From contig JACAFG010000004.1 of NCBI GenBank assembly GCA_019352195.1, positions 21,024 to 85,023 of the forward strand: 64,000 bases of DNA, in the 5' to 3' direction. A program made the translations under genes and the position numbers. The notes beneath the pieces are model-generated. The model did not search any database and was not told where the DNA came from. It saw only the letters and a list, made by a program, of their open reading frames with translations. Position 1 is the first letter of the stretch. The number at the start of each line of letters is the position of its first letter. Shown here one piece after another: positions 1-64,000 of this stretch. This DNA is from Candidatus Saccharimonadota bacterium. GTDB taxonomy: Bacteria > Patescibacteriota > Saccharimonadia > UBA4664.

Positions 1-403
1 TACCCACCCACTTATCCATGCCTCTTACCCCCACCTTTACACATTGGTTACCCCCAACTTGGGGATAATGCTTGTGGTAAAACTTGTCGCAAATAATAAC
101 CTAGTCGCAAAATGGCAAATAATGCTTCTGCCAAGCATCGAAAATAAGGTCTTGAAACCGTCGCACAACCGGTGTAACGAACTACGTTCATATATTTAGT
201 TGTAAAAAGTCTCATATAATTCGCGATCCGAGCTCCATTGACCACTAAGCTCACCATGCCAATAATCCGCCCCACAACCTTATTACGGGTCATGGTGCGG
301 ATTAATGCGAGGCTCGTAGACTTTCCACTAACTTTCGCTCATCCAAGCGCGTTCATTGGAACAGACCCAATGCCAACAAACGAAGCACATTTACCGAGCG
401 GTC

Positions 404-1780
404 CTAAACCGCCGCTGCCAACTGTTCACGAATGGCTTCAATTTCACCGCGCAGCGCGTCATCGACTTCAACTTGTTTCTCGATCTTTGTCACCGAGTGC
501 ATGGCGGTAGTGTGATCTCGTCCACCCACATTGGCCGCAATTTTAGGGTAGCTCAGACTCATATCATGACGCATGATATACATCACAATTTGGCGCGGTA
601 CTACAATTTCTTTATCGCGCTTGGTGCCAATAATATCGGCCGTCTGCAAATCAAAGTAACTGGCCACCCGGTCGATAATCAGCTTGGGCGACAACGGTTT
701 GAGCTTCGGACGCGCCGCTGCTTGTCCGGCCAACAACTGCGTTGCCGCGGCTACAGTTGGCTCTACGCCGCGCATCTCACAGTATGCCAATAGCTGCGTG
801 AGCGCGCCTTCGAGTTCACGTACGTTCACCTGAGCATGACGAATGAGGTAATCGATTACATCTACCGGTAGCAAGAGTCCCTGGGCGGCCGCCTTAGTTT
901 GTAAAATTGCCGCCCTCGTCTCGAGGTCTGGCGGTTGGACATCAACGGTAATACCGGCAGCACAACGGCTGCGCAACCGCTCTTCAAGGCCCATCAAAGC
1001 TTGCGGCGGCTTGTCGGAGCTAATAATAATCTGCTTGTTTGCCTGATGCAGCGTATTGAACGTATGAAAGAACTCATCCTGGGTTTTTTCCGCCCGGGCC
1101 AAAAATTGAATATCATCAATAATCAGCACATCCACCGCCCGGTACTTTTCGGCGAAGGCGGTGGTTTTCTTCTTCATAATTCCCGAGATAAATTCGTTGG
1201 TAAACGTTTCACTCGTTACGTATTCAATCCGCTTACTGGGGTCGCGTCGGTGAATTTCGTTGCCAACTGCCTGCATGAGGTGAGTTTTGCCGAGTCCTGT
1301 CGGGCCGTAAATAAACAGGGGATTGTACTTTTCACCGGGAGCCTTAGCGACCGCCTGGCTGGCAGCATGAGCAAACTCGTTGCTCGAACCCACCACAAAA
1401 CTCTCAAACACATATTTCGGATTAAGATTAGTGCTCGTAACATTAGCTTCACGCATCGGCAGCGAAGATTGAGTGGCTTTCGGCTTGGGGATGTCCGCCG
1501 AGCGATTCGGCTTAGGCGTGGGGTTGGCAGCAGTAGTACCGTCAATTTTGTACTCGATTGAGCGCAGAGGATTCGTCATTTTGCGCAGGGTCGAGTGGAT
1601 TTGGTCGCTGAACTTGGTTTCAAGCCACTGCTTGGTCATAACGTTTGGCACGGCAATCACAATGTTGCCGTCTTCGTTTGAAAGCATTGAAGTCTTACTA
1701 AACCAGGTCTTAAAGTTGGGGCCGGTCAGCGTTACTTCAAGCTCACCCAAGGCGGCCTGCCACAAGGCTTTTACATCCAT
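404..1780 (-). CDS. dnaA: Chromosomal replication initiator DnaA. The likely true start is the Met of MDVKALWQ at 1780; the listed ORF runs on to a TTG at 1840.
   Basis: Walker A GPTGLGKTHL, AAA+ core and C-terminal DnaA-box-binding domain; an AAGGAGG SD sits upstream of the 1780 ATG; the stop codon is TAG. Confidence 0.93.
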   Translation of the reverse strand: MDVKALWQAALGELEVTLTGPNFKTWFSKTSMLSNEDGNIVIAVPNVMTKQWLETKFSDQIHSTLRKMTNPLRSIEYKIDGTTAANPTPKPNRSADIPKPKATQSSLPMREANVTSTNLNPKYVFESFVVGSSNEFAHAASQAVAKAPGEKYNPLFIYGPTGLGKTHLMQAVGNEIHRRDPSKRIEYVTSETFTNEFISGIMKKKTTAFAEKYRAVDVLIIDDIQFLARAEKTQDEFFHTFNTLHQANKQIIISSDKPPQALMGLEERLRSRCAAGITVDVQPPDLETRAAILQTKAAAQGLLLPVDVIDYLIRHAQVNVRELEGALTQLLAYCEMRGVEPTVAAATQLLAGQAAARPKLKPLSPKLIIDRVASYFDLQTADIIGTKRDKEIVVPRQIVMYIMRHDMSLSYPKIAANVGGRDHTTAMHSVTKIEKQVEVDDALRGEIEAIREQLAAAV

Positions 1781-2011
1781 GATGTTATCTCGGCCTCCTT
1801 TCGTTCGTACATCATATCGGAGCATGAGCCTTTTCCACAACGCTGTTTTAATATCCTAATTATGGTGCGACTTATACACAGACGAAATTTCGCCCAACAG
1901 ATAAGAACGAAGTGCATAAGTTGTACCAAGGTGTGCAAAAACGGTGGGAAAGGTGTGACAAACTGTCCCGCTGTTGACTCTGCCGCTCAGATAGCGTAAT
2001 CTATCAAAGTT
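1781..2011. promoter_or_regulatory. Divergent dnaA/rpmH intergenic region, putative oriC segment with DnaA-box-like 9-mers.
   Basis: TTTTCCACA at 1831-1839 and TTATACACA at 1872-1880 each differ from the TTATCCACA consensus by one base; TGTGCAAAA and TGTGACAAA are weaker reverse-orientation matches; classic dnaA-rpmH divergent arrangement. Confidence 0.5.
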
Positions 2012-2149
2012 ATGTCGAAGCGAACTCACCAGCCAAAGAAGCGCAAACGCCAACGCGTCCATGGATTCATGGAACGTATGATGACGCGCGCTGGACGCAA
2101 CGTCCTCAAGCGCCGTATGCTCAAGGGCCGAAAACGCGTCGCAATCTAA
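2012..2149 (+). CDS. rpmH: 50S ribosomal protein L34. It is not in the ORF track because it is only 45 aa.
   Basis: Translation [45 protein letters not shown] matches the L34 signature; it lies immediately upstream of rnpA. Confidence 0.9.
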
Positions 2150-2190
2150 AATGAGCCGCCTCGCGCGGCTCATTTCGTTTAGAGGTCTGA

Positions 2191-2535
2191 ATGCTTAAAG
2201 CCAACAACCGACTCCGTCAGCGCCGCGATATCGACCGCGTTTATAAGCGCGGAACTTATGGTAGCGCCGCCGGTCTGCTAACAGTGAAAGCAGCCTCCGG
2301 TGCCAACCGTCCCAGCCGCGCGGTCGTGGTAGTGAGTAAAAAAATCGACAAGCGTGCGGTGGTCCGTAACCGTCTCCGCCGCCGCCTTTTGGGCTCATTG
2401 CTTGAGATTTGGGCGACAGTGCCAGATGGTTACGATATAGTAATAAGCGTCCATCGCGATTTCCGCGCCGCTCCATCGACCGAACTCACAGCGGCCCTCA
2501 CTACTGCGCTGCGTCATGCCCGCGTAATGTCATAA
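2191..2535 (+). CDS. rnpA: Ribonuclease P protein component.
   Basis: Basic 114-aa protein following rpmH; RnpA-like RNR motif region VVRNRLRRRL. Confidence 0.8.
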   Translation: MLKANNRLRQRRDIDRVYKRGTYGSAAGLLTVKAASGANRPSRAVVVVSKKIDKRAVVRNRLRRRLLGSLLEIWATVPDGYDIVISVHRDFRAAPSTELTAALTTALRHARVMS

Positions 2536-2550
2536 GTTTATTGGAGAATC

Positions 2551-3354
2551 ATGTTTAATACGCTCCTCGTTAAGCCGCTATTCAATCTGCTCGCAATTAT
2601 TTACGCTTATTTGCCAGGCCACGATTTTGGCGTTGCGATTATTATTCTTACCATCATCATTCGCCTCATTTTGTGGCCGGTGGTCACCAAGCAGCTCCAC
2701 TCGCAGCGCGCCATGCAGCAACTACAGCCAGAACTCGCTCGCATCAAGGCTGAGGCCAAAGGTGATCGTGCGCTCGAAAGTAAGCTCACCATGGAGCTCT
2801 ACAAAGAAAAAGAAATTAACCCCTTGGGTTCATTGCTGCCGCTCCTTATCCAACTACCTATCTTTATTGCGCTCTACGCTGTCTTACGGGACCTTGTTAA
2901 GCCAGGTGAGATTGAGCATTTGGCTTATCCTGCGGTCAAAAATCTTGCCCCAATCGCAGCCATCATCGCCAGTAATTCCCCATTTCACCCGCAGTTGTTT
3001 GGCGTTATAGATCTCGCTAAACCGTCGCCAATTTTGGCCGTGCTGGCAGGGGTGTTCCAGTTTATTCAGACTAAACAGCTTGCTCCCAAAAATGCCGTCA
3101 AGGATGCTTCTGCCCAAGTTACAGCTGCCATGACTTATGCCTTCCCGTTTGTTACCTTTATCCTCGGCCTCACCTTCCCAGCTGCTCTCACGCTTTACTG
3201 GACCACCTCAAGTGCCGTAGCGGTGCTGCAGCAGACTATTGTCTTGCGCCGCGACGCGCGCGAGCTCGCCGTTATCGAAGAGGCAATCGTGCTCGACGCC
3301 CCAACCCCGGCCAAGTTAAACTCGCCTAAGAAAAAGAAAGCCAAGAAAAAATAA
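2551..3354 (+). CDS. yidC: Membrane protein insertase YidC/Oxa1 family (short form).
   Basis: Multi-TM 267-aa protein after rnpA; lysine-rich C-terminal tail KKKKAKKK typical of short YidC. Confidence 0.8.
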   Translation: MFNTLLVKPLFNLLAIIYAYLPGHDFGVAIIILTIIIRLILWPVVTKQLHSQRAMQQLQPELARIKAEAKGDRALESKLTMELYKEKEINPLGSLLPLLIQLPIFIALYAVLRDLVKPGEIEHLAYPAVKNLAPIAAIIASNSPFHPQLFGVIDLAKPSPILAVLAGVFQFIQTKQLAPKNAVKDASAQVTAAMTYAFPFVTFILGLTFPAALTLYWTTSSAVAVLQQTIVLRRDARELAVIEEAIVLDAPTPAKLNSPKKKKAKKK

Positions 3355-3809
3355 TGGCAGATCTCAATGCCATTGCAGCCGCCAAGACGAGCGAACTCAT
3401 TTCGTTTTTTGGTATCAACGCCGACGCGAAGCCGGTTATTACTGAAGATGGCATAGTGCTCGATATCGACGCGCCGACCGCCTCAGCCCGCCTCATTGGC
3501 TACCACGGCGAAACGTTGCGCGCCCTCGAATACGTTATCAATCAAATTATGAAGCGCGTTGATGGCGACGCCCCTCGTTACCAGCTCGACGTGGCCGGTT
3601 ACCGTGAAGCACGTCGTCGTGGCCTCGAAGAACTCGCCCGCGATGCCGCCGCGCGGGTAGTTGAAACCGGTGCCAGCGAAGAGCTACGTCCTATGAATCC
3701 TGCCGAGCGTCGCATCGTCCATATGACCCTGCGCGAGTTGCCTGAAGTGGTAACCGAATCGGTGGGAGAGGATCGCTCGCGCCGTATCGTTATCAAACGC
3801 GCTACCTGA
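3354..3809 (+). CDS. khpB: Jag/KhpB-like RNA-binding protein with KH and R3H domains.
   Basis: ATG overlaps the yidC stop by 1 nt; conserved position in the rpmH-rnpA-yidC-jag cluster; R3H-like C-terminus. Confidence 0.75.
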   Translation: MADLNAIAAAKTSELISFFGINADAKPVITEDGIVLDIDAPTASARLIGYHGETLRALEYVINQIMKRVDGDAPRYQLDVAGYREARRRGLEELARDAAARVVETGASEELRPMNPAERRIVHMTLRELPEVVTESVGEDRSRRIVIKRAT

Positions 3810-3810
3810 A

Positions 3811-3845
3811 ACGGCCCTCCGGCCGTTCTTTGATTCGGTTTTTGT
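3811..3845. terminator. Hairpin ACGGCC-CTCC-GGCCGT followed by a T-rich tract, sitting between convergent jag and the GT4 gene.
   Basis: Inverted repeat read directly from the sequence at 3811-3826, followed by tctttgattcggttttt. Confidence 0.6.
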
Positions 3846-3861
3846 CCTAACAAAAGCTTGG

Positions 3862-4977
3862 TTAATCGCGCCGCAACGAGCGCAATGTAACCCGGTACAT
3901 GGCGAGTGTTTGCTCAGTCGTCGCTTTCCAGCTAAAACGCTTGAGCTGTTCGTATCCGGCCGCTACCAACCGAGCGCGCTCGACCTCATTTGCAGTTAAT
4001 ATGTCAATTTTATCCGTTAAATCTGTCGTTGAGTGCGGATCAAAATAGGCGGCGGCGTCTCCGTATACTTCTGGCAGACAAGTCGCGTTAGACGCCAGTA
4101 CTGGTGCGCCGTTCGACATCGCTTCAAGACCTGGCAAACCAAAACCTTCCGATAGCGACGGAAACACAAATAAGCTCGCTTGTTGATAGAGCCGGGTGAG
4201 CTCGTCATCACTGACTCGTCCTACAAACTTTACCCCCGCACCGAGCTTATTTTTGGCGACATATGCGCGCAGCTGTTCTCGGAAATAATCTTCGGGACCA
4301 CCCAAAATCAACTCACCACCGTGTGCCCTGAATTTGCTCACGGCAAACGCATCCACGAGCCGCGCTAGGTTTTTATAAGGGTACGAATTACCAAGCGAAA
4401 ACAAATAGGGTACTTCCGGTGATACTGGCTTAGTCGCGTCTTGCCCGGTCATCTCAAATCCCAATGGAATCGTCGTAAAACGCTCCGGCGGCAAATGAAA
4501 ATGACTCGCCAGGCGGTTTTTAACGTAGTTGGTGGAGCAAATAATGAGTTTAGACTTACGGACCGCATGACGGAGCGTCCAGCGTGAGGCGGCGTACTTC
4601 GCCTCGTATATCACATGCTTTAAACCGTCACCACGGTAGTTTTTAAAATCTACCAAGGTCATATCATGGACATTTGCCACGAAGGGCGCGTTATAAAACA
4701 CCGGCACGGTAAAGTGGGGGAAATGCACTAAATCCGGCTTGAGCGAACGTAAAATTCCCGGCAACCGCAGTTGTTCGGCCACGGTGTAGGGCGCAATATC
4801 AACCCACTCAATGCGAAAATTTGGCGCCACAGGTGCCCAGCGCTTGGCGTCTGCACGCTGCATAAGCACCACGTAGTCGTTGCTGTCATCCTGCTGCTCG
4901 AGGCGCAATAAGAGCTCTTTAGCGTAGCGGCCGATACCGGTCCAGCCAAGCACACGGCCGTCAAAAACAATTCTCAT
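3862..4977 (-). CDS. Glycosyltransferase, GT4 (GT-B) family.
   Basis: C-terminal EX7E-type motif region GFGLPGLEAMSNGAPVLAS. Confidence 0.8.
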   Translation of the reverse strand: MRIVFDGRVLGWTGIGRYAKELLLRLEQQDDSNDYVVLMQRADAKRWAPVAPNFRIEWVDIAPYTVAEQLRLPGILRSLKPDLVHFPHFTVPVFYNAPFVANVHDMTLVDFKNYRGDGLKHVIYEAKYAASRWTLRHAVRKSKLIICSTNYVKNRLASHFHLPPERFTTIPLGFEMTGQDATKPVSPEVPYLFSLGNSYPYKNLARLVDAFAVSKFRAHGGELILGGPEDYFREQLRAYVAKNKLGAGVKFVGRVSDDELTRLYQQASLFVFPSLSEGFGLPGLEAMSNGAPVLASNATCLPEVYGDAAAYFDPHSTTDLTDKIDILTANEVERARLVAAGYEQLKRFSWKATTEQTLAMYRVTLRSLRRD

Positions 4978-4991
4978 GTCACTTAGTATAA

Positions 4992-6038
4992 CTAAGATGC
5001 GCGTTTGAAGCGACGAAAGCGTAGCTGCTGTTGGGGTGGCAGCCCGTGATACAGCTGAGCTTCAATCATGTCGACCGTAACCTGGCGTCGGTGCTGGATA
5101 CGGTATCGACTCACTAAAATCCCGGGAAAATTCCAAACGGCGGTGGCATTGGCCTTAAAGTTAGCCGCAAACAGTCCCCGCTTAATGTCGCTCACCGCCA
5201 TCATGCCCCAGCTTGCCCAAAAGCGCGGTAAATACTTCCAATACAATGCCCCCGGCATGTTTTTGGTATACAGGTAGCTAAAATTCTTCACCGAGTGATA
5301 ACGGGCAAACGGGCTTGGCCCAGCCGCCGTCACAACCGCTGCCTCACCGTCGCCCGCTGCGTTGAGGCGCGCGCTCGTGCCGCCGATACGGTGGCGCACT
5401 ACTGACGCGGGCTCGTACTCGACTTTCCAACCAGCCAAACGCGCCCGAAAACTTATATCGGTGTCTTCGTAGTAAGCAAAAAAGCGCTGGTCAAATAAAC
5501 CTATTTCGCGCAGCATTGAGGCTCGGTACAAACTCGCACCGCCCGAGCCGGCAAAAACGTCACGCTGCTCGGCCGAATCAAATTGACCGGTATCAAGCTC
5601 GTCGCGTCCGCGCGGAAACGGAAACCCCCATGTTGAATACAGATCGCCGGTGGAGTCGAGTCGGGTATCTTCAAAGTGGCGAATTTTCGCCGCCGCAATG
5701 CCCACTTTGGGGTTGCCGGATAAAACCGCTACCAGCTTCTCCAGCCAGTCAGGGGCGGGAATAGCATCGTTATTGAGGAGCGCCGCTGCCTCTACTCTCA
5801 GCTTTAAGGCCGCTTCGAGGCCAGGATTTACTCCACCAGTGAAGCCGTAATTTTTATCACGGCAAATGAGGACAACCTGCGGATAATGTTCACGGATAAG
5901 TTCAACTGAACCATCGGTTGAGCCATTATCAACTACAATCACGCTCGCCGGCAGCGTTTGAGTCAGCGCGCTGTCGAGGCAGTCAGCCAACCAATCGAGG
6001 CCGTTCCAATTGGGAATAACAACTGCGTATTTATGCAT
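4992..6038 (-). CDS. Glycosyltransferase family 2. The start is probably the MHKYAVVIP Met at 6038; the listed ORF extends to 6152 and overlaps wzm.
   Basis: GT-A motif VVIPNWNG ... VIVVDNGSTDGS. Confidence 0.8.
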   Translation of the reverse strand: MHKYAVVIPNWNGLDWLADCLDSALTQTLPASVIVVDNGSTDGSVELIREHYPQVVLICRDKNYGFTGGVNPGLEAALKLRVEAAALLNNDAIPAPDWLEKLVAVLSGNPKVGIAAAKIRHFEDTRLDSTGDLYSTWGFPFPRGRDELDTGQFDSAEQRDVFAGSGGASLYRASMLREIGLFDQRFFAYYEDTDISFRARLAGWKVEYEPASVVRHRIGGTSARLNAAGDGEAAVVTAAGPSPFARYHSVKNFSYLYTKNMPGALYWKYLPRFWASWGMMAVSDIKRGLFAANFKANATAVWNFPGILVSRYRIQHRRQVTVDMIEAQLYHGLPPQQQLRFRRFKRAS

Positions 6039-6068
6039 ATGCCTAGGATAGCTTATAATTGAACGACT

Positions 6069-6881
6069 ATGCATCTCCAGAATATTCTTAGCCACCGTAA
6101 CCGCGCGCTCCTCCGAGAGCTCGTCGCCACCGATTTCAAGCTCAGATACCAAGGCTCGGCCCTCGGCTATCTGTGGTCGCTGTTTCGGCCACTATTCTTG
6201 TTTGCCATCCTTTATATCGTTTTTGGGTACTTTGCGAAGTTTGGCGGCAATATAGATCATTACCCGGTATATTTGCTGCTTGGTATTGTGCTATGGAACT
6301 TCTTTGTTGAAGCAACCAACTTTGGCTTAGGATCAATTGTGAATCGCGGCGACCTTATACGTAAAATCAATTTCCCCAAATATATTATCGTGGTTTCGGG
6401 TAGTATCTCAGCACTGATTAACTTATGTATTAGTTTGGTCGTGGTTCTGCTATTCGTATTACTCGCCGGTATTCATCTCAGGCCCGTGGTAATTTTGTTG
6501 CCGTTTCTTATCGTTGAGCTGTATATTTTTGCGTTGGCCGTCGCCTTCTTTTTATCCGCTCTCTACGTAAAATATCGTGACGTCAGCTACATCTGGGAGC
6601 TGGTTATGCAAGCGGGGATTTATGCCACTCCTATCATTATTCCAATCTCGCTTGTCTTAGCTCAGAGCCGGCTAGCGGCTAAAGTCATGCTCCTCAACCC
6701 TATCGCCCAGATCATCCAAGACGCCCGTTATGTTCTCGTAACTCCCAGCACTGACACGCTTTACAAACTCACCCATAATTGGCTGTCCGTTATTACGCCA
6801 CTAATCATCATCATCGTACTTGTCATTACGGCGGCCCTCTACTTCCGCGCGAACGCCAAATACTTTGCGGAGAATGTGTAA
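6069..6881 (+). CDS. wzm: ABC-2 type polysaccharide export permease (Wzm/TagG/KpsM-like).
   Basis: Six-TM ABC-2 permease with the typical N-terminus RELVATDFKLRYQGSALGYLW. Confidence 0.8.
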   Translation: MHLQNILSHRNRALLRELVATDFKLRYQGSALGYLWSLFRPLFLFAILYIVFGYFAKFGGNIDHYPVYLLLGIVLWNFFVEATNFGLGSIVNRGDLIRKINFPKYIIVVSGSISALINLCISLVVVLLFVLLAGIHLRPVVILLPFLIVELYIFALAVAFFLSALYVKYRDVSYIWELVMQAGIYATPIIIPISLVLAQSRLAAKVMLLNPIAQIIQDARYVLVTPSTDTLYKLTHNWLSVITPLIIIIVLVITAALYFRANAKYFAENV

Positions 6882-8113
6882 TGAACGATCAACCAGTAAT
6901 TCGAGTAAATAAGGTTTCAAAGAGTTTTCGATTGCCTCACGAAAAATACACTGGGCTTAAGCAGGCACTTATCAATTTCCGACCTGGCCGCGGTGAATCT
7001 GAGCAGCAAAAAGTGCTTAATAACATCAGTTTTAATATCAAAAAAGGCGAATTCTTTGGCATTGTTGGGCGTAACGGCAGCGGTAAGAGCACCATGCTTA
7101 AACTGCTTGCCCAAATTTATGTTCCTGACAACGGCGGCGTACACATCGACGGCAGCTTAACGCCATTTATTGAGCTTGGAGTTGGTTTCAACCCAGAGCT
7201 AACAGGTCGTGAAAACGTCTACCTTAACGGTGCTCTCCTGGGCTTTGACCGCAAGCAAACACAGGCCATGTATAACGATATTGTCAGCTTTGCAGAACTT
7301 GAGCCATTTATGGATCAAAAACTCAAAAACTACAGTTCAGGAATGCAGGTTCGCCTGGCCTTTTCGGTGGCCATCCGAGCTCAGAGTGATATTTTGCTCA
7401 TTGATGAAGTGTTGGCGGTGGGCGACGCATTGTTTCAGAAAAAATGTTACGAGTATTTCCGCGAGCTCAAACGTCAGGGCCGCACCGTTGTGTTTGTAAG
7501 CCATGATACCGGCGCTCTTGAAGAGTACTGCGACCGAGGAGCGCTCATCGAAAAAGGTGAACTTATACTTGAGGGCCCAATCACCGATGTAATCACTCGC
7601 TACACCAAAATTTTAAGCTCATCAGAAGTCCAAGAAGCTAACGAGCAGGGAATTAGTGATGATGGGCACTGGGGTTCTGGTTTGGCACGGATCGAGCGCG
7701 TTGGAATTACGACTCCTAGTGGAAAAAGCCAAAACGAGTACAAGGAAGACGAACCCATCAAAGTATCCGTCACTTTTTCTGCCGCCCAGGACATTCCTTC
7801 ACCAGTATGTGGTATCACGATTACCGACATCAAAAATGGCGTCATTTTTCAATCAAATACGCTTTGGGTCAAACAACCACTCCGAGATATGGCCGCGGGA
7901 GACAAGGTTGAACTAGAATGGACGTTGCCAAACTATTTCAATTCGGGTACTTTTTATGTCTCCCCCGCCGTATCGGATCGCTTTGGTATTGAAGTCTATG
8001 ACTGGGCAGAAGGTGCTGCGCAATTTATGGTTACCAAAAAACAAAAGAGCCATGCCGTCATTAACGTAAAACACCAACTAACCGCTCGGTATGAGGACAA
8101 TCAGCGTGGCTAA
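6881..8113 (+). CDS. wzt: ABC transporter ATP-binding protein (Wzt/TagH-like) with roughly 170 aa of extra C-terminal domain.
   Basis: Walker A GRNGSGKST, signature YSSGMQVRLAF, Walker B ILLIDEVLAVGD; ATG overlaps the wzm stop (TAATG); the extended C-terminal beta-rich domain is consistent with a Wzt carbohydrate-binding module. Confidence 0.85.
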   Translation: MNDQPVIRVNKVSKSFRLPHEKYTGLKQALINFRPGRGESEQQKVLNNISFNIKKGEFFGIVGRNGSGKSTMLKLLAQIYVPDNGGVHIDGSLTPFIELGVGFNPELTGRENVYLNGALLGFDRKQTQAMYNDIVSFAELEPFMDQKLKNYSSGMQVRLAFSVAIRAQSDILLIDEVLAVGDALFQKKCYEYFRELKRQGRTVVFVSHDTGALEEYCDRGALIEKGELILEGPITDVITRYTKILSSSEVQEANEQGISDDGHWGSGLARIERVGITTPSGKSQNEYKEDEPIKVSVTFSAAQDIPSPVCGITITDIKNGVIFQSNTLWVKQPLRDMAAGDKVELEWTLPNYFNSGTFYVSPAVSDRFGIEVYDWAEGAAQFMVTKKQKSHAVINVKHQLTARYEDNQRG

Positions 8114-9254
8114 CACCGATGATCTTCCGGCCCAATATGTTCGCCTATCAGCCCAACCGACCGTTCAAGCTGAGGCAGGGTACTGTACGTCCTGCGGTGC
8201 ATTCTCGAGCTTTCGATATGTCGAGATTATCAACGAGCAATTAGCAGCCCAGTGGGAGCTAAACCCGCTTCAACGGGAGCTCTTTAGCGCCCGTGAATCA
8301 CGCTATTGTTTGTTTTGCGGCTGTTCGACTCGTTTACGCAATCAGGCCGAAGCCATACGACTGGTTTTTGACACGAAGGATGAGTACCAGTCGCTCCAAG
8401 AAGCGGTAAGAGGCGGAGTGTTTGCCGATATTAAGGTTGCCGAAATTAATTCTTGTGGCGAGCTGCACCATGTTCTTGAGGAAATTGAGAATCTCAAATA
8501 TTCCGAGTATGTACCGGCTGATACGAGTATTGAGCATCAAGATTTGCTCGGTTTGAGCTATTCCAGCAATTCTTTTGATTTAGTGCTCACCTCCGATACC
8601 CTCGAACACGTACCAGACGCCACCAAGGCCTTCCAGGAGACCTTCCGCATCCTTAAGCCTGGCGGGTACCACATTTTCACCACACCTATCGTGTGGGATC
8701 GCCAGACACGCGCTCGCGTAACTATGGGGAACGGTGAACCGGATCATTTGTTGGCTGATTCATTTCATGGTTCGGGCGAAGACGATTACTTGGTTTGGTC
8801 GGAGTTTGGCGCCGACATCATTACAAACCTCAAGGAAGTTGGCTTTTCACCACAAGTTTTCTTTTTAAACGCCACAAATATTGATGATCCTTCGGCTGTA
8901 ATTGTTGCTCGTAAGGGGGTCTTCACCAAGCCGCTAAATCATCAGCTGGTTGATGGACTCTTTACTGACAAAATTAAGACCGGCTCCAAGTTTGCGTCAG
9001 CCAGTCTCTATCAAAAGAGTTATCAGTTTGATCCCGAATTCCAAGGCCTTAAACTGTCAGCTCTTAGCACTAAACTGCAGCTCACGCTCAATCATGTTGC
9101 CAATCTCGAACATCTTGTAGAAGAACCAAAGCAGAAAATCAACCGGCTTGAAGCCGAGCTTGACGGCATTTACCGCTCCCGTCGATGGAAAATTACCGAG
9201 CCAATGGCGCAGTTTAACGCCTTTTTCCGGCGCTTTCGCAGTCCTCGCGACTAG
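8091..9254 (+). CDS. Class I SAM-dependent methyltransferase with an N-terminal zinc ribbon and a C-terminal coiled-coil segment.
   Basis: Zinc ribbon CxxC...CxxC (CTSCGAF ... CLFCGCS); methyltransferase core LVLTSDTLEHV ... ILKPGGY; a helical segment NRLEAELDGIY near the C-terminus. Confidence 0.65.
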   Translation: MRTISVANTDDLPAQYVRLSAQPTVQAEAGYCTSCGAFSSFRYVEIINEQLAAQWELNPLQRELFSARESRYCLFCGCSTRLRNQAEAIRLVFDTKDEYQSLQEAVRGGVFADIKVAEINSCGELHHVLEEIENLKYSEYVPADTSIEHQDLLGLSYSSNSFDLVLTSDTLEHVPDATKAFQETFRILKPGGYHIFTTPIVWDRQTRARVTMGNGEPDHLLADSFHGSGEDDYLVWSEFGADIITNLKEVGFSPQVFFLNATNIDDPSAVIVARKGVFTKPLNHQLVDGLFTDKIKTGSKFASASLYQKSYQFDPEFQGLKLSALSTKLQLTLNHVANLEHLVEEPKQKINRLEAELDGIYRSRRWKITEPMAQFNAFFRRFRSPRD

Positions 9255-10588
9255 TCGAACTTCAAGTATTGTTCGAGCTGCTCATCGACGCCTTTGAGCG
9301 TATGAGCGAGGGTTTTATCCCAGTTGTCGGCAATAGTCGTGGTTGCTAGGTTTTTCATCCGCGTCTCATACGACATACTAGCGGCCTTCTTTATTCCAGC
9401 AGTAATAGCCTCAACCGATAAGTCGGTGATAACAATATTATCCGAATAGTTTGATAAGTCATGTTTAGTGACGTATTTAGTGGTAACAACGGCCGAGCCA
9501 ATCGAGGCAAACTCGAGCGTGGGGTAGTTGGGGTGCGGCGCCATCATAGGTGTCAGCGCCACATCAATGGTTTTTGAAAAAGTGATGTATTCATCCATAC
9601 CCATTTTACCGAGGTTCTTAATGATGGCGCCACTCGAAAGCTTAATATTGGGCAGATTGTTTTGTCCGGCCATCCAAATTTCCCATTCGCTAGCTACCAA
9701 ACCACCGTCACTAAAAGCCCGGTTGAGGGCATCGAGGCTGAGGTGGAACAAATTTCGTTCCACATTTGGTCGGCCATACAAGAACAATTGTTTTTTCTTG
9801 CCGGTATTATCGACGGCTTTGCCACTTGCGAGTCTTGATACGGCCGGCTCAAACCAGAGACCGTTATCTTTAATATAGTCATAACCTTGGTGGGTCATAA
9901 ATTTATACATCAGTTCAGTGTTACAGACTGGGATAAATCGATTCGTCCGATAGGTATTCTCAGCCAAGACTGCCATATCACCGTTGGCGTAAAAGATGGG
10001 TTCAAAATCCTGAATCAGGTATATGAACTTGTGAGTTAAAGGTAGCTGCTCAATCAGTTGCGCGTCCCACCAGGCTGAGACGATAAAAATATCGTCTGGC
10101 CGCATATCGAGGTAACCATAAATATTATAGCGGCGAGCTGAAATATCGATAAGCTCGACACTAGCTGCGTCGATAGCTATACCATTGGCAGTAAAAAATT
10201 GCTCGAGACCGCGGCCATCACCAGTCTCGCTGGTTTGAATAATGCGCAATGGCATATGATGGCGCTCCGCCAGTTTGGCAGCAAAAATGAGCGCCGTAGC
10301 TACTCCACCGTAAAAACCACGGCTTGTGAGGCTCGGTACCACCAAAGCCACTTTTGCTGGACGGCCAATCGCTGGTAACGAGGGATTTAGTGGCACAATG
10401 AGAGGAATTGAACTGTAGATTTTTTCTTCAAACGTCATTTCACTGCGTGCGCGCACACTATAATCGGTGCCAAGTAAAATACGCAGCGACTTATCTTCAA
10501 TCCGGGCAAACAATACCGCCATTTTGTAGGTAATTTTGTGACCAATATTAGCTAGTTTGCGAATAACTCGCAGTGCAAACTGCATCAT
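9251..10588 (-). CDS. Glycosyltransferase (WsaF-like / GT-B rhamnosyltransferase-like).
   Basis: 445-aa soluble GT-B-like protein; its position is in the glycan locus; the family assignment is tentative. Confidence 0.5.
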   Translation of the reverse strand: MMQFALRVIRKLANIGHKITYKMAVLFARIEDKSLRILLGTDYSVRARSEMTFEEKIYSSIPLIVPLNPSLPAIGRPAKVALVVPSLTSRGFYGGVATALIFAAKLAERHHMPLRIIQTSETGDGRGLEQFFTANGIAIDAASVELIDISARRYNIYGYLDMRPDDIFIVSAWWDAQLIEQLPLTHKFIYLIQDFEPIFYANGDMAVLAENTYRTNRFIPVCNTELMYKFMTHQGYDYIKDNGLWFEPAVSRLASGKAVDNTGKKKQLFLYGRPNVERNLFHLSLDALNRAFSDGGLVASEWEIWMAGQNNLPNIKLSSGAIIKNLGKMGMDEYITFSKTIDVALTPMMAPHPNYPTLEFASIGSAVVTTKYVTKHDLSNYSDNIVITDLSVEAITAGIKKAASMSYETRMKNLATTTIADNWDKTLAHTLKGVDEQLEQYLKFD

Positions 10589-11442
10589 CGAAAATCCTCT
10601 TGGTTAGTAATAGCGGGTAAGTAGCGGTCACCAACTTCAATATCGAAACCCTGCATATATGACCGGTAGGACCAATAAAAATCGTTATAGGGGATTGGTA
10701 TAAAAGCGCGCGACTGACTTTCTTTGTGCAGCAAGAACCCGCCCCCAACAAACCAAGTTTGCATACCGGTGTGATTGAGGCGGATACAAAGATCAACGTC
10801 ACCGCCACAAATAATAAACCGAGTATCCATACCACCTACACCGACATACTTGGCTTTTTCTACTACCTGCACAGCGCCTGTAACGGCCGTCATCGCCAGA
10901 TCGGTGGTAATGTCATATGGGAAGATAGACACATCGCGATCCGCTGCAATTGACTGACTATAGCGTCTGCCGGCATACAAATGTTCTGCCTGACCTTTGG
11001 GGCGCAAGAATACTCCCCCGTGCTGAATCGTATTGCCGTCGCCATAGAGTAAAGTACACCCCACGATGCCAACTTTCGGATCAGCCGCCTTGGCAACCAT
11101 GCGCTCGATCAGTCCCGCCGACTCTGGCCTCAACTCGGTGTCATTATTTAGGAGAAGCAGAAATTGGCCGGTCGCCTGCTCTACGCCAAAATTCATCAGT
11201 TTTTGATAATTGAAGGGGTGGTTATACTCAAAGATCTTAATAAATGGGCGACTTACTGTAGCAAGCTTAATTGCCTCTAGCTCATCAGGCGACGAATTAT
11301 TACTAAGTAAAATAATTTCACGCAAACGTGGACCAAACTTCAGGAGCGAATCGACCGCAAGCATGGTCAGTTTCGCCTTGTTATGGAATGGGATTACCAC
11401 CGATAGATCGAGCTTGTCGGAAGAAGAAGTCGCCTCACTCAT
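10585..11442 (-). CDS. Glycosyltransferase family 2.
   Basis: SVVIPFHNKAKL ... GT-A fold motifs; 4-nt overlap with the downstream gene. Confidence 0.8.
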   Translation of the reverse strand: MSEATSSSDKLDLSVVIPFHNKAKLTMLAVDSLLKFGPRLREIILLSNNSSPDELEAIKLATVSRPFIKIFEYNHPFNYQKLMNFGVEQATGQFLLLLNNDTELRPESAGLIERMVAKAADPKVGIVGCTLLYGDGNTIQHGGVFLRPKGQAEHLYAGRRYSQSIAADRDVSIFPYDITTDLAMTAVTGAVQVVEKAKYVGVGGMDTRFIICGGDVDLCIRLNHTGMQTWFVGGGFLLHKESQSRAFIPIPYNDFYWSYRSYMQGFDIEVGDRYLPAITNQEDFR

Positions 11443-11483
11443 AAGGAGTATTATAGCAAACCGAGAGCATATGGCCTAAGTAG

Positions 11484-12770
11484 TTACTGCGCGTTGGTGT
11501 ACCAGGCGACACCGTCCATAAGATAGCCACAGCTTGCAATCGCAGAGTTGACCTCGGCCTGGCTAGTCGTGAAGAGGTGGTCGCTATTATGGGCGTTACG
11601 AAGTCGGTATACCGGCATCAAGCCTGCTGCGGGATTGGGTTCGGCCACAAAGGCCGGTCCTTCAATGCGGTACCCATATTGGCGCACGGCGTTATTGGCC
11701 TCATCTTGGCTAATGGTGTAAAAGTGCATGCCATTTGGTGCTACCAGGCGCATAACGGGTGCTGTTGTACCACTGGGGGCATCGACAAAAGCAATACCTT
11801 CTTTGCGGAAGCCATTATTAACCGTGTACATCCATTCGGCGTAGCTTGATGTATAAAAGTGCTCGCCGGTCCTCGGGTTTGCCGATCGGAAAATGGTACC
11901 GGTCGGATAGGCTGATGTCGAACCTGCCCCAAAGAACGTTTCAAAAATACCGGGGAAACTCTGTCCTAAGTGCGGCGTGTATTGGTAGAGCGACGCGGTT
12001 GACCCATTTTCGAGATAGATCGACTGTCCGTCAATTGTAGCGTAGCCATTGTAGTAATTTAGGGCACAGCTACCGCAGCGGGCAAATGTGCCTTGAGTCA
12101 TATATCCGCCGTAGGTGAGCGCATCATCGCCGTCATAGGCCGTGTTACCGATACTGCGTTCCTTATTAAATTTGAACTGCCAACCAGCCCACAATACTTG
12201 TTTACTAAAACCAGCGTAGCGCTCGTGATTCACGCACGTGCCGGTAATACCAATAGTTGGATAATCGTGCAAGGTTAGCGTATCGGGACAATCATAACCA
12301 AGAGCAGCTGCATATCGTCCCGGTGTACAGCTGGTGCCAGTAACAAGGCTTTCTTCTTTTTGTAGTGTCGCCAGAATAACCTGCGGGTTAAGCCCCCATT
12401 GGTTGGCAGAGCGAAAAATGGCAGCCGAGGCGCTGATAGTACTCGGGCCGTAGCTTGAACTCCACGCCGCCGTCGCGTATAGCGGATCAGACGGGTCAGT
12501 AATATCACCATAATGCCAATGCGAACCGTCCCAGTAAAAGTTAGGTGTTTGATAGCTAGCTAGACACGTTGAGGCTGCACTAAGACGATGATCGCTACCG
12601 TCCAAAAACGATTGAATCTGTGCCTGAGTCATTGAGCCAACATTATCGAACACGGCATCATCAATGAGGTGCGAATCGGTGTATGCCAAAGCGGCCTGCG
12701 GCGCTACCATCAGCAGTGACCCGAGCGTAAGCGCGAGTGAGCTTATAAGGGCTGGGATAAAGCGTTTCAT
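11484..12770 (-). CDS. Secreted protein with three C-terminal repeats of about 45 aa (HFYT-S-E...GY-EG-AF), possibly a cell-wall-associated hydrolase.
   Basis: Signal peptide MKRFIPALISSLALTLGSLLMVAPQAALA; the three tandem repeats are read directly from the translation. Confidence 0.45.
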   Translation of the reverse strand: MKRFIPALISSLALTLGSLLMVAPQAALAYTDSHLIDDAVFDNVGSMTQAQIQSFLDGSDHRLSAASTCLASYQTPNFYWDGSHWHYGDITDPSDPLYATAAWSSSYGPSTISASAAIFRSANQWGLNPQVILATLQKEESLVTGTSCTPGRYAAALGYDCPDTLTLHDYPTIGITGTCVNHERYAGFSKQVLWAGWQFKFNKERSIGNTAYDGDDALTYGGYMTQGTFARCGSCALNYYNGYATIDGQSIYLENGSTASLYQYTPHLGQSFPGIFETFFGAGSTSAYPTGTIFRSANPRTGEHFYTSSYAEWMYTVNNGFRKEGIAFVDAPSGTTAPVMRLVAPNGMHFYTISQDEANNAVRQYGYRIEGPAFVAEPNPAAGLMPVYRLRNAHNSDHLFTTSQAEVNSAIASCGYLMDGVAWYTNAQ

Positions 12771-13387
12771 TTGCGGATCTCCAATGTGTAGGGGGCCGAG
12801 TAGCCGACCTTATTACCAATTCTTGCTACTAAACGGACTTGCCAATCACCAACAGCGAGCTTAGCCGCAGCGTTCCAATCGAGCTCGACAAAGTAGTTGT
12901 CAGACGAAACGAGGCTTGGACCTGCCACCGTAATCGGGTTATTAATATCGGTATAGGCCTGCACTTCACAGGTAGCTCCTGGTAGCGAGTAGCAGGTCGA
13001 TACCATTTCGGGACTAAATTGTGGCTGGGTACTGCTGAGCGAAATATATTCACTTGGTTGGGCATTCTTGTCACCCTTATTTAGCACTTGGCCAGTGGGG
13101 GCAGCTAACGGTAGTGGGGCAGGTGTAGCCGTTGGATTGGCCACCGGAGCCGTCGTAGGCGTGGGCGTTGAGGTGCCAGTTTGAGAGGTACCGGCGGCAC
13201 CAGGGCCAACTGTTGGGGTTGGGCTCGCGCTGGGTTGGGGCGTTGATAGGGTTAATTTGGAACGATTCGAGGATATTAAGGCGACACTGACAATTATTAC
13301 GACCAGTAAAAGCGCGACCATAAGTGGCAGCCATCTGGGTAAATTTTTCTTTTTTAGCTTAACCATCATTACCTGTAAGCATACCAT
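12767..13387 (-). CDS. Membrane-anchored protein with a Pro/Thr-rich linker.
   Basis: N-terminal TM helix, a PT-rich spacer, a small C-terminal beta domain; ATGA overlap with the upstream gene. Confidence 0.5.
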   Translation of the reverse strand: MVCLQVMMVKLKKKNLPRWLPLMVALLLVVIIVSVALISSNRSKLTLSTPQPSASPTPTVGPGAAGTSQTGTSTPTPTTAPVANPTATPAPLPLAAPTGQVLNKGDKNAQPSEYISLSSTQPQFSPEMVSTCYSLPGATCEVQAYTDINNPITVAGPSLVSSDNYFVELDWNAAAKLAVGDWQVRLVARIGNKVGYSAPYTLEIRK

Positions 13388-13413
13388 AATTCTACCTGGT
13401 AACGAGGCGTTTG

Positions 13414-15384
13414 CTACGGAGTGGGTGCTGAGATTACGTGGTATAAGGTGAGCGTCTGGTTCGGGTAACTAACGGAGTCTGATGGCACCAAACATGGCGA
13501 GTTTATGGCTTCGGCGCTCAAAATGTAATCCAAATGCTGGGCGATGTATGGATCGCAACCGGCCAGCTCGACCGCAAAATGGTCGCCGCCCAGCAAACTA
13601 AAACCACGCTTCGGTCCAATCACTAAAGTAATGTGGGCAAATCGGTTATAAACTTTCTGACTTGCCGCAGAATCACTGATCGGCTTCCAAAGTGATAGTT
13701 GCGGATACTCTTCGACGCCCGTAATTGTCTGACGCCCGGCTAACAGTGGGAAATTTTCGAACACCACCGAATTATTAACCGCAATTCGACTGGTAGCAGG
13801 CGTTGACTCCAACATCTTGATGACTGCGGAGTCTGTCAGCACTGCGAGGCCGCGATAGAGGGGCATCACCCCATTTGCCGAGTAGATCGATATGCCCGCC
13901 AAAATAAACACACCCAGCACAGCCGTGCGGCGCCATACGATGAAGGCAGCGGATACTGCAACTACACTCGCCAGTAACACAATGAGCCAAATTTCAGGCA
14001 TATAACCGGGATAGTGCCGGTGAAAACGCTCACCAACAAGCAAGGTTACGGCCAAGGCAGAACCGCCTGCCAACAACATTACTAAGGGTGACCGAGTTGG
14101 TTTAAAAGCGATCAGGTGGCGGTATATGAGCACGAGTTGCATGAAGCCAAGCACACCAAGGCCAATCAAAATACGTTCGGGCGGAACATATTGCAACAGC
14201 AATAAACGGTAGGGCAAATTGGGCCATGGCAAAACCATTCGAGCGACCAACACTACATACATGGCATTAACACCCAAGAGCATCCAGTCGATATGATGAT
14301 GTTTACGCCAAGCTGTAACAATAAAATACAGTGACGGCAATACAAGATATGGTGCCACCAAAATAAAGTTCGAAGCCTCGCTTTGGTTGTGGGGCAAACT
14401 TATTGCCCGTAACGGGTTGGTTAGCTGGGACGACATGAAATTACCAAACAGCAGGACTAAATTATAGCCGCCGCTGGTGACGAGGCGTTTGCCGGGATAG
14501 ACGGTATGGGTAATGGCAGCAACGGCATCTGGACGAGTTTTTATGAACACAAGAGCAATAATACCGGCCATCAAACCGGCACCGGTAATATAGATGAAAT
14601 TTAGCCAAAACTGCCTCTGATCAGCTTCAGTATATGTTTCGATACCATATCCAATTAGCAGCACCGCCATTGCCAGCGCGCACGGGATTTGGAAGGGGGG
14701 ATACATAATAAGTGCAAATGCCGCCGCCAAATATACCAGTAAAACACTGAGTGATATTCGCACCCAAGTATGTCTCGTTCGCCACAGCCGCATGATAACG
14801 ATACTCATGGTAAGAACGTACACAATAGGCGCAATCGTAATAGTCTGATACCACCAAAAGATAAACGGATTTATCGATACGACCAATGCCGCACCGATGG
14901 CGTAGAGGCGGTGTTTTGGCACAAGTTCAAGCGCAAAGAAATAGGCTGAGATGAGTAAAGCTGCCAGCAGCAGCCACCACTTAAAAGCAAAAGCATACTC
15001 AACCGGCATCACAAAGAAGGCTAAGTTTTGTGGTTTGAACGCCACACTCCACTCGCGGTAAGGCACGTCGGCAACTATCGACATATCTTGGCCGTTACCA
15101 ACATCAACGTTTGTTCGTGGCCAGCCGGCTTTTTGTTGCGCCAAAATGAGCTGCGTGTTTACCAGCCATTCATCAGAGCGAACGGGGCGAATCGTGCCGC
15201 TCACCAAGTTAGTATCCGCACCAGTTTGAGCGGTAACATAGCGATAATAGCCCACCGAGCTACCCGACAGTCGTAGCACGGTCAAAATAATTAGTCCCGC
15301 CACCACAACGGCAGGAAATAGCCACACCGACTGAATCACTCGTCGCCACCACGGCACCGGCGATGAATGTATTTGCTTCACCAT
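13414..15384 (-). CDS. Large polytopic membrane protein, putative GT-C fold glycosyltransferase (YfhO/GtrC-like) using a polyprenol-P-sugar donor.
   Basis: 656 aa, more than 10 predicted TM helices, an extracytoplasmic loop after TM1 and a C-terminal soluble domain; the gene context includes a polyprenol-P GT2 and a small 4-TM flippase-like protein. Confidence 0.5.
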   Translation of the reverse strand: MVKQIHSSPVPWWRRVIQSVWLFPAVVVAGLIILTVLRLSGSSVGYYRYVTAQTGADTNLVSGTIRPVRSDEWLVNTQLILAQQKAGWPRTNVDVGNGQDMSIVADVPYREWSVAFKPQNLAFFVMPVEYAFAFKWWLLLAALLISAYFFALELVPKHRLYAIGAALVVSINPFIFWWYQTITIAPIVYVLTMSIVIMRLWRTRHTWVRISLSVLLVYLAAAFALIMYPPFQIPCALAMAVLLIGYGIETYTEADQRQFWLNFIYITGAGLMAGIIALVFIKTRPDAVAAITHTVYPGKRLVTSGGYNLVLLFGNFMSSQLTNPLRAISLPHNQSEASNFILVAPYLVLPSLYFIVTAWRKHHHIDWMLLGVNAMYVVLVARMVLPWPNLPYRLLLLQYVPPERILIGLGVLGFMQLVLIYRHLIAFKPTRSPLVMLLAGGSALAVTLLVGERFHRHYPGYMPEIWLIVLLASVVAVSAAFIVWRRTAVLGVFILAGISIYSANGVMPLYRGLAVLTDSAVIKMLESTPATSRIAVNNSVVFENFPLLAGRQTITGVEEYPQLSLWKPISDSAASQKVYNRFAHITLVIGPKRGFSLLGGDHFAVELAGCDPYIAQHLDYILSAEAINSPCLVPSDSVSYPNQTLTLYHVISAPTP

Positions 15385-15468
15385 TGTTGTCTATAGTATG
15401 CCAACAGTGAGCGGTTTGCCCAGTGCCCAATTGTTCTTTTAGGGAGTTTCAATTAGGCTTAAGTCCTA

Positions 15469-15834
15469 ATGCTATATATTATCGGTATCCTCGTCGCCTT
15501 TTTGCTCGTCTGCGGCCAAGCGTTATGGAAAGTGGGCGTCCAGCACGCGCATTTAGAGCTTACGGCCGGTTACTTGTTCTCAAAGCAGGTCTTTAGTCTG
15601 ATTTTTTCGCCCTACATTATTGGCGGAGCGGTTATTTATGCCTTTGCCACGCTTATGTACCTGGGGCTACTGGCAAAATATCAGTACTCGACAGTTCAAG
15701 GTCTGGTGGTGCCCGTCTCACTCATTTCGGCCTTTTTGCTCGCGCGCGTAGTCTTCAACGAGCGCCTCAGCGTCGTGAATTATGTTGGCCTCGGTGTCTT
15801 GGTGGTCGGAATTTTGCTGGCCACGCGCCGCTAA
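15469..15834 (+). CDS. Small 4-TM DMT/EamA-like protein (ArnE/ArnF or GtrA-type lipid-linked sugar flippase candidate).
   Basis: 121 aa, four hydrophobic helices; C-terminal ERLSVVNYVGLGVLVVGILLA resembles SMR/EamA helices. Confidence 0.55.
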   Translation: MLYIIGILVAFLLVCGQALWKVGVQHAHLELTAGYLFSKQVFSLIFSPYIIGGAVIYAFATLMYLGLLAKYQYSTVQGLVVPVSLISAFLLARVVFNERLSVVNYVGLGVLVVGILLATRR

Positions 15835-16187
15835 GGCTTATTTGAGAGCCGAATCGAAAGTTCACGGTTGAGTTGATCGAGACGCTGCTCGAGCCGATCA
15901 ACCTTTGAATATAGCCGGAAAATCATCGACACTGAGAATATACCGGCGGTAATGGCCACCACGTCGTACAAACTTAGCGGCGTTGAGTCGGTGAGTGAGT
16001 TGATTTGCAAATAGCGAAAAATTGGCTCGGCAAAAAGTAAACCTAGCCCGACCAACACCCACAAAACAATCGTGGTAACGGCCCGAAACCGGCTTACCCG
16101 GTGCTGGCTAAGCGCCTGCAAATTTCGACCAATGCCAATAATGACAAACGCAATATTAAACAAAAACAGTAAGACGTACTTAAGCAT
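15831..16187 (-). CDS. DUF2304-like small membrane protein.
   Basis: 118 aa, two TM segments plus a C-terminal coiled coil (RLEQRLDQLNRELS); this family commonly accompanies GtrB-like GT2 genes. Confidence 0.5.
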   Translation of the reverse strand: MLKYVLLFLFNIAFVIIGIGRNLQALSQHRVSRFRAVTTIVLWVLVGLGLLFAEPIFRYLQINSLTDSTPLSLYDVVAITAGIFSVSMIFRLYSKVDRLEQRLDQLNRELSIRLSNKP

Positions 16188-16884
16188 CTATCAACTCCAG
16201 CATTTTGCGCTTGACCAGATTCTTCACAATATTAAATCCATTCCAGTTACTTTGGCCCTTAGCAATCGAATAGTCGGTATATATAGCCTGCGCGGGAATT
16301 TCTTCCACCCTCAAATTTTGCTGCTTGGCACGCCACAGCATCTCGGAGCAAAACTCATACCCCGTAGATTTAAGGTTAATTTGCTCGAGCGCTTTGCGGT
16401 TCAGCGCGCGCAGGCCAGATTGCGAATCTGTTACGCCAATGCCAAACAATACCTTAGTGATAAAACTAAGGCCCTTATTGCCTATCACGCGGTACCACAG
16501 CATCCCCGTGCTATCAATCAGGCGGCTGCCAATAATGAGGTCATACTTATCCTCGGTAATGGCATCAATGAGCTTTTTAACATCGGCTGGCGCGTGCTGG
16601 CCATCGGCATCCATTGTCACCACATATTGATAGCCTTCGGCCTTAGCATACGCCAGACCAGTTGTAGTTGGGCCACCGGCACCTCCCGAGTTGAGAATAT
16701 GGCGTATTACCGTTACTCCCGCCGCTTCGGCTACATCGGCCGTGTTATCGGTCGAACCGTCATCAACTACGATCATATCGTGGGTCTCAATGCCGGTAGT
16801 GGCTAGGGTCGAAGTTATTACTTCGCCAATCACCGTCCCTTCATTCCAGGCAGGAATTAAGATAGCCACTCGTCGCTGCTTCAT
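16180..16884 (-). CDS. Polyprenol-phosphate glycosyltransferase (GT2; DPM1/GtrB/ArnC-like).
   Basis: VAILIPAWNE ... VVDDGSTDNT ... TMDADGQH motifs characteristic of dolichyl/undecaprenyl-phosphate sugar synthases. Confidence 0.85.
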   Translation of the reverse strand: MKQRRVAILIPAWNEGTVIGEVITSTLATTGIETHDMIVVDDGSTDNTADVAEAAGVTVIRHILNSGGAGGPTTTGLAYAKAEGYQYVVTMDADGQHAPADVKKLIDAITEDKYDLIIGSRLIDSTGMLWYRVIGNKGLSFITKVLFGIGVTDSQSGLRALNRKALEQINLKSTGYEFCSEMLWRAKQQNLRVEEIPAQAIYTDYSIAKGQSNWNGFNIVKNLVKRKMLELIDA

Positions 16885-16916
16885 AGTAATACCATCATAT
16901 ACGATTATTATTGAAC

Positions 16917-17798
16917 CTACCGGGCAAAACCAGGCTTTTCACTCAAAATTTGCTGTAAATAAGCGCCGTAACCACTCTTTTTTAACGGCTCCGCCAGTGC
17001 TGCCAATTGTTCGCTCGAAATATAGCCTTCGCGCCAGGCAATTTCTTCGGGACAACCGACTTTTAAACCCTGACGTTCTTCGATTACTCGCACGAATTCA
17101 CTTGCCTGCATCATGGAAGTAAACGTACCGGTGTCCAGATACGCCACGCCACGGTCTAACACGCCGACTTTGAGCTTCCCTTGTTGTAAATAGACGTTGT
17201 GCAGCTCGGTAATTTCCAGTTCGCCGCGGGCGCTGGGTCTAATCTGCTTAGCGTACTCCACGACGGTATTATCGAAGAAGTAGAGCCCCGGGATAGCGTA
17301 ACTACTTTTGGGATGAGCGGGCTTTTCTTCAATCGACAACGCCTTCATCGAACTATCAAACTCAACGACGCCATAGCGCTCTGGATCTGACACATGGTAA
17401 GCAAATATTGCCCCACCATCGACATCTTGATACCGCTTTAATTGATCACCCATGCCGACACCATAAAAAATGTTGTCACCCAGAATGAGACAGACCTTCT
17501 CGTCGCCAATAAAGTTGGCTCCGACAATAAACGCGTCCGCTAGTCCCCTCGGTTCGGCCTGCTCGGCGTACGTTATTGAGCAGCCCCACTGCGCCCCGTC
17601 ACCTAACAGTCGCTGAAACTGCGCCTGATCGTGCGGCGTTGTAATAATGAGAATTTCACGAATGCCTGCCATCATCATGGTTGAGAGGGGATAATATATC
17701 ATTGGCTTGTCGTAAATGGGCATGATCTGCTTACTAATACCGCGCGTAATAGGGTAGAGCCGCGTCCCCGAGCCGCCCGCGAGGATTATGCCCTTCAT
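16917..17798 (-). CDS. rmlA: Glucose-1-phosphate thymidylyltransferase.
   Basis: [18 protein letters not shown] ... signature of RmlA/RfbA. Confidence 0.93.
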
Positions 17799-18371
17799 CT
17801 AGCGTGCTCTCCGGAAGCAATCACTGTAATAACTTCAAGAGCCGCTTGATGCATTTCGGTTTTTCCCAAAAGAGTCACATCGCAAATTATTCCATCCCGG
17901 AGGCTAGCAACCGAATTATGAAGTTCACGGCGCAAATCGATGGTGGCGCTGATAGTTTTAGCGAGCCCCTCGGCATTAAATGATTCATCGTAGACACCGT
18001 TTTTGGGTTTTTTCACTGACGCGGGCGGCAAACCGCTCACGAATGAGCTCCATTGAGGCCTCAACCAACATGAAATTGATCCGAGCCTTCTGCTCAAAGT
18101 ACGGCGACTCTAGAACTTCAGACGGTTTGGTGATACCGCAGATAATAGTGGTTTGACCACTAGTTTGACGCTTAACTGCCTCGTACAATAATTCCTCAAC
18201 CCGGTACACGCGCCAAGGTCCGCGGCCAATCTCCGGTACACCGTTTTCATCGATGTCATGAAAAGCAACCGTACTCAAGCTAGTGTCGGCTCGCAAACTC
18301 TCGTAGAGCGTGGTCTTCCCGACTGCACTAGTTCCGGTAATAAAAAGAATGAAGGCTTTATCTGGCTGCAT
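17795..18371 (-). pseudogene. P-loop kinase-like gene (AAA_33-like) broken by a frameshift near an A-run around 18000-18030.
   Basis: Two overlapping ORFs in different frames (17985-18431 and 17795-18097); Walker A ILFITGTSAVGKTTL; the frame switches within cgcgtcagtgaaaaaacccaaaaacgg. Confidence 0.55.
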
Positions 18372-18373
18372 CG

Positions 18374-19399
<1,026 letters not shown>

Positions 19400-20647
19400 C
19401 TATTCGGCCGCTTTCACGGCGACGATTGGAGGAGCTACCGGTTGGTTGGAAGTACTTTCGATCGCCAGCTTGCGGCCACGCCGCCTAATCTGCCATCGCC
19501 GATTAATGGCTGCCACCCCGCTGTAAACTCGTTTTGAAGCTGCGATAGCCCCCGCATCCACATATTTGGCGTACAGATATGCGGAGGTGAATATCAGTAT
19601 GAGTGAAGGAATAAGCATAATGATAAAGCTGGCCCGGTAGCCATGCCCGCCAACAATGAGGTAGTAAAATAGGTAGCTCGAGAATGAAGCCAAGATAATA
19701 AAGTGCAGCAGGTAGAGCGAGAACGAAATGGTTCCCAAAAATTGTGCCGGCCGGCTATTCAGCCAATTTTGAACTCCTACCGTCGTCAAAACGCCACCCA
19801 ATACGAACGCCGCTCCCAAGATATGGGCTTCAATCACCAATTGGGCAATTGTAGTCGACGTCATAATAGACAGCGGCGCGTACAAGGTGTGCTCGAGCGG
19901 TCCCGAAGGCATAGCGCCAAAATACAGGCCGACCAGAAGCAGTACCCACCCACTCGAACCAATCCGGGCCTTAATTTTATCGTAATACTCTGAATGAACG
20001 ACGTCACATAGCGCAATTCCGATGACAAAACAGACGTAATACGTTTGCCACAATAACCCCCCAAGCAAGACATAAACAGCTAATCGGTTCGTATATTTGG
20101 TAAACAACGTCACGAGGCCAAATACCATCAGTGAGCCCCATAACTCAATGTGCATCGTCCATAATGGACCATCAAAATTGTGACTATCCAAAAAGAACGT
20201 TTGCCCAGCTTCAACCACCGCTTGGTGAAACGTGGGGGTAAAACCCCAGAGCCCCTGTAGCCAATCGCTGCCGCTCTGAAACGCCGCTCGCTGGTTAAAA
20301 GTAAGACCCAGCTTCATCATCCAGTAGGCCAATAATATGGCGCCGGCTGCTGGCAGCCATAGCCTTGCATATCGCTTAGCAATCGTTGGTACCAAGTCAA
20401 ATCCTTCGCCCGTTCGAAAGAAGCGTTGGCTAAGGACGAAGCCGCTGAGGATAAAAAATAGACAAACGGCAAAGTTGCCGTTAAACAAAATGTATAGCGG
20501 CGTTTGCCGAATAACCCACTCGTACGCGTGGTGCGAGGGATCATTAGTCGCGCCAATAGCAACAGGGAAGTAAGCGAACCAGTAGTGGTCAAACACTACT
20601 GTTAGCGCTGCCACCCCGCGCAGGCCATCCAAAAACCTAGTCCTCAC
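19400..20647 (-). CDS. Acyltransferase family 3 membrane protein (O-acetyltransferase OafA/YrhL-like).
   Basis: N-terminus RFLDGLRGVAALTVVFDH typical of acyltransferase-3; 10 or more TM helices. Confidence 0.8.
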   Translation of the reverse strand: MRTRFLDGLRGVAALTVVFDHYWFAYFPVAIGATNDPSHHAYEWVIRQTPLYILFNGNFAVCLFFILSGFVLSQRFFRTGEGFDLVPTIAKRYARLWLPAAGAILLAYWMMKLGLTFNQRAAFQSGSDWLQGLWGFTPTFHQAVVEAGQTFFLDSHNFDGPLWTMHIELWGSLMVFGLVTLFTKYTNRLAVYVLLGGLLWQTYYVCFVIGIALCDVVHSEYYDKIKARIGSSGWVLLLVGLYFGAMPSGPLEHTLYAPLSIMTSTTIAQLVIEAHILGAAFVLGGVLTTVGVQNWLNSRPAQFLGTISFSLYLLHFIILASFSSYLFYYLIVGGHGYRASFIIMLIPSLILIFTSAYLYAKYVDAGAIAASKRVYSGVAAINRRWQIRRRGRKLAIESTSNQPVAPPIVAVKAAE

Positions 20648-20735
20648 TCGTTCTCAACCCCCAAAACGTAAGCAATATTAAAATAGTACCAGATATAACG
20701 AATACGAATAGCCCCAAACATGGCACTGCCCCGGA

Positions 20736-21377
20736 TTACTCCGGGGCAGTTTCGGCCAGATGTTCGAGCATCACGGGATCGCTTGACGCGGACAGCCAAT
20801 GCGGCGCAAAGTCTGCGATCATGCCACTGTCGTCGCCATCCGAGGTGCCGGTCGCCCAGCAGTTATAGAACGTGAGGAGGCCGATACGGTTGCGGTTGAG
20901 CGCTTGCACCGCAAACCACGTATCGGGTGGCACCAGGAGCCCTCGGGTTGGCTTAATCTCTTCGGCGACAACGGCGCCGAAGTTGTCGATCACCACCGCC
21001 AAATACGTTCCCACAGTTGGAATGAGGTAGCAGTAGTGGCTATACAACTGCCGCGGGCCCCATACCGAGTAGATCTTGGCGACTTCATGGCTTTCGAGAG
21101 CCAGGTCACCGCTGTGTTTGACCCCGAGTAACTCCAGAATCTCGGCGCTGATGGGGGTGTGGACGGCCCCAAAATTCGTCTTTCTCACCGGCACCACCAC
21201 CACAATAAGGCCGTTGATGGTTATTGAGTGTATGAGCGTGAAGGTCATCTCAGCTCCAAACTGGGTCGTGAACGCGGAAAAATAGGCTGCGTTCACACTA
21301 CGGCCCTTGAGCGTCGCTGTCAACGTTGTCCCAGATACGGAAGCTGTCATAAATAGTCGGTTTGCGGTAAAACACAT
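20736..21377 (-). CDS. Cupin-fold protein, possibly a dTDP-sugar 3,4-ketoisomerase or epimerase (FdtA/WxcM/RmlC-like).
   Basis: Position next to rmlA/rmlB; loose similarity of GLLVPPDTWFAVQALNRNRIGLLTFYNCWATGTSDGDD to the FdtA-type cupin core; weakly supported. Confidence 0.4.
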   Translation of the reverse strand: MCFTANRLFMTASVSGTTLTATLKGRSVNAAYFSAFTTQFGAEMTFTLIHSITINGLIVVVVPVRKTNFGAVHTPISAEILELLGVKHSGDLALESHEVAKIYSVWGPRQLYSHYCYLIPTVGTYLAVVIDNFGAVVAEEIKPTRGLLVPPDTWFAVQALNRNRIGLLTFYNCWATGTSDGDDSGMIADFAPHWLSASSDPVMLEHLAETAPE

Positions 21378-21598
21378 TACGTGCGTTAACAGTGCTCAAA
21401 AACTAGCTCATTAACACTTAAAAATACCTTTCTCTTTCGTGATCTGCGGAACAGGATACGATCGGCCGGCTCCATGGGTGGGCAATCCGATCATATCCCG
21501 ATCCGCGGCACACCGTGGGGAGGAACGTGCACTATGTATGGTACCCACATGACACGCCTTCGTAAGGCGGACAAGAACTTGCAACGAAGTCACGTGGG

Positions 21599-21973
21599 GT
21601 GGCTGCTCACCTCGCCTTGACGGTGAGCATGCTGGCTATCACCACCACCTACACCTACAAGGTGACCCAGACGGGCACCTGCAACTACGTCTCCGGCCAG
21701 AAGCATTCGGTCACCCAGACGGCTCCCGTCGGTGGTCCACCGGTGAAGAGCGGTACTACCGTGCTGAGTCGGCCTATCACCATCAGGTCCGGGTTCAACA
21801 CCAATCTCTCCACCGACGGGGTGAGCTACCCGGTACCTCGCGCTCATGCCTTCAGCCAGACCATCACCATGACCGGCCCGGTTGTCGTCACCACCAAGCT
21901 CGGAAAACTTTCGGGCCCGCCCATCGCCGGCAACAGGCTGGACAGCTGCCAGCTGCCCCGCCTTTTAATTTGA
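21599..21973 (+). CDS. Orphan Thr/Gly/Pro-rich ORF with very high GC3. It may be the body of a secreted-protein gene whose ATG start (21549) sits in another frame.
   Basis: Strong third-position G/C bias unlike neighbouring genes; the upstream frame encodes MTRLRKADKNLQRSHVGWLLTSP, a signal-like start that ends at a TGA at 21618. Confidence 0.3.
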   Translation: MAAHLALTVSMLAITTTYTYKVTQTGTCNYVSGQKHSVTQTAPVGGPPVKSGTTVLSRPITIRSGFNTNLSTDGVSYPVPRAHAFSQTITMTGPVVVTTKLGKLSGPPIAGNRLDSCQLPRLLI

Positions 21974-22003
21974 CAAAATGGCTAACAAAGTTACGTCAAA
22001 CGC

Positions 22004-23800
22004 TTGAGCTTATGGCATAATAAAGATCAGATGACATCAGATTCTATGACCGAATATGAGCAAGATACTTCGTCTCGCCCTCGCTGGGGCTGGCGTATTG
22101 TGGGTGGCGCGGTTGTAGTCGTAATCTTATTGGTCGGCAGTTTTGAGCTCGTTTATGCCGGCAAAGTCTACCCGGGTGTCAGCGTTGACGGCGTCTACGT
22201 CGGCGGTTCATCAAAAACGACTGCCGATAGCACCATCTCGGCTGCTACCGTCACCTACGCGGCCGCCATTCTGCCAGTGACGTATGGTACGACGACCCTT
22301 AAAATCCCGCTCCACACACTTAACCTTAAATATGACGCCACCGGCGGAGCCGCGCTCGCGTATAGCTATGGCCGTACCGGCAACTTATGGGTGCGCGCTA
22401 CTCAGCAGCTGCGTGCCCTTGTCGGCCGCCCAACCACATACGCGCGCTACACCTATGACGATGCCACTCTCTCGCCTTATATTATTCAGGCCAGCAATGA
22501 CGTTGCTACACCCGCCGTTAACGCTGGGCTTACCTTTAGCAACAACCAAGCCACCGTCACTCCAGCAGCCGACGGTAAGCGGCTCAACCTTGGCCTTTTA
22601 GTCATGAATTTACAAAACCGCTTCGGCTCTACGTCCACCGACACGTTAGCCGCGCCAGTTTATGGTTTACCCGCTGCGGTTTCAACAGCCGCTCTCTCGG
22701 CCGCCACGCCCGAGGCTGATACCGACCTCACCGCGCCCCTTCAGCTCACGTACGGCCAAAGCAACCAGACCGTCGATCAGGTGACCATCGCAAAATGGCT
22801 CAAAATTGGCGCGGTCGCCCCAGGCGATTTTTTGCTGACGCACGACCTCCACGATTTATACCCAGCGCCTGCCACCGCCAGTTTATCGCTCGACAACGCT
22901 GCCATTACCGCCTACGTCAACAACTTGGCTGCCAACGTCAATAAAGACGCTACCAATGCTCAGCTGGCCATGGTGAATGGCACGCTTACCGTTACATCTC
23001 CCAGCATCGATGGAGTTGCGCTCGACACTTCCGGCGCCGTTACGGCCATTACCAACGCTCTCAAACAACCAAATGGTAACCGTACCGTTACCATTGCTGT
23101 CAAAACCACCCAGGCCGCGGTTCGCGAAGACAATTTAGCCTCACTCGGCATTACCGACCAGCTATCGGAAGGTGAAACCTATTTCCCTGGCTCGCCCGCC
23201 GGCCGCCTCCAAAACGTGCGCGTCGGCTCATCGAAGTTCAACGGCGTAGTGCTTGCTCCCGGCGAGCAATTTAGTTTCGGTAAACTCCTCGGCGAAGTCG
23301 ATGCTTCCACAGGGTATGTTCCCGAACTCGTCATTTTGTCTGACCACGAAGAAGATCAGTACGGTGGGGGATTATGCCAAGTTAGCTCCACGGTCTTCCG
23401 TGCCGCCTTGGCCGCTGGTCTGCCCATCAACGAGCGCGTCAATCATGCATTCGCGATCAGCTACTACACATGGCCCTACAGTGTTCCTGGACTTGATGCC
23501 ACGATTTACTATCCCGCCATCGACTTTAAATTCACTAATGACACTGGCCACTACCTTCTCATGCAAACCACGATGAAAGGTTACGACCTCAAATTCGATT
23601 TTTACGGCACCAAAACTAAGTCGGGTGTCATTCGCGGACCATACTTTGTCTCGGGCTCTAACGACGCTAAGCAACCGTCGCAAACCGTCTTCTACCGCGA
23701 CGTACTTGATCTTGCCGGCAACGTCACCAAAACTGACACCTTTAATACCTATTACAAATCATCACTCGACTATCCCGTGCAACTCAACGGCACGAAGTAG
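22004..23800 (+). CDS. VanW family protein.
   Basis: N-terminal TM helix; conserved VanW motif GGGLCQVSSTVFRAALAAGLPI. Confidence 0.8.
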   Translation: MSLWHNKDQMTSDSMTEYEQDTSSRPRWGWRIVGGAVVVVILLVGSFELVYAGKVYPGVSVDGVYVGGSSKTTADSTISAATVTYAAAILPVTYGTTTLKIPLHTLNLKYDATGGAALAYSYGRTGNLWVRATQQLRALVGRPTTYARYTYDDATLSPYIIQASNDVATPAVNAGLTFSNNQATVTPAADGKRLNLGLLVMNLQNRFGSTSTDTLAAPVYGLPAAVSTAALSAATPEADTDLTAPLQLTYGQSNQTVDQVTIAKWLKIGAVAPGDFLLTHDLHDLYPAPATASLSLDNAAITAYVNNLAANVNKDATNAQLAMVNGTLTVTSPSIDGVALDTSGAVTAITNALKQPNGNRTVTIAVKTTQAAVREDNLASLGITDQLSEGETYFPGSPAGRLQNVRVGSSKFNGVVLAPGEQFSFGKLLGEVDASTGYVPELVILSDHEEDQYGGGLCQVSSTVFRAALAAGLPINERVNHAFAISYYTWPYSVPGLDATIYYPAIDFKFTNDTGHYLLMQTTMKGYDLKFDFYGTKTKSGVIRGPYFVSGSNDAKQPSQTVFYRDVLDLAGNVTKTDTFNTYYKSSLDYPVQLNGTK

Positions 23801-23886
23801 TTAACTTCCTGAGCGTAGTTCGGCCACCAAGTGTCAGATTCTACATTATTGAAGAGCGTTCTGGCTAATGGCATGTAAGGCTAAAA

Positions 23887-23929
23887 CCGAACAAAAAGCG
23901 TTGACACTTCGGCTTCTGTTCGGTACTAT
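23887..23929 (+). promoter_or_regulatory. lexA promoter with a candidate operator: the inverted repeat CCGAACA-N23-TGTTCGG overlaps a TTGACA-N17-TACTAT promoter.
   Basis: Read directly: ccgaaca at 23887-93, ttgaca at 23901-06, tgttcgg at 23917-23, tactat at 23924-29; a GGAGGG SD precedes the lexA ATG at 23960. Confidence 0.55.
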
Positions 23930-23959
23930 CTAAATTAGATAACCGCCGGAGGGAAAATC

Positions 23960-24580
23960 ATGGCTGAACCACTAACTAAACGTCAAAAAGAAGTTTTAGA
24001 CTACGTCACCCAATTCATCGAGATGTACGGCTATGCGCCCAGCTATCGTGAAATTGCCGCCCACTTTAAGTATGGCTCCGTCGCCACTGTTGCCGAGCAC
24101 ATCGAATCGCTCGTTACCAAAGGCATGCTGCAAAAAGGCGATAACGAAGCCCGTTCTATCCAGCTCGTTCCGGCTGACAATGTGGATGTATCCAGCAGTA
24201 TCGGTCTGCCCATTATGGGGCTCGTCGCTGCCGGCCAGCCGATCGAAACCCTTGGTGGTCATAGTGAAACTCTTGAGGTGCCACCCTTCATGGTTGGGCG
24301 CCGCAACTCTTATGTCCTGCAGGTAAAAGGGCAGTCCATGATCGAAATTGGCGTTAATGATGGTGACTATGTCGTAGTGCAAGAAAAAGAAGTGCCCAGC
24401 AATGGTGATCTCGTCATTGCCCTGCTTAATGGCGGTGAAGCTACATTTAAGCGCTACTACAAAGAAAAAGGCCACATTCGCTTACAGCCTGAAAATTCAT
24501 CGATGGAACCAATTATCGTTGAGGCGGGGACTCCCATTGAAATTCAAGGTATCGTTATCGGCCTGATTCGTAAGTATTAG
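23960..24580 (+). CDS. lexA: LexA repressor.
   Basis: N-terminal wHTH; S24 peptidase motifs VKGQSM and the catalytic K in FKRYYKEKG; the stop is TAG. Confidence 0.9.
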   Translation: MAEPLTKRQKEVLDYVTQFIEMYGYAPSYREIAAHFKYGSVATVAEHIESLVTKGMLQKGDNEARSIQLVPADNVDVSSSIGLPIMGLVAAGQPIETLGGHSETLEVPPFMVGRRNSYVLQVKGQSMIEIGVNDGDYVVVQEKEVPSNGDLVIALLNGGEATFKRYYKEKGHIRLQPENSSMEPIIVEAGTPIEIQGIVIGLIRKY

Positions 24581-24915
24581 TTACCTGGCGCTCTGCGGTG
24601 TTGCTACCTCAAGGCCGCGCTCACAATACTTCTATGTGCGGCCTTGGCGTTCGCCTTGCATATCATGCTACTGACTAATGCTTCAACTGCTCGAGCTGAG
24701 AAAATAACTATGGAAGGCCAATACAAAATGAAATCCGCAGTTCGGTTCGATTGTCAAATGTATATCTCGGGACGTGGCGCAGTGCAGGTCGCCATGCCCG
24801 TCCTATCGCCGCACCGGCGTGAGGCGCGACTTGAGCCAATTAGCTTTGAAACTCTGGCCGATCCGTCGTTTGGACGCCTGTTGTTGGCGCTCGACAATCT
24901 GCCGCAAATCGCACT

Positions 24916-26091
24916 CTAGCGATACAAGTGATCGCGCGTTAGCGGTCCGTTAGGGTTTGGTCCCGCAGTCATAACAAACTGCGACAATGTCAGGTTACCG
25001 TGACGGAAGCCGTTTACAGAGCCCGCAAGATATAATTCCCACATACGATAAAAGCGCTCATCGTACATCGAAATTATTTCTTCCTTATGCGCTTCATACC
25101 GTCGACGCCATTCTTCGAGCGTTAAAGCGTAATGATAGCGCAGGTTTTCGTAGTCTTGGAGCTCAAAATCAAACTGCTCGATTAAACTGGCGGTTTTAGC
25201 AACGGTTGGCAAATATCCACCCGGGAAAATATATTTATCAATCCAAGGATCGTTGGGAGCCTCATAACGGTTGGTTATCGTATGCAGCACCGATAACCCA
25301 TCATGAGAAAGCATTTTTCGCACCGCCTCAAAATAGTTGTGATGATTACCGATCCCAACATGTTCATACATACCAACTGATGCAATTCGGTCAAATTTTA
25401 TCTTTTGCTCAGCCAAATCCTGGTAATTCATGAGCTTAACTTCAATCCTATCCTGGAGGCCGAGAGCTGCGATACGCTGGTTGGACAGCTTAAACTGCTC
25501 CTCGCTTAACGTAACGCCAATACCGCTGATATCGTACTGCTGGGCGGCGGCAATAAGCAGCTGTCCCCACCCGGAGCCAATATCGAGTAACCGCAAACCG
25601 GGCTTTAACTGCAGTTTGCGCAAGATATGTTCAACTTTTTGTTTCTGAGCTAGCTCCAAAGTATCGGTTGGTGTCTTAAAATAGGCACACGAATACAACA
25701 TCGACTCATCGAGCCACAGTTTGTAGAAATCGTTACCCAAATCATAATGATGCGCAATCTGTTGGCGCTGCTTACTACGCTTGTTAGCCTGCGGGCGTAC
25801 CGACGGTACATACTTTGCCACCTTGGCAAACACAGCCTGATTTTCGTCGGCTAATCGCGGAATGCCTATAATGTCGCCGCGCACTTCAACCTGGCCGTTT
25901 ATGTACGCTTCACCAAAACCAAGTGACGGGTTCTTAATGATAGCTCTAACTACTCGGGGATGCTTGATAACAATCGTGCAATACGGCTTAACAGGACCAA
26001 AACTAATAATTTCCCCATCCCAAAACTCTACCTGCAAACCGCCATGTTTCAGCCGGTTCAGAATTGCCGTAAGTAATCGTTTTTCAACCAT
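24916..26091 (-). CDS. cfa: Cyclopropane-fatty-acyl-phospholipid synthase.
   Basis: SAM-binding LLDIGSGWG and the CFA synthase family C-terminus. Confidence 0.88.
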   Translation of the reverse strand: MVEKRLLTAILNRLKHGGLQVEFWDGEIISFGPVKPYCTIVIKHPRVVRAIIKNPSLGFGEAYINGQVEVRGDIIGIPRLADENQAVFAKVAKYVPSVRPQANKRSKQRQQIAHHYDLGNDFYKLWLDESMLYSCAYFKTPTDTLELAQKQKVEHILRKLQLKPGLRLLDIGSGWGQLLIAAAQQYDISGIGVTLSEEQFKLSNQRIAALGLQDRIEVKLMNYQDLAEQKIKFDRIASVGMYEHVGIGNHHNYFEAVRKMLSHDGLSVLHTITNRYEAPNDPWIDKYIFPGGYLPTVAKTASLIEQFDFELQDYENLRYHYALTLEEWRRRYEAHKEEIISMYDERFYRMWELYLAGSVNGFRHGNLTLSQFVMTAGPNPNGPLTRDHLYR

Positions 26092-26293
26092 ACGGCAAGC
26101 ATACCCCCAGCCTCAGCAAAAACCCAGATGTCCGCAGTATACAAAACGCCGAGCTGCCTCATTGACCCCAGCTCATAAGCTCACTATAATCACTGGGTAT
26201 TCGGCCCCAATCCTGCTGTCAGGAACTGCGAATTTCGATGATAATATTCCGAAGTAGCACTGCTTGCAGAGCTAACCGGGAGCACCACAATAA

Positions 26294-26368
26294 TCCGGAG
26301 TAGCTCAGTGGTAGAGCGAGCGACTGTTAATCGCTTGGTCGTCGGTTCGAGCCCGACCTCCGGAGCCA
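26294..26368 (+). tRNA. tRNA-Asn (anticodon GTT) with an encoded CCA.
   Basis: Manual cloverleaf: acceptor TCCGGAG/CTCCGGA, D-arm GCTC-AGTGGTA-GAGC, anticodon stem AGCGA/TCGCT with loop CTGTTAA, T-arm GTCGG-TTCGAGC-CCGAC, discriminator G, CCA. Confidence 0.88.
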
Positions 26369-26382
26369 TAGAACTTATGCTT

Positions 26383-26410
26383 AAAGAGGCTTACCTAAGC
26401 CTCTTTTTGT
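26383..26410 (+). terminator. Rho-independent terminator after the tRNA-Asn gene.
   Basis: aaagaggctta-cc-taagcctcttt followed by ttgtt. Confidence 0.6.
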
Positions 26411-26440
26411 TATGCGATTAGCCAGGAGTATAATTAACCT

Positions 26441-26773
26441 ATGAACCGCATCGCTAAGATCCTAACTGCCGCAGTCGTAACACTGCTTATGAGCTTCTGT
26501 GGGTATCAGGCTTTGGCTATGGTGATGGACGATATGCATGTAGCGACGATGCAGCATAGCGACGCCAGCTGCCTGAATCAGTGTCTGGCAAGTGCATCTC
26601 AAAGCCCATTACTACCCGCTACCCAGCAGACCATCCAGCTATTCCTTACATTCCTGGTGCAAATTGCGCCACTGCTGTTGCTTGTGCCTTTAACGATCTC
26701 GCTCAGTTATTTTGCCTCACGCCCACGACCTTCGCCAAACATCGTGAAGCTCAACGTCTCATATCTCGACTGA
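26441..26773 (+). CDS. Small exported or membrane protein with a Met/His-rich segment; possible periplasmic copper-binding protein.
   Basis: Signal peptide; MVMDDMHVATMQHSDASCLNQC Met/His/Cys-rich stretch; C-terminal TM helix; it heads the copper gene block. Confidence 0.45.
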   Translation: MNRIAKILTAAVVTLLMSFCGYQALAMVMDDMHVATMQHSDASCLNQCLASASQSPLLPATQQTIQLFLTFLVQIAPLLLLVPLTISLSYFASRPRPSPNIVKLNVSYLD

Positions 26774-26776
26774 TTT

Positions 26777-26857
26777 CTAATTAATTCCTCATTTGAGTAA
26801 TTAATTAGGAGTTTATTGTGTTAATACATAACACCGACTCTCGCCCTCAGGAGAGTC
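26777..26857 (+). promoter_or_regulatory. AT-rich palindrome CTAATTAATT/AATTAATTAG (26777-26808), plus an RBS-overlapping hairpin GACTCTC-N8-GAGAGTC (26836-26857), immediately upstream of the copper operon.
   Basis: Inverted repeats read directly from the sequence; the second 3-prime arm overlaps the AGGAGAG SD 7 nt before the ATG at 26862. Confidence 0.4.
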
Positions 26858-26861
26858 ACCA

Positions 26862-28049
26862 ATGGCAAATCTAGGTTTAATCTTCATTACTGGTCTTACG
26901 ACAGGTGGGCTCAGCTGCCTAGCAGTACAAGGCGGGATGCTCGCTAGTTCCATCGCCGTCAGCACTGAAGAGGAGATGACGGAGCAGATTAGCACTCGTG
27001 GTACTGAGTATGAACACGAGCTGGAGCTGCTCAACCAGCGTGATCTTTCGAAGAGTAGGTATGCTGAGGCGTTACAGAACCTCAAACACCGCTATCCCGT
27101 ACTGGTTACTGAGAAAAGAAACGGTAAGCAACGACTCGCCACACCGATCGTTCTCTTCTTAGTGGCAAAACTGGTCGCCTATACCCTCCTGGGCTTTATG
27201 CTCGGCTGGCTAGGCTCAATGCTACAGCTTACCCCCATGATGAGAGCGATCCTACAGATTTCAATCGGGATCTTTATGGTCGGAACAGCGCTGAGACTGC
27301 TCAATGTACACCCGATCTTCCGCCACTTTGCTCTTGAGCCGCCCAAGGCGGTTACCCGCTATATTCGACGCAAGACCAAGTCGAATAACAGCTCATGGTT
27401 TCAGCCAATGTTTCTTGGCGCACTCACGGTGTTCATACCCTGCGGCGTAACCCAGGCGATGATGGCCTTAGCGGTTGCGAGTGGTACTCCAATCACCGGG
27501 GCGCTCATCATGTTCGCCTTCGTACTCGGAACCACACCCCTCTTCTTTACCTTGGCGTATCTCGCCACAAAGCTGGGATCCAAACTCCAGGACAGATTCT
27601 GGAAGGTCGCTGGCGTACTGGTGCTCATTCTAGGCTTGGTAGCTATAGATAGCGGTCTCAACCTGGCTGGGTCACCAATATCTTCTGTAGCGTTAAGGCA
27701 GTTGATTGACTCAGGCGTCCAAGATGACCAAACGCCAAACTCGACCGTCGAGGGTGGTGTAGTTGCAGATACATCGGCGGATGCTAGTAATGAGTTAACG
27801 ATGCGGATCACTGATTCGGCCTATAGCCCAGCGATCATGCAGGCCAAGGCTGGAGCCCCGATCAGGCTAACGGTAACAACTGCCGATGTAAAAGGCTGCG
27901 CTCGATCATTAGTAATCCCTTCAATTGGATACCAGAAGGTATTCGATACGACGGGTACTGAGACGATTGAATTGCCCGCCCAGAAACCAGGAAAGATTCG
28001 ACTCACCTGTTCGATGGGTATGTATAACGCGCAGATTAACGTGAATTAG
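26862..28049 (+). CDS. DsbD_2/CcdA-like polytopic membrane protein fused to a C-terminal cupredoxin-like (Cys2Met2) domain.
   Basis: One Cys in each of two TM pseudo-repeats (GGLSCLAVQGG, FIPCGVTQAMM) as in CcdA/DsbD; C-terminal domain with KGCARS ... LTCSMGMY. Confidence 0.6.
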   Translation: MANLGLIFITGLTTGGLSCLAVQGGMLASSIAVSTEEEMTEQISTRGTEYEHELELLNQRDLSKSRYAEALQNLKHRYPVLVTEKRNGKQRLATPIVLFLVAKLVAYTLLGFMLGWLGSMLQLTPMMRAILQISIGIFMVGTALRLLNVHPIFRHFALEPPKAVTRYIRRKTKSNNSSWFQPMFLGALTVFIPCGVTQAMMALAVASGTPITGALIMFAFVLGTTPLFFTLAYLATKLGSKLQDRFWKVAGVLVLILGLVAIDSGLNLAGSPISSVALRQLIDSGVQDDQTPNSTVEGGVVADTSADASNELTMRITDSAYSPAIMQAKAGAPIRLTVTTADVKGCARSLVIPSIGYQKVFDTTGTETIELPAQKPGKIRLTCSMGMYNAQINVN

Positions 28050-28058
28050 GAGAAATTT

Positions 28059-28319
28059 ATGGCTACTCAACAATTTGAACTCAAGAACATTAGCTGCTCT
28101 TCGTGTGTGATACACCTGGAAGGGATGGAAGACGATCTCGACGGCATCGAAAAAATCGATGTAAACTTCAAGAAGCAGATGATGAAGGTAGACTATGATC
28201 AGGACAAGATAACGCCCGACCACATCGTCTCGGCGGTCACCAAGATGGGCTACGGCGCCATCCCTGTAGAAACAACCGACAAGAAAGGCTCATCATGGTC
28301 CAGACTATTTCGATCGTAG
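28059..28319 (+). CDS. copZ: Heavy-metal-associated (HMA) domain copper chaperone with a CSSC metal-binding motif.
   Basis: ISCSSCVIHLEGM in place of the usual GMTCxxC; ferredoxin-like length (86 aa). Confidence 0.8.
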   Translation: MATQQFELKNISCSSCVIHLEGMEDDLDGIEKIDVNFKKQMMKVDYDQDKITPDHIVSAVTKMGYGAIPVETTDKKGSSWSRLFRS

Positions 28320-28666
28320 TATCGCTAGTAGCCATTGGCTTCATCCTTTGGTGGTTTTTTGGCCAGCGAGAAGCCGAGGCCAAACTGGCCGAGAACGTTG
28401 ACGGCGTTCAGGTGGTAGAGATTACCGTCGATGGCGGCTATCAGCCTCGCACGGTTCAGCTCAAGGCGGGTATGCTCGCTAAGCTCGTCTTTAACCGCAA
28501 AGATCCATCGAGTTGTTTAGAAGAGGTACTCCTACCCGACTTTGGCGTGGCTCAGATGCTCACTTTAGGAAAGAAGACCGAGATAACCATCGATCCGTCC
28601 AAGGCGGGTGAGTATAAATACACCTGCGGCATGCAGATGTTTAGCGGTAAGGTGGTGGTGAAGTGA
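28295..28666 (+). CDS. Membrane-anchored cupredoxin-like protein (Cupredoxin_1-like, Cys2Met2).
   Basis: N-terminal TM helix; SSCLEE ... YTCGMQMFSGKVVVK mirrors the C-terminal domain of the 26862 gene. Confidence 0.65.
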   Translation: MVQTISIVVSLVAIGFILWWFFGQREAEAKLAENVDGVQVVEITVDGGYQPRTVQLKAGMLAKLVFNRKDPSSCLEEVLLPDFGVAQMLTLGKKTEITIDPSKAGEYKYTCGMQMFSGKVVVK

Positions 28667-30561
28667 CATCCCGAAATCGGTTCATAGTCAGTGTCGTCTT
28701 CACCATCCCGTTGGCATTAGGCATGCTCGGCCTCATGCTGCCAGGTGGCGCCTGGACGCAATGGTTGCTGGCAACACCAGTAGTGCTCGTTGGTGGCTAC
28801 CCGTTCTTCGTTGGGGCGTGGTCGGCGTTTAAGCATCGTCAGGCCAGTATGGATACGCTGGTGGCTCTCGGAGTCGGTACCGCCTATGTTTACAGCGTGT
28901 ACGCACTCCTCGTTGGCACAGAAGTATACTTCGAGATTGCAGCGCTCCTCATTACATTCGTATTGTTAGGCAAAGTCTTTGAAGACATGACTCGTAACCG
29001 TGCCAATAGCGCCATCGAGAAGTTGGTTGGTCTGCAGGCGAAACAAGCTACCGTCGTGCGAGACGGCAAAGAAGTGCTCGTGCCGCTCGAAGAGGTGCAG
29101 GTGGGTGATGTTATTCGGGTGAAACCAGGCGAGAAGATCGCCGTTGATGGCACCGTATTAGATGGAGCAACGACGATAGACGAGGCGATGGTCACGGGCG
29201 AGAGTCTGCCCGTATCGAAGCGAGTCAGTGATGCCGTCATCGGCTCCACTATTAACAAGACTGGTACGATCACCTTTAAGGCGACCAAGGTTGGGAGCGA
29301 TACACTACTTTCGCAGATCGTTGAGCTGGTACGTAAGGCTCAGACGAGTCGTGCGCCCATCCAGAAGTTGGCTGATCAGGTATCGGGTGTCTTCGTCCCC
29401 GTGGTGCTCATTATCGCCATCGTTACGTTCAACGTTTGGTTCGTACTACTGGGTGCCAGCTTCGTAGATGCACTCCTCTTTGCCGTCTCTGTAGTAGTTA
29501 TCGCCTGCCCGTGCGCTCTGGGTCTCGCTACGCCCACCGCCCTCATGGTCGGAACGGGTCGTGGTGCTCGTCTGGGCATCCTGATCAAGAGCGGGGAAGT
29601 CTTGGAAGCGGCGAATAACATTAAGTACGTCGTCTTCGACAAGACAGGCACGATTACCGAAGGCAAGCCTGTCGTCACAGACTTAGTTGGCGAAGATGCC
29701 AAGGAGATTCTTCTCGTAGCCGCCTCGCTTGAGGCAGCGTCGGAACATCCATTGGCCTCGGCCATACTTGAGAAGGCCAATATGGACTCGTTAGAGCCCG
29801 CCAAAATTAGGGATTTCGTTGCCGTAGAGGGCAAGGGAGTTCAGGCTCAACTTCGTGACCAGGTCGTTGCTATTGGTAATAGGTCGCTCATGCAGGATCT
29901 AGGGGTAGTCATCGATGACGTAGCGGAGAAGCTATCCGCCCTCGAACACCACGGTAAGACGGTCATGATGGTCGCTAGCAACGGAAAGCTGCTTGGGCTT
30001 ATCGCCGTCCAAGACCAGCCAAAGTCTATGGCTAAGGCTGCTATATCTCATCTGAACGGTCGAGGCATCGTATCGGTGATGCTCACTGGCGACAACGAAG
30101 CGACGGCTCAGGCAATTGCCAGCGAGGTCGGCATAACTAAGGTCGTTTCGGAAGTCTTACCTAGCGATAAAGCCGATCACATTAAGTCGTTGCAGCACGA
30201 TGGGCGAGTGGCCTTCGTAGGTGATGGCATAAATGATGCACCTGCCCTGGCGCTCGCCGACCTAGGAATTGCCATGGGCTCAGGCACCGACATCGCTATG
30301 GAGGCTGGTGGAATCGTATTGGTGAAGAATGACTTAAACGATGTGGGGCGGGCCTTACGTCTGAGCCAACTCACGTTCGGGCGAATCAAGCTCAATCTAT
30401 TCTGGGCGTTCATCTATAACTTGATCGGCATACCGATTGCGGCTGGCGTCTTCGCCTCATACGGCTTGGTGCTAAACCCGGCATTGGCGGGGTTAGCGAT
30501 GGCTTTCAGCTCAGTGTCAGTCGTTACTAGTTCGTTGCTACTTAACCGATCAAGGCTCTAG
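28663..30561 (+). CDS. copA: Copper-translocating P1B-type ATPase lacking N-terminal HMA domains.
   Basis: CPC motif (VIACPCALGLATP), DKTGTIT phosphorylation site, GDGINDAP hinge; the protein starts directly with TM helices; the stop is TAG. Confidence 0.9.
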   Translation: MTSRNRFIVSVVFTIPLALGMLGLMLPGGAWTQWLLATPVVLVGGYPFFVGAWSAFKHRQASMDTLVALGVGTAYVYSVYALLVGTEVYFEIAALLITFVLLGKVFEDMTRNRANSAIEKLVGLQAKQATVVRDGKEVLVPLEEVQVGDVIRVKPGEKIAVDGTVLDGATTIDEAMVTGESLPVSKRVSDAVIGSTINKTGTITFKATKVGSDTLLSQIVELVRKAQTSRAPIQKLADQVSGVFVPVVLIIAIVTFNVWFVLLGASFVDALLFAVSVVVIACPCALGLATPTALMVGTGRGARLGILIKSGEVLEAANNIKYVVFDKTGTITEGKPVVTDLVGEDAKEILLVAASLEAASEHPLASAILEKANMDSLEPAKIRDFVAVEGKGVQAQLRDQVVAIGNRSLMQDLGVVIDDVAEKLSALEHHGKTVMMVASNGKLLGLIAVQDQPKSMAKAAISHLNGRGIVSVMLTGDNEATAQAIASEVGITKVVSEVLPSDKADHIKSLQHDGRVAFVGDGINDAPALALADLGIAMGSGTDIAMEAGGIVLVKNDLNDVGRALRLSQLTFGRIKLNLFWAFIYNLIGIPIAAGVFASYGLVLNPALAGLAMAFSSVSVVTSSLLLNRSRL

Positions 30562-30593
30562 AATTAAATCAATACAACGAGGAGTGACTAATA

Positions 30594-30812
30594 ATGATGT
30601 ATGACTATAACGATAATTTCGGAGGAGGATTGTTCATGATATTAATATTAATTTTGTTAGTGGTTGGTGCTTTCGTGGCCTACCGTTACTACTCAAATAC
30701 ACCACGAACTGGCGAGAAGTCATCGCCACTCGATATATTAAAGGAACGTTATGCGAAAGGCGAGATTGATAAGAAGGAGTTTGAAGATAAGCGCAAGGAT
30801 CTTGAGGGTTAG
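30594..30812 (+). CDS. SHOCT-domain small membrane protein.
   Basis: N-terminal TM helix; C-terminal LKERYAKGEIDKKEFEDKRKDL (SHOCT). Confidence 0.75.
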   Translation: MMYDYNDNFGGGLFMILILILLVVGAFVAYRYYSNTPRTGEKSSPLDILKERYAKGEIDKKEFEDKRKDLEG

Positions 30813-30964
30813 TCGAATAAATCTGAATCTAATAATGAAATCCCTCTGAGTTAACGCGCAATGTATAGGTTCTCTCTGAGCTGTAACTCCTTCCCTAGTG
30901 CAAGAACCTGATGTAGATATACGGTTCGAAGAGTGCGTGGTAGGGGGAGCCAGCACTAATTCAT

Positions 30965-30991
30965 AAAAGAGGCTTAACATAGGCTCTTTTT
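30965..30991 (+). terminator. Rho-independent terminator, sequence-related to the one after tRNA-Asn.
   Basis: aaaagaggctt-aacat-aggctcttttt; it shares the aaagaggctta ... ctcttttt arms with the 26383-26410 hairpin. Confidence 0.55.
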
Positions 30992-31083
30992 AGTACCCAA
31001 ATACTTGATAAATTATGGTGGGTAGCAGATAATCACTATCGTCCAAATGCTCGTTAATAATTTGTCTAGAAGAAGGATCAGCT

Positions 31084-32193
31084 ATGACTGACCAGCCAAT
31101 GACGTATGCGGGAAGTGGCGTTAGCTACGACGCCATGGACCCATTCAAGCGGGCTTGTCAGCTCGCTGGACTCGGAACGGCCGGAAACATCCAGCGACTC
31201 GCAAACCGTGAGTTCAAAGAGTGGGAGGCGAGCCGAGGTGAGAGTGCCTATCTCATTGAGGCCGCTGACAGCTACCTCGCTCACGTTGAGGAGGGGCTCG
31301 GGACCAAGAACCTCGTGGCCGACGCGATGTATGCCCTCACCGGCAAGAGCTACTACGACCAGGTCGCGCAAGACACGGTGGCCATGATCGTTAACGACAT
31401 GATCACTCTCGGCGCCCTGCCGCTGTCAGTTGCGATGCACCTGGCGGTGGGCGACTCGGCCTGGTTCGACGACGAGCAGCGCTGGAACGACCTCATCAAG
31501 GGTTGGGCGACAGCTTGCACCCTGGCACGATGCGTCTGGGGCGGTGGCGAGACGCCAACTCTCAAGGATGTTGTTATACCCGGAGCGGTCGTTCTCTCAG
31601 GCTCGGCCATGGGCATCGTCAAGCCGAAGGAGCGCTTGATCCGTAGCAACATCCAACACGGCGATGCGATCGTCATGCTGGCAAGCTCCGGCGTACACGC
31701 TAACGGCCTAACTCTCGCTCGGAAGATCGCTGAACGCACTGGCTACCACACCAGGCTGAGCGACGGCCGAATGTTCGGCGAGGCCCTGCTCGACCCAACG
31801 GCAATCTACGTGCCCGTGGTAGAGGACTGCCAGGAAGCCGGAATCGACCTTCACTACACTGTGAACGTCACCGGTCACGGTTGGCGCAAGCTCATGCGGG
31901 CGGTCGAGCCGTTCGTCTACTGGGTCAATTGGGTTCCAGAACCTCAACCAGTTTTCAGTTTCATCCAAGAACATGGGCCGGTTGACGCGGAGGAAATGTA
32001 CGGCAACTACAACATGGGCGCTGGATTCGCACTCTACGTCGCTTACGAAGACGCGGAGCGAGTCGTCGAGGTAGCTAGTCAGAGCGGTATCCAGGGGTGG
32101 ATCGCCGGTCACATCGCCAAGACGGGCGATAAGCGGGTTGTAATCCAACCCCTCGACCTGTCTTACGAGGGAGAAACCCTCGGCGTTCGCTGA
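31084..32193 (+). CDS. AIR synthase-related (PurM-like) protein; possibly phosphoribosylformylglycinamidine cyclo-ligase.
   Basis: PurM-superfamily motifs (GGGETPTL; C-terminal domain YNMGAGF); no other pur genes nearby, so the specific function is uncertain. Confidence 0.6.
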   Translation: MTDQPMTYAGSGVSYDAMDPFKRACQLAGLGTAGNIQRLANREFKEWEASRGESAYLIEAADSYLAHVEEGLGTKNLVADAMYALTGKSYYDQVAQDTVAMIVNDMITLGALPLSVAMHLAVGDSAWFDDEQRWNDLIKGWATACTLARCVWGGGETPTLKDVVIPGAVVLSGSAMGIVKPKERLIRSNIQHGDAIVMLASSGVHANGLTLARKIAERTGYHTRLSDGRMFGEALLDPTAIYVPVVEDCQEAGIDLHYTVNVTGHGWRKLMRAVEPFVYWVNWVPEPQPVFSFIQEHGPVDAEEMYGNYNMGAGFALYVAYEDAERVVEVASQSGIQGWIAGHIAKTGDKRVVIQPLDLSYEGETLGVR

Positions 32194-32318
32194 AACACCC
32201 AGCAATCGGCGGGTAGCCGAGCTCTGGAGTAATCCAGGGCTCGGCACTCAACCCTAGTCTTCAAATTCTTGAAGTTTTAGGTTGGGTTCAAAGTTCGAAA
32301 ATCGTCCCACAGCCCGAG

Positions 32319-32360
32319 CCAAGAATAAAGCACGAACTTCGGTTTGTGCTTTATTCTTGG
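32319..32360. repeat. Perfect 15-bp stem hairpin CCAAGAATAAAGCAC-N12-GTGCTTTATTCTTGG.
   Basis: Read directly from the sequence; it lies within a highly structured 335-bp intergenic region after the purM-like gene. Confidence 0.7.
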
Positions 32361-32528
32361 TAGCGAACAGCATGAGCCCGGACCGAAGGCTCGATAACTA
32401 GGAGCTAAAGTAGGTATTTATGCCAAGTAAGCGACGAGGATAAACACAGGAGTCCGCTACCGTTAGAGCTAAATAACCCCTTAATAATCCGGCATCATCA
32501 ATACTCTCTGATCTGCTACCATTGGTAC

Positions 32529-33122
32529 ATGAATAAAGAAGAGCAGCTGCACTCTCGTCTCAAGGAATTGGTAGTGCAGCAGTCAGCTAGCCCTGAATTT
32601 AAGCACCATAAATGGTTCGTCCAATGGCATCTTGAGATAGTTCAAGCTATCGCACTCGAATTATGCGACAAGTATCCCTCGGCAGATAGAATCCAGGTCC
32701 TTAATCTAGTGTGGCTGCATGATTACGAGAAAATAGTTGATTTTGATAATCAGTACAATACAGAGCTAGTCGCCAGTAGCAATGTAATGGCAGAAGCAGG
32801 TTTCAAAGAAGCTAGTATAGCGAAGATGTTATCTGACATTAATATATACAATGCCAAGGCGAACCTGCATGCCGCATCTATTGAGATACAGATTGTGTCG
32901 TCATCAGATGCAGCCTCACACATGATTGGTCCCTTTCTATCGTTGTATTGGTATGAAAATCCTGAAAAATCCATAACCGAACTGCAGGCAGATAACTTGA
33001 AGAAGTTCTCGGGCGACTGGGATAAGAAGATGACACTGCCCGAAGTTAAGGCAGCTTTTGCTGGGCGTTACAAGTTTATACAAGAGCAAATAGGCAACAT
33101 CCCTACTAGTTATTTAGGATAA
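32529..33122 (+). CDS. HD-domain phosphohydrolase-like protein in a low-GC segment.
   Basis: H ... HD pattern (HHKWFVQWHLE ... WLHDYEK); the gene is visibly AT-richer than its flanks. Confidence 0.5.
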   Translation: MNKEEQLHSRLKELVVQQSASPEFKHHKWFVQWHLEIVQAIALELCDKYPSADRIQVLNLVWLHDYEKIVDFDNQYNTELVASSNVMAEAGFKEASIAKMLSDINIYNAKANLHAASIEIQIVSSSDAASHMIGPFLSLYWYENPEKSITELQADNLKKFSGDWDKKMTLPEVKAAFAGRYKFIQEQIGNIPTSYLG

Positions 33123-33145
33123 GACATCAATACTCGCCACAACTC

Positions 33146-33193
33146 GCAACCAAAGTAAAACCCCCTCACCCGTGGCGGTTTTACTTTGGTTGC
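33146..33193. repeat. Perfect 15-bp stem hairpin GCAACCAAAGTAAAA-N18-TTTTACTTTGGTTGC downstream of the HD gene.
   Basis: Read directly from the sequence. Confidence 0.7.
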
Positions 33194-33413
33194 TCGAAGG
33201 GCCTAGTTCGACCCGAAAGTTCGGCGCTGTGACGCGCCGTAGGAATAGCCCGACCGTCGGCGTAATAAACCAAGTGTGTGCAGGAGGCCACGGCGTGGCG
33301 AGCGACACAAACAGCTACTCAATCAACGAAGCAAGTTACTTTTTATACCTTTACTAAAGCAATAGTCTAATTATAAGCTTATGTTTATTGTCTAAAATTG
33401 CTATCATTGATAT

Positions 33414-33887
33414 ATGAATCAGCTTATAGTTTTTTGTGCTAAATATTTATTAATTCTTAGCTTAGTGCTCGTGGCAATCTTTTGGCTGCGCCTCGACTCC
33501 GACAATAAGAAACGCTTCGCAGTCGAGGCAATAGTCGGTGGCCTATTGGCATTACTTTTGGCAAAAATTGCCAGTCATTTAATTAGCGACCCAAGACCCT
33601 TTATATCGGGCCATTTCACACCTTTAATTCCTCATGCCAACGACAACGGTTTTCCGTCTGATCATGCCTTGATTACCTCGTTCCTAGCCTTCTTAGTGTG
33701 GCCCTTCTCAAGACGAGTTAGCCTCGCACTGCTCGTCATTGCCCTCACGGTCAGTTCTGCAAGGGTCGCAGCCGGTATCCATCACCCGATCGATATTCTT
33801 GGCTCCTTCATTATCGCCGCAGGAGCAGTTCTTATCGTGAATGAACTGTGGAAGTGGTGGGCACGTCGTCATAAACCAACTTCATGA
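33414..33887 (+). CDS. PAP2 family phosphatase (undecaprenyl-diphosphatase or lipid phosphatase).
   Basis: PAP2 motifs KxxxxxxRP (DPRPF), PSDH, SRxxxxxHxxxD (SSARVAAGIHHPID). Confidence 0.85.
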   Translation: MNQLIVFCAKYLLILSLVLVAIFWLRLDSDNKKRFAVEAIVGGLLALLLAKIASHLISDPRPFISGHFTPLIPHANDNGFPSDHALITSFLAFLVWPFSRRVSLALLVIALTVSSARVAAGIHHPIDILGSFIIAAGAVLIVNELWKWWARRHKPTS

Positions 33888-34094
33888 CCGCAAGCCCAAT
33901 ACTGGGCAAGGTTCTGCAAGTCGTAGGGTTTATCTGGGTTGTGAACGTTCTCATCGCTGCCAAGTATGCGAGGAACGCACGTAGGTGGCGAGTTAAATGC
34001 GACACAGTCCGACCTCCAAACCAAACAATAAATACATAAAATGAGGCTAAACCAAGCCTCATTTTTGCTGCGTAATAACTGCTACACTTTCATC

Positions 34095-35026
34095 ATGACA
34101 ACACCAGAAAATCATGACGCGCAAAGCTCGGGCTTGGAATTTACAGGTGCACAAGACTACGCTGATCTAGCAGCGGCACTAGGCCGGTCCACAGAAACCT
34201 ATGAAAGTTATGTCGGCATCTGTGATGTTCTTAGTCCCGACGAAGCCCGTGCGATGGCGCAAGCGCTTCGTGACACCGTACCGATCCAAATCGAAAAGTT
34301 ATGATTGGGATTATGGCCGGCCACTTTACCATGAGGCCAGATGCCGAGTGGGGCGAAGGTCAGCGATCAGTTTTTGCCACTAGAGAAGAGATGGCAGGCG
34401 GCTTCACCGATGATCCTGACGTACTCAACACCGTGCATTTCGCCGACCTGTATCGTCCCAAAGAAGTACAGACCCTGTTAGAGGATCTTGACCGAGTTGT
34501 GGAGTTTGGCGGTGAGAACTTGCACGCCATCCAGCTCGATGTAACCTAGCCGGAGGTGGACGATATCGACCAGTTTAAAGCTAAGCACCCAGATATAGCG
34601 CTCGTCTTGCAGCTGGGTAAATCGGCCTTTGAAATGGTAGATCACGATCCGCAGCGAATGGTCGATGAACTTGATAAGTACGGCGATTCTATTGATTATG
34701 TTTTGCTGGACCTGAGTATGGGTAAAGGACGGGCGATGCAGGCTGATGAACTGCTTTCGGCCCTACGGCTTATTCGCCAGGAATTACCCGGTCTTGGCTT
34801 GGCGGTTGCCGGAGGGTTGGGTCCAGAGACAGTTCACCTGCTCGAGCCGATTGCGAGGGAGTTCCCCGATATATCGATCGATGCGCAGGGGCGCTTGAAG
34901 CATCCAGATGCGCCGGTCGACGATAGGGGCCACATGGTCTCAACGGTACCGGCCGATCCTGCACGCTCCGAGCAATACATCATTAACAGCTGTGCCATTT
35001 TAGATAAGCCGAAAGAGGAGGTTTAG
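34095..35026 (+). pseudogene. TrpF-like (phosphoribosylanthranilate isomerase family) TIM-barrel gene disrupted by a frameshift (about 34271-34304) and an in-frame TAG (34547-34549).
   Basis: Three consecutive ORF pieces: frame 0 ends at 34304, frame 2 runs 34301-34549, and the same frame resumes at 34556; TrpF-like motifs YVGICDVLSPDEA, ENLHAIQLD, VLLDLSMGKG, LAVAGGLGPETV, ISIDAQGRL. Confidence 0.5.
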
Positions 35027-35028
35027 CA

Positions 35029-35148
35029 GATGAATCAAGATGTGAAGAACGATCACTCCGGTACTCCTTGCGAAAAGTGTAAGCAAAATCCCTGCGTTTG
35101 TGATGACAAAACGTACACCCACAGCCGTCGGATGCAACGCCCCGCGTG
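35029..35148 (+). CDS. Unannotated 39-aa Cys-rich small protein (C-x2-C-x4-C-x-C).
   Basis: Strong SD AAAGAGGAGG placed 7 nt before the ATG; translation MNQDVKNDHSGTPCEKCKQNPCVCDDKTYTHSRRMQRPA. Confidence 0.45.
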
Positions 35149-35232
35149 AAGGGTAGCCACCGTTCGGGTAACCCGCCCAAGCTGAAATGGCTGTAACACC
35201 GGAGAATATAAGTCTGGTAAACCGGTCTTACC

Positions 35233-36210
35233 ATGGCTAATTGGTTTAATGATTTCGAAAGCCGGCCGCTCGTCGGTAAAGACAAGATCCCATGGCTAGT
35301 CACGGTCGAATTTGAGATCCAGAGTAAGTATTTTGTAGATAATCTCAAGCGTTTGCCCCAGCCAGACTCAGCCACCGATGCCCAACTCCTCGCCTCATCC
35401 CAGCATTGCAATAACTTGATCGGCTGGGTCGAGCAAATGAGGATTATGGGTTACACCGGCCTACCCGGTGTCATCGAGGACGTCCTAGCAGACGAATTTG
35501 GCAATCGCCAGCTATTGGCTGACCTCCGGCAGACATATACGAGCAAGTGGCTCGACGGAAAGGCGGGCCAGCACAAGATCGGAGAAAATTACTTCACGGT
35601 TCATCAAGGCAAGTTTTATTACTCCACCATCCATGGTGAATGGTTTGAGGTGCGGGCAAACACCATCTTCGATATTTCGCCAATATTTAGCCATAAGGCA
35701 GACATTCCTACCACCGCCCTTCTCACTGCCCACCATGAACCAACCCGATACCAGCAAATTTATACGGCATGGCGTCTGGCGGGTAATTCGGGCAAAATGT
35801 TGTCGGCGCAGTTTTCATCAAAATCTGGCCAGACGACGCCAGAAGATGTACTTGAAGACACGATCAAAAAACTTCATATCATCGTTGAACAGCCAGTGGC
35901 TCTCGAAGCCATCGAGCAGGCGACAGCGGGTAAACCCAATTATCTCGAGTACCTCATCAAAATAAGCTGCCTGGTGGCCGACTTTGCCGAGCATCGCCGC
36001 CAGTCGGGTGAACACACACGCTACCTGCTGCGCTACTGCGCGATGTTCCACGAAGCTCAGATACTACTTGATATCGTTAAACATGAACCAACCTCGCATG
36101 ATCAGATTTATCTTGGCCGCCAATCCCTGAGCAGCTCACTGCGAGACGCCGGGCATTGGTACGTTGCACAAGAGTTGTTACTCTTATCATTGCAGAAATA
36201 CCCCCAATAA
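35233..36210 (+). CDS. Hypothetical protein (325 aa), no recognisable domain.
   Basis: Long ORF with coding-like composition; the minus-strand ORF 34983-35411 overlapping it is judged spurious. Confidence 0.5.
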   Translation: MANWFNDFESRPLVGKDKIPWLVTVEFEIQSKYFVDNLKRLPQPDSATDAQLLASSQHCNNLIGWVEQMRIMGYTGLPGVIEDVLADEFGNRQLLADLRQTYTSKWLDGKAGQHKIGENYFTVHQGKFYYSTIHGEWFEVRANTIFDISPIFSHKADIPTTALLTAHHEPTRYQQIYTAWRLAGNSGKMLSAQFSSKSGQTTPEDVLEDTIKKLHIIVEQPVALEAIEQATAGKPNYLEYLIKISCLVADFAEHRRQSGEHTRYLLRYCAMFHEAQILLDIVKHEPTSHDQIYLGRQSLSSSLRDAGHWYVAQELLLLSLQKYPQ

Positions 36211-36691
36211 TTTCACCGACTTCTACGCAGAATTTACCCAGCGGCTAAAGGAGTACGAGGCCTATAGTCCCGAGTTTGCCGCCTTAGTTCATGACTTAGT
36301 TTTGTACCTGGGGAACCACATTGCCCAAGCCAAGGTGACGAATCGCAGGATTAACGTTATCGATCTGGGCTTCCAGGGCTCAATCAACATGCTGGTGAAA
36401 TATGTGCTCGACCAATATTGTTCTCAAAGCGCAAAACAAGCTGCCGATATTCATATGTACGTTGTGGCAGAGTGGTTTAAAGGTGTGTACCACAACATGT
36501 ACACGAGTAATACCTTCTCAAGCCTTACTCATATCGAAGTCATGGCGCGAAACAACGCCATTTACCAATATGTACCGGGTAGCCTACACGACGGGAAGCT
36601 CACCGTTACCTACGGCAGCAAAGACGATCAGAGCCAAGCCGATATGGAACTGACTGTCATGGCAATGACAATCTTGCTTCAGAACAAGTAA
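36164..36691 (+). CDS. Hypothetical protein overlapping the previous ORF by 47 nt in another frame; possibly one frameshifted gene or a coupled pair.
   Basis: The ORF has no internal Met for about 90 codons after the listed start. Confidence 0.4.
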   Translation: MHKSCYSYHCRNTPNNFTDFYAEFTQRLKEYEAYSPEFAALVHDLVLYLGNHIAQAKVTNRRINVIDLGFQGSINMLVKYVLDQYCSQSAKQAADIHMYVVAEWFKGVYHNMYTSNTFSSLTHIEVMARNNAIYQYVPGSLHDGKLTVTYGSKDDQSQADMELTVMAMTILLQNK

Positions 36692-36857
36692 AACTGCTTA
36701 ATCTATCTGGTAACGTGATCTAGCCACTGGTACCAGGGTAAACCGCGCTCCATCGCTATGCTTTGAGACACCAAAGCTTTAGCACCAAAACTAATGCATT
36801 TGGTCATCAACCGCGCTAAGCTTAGTTACCAAGATACGTAATCAAAGGTACAAACTT

Positions 36858-37160
36858 ATGTTTTTCCTGCTGCTGCTCCTCATATTTCTCTCGCCCCGTG
36901 TTTTGCTATTCCTGACTTGGCTATTTAACTATTATCGCTTCGTGGTCGTGTTTAGCCCGCACACATTTCTGATTCCTATCCTGGGCTTTATTTTTATGCC
37001 ATGGACCACCCTTATTTACCTGCTTAATTACAGCGTTACTGCGCCCGGACACCTCACAATGTGGGGCTGGGCTTGGGTAACCTTGGCCGTACTGGCCGAC
37101 CTAGGTAGCTACGGTAGCTCGCGCTTTGGCCGCGGACGACGCTCGTCTCTCGTCGAATAA
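36858..37160 (+). CDS. Small hydrophobic membrane protein.
   Basis: 100 aa with 3 predicted TM helices. Confidence 0.45.
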   Translation: MFFLLLLLIFLSPRVLLFLTWLFNYYRFVVVFSPHTFLIPILGFIFMPWTTLIYLLNYSVTAPGHLTMWGWAWVTLAVLADLGSYGSSRFGRGRRSSLVE

Positions 37161-37199
37161 CCGAGCCGACAGCCGCGCTGACGCCCGCTGCTAGGCCGA

Positions 37200-37511
37200 T
37201 TAGCGTTTCGCTTTATACCCCGGATTGCGATATAAACTCACATCAATCAAGATCTTAAACGCAGCCAAAATAGCGATAGGGATTTCGAAGTCATCGAGTC
37301 CTGCTAAGCCGAAGGTAAAAGGCACGAGGGCATCGTTGAGCGCTGCAAAAGGCGCGTAACCAACCAAAAACAACAAGAAGACGCGGCTCAGGCCAAACAA
37401 GTGGAATTTGTTAGCATCTTTCAGGTAGCGCCAAAACGCCTGTCCGTAGGTAAGCTTGGCTTGCGGCTGGGCGTAGTTGCCAACTTGGTCTAATACTGTT
37501 TGTCTGGGCAT
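37200..37511 (-). CDS. Small membrane protein (YkvA/DUF1232-like).
   Basis: 103 aa, two TM helices; the family call is tentative. Confidence 0.45.
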   Translation of the reverse strand: MPRQTVLDQVGNYAQPQAKLTYGQAFWRYLKDANKFHLFGLSRVFLLFLVGYAPFAALNDALVPFTFGLAGLDDFEIPIAILAAFKILIDVSLYRNPGYKAKR

Positions 37512-37615
37512 CGTATCCTCCTAAGATCAAAGCCAGCTTAGTGGATCAAATAGGCTTGGTATATGGCCATATCTCCAACTGTCACCGTTGCAAGTGATGG
37601 GCTATCATATAGGCC

Positions 37616-37966
37616 ATGTCACCTGTAGAGACCTACCTAGCCAATACTCAGCCGGCCGAGCGTGCGGCGCTCGAGCGGATTTGCAAGCTAGCGCGCCAGC
37701 TGATTCCAGAGCCCGAAGAAGCGCGAAGCTACGGCATGCCAGCGTTCAAGTATCGCGGGAAGCCCGTGGTGGGATTTTTGGTGTGGACCACGTTTATGAG
37801 CTTGTATCCGTTTAGTAGCGACGCCGTCACGCGCGCCGGGAGTCTGTTAGATGGTTTTGAATTTTCCAAAGGCACGGTGCGTTTTACACTCGAAAAAACC
37901 ATCCCAGAGGATGCCTTAAAACTAATCATCAACGCGCGTTTGGCCGAAATTACTGCCGCCAGCTAA
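37616..37966 (+). CDS. DUF1801 (YdhG-like) domain protein.
   Basis: Conserved core SYGMPAFKYRGKPVVGF ... typical of DUF1801. Confidence 0.65.
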   Translation: MSPVETYLANTQPAERAALERICKLARQLIPEPEEARSYGMPAFKYRGKPVVGFLVWTTFMSLYPFSSDAVTRAGSLLDGFEFSKGTVRFTLEKTIPEDALKLIINARLAEITAAS

Positions 37967-38055
37967 ACCGCGCGTTTGCGCCTGTCTGGCCCTATCTGTT
38001 ACGGTGATCGCGCGCGGAATCCTCCACGCATTCACCAGACCTCGTTAGGACGGCC

Positions 38056-38640
38056 ATGACAAAAGACTCGGCAATTGCCGCCCGAGGCCTACGCCTGCCC
38101 CGCGCCACCTGCCCAATATGTGGCAAGCAGCATGCGCTCCGGCGCGACGGGCGATTGCGCCGTCACCATGCCAGCCAAATTTGCAGTTTTGTCGCTGGCG
38201 AGCATGATCATGACCGTTGTATCAGCCAACTTGGACCAAGCGTGGTCGCTGGTACCATCGACATGAGCTGGCCCGACTGCCCCGGTTCACTCCAAGTCTA
38301 CGATGCTCATAATCCCACTTGGGTGGTACAAGTGATGCGGCCGAATAGCACCTACCAGCTGCATTATGGCTACCCAAGCCAGACCCCGCTCACCCCGCGG
38401 CCCGGAGTCTGGCTGTTGGCCGTCTCGCCAATGGTTCAGGTAGGCCTCGTAGCCCAATACACCGACCAACAAGTAGGCGATTCTCTCACGTGGCGACTGG
38501 TCTGTGATTGGAACCGTAACCAGCCGGACGGCAAAGTTATCGGCGCACTGCGCTGTGACCACGATCCACCGCGAGTAGGTGATGATCACATCGATTGTTG
38601 GGAGTGCCTTAAGTGGGCCAGTCCTAGGCCATATCCCTGA
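38056..38640 (+). CDS. Hypothetical Cys/His-rich protein with an N-terminal zinc-ribbon-like motif.
   Basis: CPICGKQH ... HH ... C ... HDHDRC; GC-rich relative to neighbouring genes. Confidence 0.4.
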   Translation: MTKDSAIAARGLRLPRATCPICGKQHALRRDGRLRRHHASQICSFVAGEHDHDRCISQLGPSVVAGTIDMSWPDCPGSLQVYDAHNPTWVVQVMRPNSTYQLHYGYPSQTPLTPRPGVWLLAVSPMVQVGLVAQYTDQQVGDSLTWRLVCDWNRNQPDGKVIGALRCDHDPPRVGDDHIDCWECLKWASPRPYP

Positions 38641-38695
38641 CATCAAAAATACTCGGACCGGCTTTGGCTGGTCCGAGTATTCTTGGTAATACGAC

Positions 38696-39031
38696 TTAAG
38701 CTACGGTGCTGGCAGGAACAATAGCTGCATCTTCGATGTCGAGCTCAATACCATTGGCACTATGCAGGAACAAGTTGGTGACGAGGGCCAATACGGCGCC
38801 GTACAACCAACCGAGCAAGAAGGCGAGCATGGGGTAAATAACGATTGCCAATACCCACAAACCAAGGGTCGAGCCCAGTTTATCCCACATGTTCCAGTGG
38901 CTGCTCAAAATGGCGACACTACCGGCAATTCCCGAAAATACGCCCTCAACAACCGCCAGCAAAGCTGCCGCCACACCAATGTATTTTGCGAACGATCCCA
39001 CTCCGATCTTACGAATCAAAATCTTCTTCAT
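38696..39031 (-). CDS. Small membrane protein, hypothetical.
   Basis: 111 aa, three hydrophobic segments. Confidence 0.45.
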   Translation of the reverse strand: MKKILIRKIGVGSFAKYIGVAAALLAVVEGVFSGIAGSVAILSSHWNMWDKLGSTLGLWVLAIVIYPMLAFLLGWLYGAVLALVTNLFLHSANGIELDIEDAAIVPASTVA

Positions 39032-39184
39032 CCTAGGCTCCCATATTTATATTTCAATCATACATCACGGCCTGTGGAAAAGTCTAAATAATCGCTTAGT
39101 AAGGCCCAAATTTCTTACGCTAGCTTGTAGCTACAAAGAAGTCCGGGACAAGCAACCGCTCGTCCCGGGCAACCTCCTTAATGA

Positions 39185-39736
39185 TCAAGCACCCGTTGGG
39201 TGCAAGCGAGCGAGTCCCACATACGCATCCGCGGCACCGTATGCTACCAGCAAGCTGCCATCGCTCATGGGCACAATCCCGGTGGGAATAACCACATTTG
39301 GCACTGTGCCGCTGCGTTCCTGACTGAGCTCAGGGACGCAGCGCCTGCTTTGAACGCGCTATGACACGGTGAGGCTGCTGTCTGTCGAGCAGCATTAGCC
39401 CGGCCCCATACTGCAAACCGCCGTTGTCCTGCCGATGAACACCGTGATGAATCATCAGCCAGCCTTCGGGGATAAGCATTGGCGGCGTGGCGGCACCAAT
39501 TTTTCCGCCTCCTACGGGTGCTGCAGCGCTGTCTGAATTACTGCCTGATCCAACTGCTCAGTCGTAATACCATCAAAGATTGTAAGGCTCACTTCGGTGG
39601 CTACCTACACAACTTTTCCGATCTGATCAGTTAAGCCCCGGCTCGCCCGCTCCAGCGCCCGATTTATTTTCTTGGTATCGAACGCTTCGTGTGTGCCGTC
39701 ACGTTTGGTGACCGAAAGTGATATGTTTACCCCCAT
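39185..39736 (-). pseudogene. Degraded gene remnants: an ATP-cone domain with an internal TAG, fused upstream of a GH130-like C-terminal fragment that carries a frameshift.
   Basis: Minus-strand translation MGVNISLSVTKRDGTHEAFDTKKINRALERA ... VV*VATEVSLTIFDGITTEQLDQAVIQTALQHP* (ATP-cone; the TAG stops are at 39605-39607 and 39512-39514); then GKIGAATPPMLIPEGWLMIHHGV ... and TVPNVVIPTGIVPMSDGSLLVAYGAADAYVGLA (GH130/DUF377-like C-terminus) with a frame change near 39330; no intact ORF longer than 60 aa. Confidence 0.55.
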
Positions 39737-39966
39737 ATTTTTTAGTGTTTAATGCGTTTCGAGATACGCTATATGCATTACCATAAGTATTATTACGCCA
39801 CCCATAGCGTGGGTCAATAACATTTTCACGCTATTTATCCACATGCCCACCTGGCTTGGTAAAGCTTTAAAAAGCTCCCACTAGCCTCAATATAAAATGA
39901 ACAAAAACCATACAAAAATCTTTCATTTCTGGCCATTTCTGGTTAATATGCCGTATACTAGGCCAT

Positions 39967-40536
39967 ATGAAAAATAACGAACAAGTTGTTGTTGCCGGCA
40001 AGATTGGCGCTGTAGTCCATATCACCCAGCCCGATGGCCGTGTCTTCGAACAGTATCGCCGTCCGCCCGGAACACGGCTTATTATTGTGTCGCCGGAAGG
40101 CAAAATCTTGATTACCCGTGAACACCGTCACGAAACCGGCGGCATCGATTTGCGTCTGCCGGGCGGCAAGGTTTGTGATACCTACGAGCAATATCAAGCA
40201 CTCCTTGCGAGCGATGAATCCGTGGCCGTAGCAGCAATGGCTGGAGCTATAAAAGAGGGCAGAGAAGAAACTGGCCTCGTTATTAATTACCCTGAACTGA
40301 TTACCGTCGCCAAAGCTGGAGCAACCGTTGACTGGGATTTGTACTACTACCTAGTACGCCAATGCAATGAATTGGCCGGTGGTCAACAACTCGAGCACGG
40401 CGAAAACATCGAAGTCACCTGGATGACAGTCACTGCCCTTCGTGAAGCGATAACAAGGGGCGAGATGGCCGAATGGCGCAGTGTCGGCGTGCTTTTGGGG
40501 CTCGTTTTACCAGCGCTTGCAGGCCCAACTGTTTAA
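39967..40536 (+). CDS. Nudix hydrolase.
   Basis: Nudix box GGKVCDTYEQYQALLASDESVAVAAMAGAIKEGREETGL. Confidence 0.8.
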   Translation: MKNNEQVVVAGKIGAVVHITQPDGRVFEQYRRPPGTRLIIVSPEGKILITREHRHETGGIDLRLPGGKVCDTYEQYQALLASDESVAVAAMAGAIKEGREETGLVINYPELITVAKAGATVDWDLYYYLVRQCNELAGGQQLEHGENIEVTWMTVTALREAITRGEMAEWRSVGVLLGLVLPALAGPTV

Positions 40537-40596
40537 GCACGAGGGTTCACGACGCCAAGCCGCTTATGCTATGGTGCAAGCACGATCCATCACCCA

Positions 40597-40830
40597 TTGA
40601 CACTCCCTCCACGTCGAAAGGCTACAGCGATGACCGCCCCAACCGCATCCGATATCGCCGAAACCGCCTTACCAAGGTGGCACCGGTTTATGGCAGAGCC
40701 AGGCGTACAAGCGCTTATTGCTCCGTTTGGTCCTCGACCCAGCGCCATCGGCATCAAGGTGGCTGATTTAGCCTTGCTACAAACCGGATTACCAGGTTAC
40801 TCGTACCAGCGTCTCAACACGAGTTGGTAA
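40597..40830 (+). CDS. Hypothetical small protein.
   Basis: ORF only; no recognisable motif. Confidence 0.3.
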   Translation: MTLPPRRKATAMTAPTASDIAETALPRWHRFMAEPGVQALIAPFGPRPSAIGIKVADLALLQTGLPGYSYQRLNTSW

Positions 40831-40840
40831 CCAGGTTAAA

Positions 40841-41164
40841 TTACACCTGCATTACGCTATCGCCCGACCCGGTACGATCGAGACCTTTGACGAATTTCAC
40901 GACATCACCATGTTTACACACAAGGAATACGTAGGCGCCTTCACCGCCGCCGGGCTCGTAACGCATTTTATGCCCACGGGCATCAATCCGAACGGCCGCG
41001 GCATATTCATTGGCACCGATGAGAACGTCTATATGAATTGGGAACACGACCCCGACCAGCGTTAACCCGCCCCAACAAGTGGTGAAGTACCTATAGTTCA
41101 GTCCGTTTCCACCTGTTCCGGAGGACGATCCTGGCATCCAGGATCGTCCTCCGGACCTAACCAC
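40841..41164 (-). CDS. Hypothetical protein. The true start is probably internal (downstream of the 41111-41147 palindrome).
   Basis: The C-terminal 70 aa look protein-like (VFPIHIDVLIGANEY ... YVFLVCKHGDVVKF); the N-terminal part is encoded by the palindrome itself. Confidence 0.3.
   Translation of the reverse strand: MVRSGGRSWMPGSSSGTGGNGLNYRYFTTCWGGLTLVGVVFPIHIDVLIGANEYAAAVRIDARGHKMRYEPGGGEGAYVFLVCKHGDVVKFVKGLDRTGSGDSVMQV
41111..41147. repeat. 37-bp perfect palindrome CCGGAGGACGATCCTGG-CAT-CCAGGATCGTCCTCCGG.
   Basis: Read directly; 17-bp arms with a 3-nt spacer; located in the divergent region between the 40841 minus-strand ORF and the DUF2087 gene. Confidence 0.7.
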
Positions 41165-41338
41165 AGATCTTCTGTCATTCGCCTAGCTTACCTACAACCT
41201 AGACTATTGGAGCGCTTACAAAGCCTCAAAAAGTCCCAACTTATGTAACCAAATCTAAGCCAGGCGACTGACAGCAGATCTCACAGTTTCAAACTCAATT
41301 CGTCAAACGGCCTCAGGGGTCGCTACAATAGGATCAAC

Positions 41339-41656
41339 ATGAACGCCTTACCCAACAACTTAAACCGCTTCATGGACGACGATGGTCGCATTAACGCTTG
41401 GCCCGGTAAGCGCGCCAAGCAAATGGCCATTCTCGATTATCTTGTGACTAATTTTGAACGCGATCGCGCCTACAGCGAAGCCGAGATCAACGAAACGCTC
41501 AAGCAATGGCATACTTTTGGCGACTGGTCGTTGCTGCGCCGGGAGCTCGTCGACAGTAATCGGCTCGTGCGCGATGACTACGGGCATCAGTACCAAGTCG
41601 GCCCAGCTGCGCCTGAAACTACCACCGATGAGGGTAGCGAAAACACTATCGGCTAG
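41339..41656 (+). CDS. DUF2087 domain protein.
   Basis: YSEAEINETLKQWHTFGDWSLLRRELVDSNRLVRDDYGHQY matches the DUF2087 core. Confidence 0.6.
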   Translation: MNALPNNLNRFMDDDGRINAWPGKRAKQMAILDYLVTNFERDRAYSEAEINETLKQWHTFGDWSLLRRELVDSNRLVRDDYGHQYQVGPAAPETTTDEGSENTIG

Positions 41657-41693
41657 CTAAAAACACCTGGCATTATCGCCGTAATCCGTTATC

Positions 41694-42290
41694 ATGGGCT
41701 ACCAGATGCAACCAACCAACGCTTACCCAATTATCAACCGCCTCATCTCACCCGAGCTGCGGCTCGCACAGTTTCGGCCCAACCAGGCCCAAGCATTGTT
41801 TGATCTGGTTGATGCCAACCGCGAACGTTTGCGGCGCCGTCTTACCTGGGTCGACCGTCAGCGCAATTTGGCCCATACCAAGGATTTTATTATGGACATT
41901 ACCAGGCTGCAGCACGACAATGGCGCCCCAACTGCTGGCATTTGGGCTGGCCCCAAACTTCTTGGCGTGGTGAGCCTCCACGAGATTATCTGGCCGACCA
42001 AAAGTGCCACCTTGGGCTTTTGGGTCGATGCCGAGATTAAACGGCAGGGAATTGCTACCAAAGCCGTCGGCGGACTACGGGATTTTGCCTTTCGTGAGCT
42101 GGGCTTAAACCGCGTCGAAATAGTAAGTTCACCAGATAATCTAGCGGCCGCGGCTATTGCAACCAAACTTGGTTTTACGCCGCAACAATATTCCACCACC
42201 GTAGTTTGGCCCCATGATCCCAAAGGCGCCAAACTCGTCTTTGGTCAAGCTGTCGCCGATGCGCCCAAACCAAAGTCTAAGTCGCGCTAG
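41694..42290 (+). CDS. GNAT family N-acetyltransferase (RimJ/RimL-like).
   Basis: Acetyltransf_3-like core GFWVDAEIKRQGIATKAVGGLRDFAFRELGLNRVEI. Confidence 0.75.
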   Translation: MGYQMQPTNAYPIINRLISPELRLAQFRPNQAQALFDLVDANRERLRRRLTWVDRQRNLAHTKDFIMDITRLQHDNGAPTAGIWAGPKLLGVVSLHEIIWPTKSATLGFWVDAEIKRQGIATKAVGGLRDFAFRELGLNRVEIVSSPDNLAAAAIATKLGFTPQQYSTTVVWPHDPKGAKLVFGQAVADAPKPKSKSR

Positions 42291-42355
42291 CCAAAACTTA
42301 CTTGCGGCGCCAATTTAAAACGGTTACGCTTACAGAAGAACAAAGGTGATTACCC

Positions 42356-44104
42356 ATGGCTAAATCCGACTCGGACGCCGGCACTCCCGCCGATGAAACA
42401 GCTAAACCAACGAGCGAGCTCGCCGAAACCAACGACGCTCCCAACAGTGACGCGCCAGCTGGACCAACGTTGTCGGAGGCGCTCGTAACATCTGGGGCTC
42501 ATGAGCCGTGGCCTAAGCGTCTGTGGCACTCACTCACCGGTACCAAGAAGCGTCTAGCCTGGTCGATTTTCGGCCTTATCGTAATTATTGCCGCTATTGT
42601 TGGTCTCACGCCGCTTAAATACACTATATTTGGGACATTTATTAAGTCGACTATCGATGTTAGGGTGAGTGACGCCTCAACGCATCAGTTGTTGCCCGGA
42701 GCTGACGTAAAAGTCGCCGGCGTAACCGTTACCACCGACAAAGTTGGCGTGGCCCACTTTACCGGCCTGCAGCCCGGAGCCACCACGATTGAGGTGGCTA
42801 AGCCTGCCTACGAAACAACCAATGAGGCCTATACCCTCGGCTTTGCCGATGCTGGCACTAAGGATATTAGTCTTAAGTCGACCGGCATCAAGCTTACCTT
42901 CGTCTTTACCAACTATGTTACGGGACAGCCAGTTGCTGCTGCCCGCGTGCAAATTGGTGATGCCGACGCGGTTGCTGACAGTAAAGGTACTGTGACAGCC
43001 AGTTTACCCCCGTCCAATGACGGTCAAACTATTACTGCTAACGTTACTACGGATGGTTTCAATACGCTCAGTGTCCCGGTAGCGGTCAAAGTAGGTGCGC
43101 CCACCATCGCAGCCAAACTGGTACCGTCAGGCCAAGTCTACTTCTTGTCGAACCGCTCGGGTAAGGTAGATCTCTACGGCGCCAACCTCGACGGCAGTAA
43201 TGCAACCGTGCTGCTTGCTGGCACGGGTAACGAGGATCAATCTACCGGCATTTTACCCAACGTCTACGACCAATCGGTAGTGGCACTCGTTTCGAGTCGT
43301 GCCGGCAAACGGCTTGATAGCCAGCCGCAGGAAGATTTGTATCTGTTTCACCCCGCCACCAGTCAATTAGCCCTTATTGATAGCAACATTCGATTTAGTA
43401 ACTTCCGCACGTGGCTTGGCAAGTCGCTCGTGTATCAAAAATATTCGGATAATAACAGCGCCAGTATTCAGTCCTACGATACTACCACCGGCAAAAATAC
43501 TACCATTGTTACCTGTACCGGCGACGGCGCGTGCCCACAGGCGCTTTACGCCACCGATAGCTTGTTTGTTTACTCGCTGGCGGGTGCGCCCATGGGCTCG
43601 ACCTCCAATGGGGTCTTCGCGGTCAAGACGGGCACCACCAGCTCAAAAAGCATCTCATCGGTGCCAGCCGCCAGCTCGTATCGTCAAACCAAAGACGCGC
43701 TCATCCTAAATTACTACGATTATAACAACGCCTATCCCAATGGCACCTGGCAGAGTTTGAACTTCGCCACCGTTAAGGTGAGTACGCTCAACCCCGGCCC
43801 CAGCAACACTGCGACACGCACCTATATTGACTCGCCCGGCGACAAACTATCAGCTTCAATTGATGCCCGTGACGGACAGTCCGACCTCTATGTCGCCAAC
43901 CTCGATGGAACCAACGAACGTCAGCTGACGACAACGGGCGATGTTACCCAGTTTGTGCAGTGGTTTAACGACGACTATATCGTCTATTCGGCAGCCAACC
44001 AGCTGTTTGTGGTGGGTGTAGCTGGTGGCAAACCACAAAAGATTACTAATTTCTACTCTGGCATCGTTAATACATATAGCGGCGGTTACAACCCCGGGTA
44101 CTAA
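42356..44104 (+). CDS. Membrane-anchored protein with carboxypeptidase-regulatory-like beta domains and TolB/PD40-like beta-propeller repeats.
   Basis: N-terminal acidic region, one TM helix, repeated DLYGANLDGSN / DLYVANLDGTNERQLT PD40-like motifs. Confidence 0.55.
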   Translation: MAKSDSDAGTPADETAKPTSELAETNDAPNSDAPAGPTLSEALVTSGAHEPWPKRLWHSLTGTKKRLAWSIFGLIVIIAAIVGLTPLKYTIFGTFIKSTIDVRVSDASTHQLLPGADVKVAGVTVTTDKVGVAHFTGLQPGATTIEVAKPAYETTNEAYTLGFADAGTKDISLKSTGIKLTFVFTNYVTGQPVAAARVQIGDADAVADSKGTVTASLPPSNDGQTITANVTTDGFNTLSVPVAVKVGAPTIAAKLVPSGQVYFLSNRSGKVDLYGANLDGSNATVLLAGTGNEDQSTGILPNVYDQSVVALVSSRAGKRLDSQPQEDLYLFHPATSQLALIDSNIRFSNFRTWLGKSLVYQKYSDNNSASIQSYDTTTGKNTTIVTCTGDGACPQALYATDSLFVYSLAGAPMGSTSNGVFAVKTGTTSSKSISSVPAASSYRQTKDALILNYYDYNNAYPNGTWQSLNFATVKVSTLNPGPSNTATRTYIDSPGDKLSASIDARDGQSDLYVANLDGTNERQLTTTGDVTQFVQWFNDDYIVYSAANQLFVVGVAGGKPQKITNFYSGIVNTYSGGYNPGY

Positions 44105-44117
44105 GTGAAACGAAGCA

Positions 44118-44144
44118 GGGCCCGGATCCACTGGATCCGGGCCC
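44118..44144. terminator. Perfect palindromic hairpin GGGCCCGGATCC-ACT-GGATCCGGGCCC between convergent genes (bidirectional terminator).
   Basis: Read directly from the sequence. Confidence 0.6.
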
Positions 44145-44157
44145 TTATGCTTCCAGG

Positions 44158-45711
44158 CTAGTGCGAGGGAGCAGTTGATGAGGTCGTTACGGCCGTTGTT
44201 GAAGCGGGGTGCGCTGCACCGGCGGCAATATCGGGCGTGGACTTAGACAAACCCTTGGCAATATCGCGCCAGTTGGGCACCGCGGCCAAATCGGTAGCGG
44301 CAATCCATAGGGCCCCCAACTGATTGGGGTGAAATGCGCCCGACCCGCTGTTAACATCCTGCACGTAGGGCAGTTTGTCGCACAGCGCATTACCCGAAAA
44401 ATCTGGGTTAGCCACGATAAAACCGTGATTCTGGGCGCCGTCGGCCAGTACGGTGTTGAGCTCACTACGCACGCCCAACAAGAAGTCAATATTAGCTCTG
44501 GACAGCTGATATTTTTGGCCGTTAACGTGCGCCACGATGCCGGGGCACGCAACGGACGGGTCAAACGGGTTGTACATGGTGTTAACAACCACCGCCACCT
44601 CGTGATCGAGCTTGTCCAACTGGATTTTGAGGCGGTCCAGAAATTGCCGGTACTCATCGCGAAAGGCGGTGAGCTCCGACTCAAATTGTGGCCTCACGAG
44701 CGGCTCGCAATTGGCCACCATAAAACACTTAATGATTTGTGAGCCCCATTCGACGTCGTCGGCCCCAATGCTCAGGAATACGAACTTCACATTGGGAAGG
44801 GACTCTATCAGGCTCAGCTGCGGATACTGCAGTAACTCCATGCTGGGGTGACCCCGCTGGTCACCCAACATGCCCTCGTGGATTGTGGCACTGCTGCAGG
44901 CAATGTTCTCAACCCCAAACCCTGGCAGCACCGACTGAATGGTCTTTTGGATGGCAGTGGCCGGAGCTTCCGGGCTGCGGCCACACATGGAGGTGAGATG
45001 GTCGGGATTCAAACCGAAATTGAGGCCTTTGCCCGCCAACACCGAATCACCGGCCGTAACCGCATCCACAGTGGTGTCGGGGGCAATTTTGACGTCCGGC
45101 GCTGTTTCGGCGGTGGGGTTGCCATAAAGCTCACTGAGGCTGTTGGCCTTCGTGAACGAAGAGATCCCCGTGATAGCCAGCAGACCTACGCCCAGCAGCA
45201 AGACAGCCAAGGCACTGATAGTGAGACGACGGGCCGTCCGGATCGCCCGGCGAAGGCTGTTGTGGTAGAGCGCTGATTCGATGAGCGTGGCAGCGAAGAT
45301 GCCGAACAAAATGACGGCCGACACATTCAACAAATCCCGAACCAAGCCACTTACAATCGCATGGGCTTCACTGCCGTTAGGCGGGGTAAAGGCGGCTGTG
45401 CCACCGTAGGTCAACCGCGGCTCCAAAAAGCCCCACAACCGGGGACCAATTTGAGCATCTGTACCATACAGGGTGCTTATGGCATGGCCAGCCCATGGCC
45501 AGGTCGGAGCAGCGGTGCTAATGATCATTGGCTGACCAAAAGCGATGATCGTTTGTCCTGGCCAGTACGCTAGCACCAGATAAAACGACAAGCCGAAGAT
45601 GATTATCAAACTGATGTAGTGGAGCCAAGTCACGTATCGCGGACGGACCGGTGCGCTGGGCATCGATTCCTGGTCGGAAGTGGGGGGGGAGGGTAGTGCG
45701 GTGTGAGCCAT
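44158..45711 (-). CDS. SGNH/GDSL-family hydrolase with an N-terminal multi-TM domain.
   Basis: GDSL-like block VFLSIGADDVEWG and C-terminal GAFHPNQLG (the DxxH-type block) in a 517-aa membrane protein. Confidence 0.65.
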   Translation of the reverse strand: MAHTALPSPPTSDQESMPSAPVRPRYVTWLHYISLIIIFGLSFYLVLAYWPGQTIIAFGQPMIISTAAPTWPWAGHAISTLYGTDAQIGPRLWGFLEPRLTYGGTAAFTPPNGSEAHAIVSGLVRDLLNVSAVILFGIFAATLIESALYHNSLRRAIRTARRLTISALAVLLLGVGLLAITGISSFTKANSLSELYGNPTAETAPDVKIAPDTTVDAVTAGDSVLAGKGLNFGLNPDHLTSMCGRSPEAPATAIQKTIQSVLPGFGVENIACSSATIHEGMLGDQRGHPSMELLQYPQLSLIESLPNVKFVFLSIGADDVEWGSQIIKCFMVANCEPLVRPQFESELTAFRDEYRQFLDRLKIQLDKLDHEVAVVVNTMYNPFDPSVACPGIVAHVNGQKYQLSRANIDFLLGVRSELNTVLADGAQNHGFIVANPDFSGNALCDKLPYVQDVNSGSGAFHPNQLGALWIAATDLAAVPNWRDIAKGLSKSTPDIAAGAAHPASTTAVTTSSTAPSH

Positions 45712-45902
45712 GGCCGGCTCCTTTCAGTCTGGACGGGAAAAGAGAAATTGAATGTCTAAGGGCGCCGGGCGCGAGTAGTGCAAAGTGTTGCCCGTGCGGG
45801 ATGGTTTAATCTAACACCTCATAAGGCTATATGGCAATGATAATTGGACAAGTTCAAGCACAAAGGCTTTACGCCGAGGCCTTACCCCGCTAATCTGAGA
45901 AT

Positions 45903-46430
45903 ATGAAGTACCGCCTGCTTATTGGACTCGCCGCTATTCTGGCAGTCACCGGCATCTATGTCCGCAGCACCAACGCCCATCACGCCGCCACCTTGGCAAC
46001 GGCGCTGGTCGCCAGTGATAATGCCGCCGCCGACACTACCGCTAGCTTGGCTAGCTTAAAGACGTATGTGCACAGCCATACCGGTGCCCACGCGAGCTTT
46101 ACGTTACAAGCCAGTTACAATCGGGTCGTGGCCGAGGCTCAAGCTGCGGCAGCCGCCACCGCTACCAATTCACAAATCTACACCGCGGCGCAGGCAGCTT
46201 GCGGCGGCAAAACCGACTCAATTACTCAGGCCAAGTGTAATGCGCAGTTTTTATCGCAACATTTAGTTAACGTGCCCGCATCAGCCCCCGTCTCGCCCCC
46301 GCTCCTGTCGAACTATCAATACAAGCTGACTTCGCCGTTGTGGACCCCCGACCCCGCCGGGTGGTTGCTGCTGGGCAGTCTGGTAGTCCTGGTGGTAGGC
46401 AGCGTTGGCATAATAAGGAGTAAAAAATGA
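45903..46430 (+). CDS. Hypothetical Ala-rich protein with N- and C-terminal TM helices.
   Basis: ORF with hydrophobic termini. Confidence 0.4.
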   Translation: MKYRLLIGLAAILAVTGIYVRSTNAHHAATLATALVASDNAAADTTASLASLKTYVHSHTGAHASFTLQASYNRVVAEAQAAAAATATNSQIYTAAQAACGGKTDSITQAKCNAQFLSQHLVNVPASAPVSPPLLSNYQYKLTSPLWTPDPAGWLLLGSLVVLVVGSVGIIRSKK

Positions 46431-47032
46431 GCGCCAAGTCAACATTTGCAGGACGATTATTTAAGGTAATAGTGCCCACGCGAGTGCAGGTGCTCGTATC
46501 AATATTCTTGTCGTTGTCTGTACTTATTGCGATCGAGAGTACCACGATATTGCACCGCTTCAGCATCAGTGATGTCGCCGTGCAAGGCTCGCGTGATCAG
46601 CTGCAAAATCGCTTTAGTGACGTTTCAAACTCACTGCTGGCCAGTAACATTGCTTTGGTGGCTTTTTGGTCGGTGGTTGGACTACTGGCATACCTTATCT
46701 GCTGGGCAGGCTATAATTTTTTGGTAGAGGCACGCAATGAAGTAACGCTTGAAACTCAGTACGAAAATCTTGGCAGGCATGGCGGTATAATCCAGACGAT
46801 CGCTGTCAAAGCGGTATCATGCCTGGGTCTCGTGCTCACGATTTTGATGTTTCGCTACGCTTTGGCGCTGGCCGTCGCTCTCGTTTCGCCAGTTATCGCC
46901 GACGTGATTGTAGGTAATATTCTTGCTGCAATTGCCGGCGTATTGGCTTTGGCAATTGCAATTTACCTGATCATAATGTTTATTACGCTAACGTTTTCGG
47001 CTTGGTATCGCCCTGAGGCATTTACAGACTAG
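46427..47032 (+). CDS. Hypothetical polytopic membrane protein.
   Basis: 4 to 5 predicted TM helices; ATGA overlap with the previous gene. Confidence 0.45.
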   Translation: MSAKSTFAGRLFKVIVPTRVQVLVSIFLSLSVLIAIESTTILHRFSISDVAVQGSRDQLQNRFSDVSNSLLASNIALVAFWSVVGLLAYLICWAGYNFLVEARNEVTLETQYENLGRHGGIIQTIAVKAVSCLGLVLTILMFRYALALAVALVSPVIADVIVGNILAAIAGVLALAIAIYLIIMFITLTFSAWYRPEAFTD

Positions 47033-47129
47033 TCGTTACCTGCTATAATGTTAGCGTTAGATCAACTCGTCCGAAAGATGAGAGTCGTCCTGGCCGCAAG
47101 CTTGGCGATAATAAAATTTGGAGCCATTT

Positions 47130-47390
47130 GTGGCCAAGAAACTGTTCATCGGCAATTTGCCGTTCACCACTACTAACGATTCTCTGGGCGAGTTCTTCGC
47201 TCAGTTCGGCGAAGTTGCTTCTGCAGCCGTCGTAATGGACCGCGCAACCGGCCGCTCGAAGGGCTTCGGCTTCGTCGAGTTCGACGACGACGCTGCTGCG
47301 GACGCTGCTATTGCTCAGGACGGCCAAGCCGACCTGGACGGTCGTAAGCTCACCATCAACGAGGCTCGTCCTAAGGTTGATGCTCGCTAA
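47130..47390 (+). CDS. RRM-domain RNA-binding protein (GTG start).
   Basis: RNP-2 KLFIGNL and RNP-1 KGFGFVEF motifs; a GGAG SD 6 nt upstream of the GTG at 47130. Confidence 0.8.
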   Translation: MAKKLFIGNLPFTTTNDSLGEFFAQFGEVASAAVVMDRATGRSKGFGFVEFDDDAAADAAIAQDGQADLDGRKLTINEARPKVDAR

Positions 47391-47414
47391 TTAATCCTCA
47401 CGGATTATCCATTG

Positions 47415-47438
47415 CCCCCGCTTCGGCGGGGGTTTTTG
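47415..47438 (+). terminator. Rho-independent terminator cccccgcttcggcggggg-ttttt.
   Basis: GC stem, UUCG loop, T-tract. Confidence 0.8.
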
Positions 47439-47539
47439 GTAGACAAAAGGTAAACCCAGCGATGCAAGCACGCGGTGCTCATAAGGCATACATGTTCGAT
47501 AATCGTCTAGGAATGTTAACTGCGACGCAATTTATGCCA

Positions 47540-47926
47540 TCAAAATGTCAGACAAAATGACGCGACAAACCAACAAACCTCCACGATGAAACCCGCCATT
47601 AGGCTTGACCCAGCGAGCATAAACCCGGCTTTTATGCGGCGACGCCGAAAAGCTAGGACCGCGGCCATGATATTGCACAGCAGCCCCGAGGCCCCAACAC
47701 CGATGATCCACCAGGTATCGGGGTAATTATTTGGGCAGCCGACGTTGGCCAACTGATAGCTATCGATGTAGTTGCTGCCCAGATATGCCAGAGGAATGCA
47801 CAGCGTAATCAAAACTAGGCCACCCAAAAGGAGTAAGCTCATCCGGCGATTGGGTTTTAAGTTCCGGTAGCTCCAGAAGTTGAGCCCAAAAATCAAGGCA
47901 ACCAACAGTGGAATGCCAAATAACAT
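47540..47926 (-). CDS. Hypothetical membrane protein.
   Basis: 128 aa, 4 TM helices. Confidence 0.4.
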   Translation of the reverse strand: MLFGIPLLVALIFGLNFWSYRNLKPNRRMSLLLLGGLVLITLCIPLAYLGSNYIDSYQLANVGCPNNYPDTWWIIGVGASGLLCNIMAAVLAFRRRRIKAGFMLAGSSLMAGFIVEVCWFVASFCLTF

Positions 47927-47970
47927 GCGATGATATTAGCATAACCGGCATTAAGTATTTCGATTCACAA

Positions 47971-48002
47971 TAAAAAACTCCCGCCGAAGCGGGAGTTTTT
48001 TA
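47971..48002. terminator. Bidirectional rho-independent terminator aaaaaa-ctcccgc-cgaa-gcgggag-tttttt.
   Basis: An A-tract and a T-tract flank a GC hairpin. Confidence 0.75.
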
Positions 48003-48013
48003 TTGAGCGGTAG

Positions 48014-48514
48014 CTACTTGTTGGACGACTGGTAGTTATTGATAGCCTGCGTAACTTTACCGTCAGTCTTGAGGTTTTCCCAGAATAGTACCTGCGCGCG
48101 AGAGACGTACATCGCGTCTTCTGGGCCGTGGAGCTCACCGCCGAGCTTAGCCAACGATACTTGCTGGTTTGCAGCGCTGGAGCTAGCGCTTGAGCTTGGC
48201 TGAACCGACTGCTGTACTTGCAGGTAGTAGATGTTCGTCAGCTTTACATAGCTTGAGTCAGTGTGGCTGAGTTTACCGAAGTAAACTTGGCCGTTGGTCA
48301 GGAACAGAGCTTGGTATTCTTTACCTTTTACTGCGCTATCAGCAGTGATAGCGGCCAAAGCCCCGGCACCGTAGTTGATGAGAAAGGCTAGTCCCGACAA
48401 AATCAGGATAATTGCGACAACGCGCCAAATTCCATCACTGTTCTTGGTACGAGCTACAACCGTGGCTGGCGTATCTGATACGATAGCTTCATTAATTGGT
48501 CGACGCATGTCCAT
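48014..48514 (-). CDS. Membrane-anchored hypothetical protein.
   Basis: One TM helix, Ser-rich linker, C-terminal domain. Confidence 0.4.
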   Translation of the reverse strand: MDMRRPINEAIVSDTPATVVARTKNSDGIWRVVAIILILSGLAFLINYGAGALAAITADSAVKGKEYQALFLTNGQVYFGKLSHTDSSYVKLTNIYYLQVQQSVQPSSSASSSAANQQVSLAKLGGELHGPEDAMYVSRAQVLFWENLKTDGKVTQAINNYQSSNK

Positions 48515-48713
48515 GTTGTATCTCCACTCCTAAATAATCGTAAACACTTATGGTCACTTTACAGGATACGAACGGCCCCTGCAACTGCTAGCAGCCAATC
48601 ATACGGCTGCCAAGCCATCGGTCTGCAGCAGATAAGCTTATGGCCTAAGAATGCATAGCGTGTGAGCGAAAAACCAGCTATACTAAGCGTAACCGTTACT
48701 TATAGGTGAGAGC

Positions 48714-49541
48714 ATGGTCATTCGGCCAAGTTGGAGGCAATTTGCGCAGGGCATGGGCGCGCTCGCGTTGGCTTTAGTGCTGCCCGGTGTAGCGATGGCG
48801 AGCTTATCCCAGGGATATAACTCCGCTGGCGCCATTGCCACGGGCAGTTTAGTGGCACTCGACCAAAAAGCCGGTACCGTTGTTGCCGCCGACACCACTA
48901 CTGCCGACCAGTTATTTGGCGTGGCGGTAGCACCAGGCTCGGTGTCGCTATCGCTGGGCAATACGGGTAACCAGGTGCAGGTGGTAACTACGGGCAGCGC
49001 CAACGTTTTGGTATCAACCGAAGGCGGCAAAATTGCCGTTGGCGACGTCATCACGGTCTCGAGCATTTCCGGGGTTGGTCAGAAGTCGCCCAGCGGAAAG
49101 CACCGCATCATTGGTACGGCTCAGGCCGATTTTGACGGTACGGGTGCCGACAGCACCAAAGCTACCATCAAAGATTCATCCGGTGCCTCCAAAGAAGTTT
49201 CGATTGGCCAGATTCCGGTGGTTATTGCCGTGGCCGATTACACCACTAACGCGGGTGGCCAAGATTACCAGTTGCCCAGCTGGCTGCAAAATTTTTCCAA
49301 CCAGGTAGCCGGTAAAACAGTGGCGCCAATTCGAATCGTAGTGGCTGGTTTGATCCTATTAGTAACCCTCGTAAGCGTAACCGTCTTGCTTTACGCGGCT
49401 GTCCGCAATAGCATCATATCTATTGGCCGTAATCCGCTGTCCCGCTCATCGGTTCTACGTGGATTATTGGTGGTAATAACTATCGTGCTCGGACTACTAG
49501 CCGTAGCTACGGGGGCGATGTACTTGGTGATTGCGAGGTGA
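48714..49541 (+). CDS. Secreted Gly/Ser/Thr/Val-rich beta protein ending in a two-helix TM hairpin with an RNP loop (F0 c-subunit-like but without the acidic residue).
   Basis: Signal peptide ... AMA; C-terminal IVVAGLILLVTLVSVTVLLYAAVRNSIISIGRNPLSRSSVLRGLLVVITIVLGLLAVATGAMYLVIA; ATGA overlap with atpF. Confidence 0.5.
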   Translation: MVIRPSWRQFAQGMGALALALVLPGVAMASLSQGYNSAGAIATGSLVALDQKAGTVVAADTTTADQLFGVAVAPGSVSLSLGNTGNQVQVVTTGSANVLVSTEGGKIAVGDVITVSSISGVGQKSPSGKHRIIGTAQADFDGTGADSTKATIKDSSGASKEVSIGQIPVVIAVADYTTNAGGQDYQLPSWLQNFSNQVAGKTVAPIRIVVAGLILLVTLVSVTVLLYAAVRNSIISIGRNPLSRSSVLRGLLVVITIVLGLLAVATGAMYLVIAR

Positions 49542-50134
49542 GTATGGAATTGTATATTTTGGGTGGTTTAGTGGTGGCCCTGGCCATCGGGCTGGTAATC
49601 CAGCAGATTAGAATTGAGCGCACCAACCGCAAGCTGGCAGAGCTGGCCACGAAGCCAAAGCCAGTAGTAGTCTCTGAGCCAACCGCGCTCGAGCTTGAAA
49701 ACAAGCTTAAGGCTGCTTATGAAGCCAAAATTGGCGAAGCTACTCAAGCGTTTGCAACCGACCTAACCTCCACCTCGGCCAAACTCAGCGAGCTCGTTTC
49801 TCGGCTTACCACCGACGTGATCGAAAAAGAACTTGATGCCTACCACAAAACCCTCGACGGTGTGCGTGCTACCGCCAATGAAGCGATGGAGAAAATCCGA
49901 GCTGCCGTAGACGAGCAGCGCGTCGAACTACGCAAAGGCATGGAGGCCGATGTAGCCGCCGAGCAAAACCGACTTATCGAGCGTTTCGACACCAAAATGG
50001 GCGATGTTGTTTCAAGTTATATCGCCGAATCGCTCGGCGGTGGAGTCGATTTGGGCGCACAAATGCAGTATGTAATTAGCTCGCTCGAGGCGCACAAAGA
50101 AGAAATCAAGAAGGACTTGTACAATGGCGTCTGA
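49538..50134 (+). CDS. atpF: F0F1 ATP synthase subunit b.
   Basis: Single N-terminal TM helix followed by a long charged helical region; position before delta/alpha. Confidence 0.6.
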   Translation: MSMELYILGGLVVALAIGLVIQQIRIERTNRKLAELATKPKPVVVSEPTALELENKLKAAYEAKIGEATQAFATDLTSTSAKLSELVSRLTTDVIEKELDAYHKTLDGVRATANEAMEKIRAAVDEQRVELRKGMEADVAAEQNRLIERFDTKMGDVVSSYIAESLGGGVDLGAQMQYVISSLEAHKEEIKKDLYNGV

Positions 50135-50621
50135 AACTCCCCAAAGCGCCTTTGTGCTGCCACCGGCCGTATACAGCCCCGAGCTTCTCGACTCGGTGAG
50201 TTACGAAATTGAGCAGTATCTGAGCTGGTACCGCGAAAACCGAATCCACACGACCGTGGGCGCCACCGCCATCACCGAACCAGATCACTCCACCGAAACA
50301 GCTCAGGTTATTCAGTCCTGGACGACAGGTCAGCCACTCACGCTATCGTCGCTACAGTCCTTACTCAAGTATTTACGCGAACTCAAATTGCCCGTGGCAC
50401 ACGTTACCTTGGCGGCGCTACCTAACCACACGCAGCGACAGCAATTAGTCGACTGGTTCCGCGGCATCGCAGGGCCACATGTGCTTATCTCATTTGTTGG
50501 CGACCGCAATTTGGGCGGCGGCGTACTCGTACGTACCCCCAGCCGTGTCTTTGACTATTCATGGAAGCAAAAGCTAATCGAAGGCCGGTCGAAGTTAGCC
50601 GAGGTGGTGCATCGTGTTTGA
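50124..50621 (+). CDS. atpH: F0F1 ATP synthase subunit delta (OSCP).
   Basis: Size and position between b and alpha; overlaps both neighbours. Confidence 0.55.
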   Translation: MASETPQSAFVLPPAVYSPELLDSVSYEIEQYLSWYRENRIHTTVGATAITEPDHSTETAQVIQSWTTGQPLTLSSLQSLLKYLRELKLPVAHVTLAALPNHTQRQQLVDWFRGIAGPHVLISFVGDRNLGGGVLVRTPSRVFDYSWKQKLIEGRSKLAEVVHRV

Positions 50622-52122
50622 TAATCCAATTTTTGCCAAACTCGTGGCCGAAGGTCGTCCGTCGGGCGAAGTTATTGGTGTCGATCGCTTCCTGGTGACC
50701 ATCAATGGCATGGGCGAAATTGGCGTAAATGCACTCGTGTACTTCAGTAACGGGCACACGGGCCTTGTCCGTGAAGTCCGTGAAGACGTGGTGATGGTGC
50801 TCAACATTACCCAAGAGTCGATTCCGCTGGGCACGCTGGCGGTCATTCAGGCCGATGAAATTGTGACTGGTGTGGGCGACAAGCTGATGGGGCGCGTCAT
50901 CACCGTGCTTGGTCAGCCGCTCGACGGCAAAGGCCCGCTCACCTATGAGAAAACCCGGCCCGTCTTTACCACTGCCCCCGGTATCATTGAACGCCAAGCC
51001 GTGAGTGATGCGCTCACTACCGGAGTCAGTATTACCGACCAATTATTTCCGCTCGTAAAGGGACAACGTATTGCCGTCCTCGGCGATAACAAGGTGGGTA
51101 AAACTGCCTTTACGACCCAACTTACCCTCGCGCAAAAAGGTTTCGACCGGTTTGTTATCCATGTTCTGATTAGTAAACGAAAAAGTGACGTCGACCACCT
51201 CATTAATAAGCTCACGGCAGAAGGCGCCCTAGATTACTGCGTTATCGTGGTTGCTTCGGTGTTCGACTCGCTCACACAAAGCTATCTGGCACCCTATATT
51301 GGGGCAGCTATCGCCGAAGAATTTTGGCATGGCGGCAAAGATGGCATCATTGTTTATGACGACCTCACTAACCACGCCAAGGTCTACCGTGAAATTTCTT
51401 TGCTGCTCAAGGTAACTCCGGGCCGTGCCAGTTATCCGGGCGACATGTTTTATGCCCATTCATCGCTGCTCGAGCGGGCCGGCCGTTTGGCTAGCAATGG
51501 CGCTACGCTTGGTGCTATTCCAGTGGTGCTGACGCCGAACAATGATATTACCGCCAAACTTTCAACTGACATCATGTCTATTACCGATGGCCAACTCATT
51601 TTGGACTCTGAAGTTTTTCGCCAAGGCATTCGCCCAGCTATCAACGTTGGTTTATCGGTATCGCGCGTTGGTGGTGTCGGTCAAAATAAGCGGCAAAAGG
51701 CCCTCACCGGCGCCTTATTCAAAAAACTTGCAGCCTATCGTCAGGCCGACGAATTTTCGCACTTCGGGTCGGAGCTTGCGATCGAATCTAAGTACGATCT
51801 CGAACTGGGCAAGAAAATCTACGAGGCTCTCAAGCAGCCCCCGGATGTCATCTATGTAGCCAACGTTCAGGACCTCATTATGGGTGTGGTTATGAAAACC
51901 GAAGGTAAAATTAGTATTAATATCGACCAACTCAAGCGTCGGGCCCTCGAAATTGCGCCCCCGCTCACTGACGAGAGCGATTGGGAAGGTACGATTGGCA
52001 GTTTATTAGCCGAAGTTACCGTGCAAGCACCAACGCCGCCACCTCCTCCCGGACCCGGGAGACAACCCGCACCTGCGCCCAATGCTGCTACGGCCGCCCC
52101 AGCCGCCAAGGACGCTAAGTAA
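50614..52122 (+). CDS. atpA: F0F1 ATP synthase subunit alpha.
   Basis: Walker A GDNKVGKTAF; alpha-type regions PGRASYPGDMFYAHSSLLERA. Confidence 0.9.
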   Translation: MFDNPIFAKLVAEGRPSGEVIGVDRFLVTINGMGEIGVNALVYFSNGHTGLVREVREDVVMVLNITQESIPLGTLAVIQADEIVTGVGDKLMGRVITVLGQPLDGKGPLTYEKTRPVFTTAPGIIERQAVSDALTTGVSITDQLFPLVKGQRIAVLGDNKVGKTAFTTQLTLAQKGFDRFVIHVLISKRKSDVDHLINKLTAEGALDYCVIVVASVFDSLTQSYLAPYIGAAIAEEFWHGGKDGIIVYDDLTNHAKVYREISLLLKVTPGRASYPGDMFYAHSSLLERAGRLASNGATLGAIPVVLTPNNDITAKLSTDIMSITDGQLILDSEVFRQGIRPAINVGLSVSRVGGVGQNKRQKALTGALFKKLAAYRQADEFSHFGSELAIESKYDLELGKKIYEALKQPPDVIYVANVQDLIMGVVMKTEGKISINIDQLKRRALEIAPPLTDESDWEGTIGSLLAEVTVQAPTPPPPPGPGRQPAPAPNAATAAPAAKDAK

Positions 52123-52976
52123 TGCCACGACAAGCCAACTCGATTAAGCGCGAAGCCGGGCAAGTTGGAACAATCTCCGAGCTCACGGGTATCTTCGAGA
52201 GCATCGCCTCGATGCGCATTGGAAAAATTAAAGACAAAGTTACCAGCTCCCAGGCATTCTTTGACGAGCTATGGCAAATTTATACTCAGCTGAGAGTCGA
52301 CCCTGGCAGTCGGCTCAAAGGTACGAATGGCCCCAAACGTGATAAACCGAACGTTTTTTTGGTGCTCACCAGTGAAGCGGGTCTCAGTGGCGATATCGAT
52401 TCACGCATTGTCCGCACCGTCCTCGAAAATCTCGATCCGGCGACCACGGACCTTATTGTTATTGGCGCTCACGGGGCCACCCAATTTGTCCAAAATAAAA
52501 CCAAAATACGGCGCTATTTCCGACTACCGGATGTCGACCAAGCCATCGACGTCTCTCCCATCGTTGATGAGCTTTTGGGCTACACCAAACCAACTGTTTG
52601 GTTTCAGCGCTATATTTCGTTATCCAATCAAGAAGTCGGACGCATCGACCTTTTGGGTCGCGTCCGGGAGCTCGGGACTGACTCGGGCAAAGGGGATGAT
52701 GTCATTAGTCCGCGCGAATATTTGTTTGAGCCCAACGTTGATGAAGTCGTAAAATACCTTGAAAGCGTCATGATTGAAATTGCGCTGACGCAGGTTATTC
52801 TCGAAAGTCGTTTAGCCCAATACGCTTCACGCTTTACTGCGATGAGCGCCGCTGAAAAACGCGCCAAACAAATGCAACTGGCACTCGTTATGGGCTACAA
52901 CCGGGCCAAGCGCGGTGAAGCCGACGACCGCATTAAAGAAATTATTAACGCCATGAACTCACTCAACGCGCATTAG
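52122..52976 (+). CDS. atpG: F0F1 ATP synthase subunit gamma.
   Basis: N-terminal IKREAGQVGTISELTGIFESIASMRI and C-terminal helix typical of gamma. Confidence 0.85.
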   Translation: MPRQANSIKREAGQVGTISELTGIFESIASMRIGKIKDKVTSSQAFFDELWQIYTQLRVDPGSRLKGTNGPKRDKPNVFLVLTSEAGLSGDIDSRIVRTVLENLDPATTDLIVIGAHGATQFVQNKTKIRRYFRLPDVDQAIDVSPIVDELLGYTKPTVWFQRYISLSNQEVGRIDLLGRVRELGTDSGKGDDVISPREYLFEPNVDEVVKYLESVMIEIALTQVILESRLAQYASRFTAMSAAEKRAKQMQLALVMGYNRAKRGEADDRIKEIINAMNSLNAH

Positions 52977-53053
52977 TCGGCGTTTTTTGTGCTGGTACCA
53001 CCGTCAATACAGCAATCGCGGATCAGCTATTAGCTACGTGCTAAAGTTAGATT

Positions 53054-53605
53054 ATGAAAATTCTGGTTGGATCCCAAAGCACACTTAAGATCGAGACAGT
53101 TCGAAAAGTCGTCGCGGCCCTAAGTTCGGACGCCGAGATTTTTGGTCTGGCGGCCGAATCAAACGTGCCGACCACACCCTGGGACGACCAAACTCACGAC
53201 GGGGCTCGCAACCGCGCGAAATTCTGCCGGCAAACTGATGCCACGGCCGACTTGTGCGTTGGTTTAGAATCCGGCCTCGTTATCCGCTACGGCAATGCTT
53301 ACGAAGAGGCATGGGCCTGCGCCATCGATACCAAAGGACGTGAATACCTTGGTTATTCTAGCGGCCTGCGCCTCCCGCAGTCTGTGGTAGAAGCTATGAA
53401 CCAAACTGGCCGCGACCACGGCGAAGTAATGCGCATTCTACGCCAAGACCGTGGCCGTCCGGGTGACGCCAAAGACACTTGGGGCGACTACACCGGCGGC
53501 CAACTCATGCGCGACGTCAGCCTTGAGGAAGCCCTTCGTAATGCTCTTATCCAGGCTACCGCACCAATGCACAGTATGTACCATGACGAACCAGCCACGA
53601 CCTAA
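53054..53605 (+). CDS. Inosine/xanthosine triphosphatase-like NTPase (YjjX/DUF84 family) inserted between atpG and atpD.
   Basis: Similarity to YjjX: KILVGSQSTLK ... GARNRA ... TGGQLMRDVSLEEALRNALIQATAP. Confidence 0.6.
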   Translation: MKILVGSQSTLKIETVRKVVAALSSDAEIFGLAAESNVPTTPWDDQTHDGARNRAKFCRQTDATADLCVGLESGLVIRYGNAYEEAWACAIDTKGREYLGYSSGLRLPQSVVEAMNQTGRDHGEVMRILRQDRGRPGDAKDTWGDYTGGQLMRDVSLEEALRNALIQATAPMHSMYHDEPATT

Positions 53606-53636
53606 CGGCCGCCGAGTCACAACGGTGTCAAAGTAG

Positions 53637-54961
<1,325 letters not shown>

Positions 54962-54962
<1 letters not shown>

Positions 54963-55267
54963 TGGCACTATCATCGGGCGGAACATATCAGGCGGCCCAA
55001 GTTGCGGCCAATCCCAAAGAACAGAAACGCTTTCGAGTAAAGATTTTTTCGCCGTATCAAACTTACTATGAAGGTGAAGCAGTTTCGTTAACGGCTACCA
55101 ACGCCACGGGCCCGTTTGATATTTTACCTGGGCATATTAATTTTTTCTCGCTCCTTACCGATGGTCTGGTAGTGCTTAATACGGGCTTTCAGCGCTTAGA
55201 GTTTCCTATTGCCCGCGGCGTCTTGCGCGTCACTCAAGATAAGCTCACCTTGTTTGCCGATGTTTAG
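54962..55267 (+). CDS. atpC: F0F1 ATP synthase subunit epsilon.
   Basis: Roughly 100-aa beta-sandwich-like protein immediately after beta; ATG overlaps the atpD stop. Confidence 0.7.
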
Positions 55268-55326
55268 CGCATTGCACCAGTTTTTGATATCACCTAATAT
55301 AAGCACAAGTAGTTTAAGGGGCAACG

Positions 55327-55536
55327 GTGGACATTAAGCCAACCAAAGCATTATTAGCCAAAGAAATTGACCGCCGCCAATTTTTAGGCTTGCTCGGTGC
55401 AGGTGCCTTAGTGGTTACCGGTATTTCGGGTATCCTTGGAGGCATCTCTAAGCTTGGCGGCAACGCTTCAAGCCCTGGTACCTACGGCAAGAGATCGTAC
55501 GGCAGCAGCTCAGAAGTGAACAAGCGCCGTCTCTAA
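55327..55536 (+). CDS. 69-aa ORF consisting almost entirely of a twin-arginine signal peptide plus a short Gly/Ser-rich basic tail (GTG start).
   Basis: DRRQFLGLLGAGALVV Tat motif; an AAGGGG SD 6 nt upstream; it lies immediately upstream of tatA/tatC. Confidence 0.45.
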   Translation: MDIKPTKALLAKEIDRRQFLGLLGAGALVVTGISGILGGISKLGGNASSPGTYGKRSYGSSSEVNKRRL

Positions 55537-55819
55537 GGCTAGCGTGCGACGCGGCGTTGATGTTGCCATTGCCATACAGCCCAGCCGCCACCGATAGAAA
55601 CCTTCGCGGACCCCAAGATGACAGCCCAACCTGCACCAGTGTTGGGCAAGGTTACGCCCGCAATTGAAACCAGCGTGCCATTGTACGAGCTGGTAGCGCA
55701 GGTACTGCTACCATAGGCACTCGCCAGGTATGAATTCCAGAGTAGCTGAAACATCGCTAAACTTGTAATTACTTATGCTTATGATAGCATGAAACCATAA
55801 CCGTGAAAGGGAGTGCGTA

Positions 55820-56002
55820 ATGTTTGGCAAGGTTGAGGAGCTCGTCGTAGTTCTGATTATCGTTCTCGTCCTGTTTGGTGCCAAAAAATTGCCAGAATTG
55901 AGCAAGGGTATTGCCGATAGCGTCCGCGAAGTCCGTAAGGGTTTCCGCGATGATACGACCGTCAAGAAGTCCGAGCCCGCTACTCAAGACAAGGCAGCCT
56001 AA
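55820..56002 (+). CDS. tatA: Twin-arginine translocase subunit TatA.
   Basis: N-terminal TM helix plus amphipathic helix (FGAKKLPEL). Confidence 0.85.
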   Translation: MFGKVEELVVVLIIVLVLFGAKKLPELSKGIADSVREVRKGFRDDTTVKKSEPATQDKAA

Positions 56003-56019
56003 TACAAGGACCGACCCGT

Positions 56020-56862
56020 ATGAACCAACCGTTCATCGGTCACGTCCACGAACTGAGGCGTCGGCTGTCCTGGTCGGCGCTCCTGGTGTTTGCTGTTGCC
56101 GTGGCTGCCTATTTTTGGCGCGAACCCATACTGCGCTGGTTGTCAGCGCCCTTAGGTCAAACGCTCTATTACGACCGGGTAACCGGTGCTTTTGAGTTTG
56201 TCATGCAAGCCTGCCTCTTGGCGGGAGTCTTGGCTGCCACACCCCTGATCATCTACCACCTCATTGCCTTTATTCGTCCCGCACTGCCACGCCCGCTATC
56301 AAATAAGGCCATTATCAGCACCATCATCTTGGCCACCCTCTTAATTGGGGCGGGGGTGCTTTTTGGCTACTATGTGTCTTTACCGGCGGCGCTCACATTT
56401 CTGAGCCACATTGACACCACCAACTTACATCCCCTCATTGCTGCCAATTCTTATCTCACCTTTGTAATGGCATTTTTAGCTATCTTTGGTCTGGTTTTCC
56501 TTTTACCTCTGCTCATAATCTTGTCCGATAACATCCGCCCCATTCCGCCATCCGCCCTCATAAAGGCACGTAAATGGGTCATCATCGGAGCCTTTGCCGC
56601 CGCTCTTATTTTGCCAATTGCGCCCGACCCAGTGTCTCAGGTGATGCTAGCCATGCCCATTATCATCATGTATGAAATTTCGATTTGGCTCATCAAATAC
56701 AAAGCCTGGCGCCGCCGCGGCGCTATCGCTACTCCAGTGGTGGCGCTGCCTTTGCCTGAGGCCGCCGCTCAGCATGTTGGTCCGCCCGCAAGCGTATCTC
56801 GGCCGCCCAGGGCGCGACACGCGCCCATGCGTCCTCAAGTAATCGATTTGCGCAGCCGTTAA
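56020..56862 (+). CDS. tatC: Twin-arginine translocase subunit TatC.
   Basis: HVHELRRRL N-terminal TatC signature; 6 TM helices. Confidence 0.85.
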   Translation: MNQPFIGHVHELRRRLSWSALLVFAVAVAAYFWREPILRWLSAPLGQTLYYDRVTGAFEFVMQACLLAGVLAATPLIIYHLIAFIRPALPRPLSNKAIISTIILATLLIGAGVLFGYYVSLPAALTFLSHIDTTNLHPLIAANSYLTFVMAFLAIFGLVFLLPLLIILSDNIRPIPPSALIKARKWVIIGAFAAALILPIAPDPVSQVMLAMPIIIMYEISIWLIKYKAWRRRGAIATPVVALPLPEAAAQHVGPPASVSRPPRARHAPMRPQVIDLRSR

Positions 56863-56873
56863 TTGCAAATGCT

Positions 56874-56902
56874 AAGGGCGCCCCGCGTAACGGGGCGCCC
56901 TT
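56874..56902. terminator. GC-rich perfect hairpin AAGGGCGCCCCG-CGTAA-CGGGGCGCCCTT between convergent genes.
   Basis: Read directly from the sequence. Confidence 0.55.
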
Positions 56903-56912
56903 GAGGCAGTGA

Positions 56913-57608
56913 TCATGAGCGGCCAGGACACGTGCAGTCGAAGTCGAAATCACCGATGAAGTGATGAGGTTTGGCTTCGTGCACATGACAGTCGAAGGCC
57001 CGCAGGCCGTTCTCGTAGTCTTCGCACTGACAATCTTGCGGGTAGGGAATGGAGGTGACCTGCTCGGCGATTGCGTCGACTACGTTATCAACGAGCAGCG
57101 CCCGCCTCCGCTCTCGCTCCAGCTTGATAGCAGCTTTTTGCACCCACCGCAGCAATTGATCCAGATCGTCCGTGGTGTAGATGAGGCGGGTACCCGAGGC
57201 ACCTTCTGATCGAGTGTAGCCCGACCGGTACACTTCAAATGCCTTCGCGAGCGGATCCCAATCAAGTTTGAGGCCGTAAATCGCCGGGCGCCCGTTATAG
57301 CCTTCCAGGTGACTCTCAAGCATTGGCCGAAACTCGTCCAAGGCCACACCGATGTTTTTGGTCACTCGGTCACGGTCGAGTCCGGCAGACAAAATCAGCT
57401 TGCCGGCTTGCCGGCGGAACAATTCCACGTCGACGGCCGCCAAAATGAGCTGACCGTCGCGACGGAGTGTCCAGCACTTCTCGGTGTGGTCGTAGGCAAG
57501 GTCAAATTCATCGACACATGATGGTGCGAGCGCGGTGGTCATAGCCAGCCTCCAGATCGTAGGGATACGCTTGGGCGCAATTGTGGCATAACGGGCGCCT
57601 GCTGTCAC
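56913..57608 (-). CDS. Hypothetical GC-rich protein with a Cys/His-rich C-terminus.
   Basis: C-terminal DCQCEDYENGLRAFDCHVHEAKPHHFIGDFDFDCTCPG. Confidence 0.4.
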   Translation of the reverse strand: MTAGARYATIAPKRIPTIWRLAMTTALAPSCVDEFDLAYDHTEKCWTLRRDGQLILAAVDVELFRRQAGKLILSAGLDRDRVTKNIGVALDEFRPMLESHLEGYNGRPAIYGLKLDWDPLAKAFEVYRSGYTRSEGASGTRLIYTTDDLDQLLRWVQKAAIKLERERRRALLVDNVVDAIAEQVTSIPYPQDCQCEDYENGLRAFDCHVHEAKPHHFIGDFDFDCTCPGRS

Positions 57609-57835
57609 TGGGTTGAGCTAACCTGATAAATAGGCTAGCCGTCCAAGTCTTCAATTAATCAGTAGTGCGTAGACTTCTCGATATAACAATCTCAATGACA
57701 CCAAATTTCACCAAATTAAGCTCAGCTAGCTCATGATGATGTCTGCCAGAGACAGAAATTTTTGCGTTATCTGTTGACATTGCTCTGAGCATAAGCATAA
57801 TGACAGATAAGGTAATCTAAAGGGTTCAATTTTAT

Positions 57836-58042
57836 ATGGCTTTTCAGCACACCAACTCAAAAGGTCAGATCTATAACCTGCACATGAAGGATGTCACGCT
57901 CAAGGGCGGACGCCTCCAGCGCATCTACTTCTTTGCCCGCGACGTTCGCGAAGGCGCCGTCGACGTGTTGCCGGCTGGCTACATGGTAGTAGAAAACGCT
58001 AAGACGGGCTTGCCTGTGCTTAAAAAGGCCACACAGGCTTAG
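57836..58042 (+). CDS. Small hypothetical protein (68 aa) with its own promoter and terminator.
   Basis: TTGACA-N18-TAATGA upstream; the terminator at 58064-58085 is downstream. Confidence 0.45.
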   Translation: MAFQHTNSKGQIYNLHMKDVTLKGGRLQRIYFFARDVREGAVDVLPAGYMVVENAKTGLPVLKKATQA

Positions 58043-58063
58043 AGCGCACGAGCGTAAATCAAC

Positions 58064-58085
58064 AACCGCCTTCGGGCGGTTTTTG
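58064..58085 (+). terminator. Rho-independent terminator aaccgcc-ttcg-ggcggtt-tttt.
   Basis: Read directly from the sequence. Confidence 0.75.
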
Positions 58086-58189
58086 ATTATTCAGGGGCTT
58101 TTAAGAATTATGGCGTATGCTAAATGCATAACGCTAAAACATGCGCCGTACCCGCCCGCCGTCCACGTCCTTACTCCCAAGGAGCAGCT

Positions 58190-58675
58190 ATGACCTCCGC
58201 CAATGTGCTCAACCAGCGCCGCCCTGCAATCGATTCAAGACCGCCAAGCATCGAAGAGCTACTCGACTTGGCCGCCCTGAGAACAGGTGACAAAGCCTCA
58301 GAACGCGGTGTGGCCGCCGTCACCGCCCTCGATCTTGGCTTTGACACGGCCGGCCAAGCCCGCGCCGCCTGGTGGCCTCTCGTAAGCCTCGTGTATGTGG
58401 CCGTGATTTTTCACGAGCCGCTACCGCTCGCCTCAACGATCACGCCCGTTGAGGCCGCGACCGAGCTGGGGTATCTCTCACCGATCAAAGCCAGGCAGTC
58501 GTATCTGAGCCGTCTGAGGGTTCGGCTCGCGCAGCGCCCCACCATGGATGTCGCCGCCCTCGTTGTTACCGACGACCCCAGATTGTTCGGACTGGCCCGT
58601 GCTGCCGGCCTGGTTTCTGGCTACAAGTACCTGCCTGAGGCACGCGCGAGCCTGGTTCGCCGTCAGATCGCGTGA
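58190..58675 (+). CDS. Hypothetical GC-rich protein (probable start MTSANVLNQRR; the listed ORF starts at 58124).
   Basis: An AAGGAG SD precedes the 58190 ATG. Confidence 0.4.
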   Translation: MTSANVLNQRRPAIDSRPPSIEELLDLAALRTGDKASERGVAAVTALDLGFDTAGQARAAWWPLVSLVYVAVIFHEPLPLASTITPVEAATELGYLSPIKARQSYLSRLRVRLAQRPTMDVAALVVTDDPRLFGLARAAGLVSGYKYLPEARASLVRRQIA

Positions 58676-58690
58676 ATCAACGCTCGCAAG

Positions 58691-58735
58691 GTCCACTGGT
58701 TTGGCTACACGCCGAACCAGTGGACTTTCATTTTT
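58691..58735 (+). terminator. Hairpin gtccactggtt-N13-aaccagtggac followed by tttcattttt.
   Basis: Read directly from the sequence. Confidence 0.6.
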
Positions 58736-58782
58736 GAAGCCAATTTGAAGTCGGACGTAACTCGTTGTAAGCTGACAACTAC

Positions 58783-59544
58783 ATGACATCCGAAACCGTT
58801 ATCAAAGTTACCGATCTTAAGAAGAGCTATGCCGAGTTTGAGGCTGTCCGAGGTATTAGTTTTACCGTCAAAAAAGGCGAAGTTTTTGGTATTTTAGGTC
58901 CCAACGGTGCCGGTAAAACCACTACCCTCGAAATGATGGAAGGTTTGCGTGATATCACGGGCGGCAGCGTCAGCATTGCCGGCATTGATGTGGCTGAAAA
59001 TATTGAACAAATCAAAGAAATTATTGGAGTGCAGCCGCAAAACTCTGCCTTTTTAGATGAGGCTAAACTCACCGAACTCATTGGCGCGTTTGCCTCAATG
59101 TACGGTACCAAAGTTAACGCCATCGAGCTATTAGAAAAGGTTGGGCTCGAGGGTAAAGCCAAAAGCTACGCCGAAAAGCTTTCGGGTGGCCAGCGCCAGC
59201 GTTTTAGTATCGCCGTAGCCTTAGTCCATCAGCCCAAAGTATTGTTTCTCGACGAACCAACCACTGGCCTCGATCCTCAGGCGCGCCGCAACTTGTGGGA
59301 TCTGGTGAAAAGCATTCGCGACGGAGGTGTCACCGTTATTCTCACCACGCACTATATGGAAGAAGCACAGGTGCTATGCGACCGCATCGCCATTATGGAT
59401 GAAGGCAAAATTGTCGCCCTAGATACTCCCGAGAGTCTCATCGATGCGCTGCTTGGCCGCGGCTTTAAGCCACATACCAAGGTGCAAGCTGCGTCGCTCG
59501 AGGACGTCTTCATTGACCTTACCGGTAAGGATTTACGAGAATGA
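58783..59544 (+). CDS. ABC transporter ATP-binding protein (ABC-2 exporter type).
   Basis: Walker A GPNGAGKTT, signature LSGGQRQR, Walker B VLFLDEPTTGLD. Confidence 0.9.
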   Translation: MTSETVIKVTDLKKSYAEFEAVRGISFTVKKGEVFGILGPNGAGKTTTLEMMEGLRDITGGSVSIAGIDVAENIEQIKEIIGVQPQNSAFLDEAKLTELIGAFASMYGTKVNAIELLEKVGLEGKAKSYAEKLSGGQRQRFSIAVALVHQPKVLFLDEPTTGLDPQARRNLWDLVKSIRDGGVTVILTTHYMEEAQVLCDRIAIMDEGKIVALDTPESLIDALLGRGFKPHTKVQAASLEDVFIDLTGKDLRE

Positions 59545-60659
59545 GCATTAGTCCAAAGCGCTATATTTTTACCACGTGGACGCTGTCGGTTATGTTTACG
59601 CGCCGGTATTTTCGCTCGCGAACAGCCCTCTTTTTCAGCATCCTATTTCCGCTCATTTTACTGTTTATTTTTGGCGGTATTTTTGGCAGCTCCAGCGGCA
59701 CGACATTTAATATCGCGGTTATCGATCAGGCTCACACCGACTTTTCTAAAACCTTTACCACCGAGCTCGGCCACGCGTCGGTCTTTAAAGTTAAACCAGC
59801 ATCTTCACTAACCGACGCTAAAGACCAACTGCAGCACTCATCCATCGACAGCATTATCGTGCTGCCAGCCGGATTTGGCGCCGTCTCTGCCACCACGCAT
59901 TATCCAAGTGGTGAGGCCCAAGTGCTTTACGATCCGTCTAATGCCACCGCCGGCCAAACCATTGGTTCAGTGATGGGCAGTATCTTAGATAAAACCAATT
60001 CCCAAATTACGGGTATTCAGCCGCCGCTCACGGTAACGACTGTTTCCTCGGGTACCTCAGGTCTGACCTCGTTTGACTATGAGTTTACTGGCCTGCTTGG
60101 TTTTTCGTTGCTTGGTATCGGTATTTTTGGGCCTATCAACACTCTCCCCGCACTCAAGAAGACCGGTGCCTTGCAGCGCTTTCGCACTACGCCGCTGCGT
60201 CCGCTGCAGTTTATTATTGCTTACATGGTCAGCTCACTAGCAGCCGGAGCCGTCTCTATCGCTATCCAATTTCTGGTGGCAGTTACGGTCTTCAAATTCC
60301 ACATGCATGGTAGCCTCCTCATCTTCGTCCTCTTTACCTTATTCGCAGCCATTATGATCTTTGGCTTTGGTATGGCGGTAGGCGGTTGGGCCAACGACGA
60401 GAAACAATCGGCGCCGCTTGGCAACCTCGTGACTTTCCCCATGATGTTTTTGTCCGGCGTCTTCTTCCCCGTATTTCTCATGCCTATCTGGCTGCAAAAG
60501 ATCTCGGCCTTCATTCCACTCACCCCAGCCATTGATGGTATGCGGATGATTGCGACACAAGGTAAAACCTTTATTGATCTCGGGCCACAACTTGCCATTA
60601 TGGGGGCATGGACGATTCTCATTTATTTCCTCGCATTCAAACTTTTCCGCTGGGAATAA
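59541..60659 (+). CDS. ABC-2 family transporter permease.
   Basis: 6-TM permease with a large extracytoplasmic loop after TM1; ATGA overlap with the ATPase gene. Confidence 0.8.
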   Translation: MSISPKRYIFTTWTLSVMFTRRYFRSRTALFFSILFPLILLFIFGGIFGSSSGTTFNIAVIDQAHTDFSKTFTTELGHASVFKVKPASSLTDAKDQLQHSSIDSIIVLPAGFGAVSATTHYPSGEAQVLYDPSNATAGQTIGSVMGSILDKTNSQITGIQPPLTVTTVSSGTSGLTSFDYEFTGLLGFSLLGIGIFGPINTLPALKKTGALQRFRTTPLRPLQFIIAYMVSSLAAGAVSIAIQFLVAVTVFKFHMHGSLLIFVLFTLFAAIMIFGFGMAVGGWANDEKQSAPLGNLVTFPMMFLSGVFFPVFLMPIWLQKISAFIPLTPAIDGMRMIATQGKTFIDLGPQLAIMGAWTILIYFLAFKLFRWE

Positions 60660-60750
60660 GCCCGTCACCGCCTGCATATACGCGGCATGCTTGGACTAAG
60701 GCCACCGTTATCGTGTAAGATAGGGCTTATCTAGTGAAGGAACTCATACT

Positions 60751-61401
60751 GTGTCGCGACAAGCCCAAATCATGATCGGCGCTCTCGTTCTTATTGTGGG
60801 CGGCATGATCGCGCTCTTTGTCTTTGGCGGCGGCAATTCGGCCGCTCCGCTCCCAGCCGTTGATCCTAGTAAGCTCGTGCGGGCCGATTCGCATACCACC
60901 GGCTCTGGTACCACCACGCTGGTTGAGTTTGGTGATATCCAGTGTCCCGCTTGTGGCGTCGCCGAACCATGGGTTCAGCAGGCCCGCACCGACTTTGCCG
61001 GCAAAGTTACTTTCGTCTTCCGCAATTTCCCGCTCACCCAACTCCACCCCAACGCCATGAACGCCGCCGAGGCCGTCGAGGCTGCTGGCTCGCAGGGTAA
61101 GTACTGGGAAATGCACGATAAGCTCTACGCCACTCAAGCAGAATGGAGCAACTTATCAGACCCTTCGGCCCAATTTGTAATTTATGCCACGGCCGTTGGT
61201 GTACCCGACATTGCTAAGTTCAAGAGCGACATTGCAGCCAAGGCGTTTGCTTCCCGCATTCAAGAGGACGTAGACGATGGCAACGCTCTGGGCATTAACG
61301 CTACACCAACCTTCTTTATCAACGGCGTACAGCAAACCAGTATCGCCAGCTACTCCGACCTCAAGAATGCTCTAAATGCAGGCATCAAGGCCAAAAAATG
61401 A
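60751..61401 (+). CDS. DsbA-family thiol:disulfide oxidoreductase (membrane-anchored, BdbD-like).
   Basis: N-terminal TM helix; the thioredoxin-fold active site is CPAC (the C-x-x-C motif). Confidence 0.8.
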   Translation: MSRQAQIMIGALVLIVGGMIALFVFGGGNSAAPLPAVDPSKLVRADSHTTGSGTTTLVEFGDIQCPACGVAEPWVQQARTDFAGKVTFVFRNFPLTQLHPNAMNAAEAVEAAGSQGKYWEMHDKLYATQAEWSNLSDPSAQFVIYATAVGVPDIAKFKSDIAAKAFASRIQEDVDDGNALGINATPTFFINGVQQTSIASYSDLKNALNAGIKAKK

Positions 61402-62141
61402 CCGAGCAGACGGTTGACGAAGTAAAGTCTTCACGTCGACTCGAGCGCATCCTTGGTTTCATCATTGCGCTCATCTTGCTCGTTGGTGTGGGCGGTTATG
61501 CTCTAGCTTATGGCCTTTCGCCAGCTAGCATCCGCAACCCACAGCACACCCACAGTCATTTTCGCCTCATCGTTAGCAATAGCGGCAGCGTTGTGAACTT
61601 TGGAGCGGCGGCGTTTCAAACCGAGTACAGCAAAGACATCTGCAGCGCCGCCCTGACCAAACAGCCTATTCACTTCCATGACAATATTAGCCAGTATGGC
61701 CATCTTCACTGGGCTAACATGACAGGCGGGCTGATTCTCAAAAACTATGGTTGGAACTTCATTGGCGGACTGCCAGATACCCTTGGGTATCGGTTTGATG
61801 AGGGCGTCTTGCCGCAGCGCGTACCAATTCATGGCAATTCTTTGCCGACCCGCGCCAGCGGCGTCTCGTACTTCGTTTACACCGGAACAGCCGCTAATCA
61901 CTCTGCTCGCAGTTGGAGCAATTTCTTAAACCAGCCGCTGACGACGTTTCTTGCGAGCAGCCAGATCTTAGATCCTAACGAAGATCCTGCGACGCTTCAG
62001 GCAGACGAACGTGCCGTCGGTATCAATGACGTTTCAGGTAATGTAGTAATTTTTGTTCAGCCCGCGGCCCCCACCGCGGCGCAAGTAACCGCGGTGTTTG
62101 CTTCGCTCAAGCCGCTTCCTGAGAGCGCCTGCGAAGGCTAA
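61398..62141 (+). CDS. Hypothetical membrane-anchored protein translationally coupled to the DsbA-like gene.
   Basis: ATGA overlap; single N-terminal TM helix; a His-rich stretch HFHDNISQYGHLHW and a C-terminal Cys (ESACEG). Confidence 0.4.
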   Translation: MTEQTVDEVKSSRRLERILGFIIALILLVGVGGYALAYGLSPASIRNPQHTHSHFRLIVSNSGSVVNFGAAAFQTEYSKDICSAALTKQPIHFHDNISQYGHLHWANMTGGLILKNYGWNFIGGLPDTLGYRFDEGVLPQRVPIHGNSLPTRASGVSYFVYTGTAANHSARSWSNFLNQPLTTFLASSQILDPNEDPATLQADERAVGINDVSGNVVIFVQPAAPTAAQVTAVFASLKPLPESACEG

Positions 62142-62596
62142 CTTGCACTCACCGCTGTAATTTTGGCCTGCAACGCGGCCAGATCGGCATCGGGCATTTT
62201 AGCGCCCTCCACGGTGGTGAGGTAGCCAACGTAGGTCGGATAAAATTCAGTATGGCTACTTCCAACTTCAGTTTGGGCCCCCAGCGTGCCATGAAGGGGA
62301 TACAGTTTGGCATGCACGTGCGCCACGCCCGTACCCTCAAACACCATTGCCACGCGTGGGGTATCAAGCGCTTTTTCCAGCAGTTTGGCGACGGTAGTGG
62401 CAGCCGTTAGTAGCTCAGCCTGCGCCGAGGCTTCCAAATCAAAGATATAGTCGCCCGGATTAGTTTTTGGAATTACCACTGTGGCGCCAGGTGTATTGGG
62501 GAAAGGTGTCAAAAATGCCAAATGCTTATCGTCTTCCCATATTGGCCAGCTCGGTAGGTCACCGCTCACAATTTTGTCGAAAATAGTTTCAGCCAT
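62138..62596 (-). CDS. HIT family protein (histidine triad nucleotide hydrolase or transferase).
   Basis: HxHxHxx motif in GTGVAHVHAKLYP. Confidence 0.8.
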   Translation of the reverse strand: MAETIFDKIVSGDLPSWPIWEDDKHLAFLTPFPNTPGATVVIPKTNPGDYIFDLEASAQAELLTAATTVAKLLEKALDTPRVAMVFEGTGVAHVHAKLYPLHGTLGAQTEVGSSHTEFYPTYVGYLTTVEGAKMPDADLAALQAKITAVSAS

Positions 62597-62871
62597 ATAT
62601 CCTCCGTAGTTGTGCGCTCACTATAGCATTTGTCACGAAGCCCCGGTGCCATAAGGCAGCCGGGGCAGTGGTTTCGGCCGGCGGTCAGGCCGATCCAAGG
62701 TCGCGAGAGCTAACTCGTAACCACCTCACGAGTTACTATCAGATCGGTCTGGCCGCTAGATATGGGACTTAGCAACAGATCACCTCCTCTCGTTAATGTG
62801 ATTGTATTATAACGCTTTTGCTCGCGCTGAAAAGTACAGCGGGTGGTTTGCTCTTTCGAGCAAACCACCCG

Positions 62872-63495
62872 CTAGTAGTGATGATCTTGAAACCGCCTCG
62901 GATGATTACTGGCGCGGTGCCAGGTTCGTCCGACAATCTTGGTACTGGGCTTAATACTGAGCACGAGCGCCACAGCGGCTCCCACGAGAGCGCCCCAGAA
63001 GTTGAACCGTCCGTCGCCGGTTAGCCAGGCGAGGACCGATGCCACGGCCACAGTAATAGCCAGGACTGCGTCTATTACGACATGCCAATCAAAGCCGTCG
63101 TGGCCGCCATGGGCTTCGATGCGCGGGTGCCAAAACCGGGCGAGAGCAAACGCCACGATGGCACTGCCAACACCGATGGCTGCTGGAATCCAACTCGTGC
63201 CGTCGCTCGGCTGAGCCAGTCCGCCAATGGCAAAGAAGACGATTGATCCGAGTGCCGCCAGCTCTACGCCTTCGCGAAGGTAGCACGAGAAAGCGTGAAC
63301 GCGTGACCGCTCGAGTCTGACGCTCAGCAGGCCACCGGCCAGAAACATGACCCCGTCAAAGGCTGTTTCGTAGCCAAGCGCACTAATGCTCGACGACTGA
63401 AGATGTCGGGCGATCGGAATCAGTACGGCCGCCAAAACTAAAAACGACACGCCCGCCCAGACCACAGGTTGCAACTTTCGGCCCTTGTCGGCCAT
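62872..63495 (-). CDS. Hypothetical 5-6 TM membrane protein, possibly a divergent metal transporter.
   Basis: Hydrophobic helices with an HGGHDG motif; weak resemblance to ZIP transporters only. Confidence 0.35.
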   Translation of the reverse strand: MADKGRKLQPVVWAGVSFLVLAAVLIPIARHLQSSSISALGYETAFDGVMFLAGGLLSVRLERSRVHAFSCYLREGVELAALGSIVFFAIGGLAQPSDGTSWIPAAIGVGSAIVAFALARFWHPRIEAHGGHDGFDWHVVIDAVLAITVAVASVLAWLTGDGRFNFWGALVGAAVALVLSIKPSTKIVGRTWHRASNHPRRFQDHHY

Positions 63496-63611
63496 AGGTA
63501 CTCACCGCCACTCCAGATAGGGGATAGATGTGGTGGCAATTATAGCGCTTAGGGTCACACATGCTCAAGCATGCAAAGGGCTAGGAATCACGGCCCGCAA
63601 CAGTTTGAAAC

Positions 63612-64000
63612 CTAGCCGAGCTTCACCCGCGTCACCAAAAATATCAGTACGGTGCCAGCAATTGTTAAGACCAGCGTGATCCGCGATGGATGTTTGGCAT
63701 GCGCCTCGGGCAAAATATCTGAGGCGCCAATGTAGAGCAAAAAGCCGGTAAAAAATCCCAAATATATCAGTAAATGCTGGTCTGACAAGTGAAAAAACAA
63801 GGTAGAGGCGGCTCCCAGCAATGGGGTAGTCGCGTCTAATAGCAACAGCCACAGGCTCTTTTTAGTGGAATTGCCGTTCATGAGCATGAGTGTGACGGTA
63901 TTGAGGCCATCCGAAAAATCGTGCGCAATTACCGCCACTGCCACGGCCAAACCAACGCCGGTATTCACCTGGAACGCGAGTCCAATTCCCACACCATCCA
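63612..64000 (-). CDS. ZIP family metal transporter, C-terminal portion only (the N-terminus lies beyond the window end).
   Basis: ZIP signature region AVAVIAHDFSDGLNTV and ASDILPEAH. Confidence 0.65.
   Translation of the reverse strand, partial: DGVGIGLAFQVNTGVGLAVAVAVIAHDFSDGLNTVTLMLMNGNSTKKSLWLLLLDATTPLLGAASTLFFHLSDQHLLIYLGFFTGFLLYIGASDILPEAHAKHPSRITLVLTIAGTVLIFLVTRVKLG

Follow-up and report, generated by a model that had tools for sequence, protein, structure and literature searches.

A zinc-ribbon methyltransferase as a candidate glycan-capping terminator beside a Wzm/Wzt exporter in Saccharibacteria

For LPS O-antigens, ABC export that depends on a cap and a coiled-coil terminator is a well-established mechanism, and a Gram-positive S-layer glycan is the one further case for which it has been proposed. 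In the characterised systems, a Wzt that bears a carbohydrate-binding domain (CBD) requires a terminal cap (PMC9445017). The terminator WbdD of Escherichia coli O8/O9a (equivalent to Klebsiella pneumoniae O5/O3) has an extended coiled coil, while K. pneumoniae O7 ORF6 and O12 WbbB are fusions in the order terminator, coiled coil and polymerase glycosyltransferase (GT) (PMC11231755). On the S-layer side, the wzm-wzt-wsaE-wsaF cluster of Geobacillus stearothermophilus NRS 2004/3a, wherein wsaE encodes the methyltransferase, yields a poly-L-rhamnan S-layer glycan with a 2-O-methyl cap (PMC2943079). The locus considered here lies in a window of 64 kb, i.e., the whole stretch of DNA that was analysed, on a contig from Candidatus Saccharibacteria (CPR), and presents wzm, wzt and a methyltransferase as three consecutive genes whose neighbouring ends overlap (Table 1). 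This conserved operon most likely serves a known strategy, in which a surface glycan is methyl-capped and only capped chains are exported, here with an uncharacterised zinc-ribbon methyltransferase and in bacteria devoid of LPS. Saccharibacteria are monoderm and without LPS; hence, the O-antigen paradigm invoked in an earlier sequence-only reading of this DNA needs correction as to the product, which is not an O-antigen, and the glycan differs in this respect from the O-antigens of both E. coli O8/O9a and Aquifex aeolicus.

Table 1. Coordinates of the features of the locus and of its neighbours within the window.
Feature	Coordinates	Strand	Evidence or remark
wzm, ABC-2 permease, 270 aa	6069-6881	+	PF01061 ABC2_membrane, residues 15-222, E 2.8e-13
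wzt nucleotide-binding domain, residues 1-244	6881-7612	+	PF00005, residues 46-177, E 4.6e-21
wzt C-terminal carbohydrate-binding domain, residues 245-410, and stop	7613-8113	+	PF14524 Wzt_C
Methyltransferase N-terminal region with predicted Cys4 (zinc-ribbon/treble-clef-like) subdomain	8091-8423	+	Conserved Cys
Class I SAM-methyltransferase core, residues ~112-275, atypical motif I AEINSCGELH	8424-8915	+	
Methyltransferase variable linker, residues 276-314	8916-9032	+	Drop in pLDDT; varying length and sequence
Methyltransferase tail, coiled-coil-like helix 315-382, and stop	9033-9254	+	AlphaFold2; heptad test
WsaF-like glycosyltransferase; candidate rhamnosyltransferase and polymerase component	9251-10588	-	WsaF_N E 3e-21; WsaF_C E 5e-40
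GT4	3862-4977	-	Pfam; divergent from wzm; syntenic in relatives
GT2	4992-6152	-	Pfam; divergent from wzm; syntenic in relatives
GT2, downstream of the WsaF-like gene	10585-11442	-	PF00535 E 1.1e-14; syntenic in relatives
RmlA, dTDP-6-deoxyhexose precursor gene	16917-17798	-	TIGR01207, 475 bits (cutoff 361)
RmlB, dTDP-6-deoxyhexose precursor gene	18374-19369	-	TIGR01181, 459 bits (cutoff 365)

In an ABC-transporter-dependent pathway for a cell-surface glycan, which probably contains rhamnose or another 6-deoxyhexose, the three genes may be seen as the core that terminates and exports the chain. The chain would be built on a polyprenyl carrier in the cytoplasm, with the GT4, the GT2, the WsaF homologue and the second GT2 as candidate enzymes; the zinc-ribbon methyltransferase would O-methylate the sugar at the non-reducing end and thereby stop elongation, and the C-terminal jelly-roll of Wzt would bind the methylated terminus and license export through Wzm/Wzt. 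The tail helix of the methyltransferase may oligomerise and/or keep the enzyme at the membrane beside the polymerising enzymes, and it would thus set the cap at a certain membrane distance or stoichiometry, thereby biasing chain length. As a whole explanation, methyl capping with cap-licensed export and a tail-biased chain length can be given a probability of about 0.6. Inference gives good support to a coupling between capping and export, and the effect of the tail on chain length, which is the least secure step, falls somewhat short of even odds.

That a Wzm/Wzt exporter is encoded here was borne out by the matches to PF01061, PF00005 and PF14524. Wzm homologues in the syntenic loci have 266–282 aa; the NCBI call for this gene, with 180 aa, is N-terminally truncated. 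The wzt gene starts at ATG 6881, within the TAATG that closes wzm, rather than at TTG 6779 of the mechanical ORF, and its product (6881-8113, 410 aa) aligns over residues 16–389 with the full-length A. aeolicus Wzt (8dku, E 2.5e-65). Its nucleotide-binding domain matches those of Wzt proteins (6amx/6m96, E 1e-58) and TarH/TagH (E 1e-51 to 1e-54); Wzt is thus an ABC ATPase of the Wzt/TagH clade with an adjacent Wzm permease. As this domain ends near residue 245, Wzt has about 165 further C-terminal residues, close to the roughly 170 first estimated. The proposed comparison of this extension with known carbohydrate-binding modules identified it as a Wzt CBD by both Pfam and Foldseek. PF14524 matches residues 263–394 (E 2.2e-23, 83 bits versus a cutoff of 30.4) and is carried by all 120 of the best Wzt homologues, and the AlphaFold2 model of the domain is a beta-sandwich (pLDDT 89.9) for which the 17 best Foldseek matches in the PDB are without exception Wzt CBDs (TM 0.67–0.80), including 8dky (0.80, E 3.8e-10), 2r5o (0.72) and 5hno (0.70). 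It can hence be described as a jelly-roll/beta-sandwich CBD homologous to the known ones, with a fold shared with the CBD-bearing Wzt of E. coli O8/O9a (2r5o).

The A. aeolicus WzmWzt system, with a CBD for a 3-O-methyl cap, provides both the best full-length sequence match (8dku) and the best structural match to the CBD (8dky), the latter being bound to 3-O-methyl-mannose. In a pairwise alignment at about 20% identity, the methyl-pocket residues L300, T346, A348 and W362 of the Aquifex protein correspond to T313, S361, A363 and W375. Among the 83 Saccharibacteria homologues, W375, the counterpart of the lid Trp W362, is conserved in 74, A363 in 74 and T313 in 77. The two domains differ in their trap loops, the one here being shorter by two residues and varying between homologues, and the CBD alone matches Aquifex by sequence with an E of only about 0.5. 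The aligned and conserved lid Trp is indirect evidence for a CBD that would recognise a methyl-capped terminus and be needed for export.

The methyltransferase ORF spans 8091-9254 (387 aa), while NCBI places the start at GTG 8106 (382 aa), with GAGGA 8 nt upstream, which is likely the true start; with either start, the gene overlaps the wzt stop at 8111-8113. The protein (AlphaFold2 model, pLDDT 92.5) is wholly accounted for by a Cys4 subdomain, a methyltransferase core, a linker and a helix. The N-terminal Cys4 of the sequence-only reading stood up as a family-wide feature, its zinc-ribbon nature being a prediction: Cys32-x2-Cys35 and Cys73-x2-Cys76 are invariant in a set of 21 homologues, and across 114 homologues Cys76 is invariant with Cys32, Cys35 and Cys73 each at least 90% conserved, alongside W55, R68 and E69, which are invariant or nearly so. 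In the model, this region has a pLDDT of 92–98, a beta-hairpin (29–42) holds the first CxxC, and the second (73–76) stands ahead of a helix (80–93). No Pfam family covers the region, and the subdomain is predicted to bind zinc.

The core has the seven-stranded Rossmann-like fold of class I SAM-dependent methyltransferases, and the protein belongs to a large unnamed family. When each species was represented by one genome, 599 pattern matches were listed, and at least 494 of them, from many phyla, are relatives. Pfam profiles match only the motif II–III half (residues 145–196). Motif I reads AEINSCGxLH in place of E/DxGxGxG; E118 and N120 do not vary, conservation of G123 is at least 90%, and the post-I SE (S138, E139) is conserved in the family; SAM binding is an assumption here because this motif lacks the usual glycines. 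The degenerate glycine-rich loop also raises the option of an inactive scaffold, which may be grouped with a second one, namely that the enzyme acts at the precursor level by methylating nucleotide sugars or small molecules. Some nucleotide-sugar C-methyltransferases do have N-terminal Cys4 domains, and the closest solved structures include RebM, AtmM and sarcosine/dimethylglycine methyltransferases, i.e., small-molecule and natural-product sugar enzymes. Nevertheless, the small-molecule families of Pfam and NCBIfam all score below cutoff, and the positions of motif I, post-I and motif II are conserved in 114 sequences that span many phyla, as would be expected of an active site under constraint. 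A soluble precursor enzyme would likewise hardly need a coiled-coil tail directed to the membrane, or fusion to polymerase GTs, and both options appear highly improbable. Membership in a non-glycan small-molecule family had been named at the outset as part of what would speak against a role in glycan capping; the family is instead found in glycan contexts. This, together with the Wzt CBD and the overlap of the methyltransferase gene with wzt, supports the terminal-modification part of that earlier reading, and it can be inferred that the methyl group is transferred to the terminal sugar.

In gene order, the closest parallel is the S-layer rhamnan cluster of Geobacillus, which serves a Gram-positive-type envelope as well and in which wzm, wzt and the methyltransferase gene have overlapping ends and are followed by a WsaF-type rhamnosyltransferase (PMC2943079), with rml genes further along. 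The WsaF-like neighbour matches G. stearothermophilus WsaF (2x0d) over residues 35–397 with E 1.4e-46. The two differ in that here the WsaF-like gene runs opposite to wzm, wzt and the methyltransferase gene and that WsaE is a methyltransferase fused to two rhamnosyltransferase domains, as opposed to a standalone one with a coiled-coil tail. The ORFs tested yielded no rmlC or rmlD and no initiating transferase, ligase or LCP enzyme, and no WsaB/WaaL-like transferase is encoded within the window. Among relatives, a Wzy_C gene is present in L082 and L085.

The arrangement recurs in seven other Saccharibacteria loci (L001–L003, L082–L085), where wzm, a wzt with Wzt_C and a methyltransferase of about 40% identity stand together, and in all eight loci examined the methyltransferase gene overlaps the CBD-bearing wzt. 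The order GT4-GT2-wzm-wzt-methyltransferase-WsaF-GT2 is kept in each of the four relatives with annotated neighbourhoods (L082–L085), and in L001 the WsaF domains were confirmed directly 3' of the methyltransferase. Furthermore, of the best 120 Wzt homologues, 31 lie on a contig equal in length to that of one of the best methyltransferase homologues. Across phyla the picture is looser: wzm-wzt adjoins the gene in only about seven of the best 80 family loci, and in two Wzt-linked ones (L013 and L025) Wzt is without a CBD, so that the family is not obligatorily tied to CBD-dependent export. These observations leave room for a methyltransferase that merely decorates the chain by O-methylating internal residues or an adaptor sugar, with the CBD recognising another cap, a terminal sugar added by a GT, or the backbone. 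Across phyla the family is indeed found mostly beside GTs and other methyltransferases, with Wzt not adjacent, and many relatives have two methyltransferases, which could mean multiple methylations. Set against this are the consistent overlap with the CBD-bearing wzt in Saccharibacteria, the binding of a methyl cap by the CBD's closest structural counterpart with conservation of the lid Trp, and the coiled-coil tail and placement N-terminal to polymerase GTs, which are the reported hallmark of terminators as opposed to decorating enzymes (PMC11231755). Decoration thus seems quite unlikely as the role of the enzyme.

The tail that would make the enzyme a capping terminator follows a linker (pLDDT 72–76) in which homologues differ in length and sequence. 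AlphaFold2 predicts a single continuous helix of about 68 residues (pLDDT 94–97) bearing an LTxxHxxNLE motif, a IYRSRRWKITEP junction motif and a basic aromatic C-terminus. Its a/d heptad hydrophobic pattern is stronger than in shuffles of the same composition (p = 0.008), and of 44 homologous tails 36 pass this test at p < 0.05. A proline, P346, occupies a core position. A profile of the tail finds coiled coils in the PDB and only 78 proteins among 1.84 billion; of ten scanned from outside the family, nine have an N-terminal methyltransferase (seven), sulfotransferase or GT4 with the tail match at the C-terminus. In all eight Saccharibacteria loci, the tail HMM has a match, either on the zinc-ribbon methyltransferase (ZnMT) or on a downstream second methyltransferase (MT2): in L085 and L003, which have a short ZnMT, the second enzyme carries it instead, and in the fused ZnMT-MT2 proteins P0037 and P0077 it stands at the end. 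The coiled coil anticipated in the earlier reading is therefore upheld by the heptad test and the HMM as a coiled-coil-like, conserved and portable element. The helix is predicted to oligomerise.

A parallel might be struck with WbdD, which likewise has N-terminal catalytic domain(s), a coiled coil and a basic amphipathic C-terminus; the candidate terminator here runs from catalytic domain to helix to basic C-terminus, its polymerase GTs are separate proteins as in E. coli O8/O9a, and its cap is predicted to be of the same methyl type. The likeness to WbdD drawn in the earlier reading has to be recast as analogy rather than homology: no sequence relation is detectable, and the top structural matches do not include WbdD. 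No kinase family of Pfam or NCBIfam (as in the O9a type) is found in the protein, which further differs from WbdD by its additional Cys4 subdomain and its atypical motif I. The coiled coil of WbdD is much longer than the helix of about 68 residues seen here. Relatives from three other phyla (L013, L008 and L026), with Pirellulales and two delta-proteobacterial MAGs (L008, L026) among them, are fusions in the order ZnMT-MT2-coiled coil-GT2(-GT4), and that of L013 sits directly 3' of wzm-wzt. These share the layout of the K. pneumoniae O7 and O12 terminators, and a CgnL-like generic methyltransferase fold, also shared with those systems, is among the structural matches. The present locus differs from them in having its modules as separate genes, in its catalytic families and in having no kinase or Kdo-transferase module. 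In terms of function, it would belong with the systems in which a modifying enzyme held membrane-distal on a coiled coil is encoded in the wzm/wzt cluster (PMC11231755).

The ruler role of the tail is no more than plausible, and it is the weakest part of the reading, since the helix is short. Tail lengths range over 45–74 residues across homologues in a continuous spread without clean heptad steps, and the last 20 residues have a median net charge of +6. Capping might thus proceed without a ruler, with the CBD reading the cap, the tail serving only as a membrane tether or oligomerisation element, and length arising from the terminator-to-polymerase ratio or from kinetics. This is what a short helix (45–74 residues across homologues), the lack of heptad quantisation and a basic end as the most consistent feature of the tail would suggest. 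On the other hand, the coiled coil was the ruler in every characterised coiled-coil terminator tested (PMC11231755), and in the fused relatives it physically parts the methyltransferases from the GT modules. Capping without a ruler seems rather unlikely.

If capping with cap-licensed export holds, the cap-and-export logic would also be at work in the episymbiotic Saccharibacteria of the CPR, for whose own surface glycans a full-text literature search found no paper. It would leave the paradigm unchanged while widening its taxonomic and enzymatic range, and it would allow a large unnamed family of Cys4 methyltransferases to be given a function. It would also predict a conserved envelope polymer with a possible bearing on host attachment, phage recognition or immune detection. 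More tentatively, and as a doubtful extension, the Cys4 methyltransferase, of a family so far undescribed, and a coiled-coil/basic tail of 45–75 residues may form a minimal portable terminator cassette, in Saccharibacteria and some other phyla, that would decide how long a methyl-capped rhamnose-type surface glycan grows and whether it can be exported. Such a glycan would be an envelope polymer conserved across Saccharimonadia and might then help to determine how the epibiont meets its host or phages. With its small size and natural variation in length, the tail would offer a compact test system for molecular rulers outside LPS biology. In this putative cassette, the ZnMT or a second methyltransferase can carry the tail, or the tail can lie between these enzymes and the polymerase GT modules.

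The genes wzm, wzt and that of the methyltransferase are co-directional with overlapping ends, as both the ORF listing and the reading of the junctions show: the ATG of wzt sits inside the TAATG that closes wzm, and since the wzt stop lies at 8111-8113, the methyltransferase start overlaps wzt with either of its candidate starts, i.e., that of the table or the GTG at 8106 (382 aa), which is the NCBI start and has a GAGGA 8 nt upstream. Together with the Pfam domains, these junctions bear out the gene sequence described in the sequence-only reading, which had seen in it a terminal-modification system after the model of WbdD, the chain-terminating methyltransferase of E. coli O8/O9a. The analysis establishes folds and domains, fusions, synteny and conservation. 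In the best-supported reading, for which we infer catalysis, cap specificity and length control, glycosyltransferases would build up, on a lipid carrier, a chain containing 6-deoxyhexose, and the Cys4 methyltransferase would methylate its non-reducing end and thereby stop chain growth. The coiled-coil and basic tail would place the enzyme at the membrane next to the polymerase, or oligomerise it there, and the carbohydrate-binding domain (CBD) of Wzt would read the methyl cap and license export.

Coordinates of the exporter genes, the surrounding glycan cluster and the fusion proteins of relatives (the latter in the coordinates of their own loci)
Feature	Coordinates	Strand	Description
wzm	6069-6881	+	270 aa, Pfam ABC2_membrane
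wzt	6881-8113	+	410 aa, Pfam ABC_tran + Wzt_C
methyltransferase	8091-9254	+	387 aa, Pfam: only C-terminal half of generic methyltransferase profiles
GT4 + GT2	in cluster		divergent from wzm
WsaF homologue	in cluster		E 1.4e-46 to Geobacillus beta-1,2-rhamnosyltransferase 2x0d
further GT2	in cluster		with WsaF homologue
DUF5648	in cluster
DUF7657+DUF7654 protein	13414-15384	-	656 aa, no NCBIfam name
DUF2304 protein	15831-16187	-	small membrane protein
PpgS-like GT2	16180-16884	-	polyprenyl-phosphate GT2
RmlA + RmlB	within 16917-19369		both pass NCBIfam equivalog cutoffs
Acyl_transf_3 protein	in cluster
L013 fusion	1228-5916		Pirellulales MAG; ZnMT-MT2-coiled coil-GT2(-GT4)
L008 fusion	7893-11516		delta-proteobacterial MAG; ZnMT-MT2-coiled coil-GT2(-GT4)
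L026 fusion	2190-6164		delta-proteobacterial MAG; ZnMT-MT2-coiled coil-GT2(-GT4)

The C-terminal extension of Wzt, previously suspected to be a carbohydrate-binding module, is indeed one of the Wzt type. Pfam places ABC_tran at residues 46-177 and Wzt_C at residues 263-394 (E 2.2e-23), and residues 16-389 align with the full-length Aquifex aeolicus Wzt 8dku (E 2.5e-65). From 83 sequences, AlphaFold2 models residues 245-410 as a beta-sandwich (pLDDT 89.9), and the 17 top PDB matches of this model in Foldseek are without exception Wzt CBDs. The model matches 8dky, the Aquifex CBD with 3-O-methyl-mannose, at E 3.8e-10 and TM 0.80, the E. coli O9a Wzt-C 2r5o at TM 0.72 and the Kdo-cap-binding O12 CBD 5hno at TM 0.70, with unrelated Ig-like folds appearing below the Wzt CBDs at E >= 1e-5. 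A homologue search with the CBD alone as query returned nothing; the full-length query gave homologues, and PF14524 is present in all 120 of the best. The methyl pocket of the Aquifex domain is formed by L300, T346, A348 and W362, and changing W362 to Leu abolishes binding (PMC9445017). In a HMMER alignment these residues pair with T313, S361, A363 and W375 of the window Wzt, a correspondence that is only suggestive since a sequence comparison of the CBD by itself reaches only E about 0.5 against Aquifex. Of 83 Saccharibacteria-type Wzt proteins, 74 conserve W375, 74 A363 and 77 T313, and the CBD is far less conserved than the nucleotide-binding domain (mean pairwise identity 0.41 versus 0.69).

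The methyltransferase belongs to an uncharacterised family of which 637 homologues were found. When one genome per species was scanned, at least 494 of the 599 pattern matches listed proved to be relatives; these relatives come from Saccharibacteria, Armatimonadota, Verrucomicrobiota, Planctomycetota, Bacteroidota, Proteobacteria, Actinomycetota (including Mycobacterium) and Chloroflexota. The cysteines C32, C35, C73 and C76 are invariant across 21 homologues; across 114, C76 remains invariant and the other three are each at least 90% conserved, with W55, R68 and E69 falling between the two CxxC pairs in the alignments. In place of E/DxGxGxG, motif I has AEINSCGxLH, the post-I position is S138-E139 and motif II is TSDTLEHVPD; the Pfam match is to Methyltransf_11 over residues 145-196, and no NCBIfam model reaches its cutoff. 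In the AlphaFold2 model (pLDDT 92.5, pTM 0.88), the first CxxC belongs to a beta-hairpin (29-42) and the second immediately precedes a helix (80-93), after which come a Rossmann-type core, a lower-confidence linker (276-314) and a single unbroken helix (315-382). The nearest solved structures in Foldseek are generic class I methyltransferases such as RebM (E 3e-8) and AtmM. WbdD is not in the listed Foldseek matches, nor in any sequence search with the methyltransferase, and the proposed likeness to the WbdD family therefore holds as analogy and not as homology.

The coiled coil anticipated for the C-terminus is supported by this predicted helix and its heptad pattern, which exceeds composition-preserving shuffles at p = 0.008, with L322, L325, L329, T332, V336, L339, V343, P346, I350, L353, L357 and I360 at the core positions. 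Tails of 77-132 residues past the core are found in 42 of the 114 closest homologues, and 36 of 44 tails exceed such shuffles in their a/d hydrophobic pattern (median p 0.006). They begin with a conserved Q..(K/R)(I/V)..L..K..LTxxHxxN(L/I)E, continue with a variable helical stretch and close with a basic end (median net charge +6 in the last 20 residues). A profile of 25 tails gives weak PDB matches that are mostly coiled coils, i.e., designed coiled-coil peptides, SMC, keratin and tropomyosin. Gaps in the MAFFT alignment hinted at steps of 7, 14 and 21 residues in tail length, a quantisation rejected upon anchor-based measurement, which gives a continuous spread of 38-67 residues. A role as a ruler setting chain length would be the weakest step of the mechanism, given the short helix and the proline at a core position.

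This tail behaves as a compact, portable module. A tail HMM detects it in 8/8 Saccharibacteria loci examined, on one or the other methyltransferase: in loci L085 and L003, a short Cys4 methyltransferase (about 271-275 aa) is followed by a canonical second methyltransferase bearing a homologous tail that reads …LTQQHINNL…SRIWKAAQKIREIAKR, and in the proteins P0037 and P0077 the two enzymes and the tail are fused in a single chain. Only 78 of 1.84 billion representative proteins match the tail profile at E <= 0.001, and in nine of the ten non-family proteins scanned a recognisable enzyme domain precedes the C-terminal match (seven methyltransferases, one sulfotransferase and one GT4). P0247 (545 aa), retrieved together with methyltransferase-plus-coiled-coil proteins, has a sulfotransferase-family domain and then a C-terminal region of which five stretches match the profile; a chain terminator that adds sulfate is a possible role for it. 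Many relatives have a Cys4-type and then a canonical GxGxG-type methyltransferase in tandem, split or fused (L085 7001-8754; L003 7932-9700; P0037; P0077), with the tail invariably on the last one, which hints at a doubly modified cap, e.g., di-O-methyl, in those lineages.

Larger fusions of 1208-1563 aa, with a member of the methyltransferase family at the N-terminus, occur in three MAGs (table). They share their terminator-coiled coil-polymerase layout with K. pneumoniae O7 ORF6 and O12 WbbB, whose coiled coil is described as a molecular ruler and as a hallmark (PMC11231755). The motif that closes the coiled coils of the fusions, IYGSHGWK and AVYASYSWRITRPL, is also present in the window tail as IYRSRRWKITEP. 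The L013 fusion lies directly 3' of wzm-wzt, and its Wzt, like that of locus L025, is without a CBD; a third methyltransferase-like stretch is seen near residue 1430 of the fusion.

The order GT4-GT2-wzm-wzt(Wzt_C)-methyltransferase-WsaF-GT2 is retained in four Saccharibacteria loci, L082-L085, at a methyltransferase identity of about 40%. It ends with DUF7657 in L082-L084, which keep the DUF7657+DUF7654 protein; the last gene of L085 runs off the locus and has no Pfam match. The wzm-wzt-methyltransferase core is retained in L001-L003, with WsaF domains confirmed downstream in L001 and the second methyltransferase in that place in L003. Among the 120 best Wzt homologues, 31 are on contigs equal in size to one bearing a best methyltransferase homologue. 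Outside the phylum the linkage is patchy: the 80 best loci include only about 7 with wzm-wzt next to the gene, and universal linkage is rejected. Other recurrent assignable neighbours are glycan-related (GT2, GT4, more methyltransferases, GDP-mannose-dehydratase-type enzymes and PMT_2), PKS/NRPS families are not among the neighbour families listed, and GcpE, also frequent as a neighbour (7 loci), is taken to be clade-specific.

A Candidatus Saccharibacteria MAG (GCA_017884045.1, 117-kb contig) encodes a protein with 100% identity to the window methyltransferase, and dnaA, dnaN, rnpA and yidC adjoin the locus. Saccharibacteria are monoderm and are not known to make LPS; hence, the glycan cannot be an O-antigen. 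The cluster around the three genes spans ~3862-20647. No rmlC, rmlD, initiating phosphoglycosyltransferase, LCP enzyme or WaaL/Wzy_C ligase was found in 30 further window ORFs; given the missing RmlC and RmlD, the deoxysugar may not be L-rhamnose or the genes may lie outside the window. A Wzy_C gene (WaaL/WsaB-like ligase or O-oligosaccharyltransferase) between GT4 and GT2 in L082 (3673-4989) and L085 (2688-3995) is missing from the window cluster, such that the glycan acceptor may differ or the ligase of this organism may be encoded elsewhere. The PpgS-like GT2, DUF2304 and DUF7657/DUF7654 proteins (13414-16884) resemble a three-component extracytoplasmic glycan decoration system.

The closest precedent in gene order is the S-layer glycan cluster of Geobacillus stearothermophilus, in which wzm, wzt and wsaE overlap and are followed by wsaF, and rhamnose receives its 2-O-methyl cap from the methyltransferase at the N-terminus of WsaE (PMC2943079). 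Cap-and-export is already known in kind; what is new is the tail module, the catalytic family of the terminator, marked by a Cys4 subdomain and an atypical motif I, and the host lineage, for whose own glycans no literature was found. No paper found treats Saccharibacteria and Wzt together, the search on S-layers and glycosylation gave nothing relevant, and a Saccharibacteria paper with many mentions of rhamnose concerns the rhamnose polysaccharide of the host and not of the epibiont.

The public wzm call in GCA_017884045.1 (locus L081, 8234-8776) has 180 aa versus 270 aa from the ATG at 6069, and is N-terminally truncated in light of the 270-aa ORF, a Pfam match from residue 15 and syntenic homologues of 266-282 aa. 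At full length, wzm runs into the 5' end of the divergent GT2 gene (4992-6152) as extended to a TTG, and hardly any intergenic room is left for divergent promoters. At the other end, the methyltransferase (+) and WsaF-like (-) genes converge with overlapping stops (9251-9254), and there is thus no intergenic space for a terminator; a promoter and terminator scan of 5700-9600 is uninformative because its counts match the shuffle expectation. The stretch from wzm to the WsaF-like gene, with wzt and the methyltransferase between them (window 6000-12000), has a G+C content of 0.46-0.49, with flanks of 0.53-0.54 upstream (2-6 kb) and of about 0.49-0.51 downstream; according to reviews, O-antigen and S-layer glycan clusters show the same dip in their central parts.

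Follow-up and report, generated by a model that had tools for sequence, protein, structure and literature searches.

Could a run of four adjacent genes in a cell-wall sugar locus of a Saccharibacterium make a lipid-linked sugar, bring it through the membrane and join it to a polymer on the cell surface, and what kind of enzyme would perform the last step? We have analyzed these genes in their window, the whole stretch of 64,000 nucleotides studied here. A first-pass annotation had read them as a three-component extracytoplasmic glycosylation system, and this reading is supported by homology, by the GT-C fold of the largest protein and by gene linkage. We put at about 75% the probability that the four genes form a module in which a lipid-linked sugar is made inside the cell, flipped, and attached to a surface polymer outside. 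The kind of system and its mechanism are already well known; the DUF7657/DUF7654 family to which the final enzyme belongs is uncharacterised.

The coordinates and strands first assigned to the four ORFs were reproduced exactly in the window. They encode a 656-aa GT-C protein with DUF7657 and DUF7654 domains (13414-15384, - strand), a 121-aa DMT/SMR-like protein (15469-15834, + strand), a 118-aa DUF2304 protein (15831-16187, - strand) and a 234-aa GT2 of the polyprenyl-phosphate sugar synthase type (16180-16884, - strand). Strong or family-level domain support for each shows that all four are real genes and not chance ORFs. The same genes are called where this contig is publicly annotated, in a Saccharibacteria MAG (GCA_017884045.1, JABBYD010000049.1), the sole difference being a GT-C start 15 codons further in, which gives 641 aa. 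Hydropathy predicts 13 TM segments for the GT-C, 4 for the 121-aa protein, 3 for the DUF2304 protein and none for the GT2, matching the "more than 10" and the four helices originally noted for the first two. The DUF2304 gene begins within the end of the GT2 gene, the two sharing 8 bp, and a spacer of 84 bp separates the 121-aa gene from the divergent GT-C gene.

The GT2 is very probably a polyprenyl-phosphate sugar synthase of the GacI/PpgS subtype, judging by its sequence relatives. It matches Pfam Glycos_transf_2 at 1.3e-28, and its best NCBIfam match is PpgS (1.6e-48, full length, 165 bits), followed by AglJ, dolichyl-P hexose transferase, PgfS and ArnC. The best solved structure is Pyrococcus DPMS (5mlz, 8.1e-15, residues 4-217); solved ArnC is matched at 1.5e-9, and the DDGS, DAD and D..SG motifs align with those of the solved DPMS and ArnC enzymes. 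The initial description of the protein as a GtrB/ArnC/DPM1-like synthase thus holds as far as DPMS and ArnC homology goes, although, unlike GtrB and ArnC, it has no TM helices; its orthologues, of 232-245 aa, likewise have no C-terminal TM segment. It is not a PpgS equivalog, since its 165 bits fall far below the NCBIfam cut-off of 370 bits, and this points to a paralogous subfamily whose sugar may differ from that of PpgS. With PpgS and GacI as the closest characterised relatives, HexNAc is the best guess for the sugar.

The neighbouring membrane protein was correctly named a DUF2304 protein. Its own Pfam match (1.6e-5, 25.5 bits) lies exactly at the gathering score, and 25 of its 26 orthologues match the model. 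In related genomes it is found only alongside the short TM-less GT2 (28 loci versus 26). The characterised DUF2304 proteins GacJ and Rv3632 stimulate GacI and PpgS, respectively, in experiments, and their genes overlap those of their partners as the two genes do here. By analogy the protein is presumed to be a GacJ/Rv3632-type activator or membrane tether of the synthase.

The 656-aa protein had been suspected of being a divergent GT-C, possibly YfhO-like. It matches DUF7657, a TM domain, at 3.8e-84 (283 bits, cut-off 26) and DUF7654, a C-terminal outer domain, at 1e-16 (61 bits, cut-off 27), and both domains are present in all 56 aligned members of the family. The family comprises 3,668 clusters at 50% identity, and the literature searched made no mention of it. 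In an AF2 model of high confidence (pLDDT 91) the TM helices of the core are arranged as is conserved among GT-C enzymes, and the long structural alignments of the model are to GT-C enzymes only, ArnT included. The predicted 13 helices satisfy the positive-inside rule with the N-terminus in and the C-terminus out. This topology puts 85 of the 92 conserved positions, conserved polar residues included, on the outer side. Among these sequences R69, D71 and E72, located in outer loop 1, are invariant (56 of 56); a DE motif in this loop is a described hallmark of GT-C enzymes. From the model and these residues, the protein is very probably a GT-C-fold glycosyltransferase of an uncharacterised family. 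Sequence membership of the YfhO, PMT_2 or ArnT families is not supported: none of the 56 members matches YfhO (PF09586), PMT_2 (PF13231) or ArnT-type Pfam models at E values up to 1. Thus the suspicion of a divergent GT-C is borne out and its fold and topology are as proposed, while an affinity to YfhO does not show in the sequence.

The small 121-aa protein is harder to place. Alone, it matches EamA at E 0.032 (15 bits against a cut-off of 28.2 bits), while 27 of 29 orthologues match EamA with E values no higher than 0.01 (the lowest being 7.9e-7), and TMEM234 is matched by 15 of 29. A profile of the family matches EmrE, its best solved relative, at 1.7e-4; hhalign gives E. coli ArnE at E 3e-4 and ArnF at 1e-4, marginal hits with probabilities of 40-57%. 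The protein was also tried as a member of the GtrA family, which is rejected: neither it nor any of its 28 orthologues matches the GtrA model (PF04138), and it is DMT/SMR-like instead. Its first description as a 4-TM DMT/EamA protein stands; of the flippases to which it was likened in size and topology, GtrA is not matched in sequence, and ArnE and ArnF are matched weakly. The K+R bias is close to zero throughout the family, which suggests a dual-topology homodimer. The tandem pair typical of ArnE/ArnF is absent, the gene being single-copy in the window and in related loci. On its sequence, the protein is only a candidate for a polyprenyl-phosphate-sugar flippase.

Conservation of the four-gene block was assessed in related genomes. 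Of the 54 loci with complete flanks, 47 encode a DPMS-like GT2 within 10 kb of the DUF7657 gene, and 41 encode there either a 4-TM protein or GtrA; synthase and small flippase candidate occur together in 41 of 54, in keeping with the linkage first proposed. Two types of donor module are seen near the DUF7657 GT-C: a short GT2 with DUF2304, and a GtrB-like GT2 (two C-terminal TM helices) with GtrA. These modules are interchangeable around the GT-C, and the Saccharibacteria mix the modules and the two flippase types. Across the 77 loci, GtrA replaces the 121-aa type in many related genomes, and one DUF7657 homologue is a GtrA-GT-C fusion; in Micromonospora, the 10 kb around the homologues of the GT-C contain none of the partner genes. 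Over the same distance from the GT-C gene, RmlA is encoded in 48/77 loci and RmlB in 61/77. The tightest synteny of the GT-C is not with donor genes: a homologue of the adjacent ORF p206 is found in 64/77 loci and a GH73-like/DUF5648 protein in 61/77. This conserved link between the GT-C and a GH73-like hydrolase is recorded here as a separate observation.

Two alternatives concern the roles of the membrane proteins. The large protein might not be a glycosyltransferase at all, but a permease, polymerase, ligase or structural protein whose adjacency to the GT2/DUF2304 pair is coincidental. Characterised GT-Cs indeed have no sequence similarity to it: hhalign of the family against E. coli ArnT gives a probability of 1.5%, the DUF7657 profile finds no GT-C among all PDB sequences, and Pfam is silent as noted above; the TM-scores to solved GT-Cs are also modest (0.30-0.45). 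Set beside the fold, the topology and the loop-1 motif, we regard this alternative as very improbable. The 121-aa protein might instead be an unrelated small SMR/DMT exporter, the flipping of the lipid-linked sugar being left to the GT-C or the synthase complex itself, or to a protein encoded at some other place in the genome. Its subthreshold Pfam score, its marginal similarity to ArnE/F and the function of EmrE as a drug and cation exporter fit this idea. So do the position of its gene on the strand opposite to the other three, its presence in only 32 of the 77 loci (it is missing from 45), the existence of several loci that carry both it and GtrA, and a review according to which no 4-TM DMT protein has been shown to flip polyprenyl-P-hexose in Gram-positive-type systems. 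However, in the roughly 19 genomes where the gene lies directly beside that of the GT-C, it abuts or overlaps the GT-C gene start on the same strand, and the 121-aa type and GtrA behave as alternatives, one or the other occurring in 41 of the 54 full loci. Furthermore, a search of the window with a GtrA profile that took the P0039 fusion as its seed found no GtrA-family ORF, and ArnE and ArnF, of the same size and topology class, are annotated as undecaprenyl-phosphate-Ara4N flippase subunits. An unrelated exporter thus appears rather unlikely, and the 121-aa protein is retained as the flippase candidate.

The acceptor must be sought in the surrounding locus. Genes for backbone assembly and export, all with Pfam matches and all in agreement with the public annotation of the same contig, occupy 3862-11442: a GT4 (3862-4977, -), a GT2 (4992-6152, -), Wzm (6069-6881, +), Wzt with Wzt_C (6779-8113, +), a methyltransferase (8091-9254, +), a WsaF-type glycosyltransferase (9251-10588, -) and another GT2 (10585-11442, -). 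On the other side of the four genes lie the dTDP-6-deoxyhexose precursor genes for RmlA (16917-17798, -; NTP_transferase, 4e-70) and RmlB (18374-19369, -; GDP_Man_Dehyd/Epimerase, 1.6e-72), with a small AAA_18-like ORF between them, and a membrane acyltransferase, Acyl_transf_3 (19400-20647, -; PF01757, 1.7e-22), that is likely an O-acylation enzyme for the same glycan. The export, precursor, WsaF-type and methyltransferase genes share the locus with the GT-C gene, and in the GAC pathway an ABC-exported rhamnan is decorated by GacL using GlcNAc-P-Und. By this analogy the most likely acceptor is a 6-deoxyhexose polysaccharide exported by Wzm/Wzt. Since rmlC and rmlD were not found in the locus, nor among ten size-matched ORFs elsewhere in the window, we do not call this polymer a rhamnan.

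The tight synteny of the GT-C gene with p206 and with the gene for the GH73-like/DUF5648 protein may hint at another acceptor. The p206 ORF (12767-13387, -), whose homologues usually lie 50-100 bp downstream of the GT-C gene, matches no Pfam family; its product is anchored by a single TM segment at the N-terminus, continues in a disordered linker rich in Ser, Thr and Pro, and ends in a small beta domain. In alignments the linker is variable and of low complexity, with a mean Ser+Thr content of 0.27 versus a background of 0.14, and C140, G180 and W182 are conserved. From these features p206 may serve as an accessory protein or may itself be a substrate for glycosylation. The adjacent ORF (11484-12770, -) encodes a secreted protein in which a lysozyme-like (GH73-like) hydrolase domain is followed by a triple DUF5648 repeat, a C-terminal module that may bind glycan or the cell wall. 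Served by the same donor machinery, the DUF7657 GT-C could thus be a protein O-glycosyltransferase acting on the p206 linker and perhaps on other surface proteins, like PgtC2/YfhO and the Pgf system of streptococci or Pmt of Actinobacteria. Given the polysaccharide genes and the GAC precedent, we consider this unlikely. More doubtful still is a reading in which DUF7657/DUF7654 is a new GT-C family whose functional core is not its donor genes but the conserved triad of GT-C, p206 and the secreted GH73-like protein, here taken as an autolysin with a DUF5648 lectin module, the added sugar, on wall polysaccharide or p206, serving as a ligand that places or restrains the hydrolase. If this were true, the family would, like GT136, become the founder of a CAZy family of its own, and glycan decoration would be coupled to cell separation or to host-wall attack in epibiotic Saccharibacteria.

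With the wall polysaccharide as the preferred acceptor, the following pathway can be proposed. At the cytoplasmic face, the TM-less GT2, tethered to the membrane and stimulated by its translationally coupled 3-TM DUF2304 partner, would glycosylate polyprenyl phosphate with a nucleotide sugar as the donor. The polyprenyl-P-sugar would then reach the outer leaflet, the candidate mover being the 4-TM protein, probably as an EmrE-like antiparallel homodimer. The 13-TM GT-C would take up the lipid-linked donor on its outer side, in a site to which loop 1 contributes R69, D71 and E72 and the long loop 283-343 contributes Y296, R300 and N333-E336, together with R404. With D71/E72 as a likely catalytic base, the sugar would be passed to the extracytoplasmic acceptor, and the C-terminal, disulfide-containing DUF7654 domain possibly aids acceptor binding. 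The acceptor would most likely be a 6-deoxyhexose (rhamnose-type) wall polysaccharide, assembled in the cytoplasm by the GT4, the two GT2s, the WsaF-type glycosyltransferase and RmlA/RmlB, probably capped by the methyltransferase and exported by Wzm/Wzt.

Saccharibacteria, like other members of the CPR, spend their lives attached to the cells of other bacteria. In well-studied bacteria, decoration of wall polymers outside the membrane governs phage receptors, autolysin targeting, immune recognition and antibiotic tolerance; to our knowledge almost nothing is known of such decoration in Saccharibacteria or other CPR bacteria. The present analysis gives the orphan DUF7657/DUF7654 family a testable function, and members of the family occur in oral, culturable Nanosynbacter strains, which are genetically manipulable. 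If it is confirmed, CAZy would gain a GT-C family, and a surface-glycan decoration system of a major uncultivated lineage would be identified.

Among known systems, that of GAC is one of the closest. There too a TM-less GT2, stimulated by a 3-TM DUF2304 partner, makes HexNAc-P-undecaprenol, a polytopic GT-C uses the lipid-linked sugar outside the membrane, and the acceptor is a rhamnose-type wall polysaccharide with its ABC transporter in the same locus. However, GacL is a PMT_2-type GT-C, whereas the enzyme here is DUF7657/DUF7654 without detectable PMT_2 sequence similarity; the proposed GAC flippase, GacK, is Wzx-type rather than 4-TM DMT/SMR-like; and the GAC host is a Firmicute, while in our Saccharibacterium the sugar and acceptor are inferred. 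PpgS (Rv3631), the best NCBIfam match of the GT2, is co-transcribed with Rv3632 in Mycobacterium tuberculosis, where the pair serves GalN decoration of arabinogalactan and the final enzyme is the GT-C Rv3779. Compared with that pathway, the present locus has no deacetylase gene, and its presumed acceptor polymer is a different one.

ArnC/ArnE-ArnF/ArnT of E. coli and Salmonella (Ara4N on lipid A) and the GtrA/GtrB/Gtr(type) systems of O-antigen glucosylation share the three-component logic. Homology between ArnC and the GT2 is detectable; ArnE and ArnF, which are of DMT type and have four TM helices, equal the 121-aa protein in size and resemble it weakly at the profile level; and ArnT is a structural match of the GT-C without sequence similarity. 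ArnC and GtrB, however, end in TM helices and work without a DUF2304 partner. The ArnE/ArnF heterodimer is encoded by two genes, while the present locus has one, with a homodimer suggested for its product. The CsbB/GtcA/YfhO and GtrB/PgtC2 systems of Firmicutes, which glycosylate teichoic acids and Ser/Thr-rich IDRs, also rely on extracytoplasmic transfer from C55-P-sugar by a GT-C; the PgtC2 system shows that a disordered stretch rich in Ser and Thr, in a protein anchored to the membrane, can serve as acceptor, and p206 is built in the same way. Their synthases are membrane-anchored and their flippases GtrA-type, both unlike those described here. Finally, GT136 (ORF12 of the Citrobacter youngae pentofuranose system) has 11 TM helices rather than 13, acts on a Gram-negative O antigen, and receives its donor from a polyprenyl phosphoribose synthase and a MATE flippase instead of a DPMS-like GT2. 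Its catalytic Asp directly follows TM1, and at its C-terminus it has a beta-rich domain that binds carbohydrate. GT136 founded a new CAZy family because it has no sequence similarity to existing families, and it provides the precedent for a GT-C recognised by its AlphaFold fold together with its gene context.

We found the four adjacent ORFs that the first-pass annotation had proposed as a glycosylation module at the same coordinates. They encode a large membrane protein (13414-15384, - strand, 656 aa), a 4-TM protein (15469-15834, + strand, 121 aa), a DUF2304 protein (15831-16187, - strand, 118 aa) and a family 2 glycosyltransferase, GT2 (16180-16884, - strand, 234 aa), with 13, 4, 3 and 0 TM segments, respectively, by hydropathy. 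The GT2 gene shares 8 bp with the DUF2304 gene, and an 84-bp spacer separates the large gene from the divergently oriented 4-TM gene. The same genes are present in the public annotation of JABBYD010000049.1 (MAG GCA_017884045.1), a contig identical to the window. The sole mismatch concerns where the large gene starts, which is ambiguous between the ATG at 15384, giving the longest ORF (656 aa), and the public start 15 codons downstream (641 aa); either is compatible with the family alignment, since conservation sets in only at about residue 19. Promoter and terminator predictions in 11300-17900 were uninformative, being no more numerous than expected from shuffled sequence.

The large protein matches the Pfam families DUF7657 (3.8e-84) and DUF7654 (1e-16). 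A Pfam scan of 56 family members, with E values up to 1, returned only these two domains, apart from GtrA in a fusion protein and one DUF6541 match; none of the 56 matched YfhO, PMT_2 or other named GT-C models. An hhalign comparison of the family profile with E. coli ArnT was null (probability 1.5%), and a search of all PDB sequences with the profile gave nothing beyond a designed repeat protein (0.011) and thus no GT-C enzyme. The AlphaFold2 model built from the 56-sequence alignment is confident (pLDDT 91.3, pTM 0.93), and its 15 best Foldseek matches in the PDB are GT-C enzymes throughout (STT3, ArnT, AftA, PglB, EmbA/B/C and AftD). Of the earlier description of this protein as GT-C/YfhO-like with more than 10 TM helices, the fold and the helix number are borne out, with no sequence match to YfhO. 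A permease reading was rejected because transporters rank only below the GT-C enzymes in the Foldseek list, with TM-scores near 0.1. An arabinosyltransferase system of the Emb/Aft type was also rejected, since the locus is without a polyprenyl phosphoribose synthase and its donor enzyme is a GT2 resembling dolichol-phosphate mannose synthase (DPMS).

The predicted topology has the N-terminus inside, 13 TM helices and the C-terminus outside, with 7 K/R residues in the short inside loops and 1 in those outside. Of the 92 positions that are invariant or almost so, 85 fall in outer loops or in the outward half of a helix. Canonical motifs had been reported as absent; instead, outer loop 1 carries R69-S-D71-E72-W, invariant across the 56 sequences, and a loop-1 'DE motif' is a described hallmark of GT-C enzymes, PMTs and ArnT included. 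Further invariant, outward-facing polar residues (Y228, Q232, Y296, R300, N333-E336 and R404) are plausible ligands of the donor phosphate and sugar. The last 150 residues, corresponding to DUF7654, make up a beta-rich domain on the outer side that has two invariant cysteines and brings to mind the domains with which AftD and GT136 bind their acceptors. Family members are numerous: when clustered at 50% identity, 3,668 representatives have E values up to 1e-3, and 2,163 have E values up to 1e-30. In the literature searched, no paper mentions DUF7657 and none relevant to GT-C enzymes in Saccharibacteria was found.

The assignment of the GT2 (Pfam 1.3e-28) to the polyprenol-phosphate type is supported. 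Among curated models it is closest to PpgS, which makes polyprenyl-phospho-GalNAc in mycobacteria (NCBIfam, full length, 1.6e-48), although the score of 165 bits is below the 370-bit cut-off of that equivalog model; next come AglJ, a dolichyl-phosphate hexose transferase, PgfS and ArnC. Of the proteins with solved structures, Pyrococcus DPMS matches best (8.1e-15 over residues 4-217), its DDGS, DAD and D..SG motifs lining up with those of the GT2, and ArnC is again among the top matches. These matches place the enzyme in the polyprenyl-phosphate glycosyltransferase clade; it lacks the TM helices of GtrB and ArnC. Its neighbour is, as had been stated, a DUF2304 membrane protein: the Pfam score lies exactly at the gathering cut-off, and 25 of 26 orthologs match the family. 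The same architecture of a TM-less GT2 with a DUF2304 protein occurs in GacI/GacJ of the Streptococcus pyogenes group A carbohydrate (Gac) pathway and in PpgS/Rv3632 of M. tuberculosis (Ppg), where binding or stimulation of the synthase by GacJ and Rv3632 has been demonstrated.

For the 4-TM protein, the earlier comparison with GtrA, ArnE and ArnF yielded weak profile similarity to the last two, and the four TM segments were confirmed. Alone, the protein gives a marginal Pfam match to EamA (0.032). A profile built on orthologs adjoining DUF7657 genes (alignment A2) gives a clearer picture; of its 29 members, 27 match EamA with E values no higher than 0.01, and TMEM234 is matched by 15. The profile aligns with E. 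coli ArnE (E 3e-4) and ArnF (E 1e-4) at probabilities of 40-57%; it also matches EmrE at 1.7e-4 and, weakly, SLC35B1. A GtrA identity was rejected, as the family has no match to GtrA; no GtrA ORF was found in the 64-kb window. ArnE and ArnF are paired, whereas the window has a single 4-TM copy. Across the 29 members the K+R charge bias averages -0.55 (range -2 to +1) and is thus close to zero, which together with a nearly invariant Glu, E98, recalls the dual-topology homodimers of EmrE type. The near-zero bias suggests that the protein forms such a homodimer and not an ArnE/ArnF-like heterodimer. The protein is a reasonable flippase candidate, but no more than that.

Homologs of DUF7657 were retrieved from 77 genomes, mostly Saccharibacteria, Nanosynbacter (loci L056 and L067) among them, but including 8 Micromonospora, 1 Dormiibacterota and a few otherwise labelled bins. 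The 10 kb on either side of each DUF7657 gene were compared, and 54 loci had full flanks. A DPMS-like GT2 is found in 47 of the 54 and a 4-TM or GtrA protein in 41; 41 loci have both, and 7, mostly Micromonospora, have neither. Across the 77 genomes, DUF2304 is confined to loci with a short TM-less GT2 (28 and 26 loci). Two interchangeable donor modules accompany the GT-C family: the short TM-less GT2 with DUF2304, as in the window (26-28 loci), and a GtrB/ArnC-like GT2 of 315-330 aa with two C-terminal TM helices, usually beside GtrA (about 25 loci), which is typical of oral Nanosynbacter genomes. In a rarer third arrangement a short divergent GT2 directly adjoins the DUF7657 gene. Some genomes have both 4-TM DMT and GtrA genes. 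In one locus (L005, 9515-11920) a GtrA domain (PF04138, 3e-12) is fused N-terminally to DUF7657/DUF7654 in a single protein of 801 aa (P0039), which argues strongly that the GT-C uses a flipped lipid-linked sugar and links it functionally to a flippase for such sugars.

The Micromonospora homologs (L012, L013, L018, L020-L022, L027 and L066) are about 36-37% identical to the Saccharibacteria proteins. No partner genes were found within 10 kb of them; the DUF7657 gene terminates a GT2/GT4/GT2/GT2 operon, again a glycan context. Because the hosts of cultivated Saccharibacteria are Actinobacteria, genes could conceivably have passed between the epibiont and host lineages. Loci labelled Nevskiaceae (L026), Burkholderiales (L050), Gammaproteobacteria (L052) and Chlamydiae (L077) lie on contigs with the typical Saccharibacteria arrangement, in which DUF7657 is accompanied by DUF5648, the 4-TM gene and RmlA (about 1e-140), and these names probably reflect mistakes in binning or labelling and not a real presence in those taxa.

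The genes most tightly syntenic with the GT-C gene are, unexpectedly, its two downstream neighbours, which encode p206 (12767-13387, - strand), present in 64 of the 77 loci, and a GH73-like hydrolase with DUF5648 (11484-12770, - strand). NCBIfam has no model for either product, nor for the large or the 4-TM protein. In p206 a low-complexity linker connects a TM anchor to a small beta domain; Ser/Thr make up 0.27 of the linker against a background of 0.14, and at least 0.25 in about half of the homologs. The link of the DUF7657 system to a wall hydrolase is intriguing.

The module lies in a larger glycan locus just after dnaA (404-1840, - strand), yidC (2551-3354, + strand) and a KH/R3H jag/khpB-like gene (3354-3809, + strand), which places this locus beside the probable chromosomal origin region. 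A GT4 (3862-4977, - strand) and a GT2 (4992-6152, - strand) are followed by Wzm (6069-6881, + strand), Wzt with a Wzt_C domain (6779-8113, + strand), a methyltransferase (8091-9254, + strand), a WsaF-type GT (9251-10588, - strand) and a second GT2 (10585-11442, - strand). Beyond the module are RmlA (16917-17798, - strand), a small AAA_18-like ORF (17985-18431), RmlB (18374-19369, - strand) and an Acyl_transf_3 protein (19400-20647, - strand). To judge from its genes, this set fits the needs of a predicted ABC-transporter-dependent polysaccharide with a 6-deoxyhexose, and the exported polymer is likely a rhamnan. RmlA and RmlB are present, but neither the locus nor ten ORFs of matching size from the rest of the window yielded rmlC or rmlD; the 6-deoxyhexose may be other than L-rhamnose, or the two genes may be in another part of the draft genome. 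The rhamnose polysaccharide and gacI described in a paper on TM7x pili are those of the host and not a locus of the Saccharibacterium. In other ABC-dependent pathways Wzt_C is a carbohydrate-binding module that recognises the capped glycan terminus; this domain and the 23-bp overlap of the wzt and methyltransferase genes suggest that the polymer is methyl-capped and its chain length controlled, in the manner of E. coli O8/O9a or the Geobacillus S-layer glycan. ORFs 20736-21377 (- strand), 32529-33122 (+ strand) and 35233-36210 (+ strand) match no Pfam family, and the sole Rfam/tRNA scan result in the window, a tRNA-Asn at 26294, is unrelated to the module.

The best-supported mechanism for this locus follows the Gac paradigm. 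A backbone polysaccharide would be made inside the cell and exported by Wzm/Wzt; in parallel the GT2/DUF2304 pair would make a polyprenyl-P-sugar, which the 4-TM protein would flip and the GT-C would attach outside as a side chain. Homology of each part is established, as are the fold, topology, motif and co-conservation; the sugar, its flipping and the acceptor are elements that we infer. In principle the system is unsurprising, but it offers a concrete, testable function for a large orphan family from a phylum that is still poorly understood, and GT136 is a precedent for such a GT-C family being recognised as new once activity was demonstrated. The combination of a Gac/Ppg-type pair, an ArnE/F-like flippase candidate and the DUF7657 GT-C family is not described in the literature searched. 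The DUF7657 GT-C has no sequence link to characterised GT-Cs, and the flippase candidate is ArnE/F-like and not of the GtrA or Wzx type; the type of synthase and activator is common to the window and to the Gac and Ppg systems.
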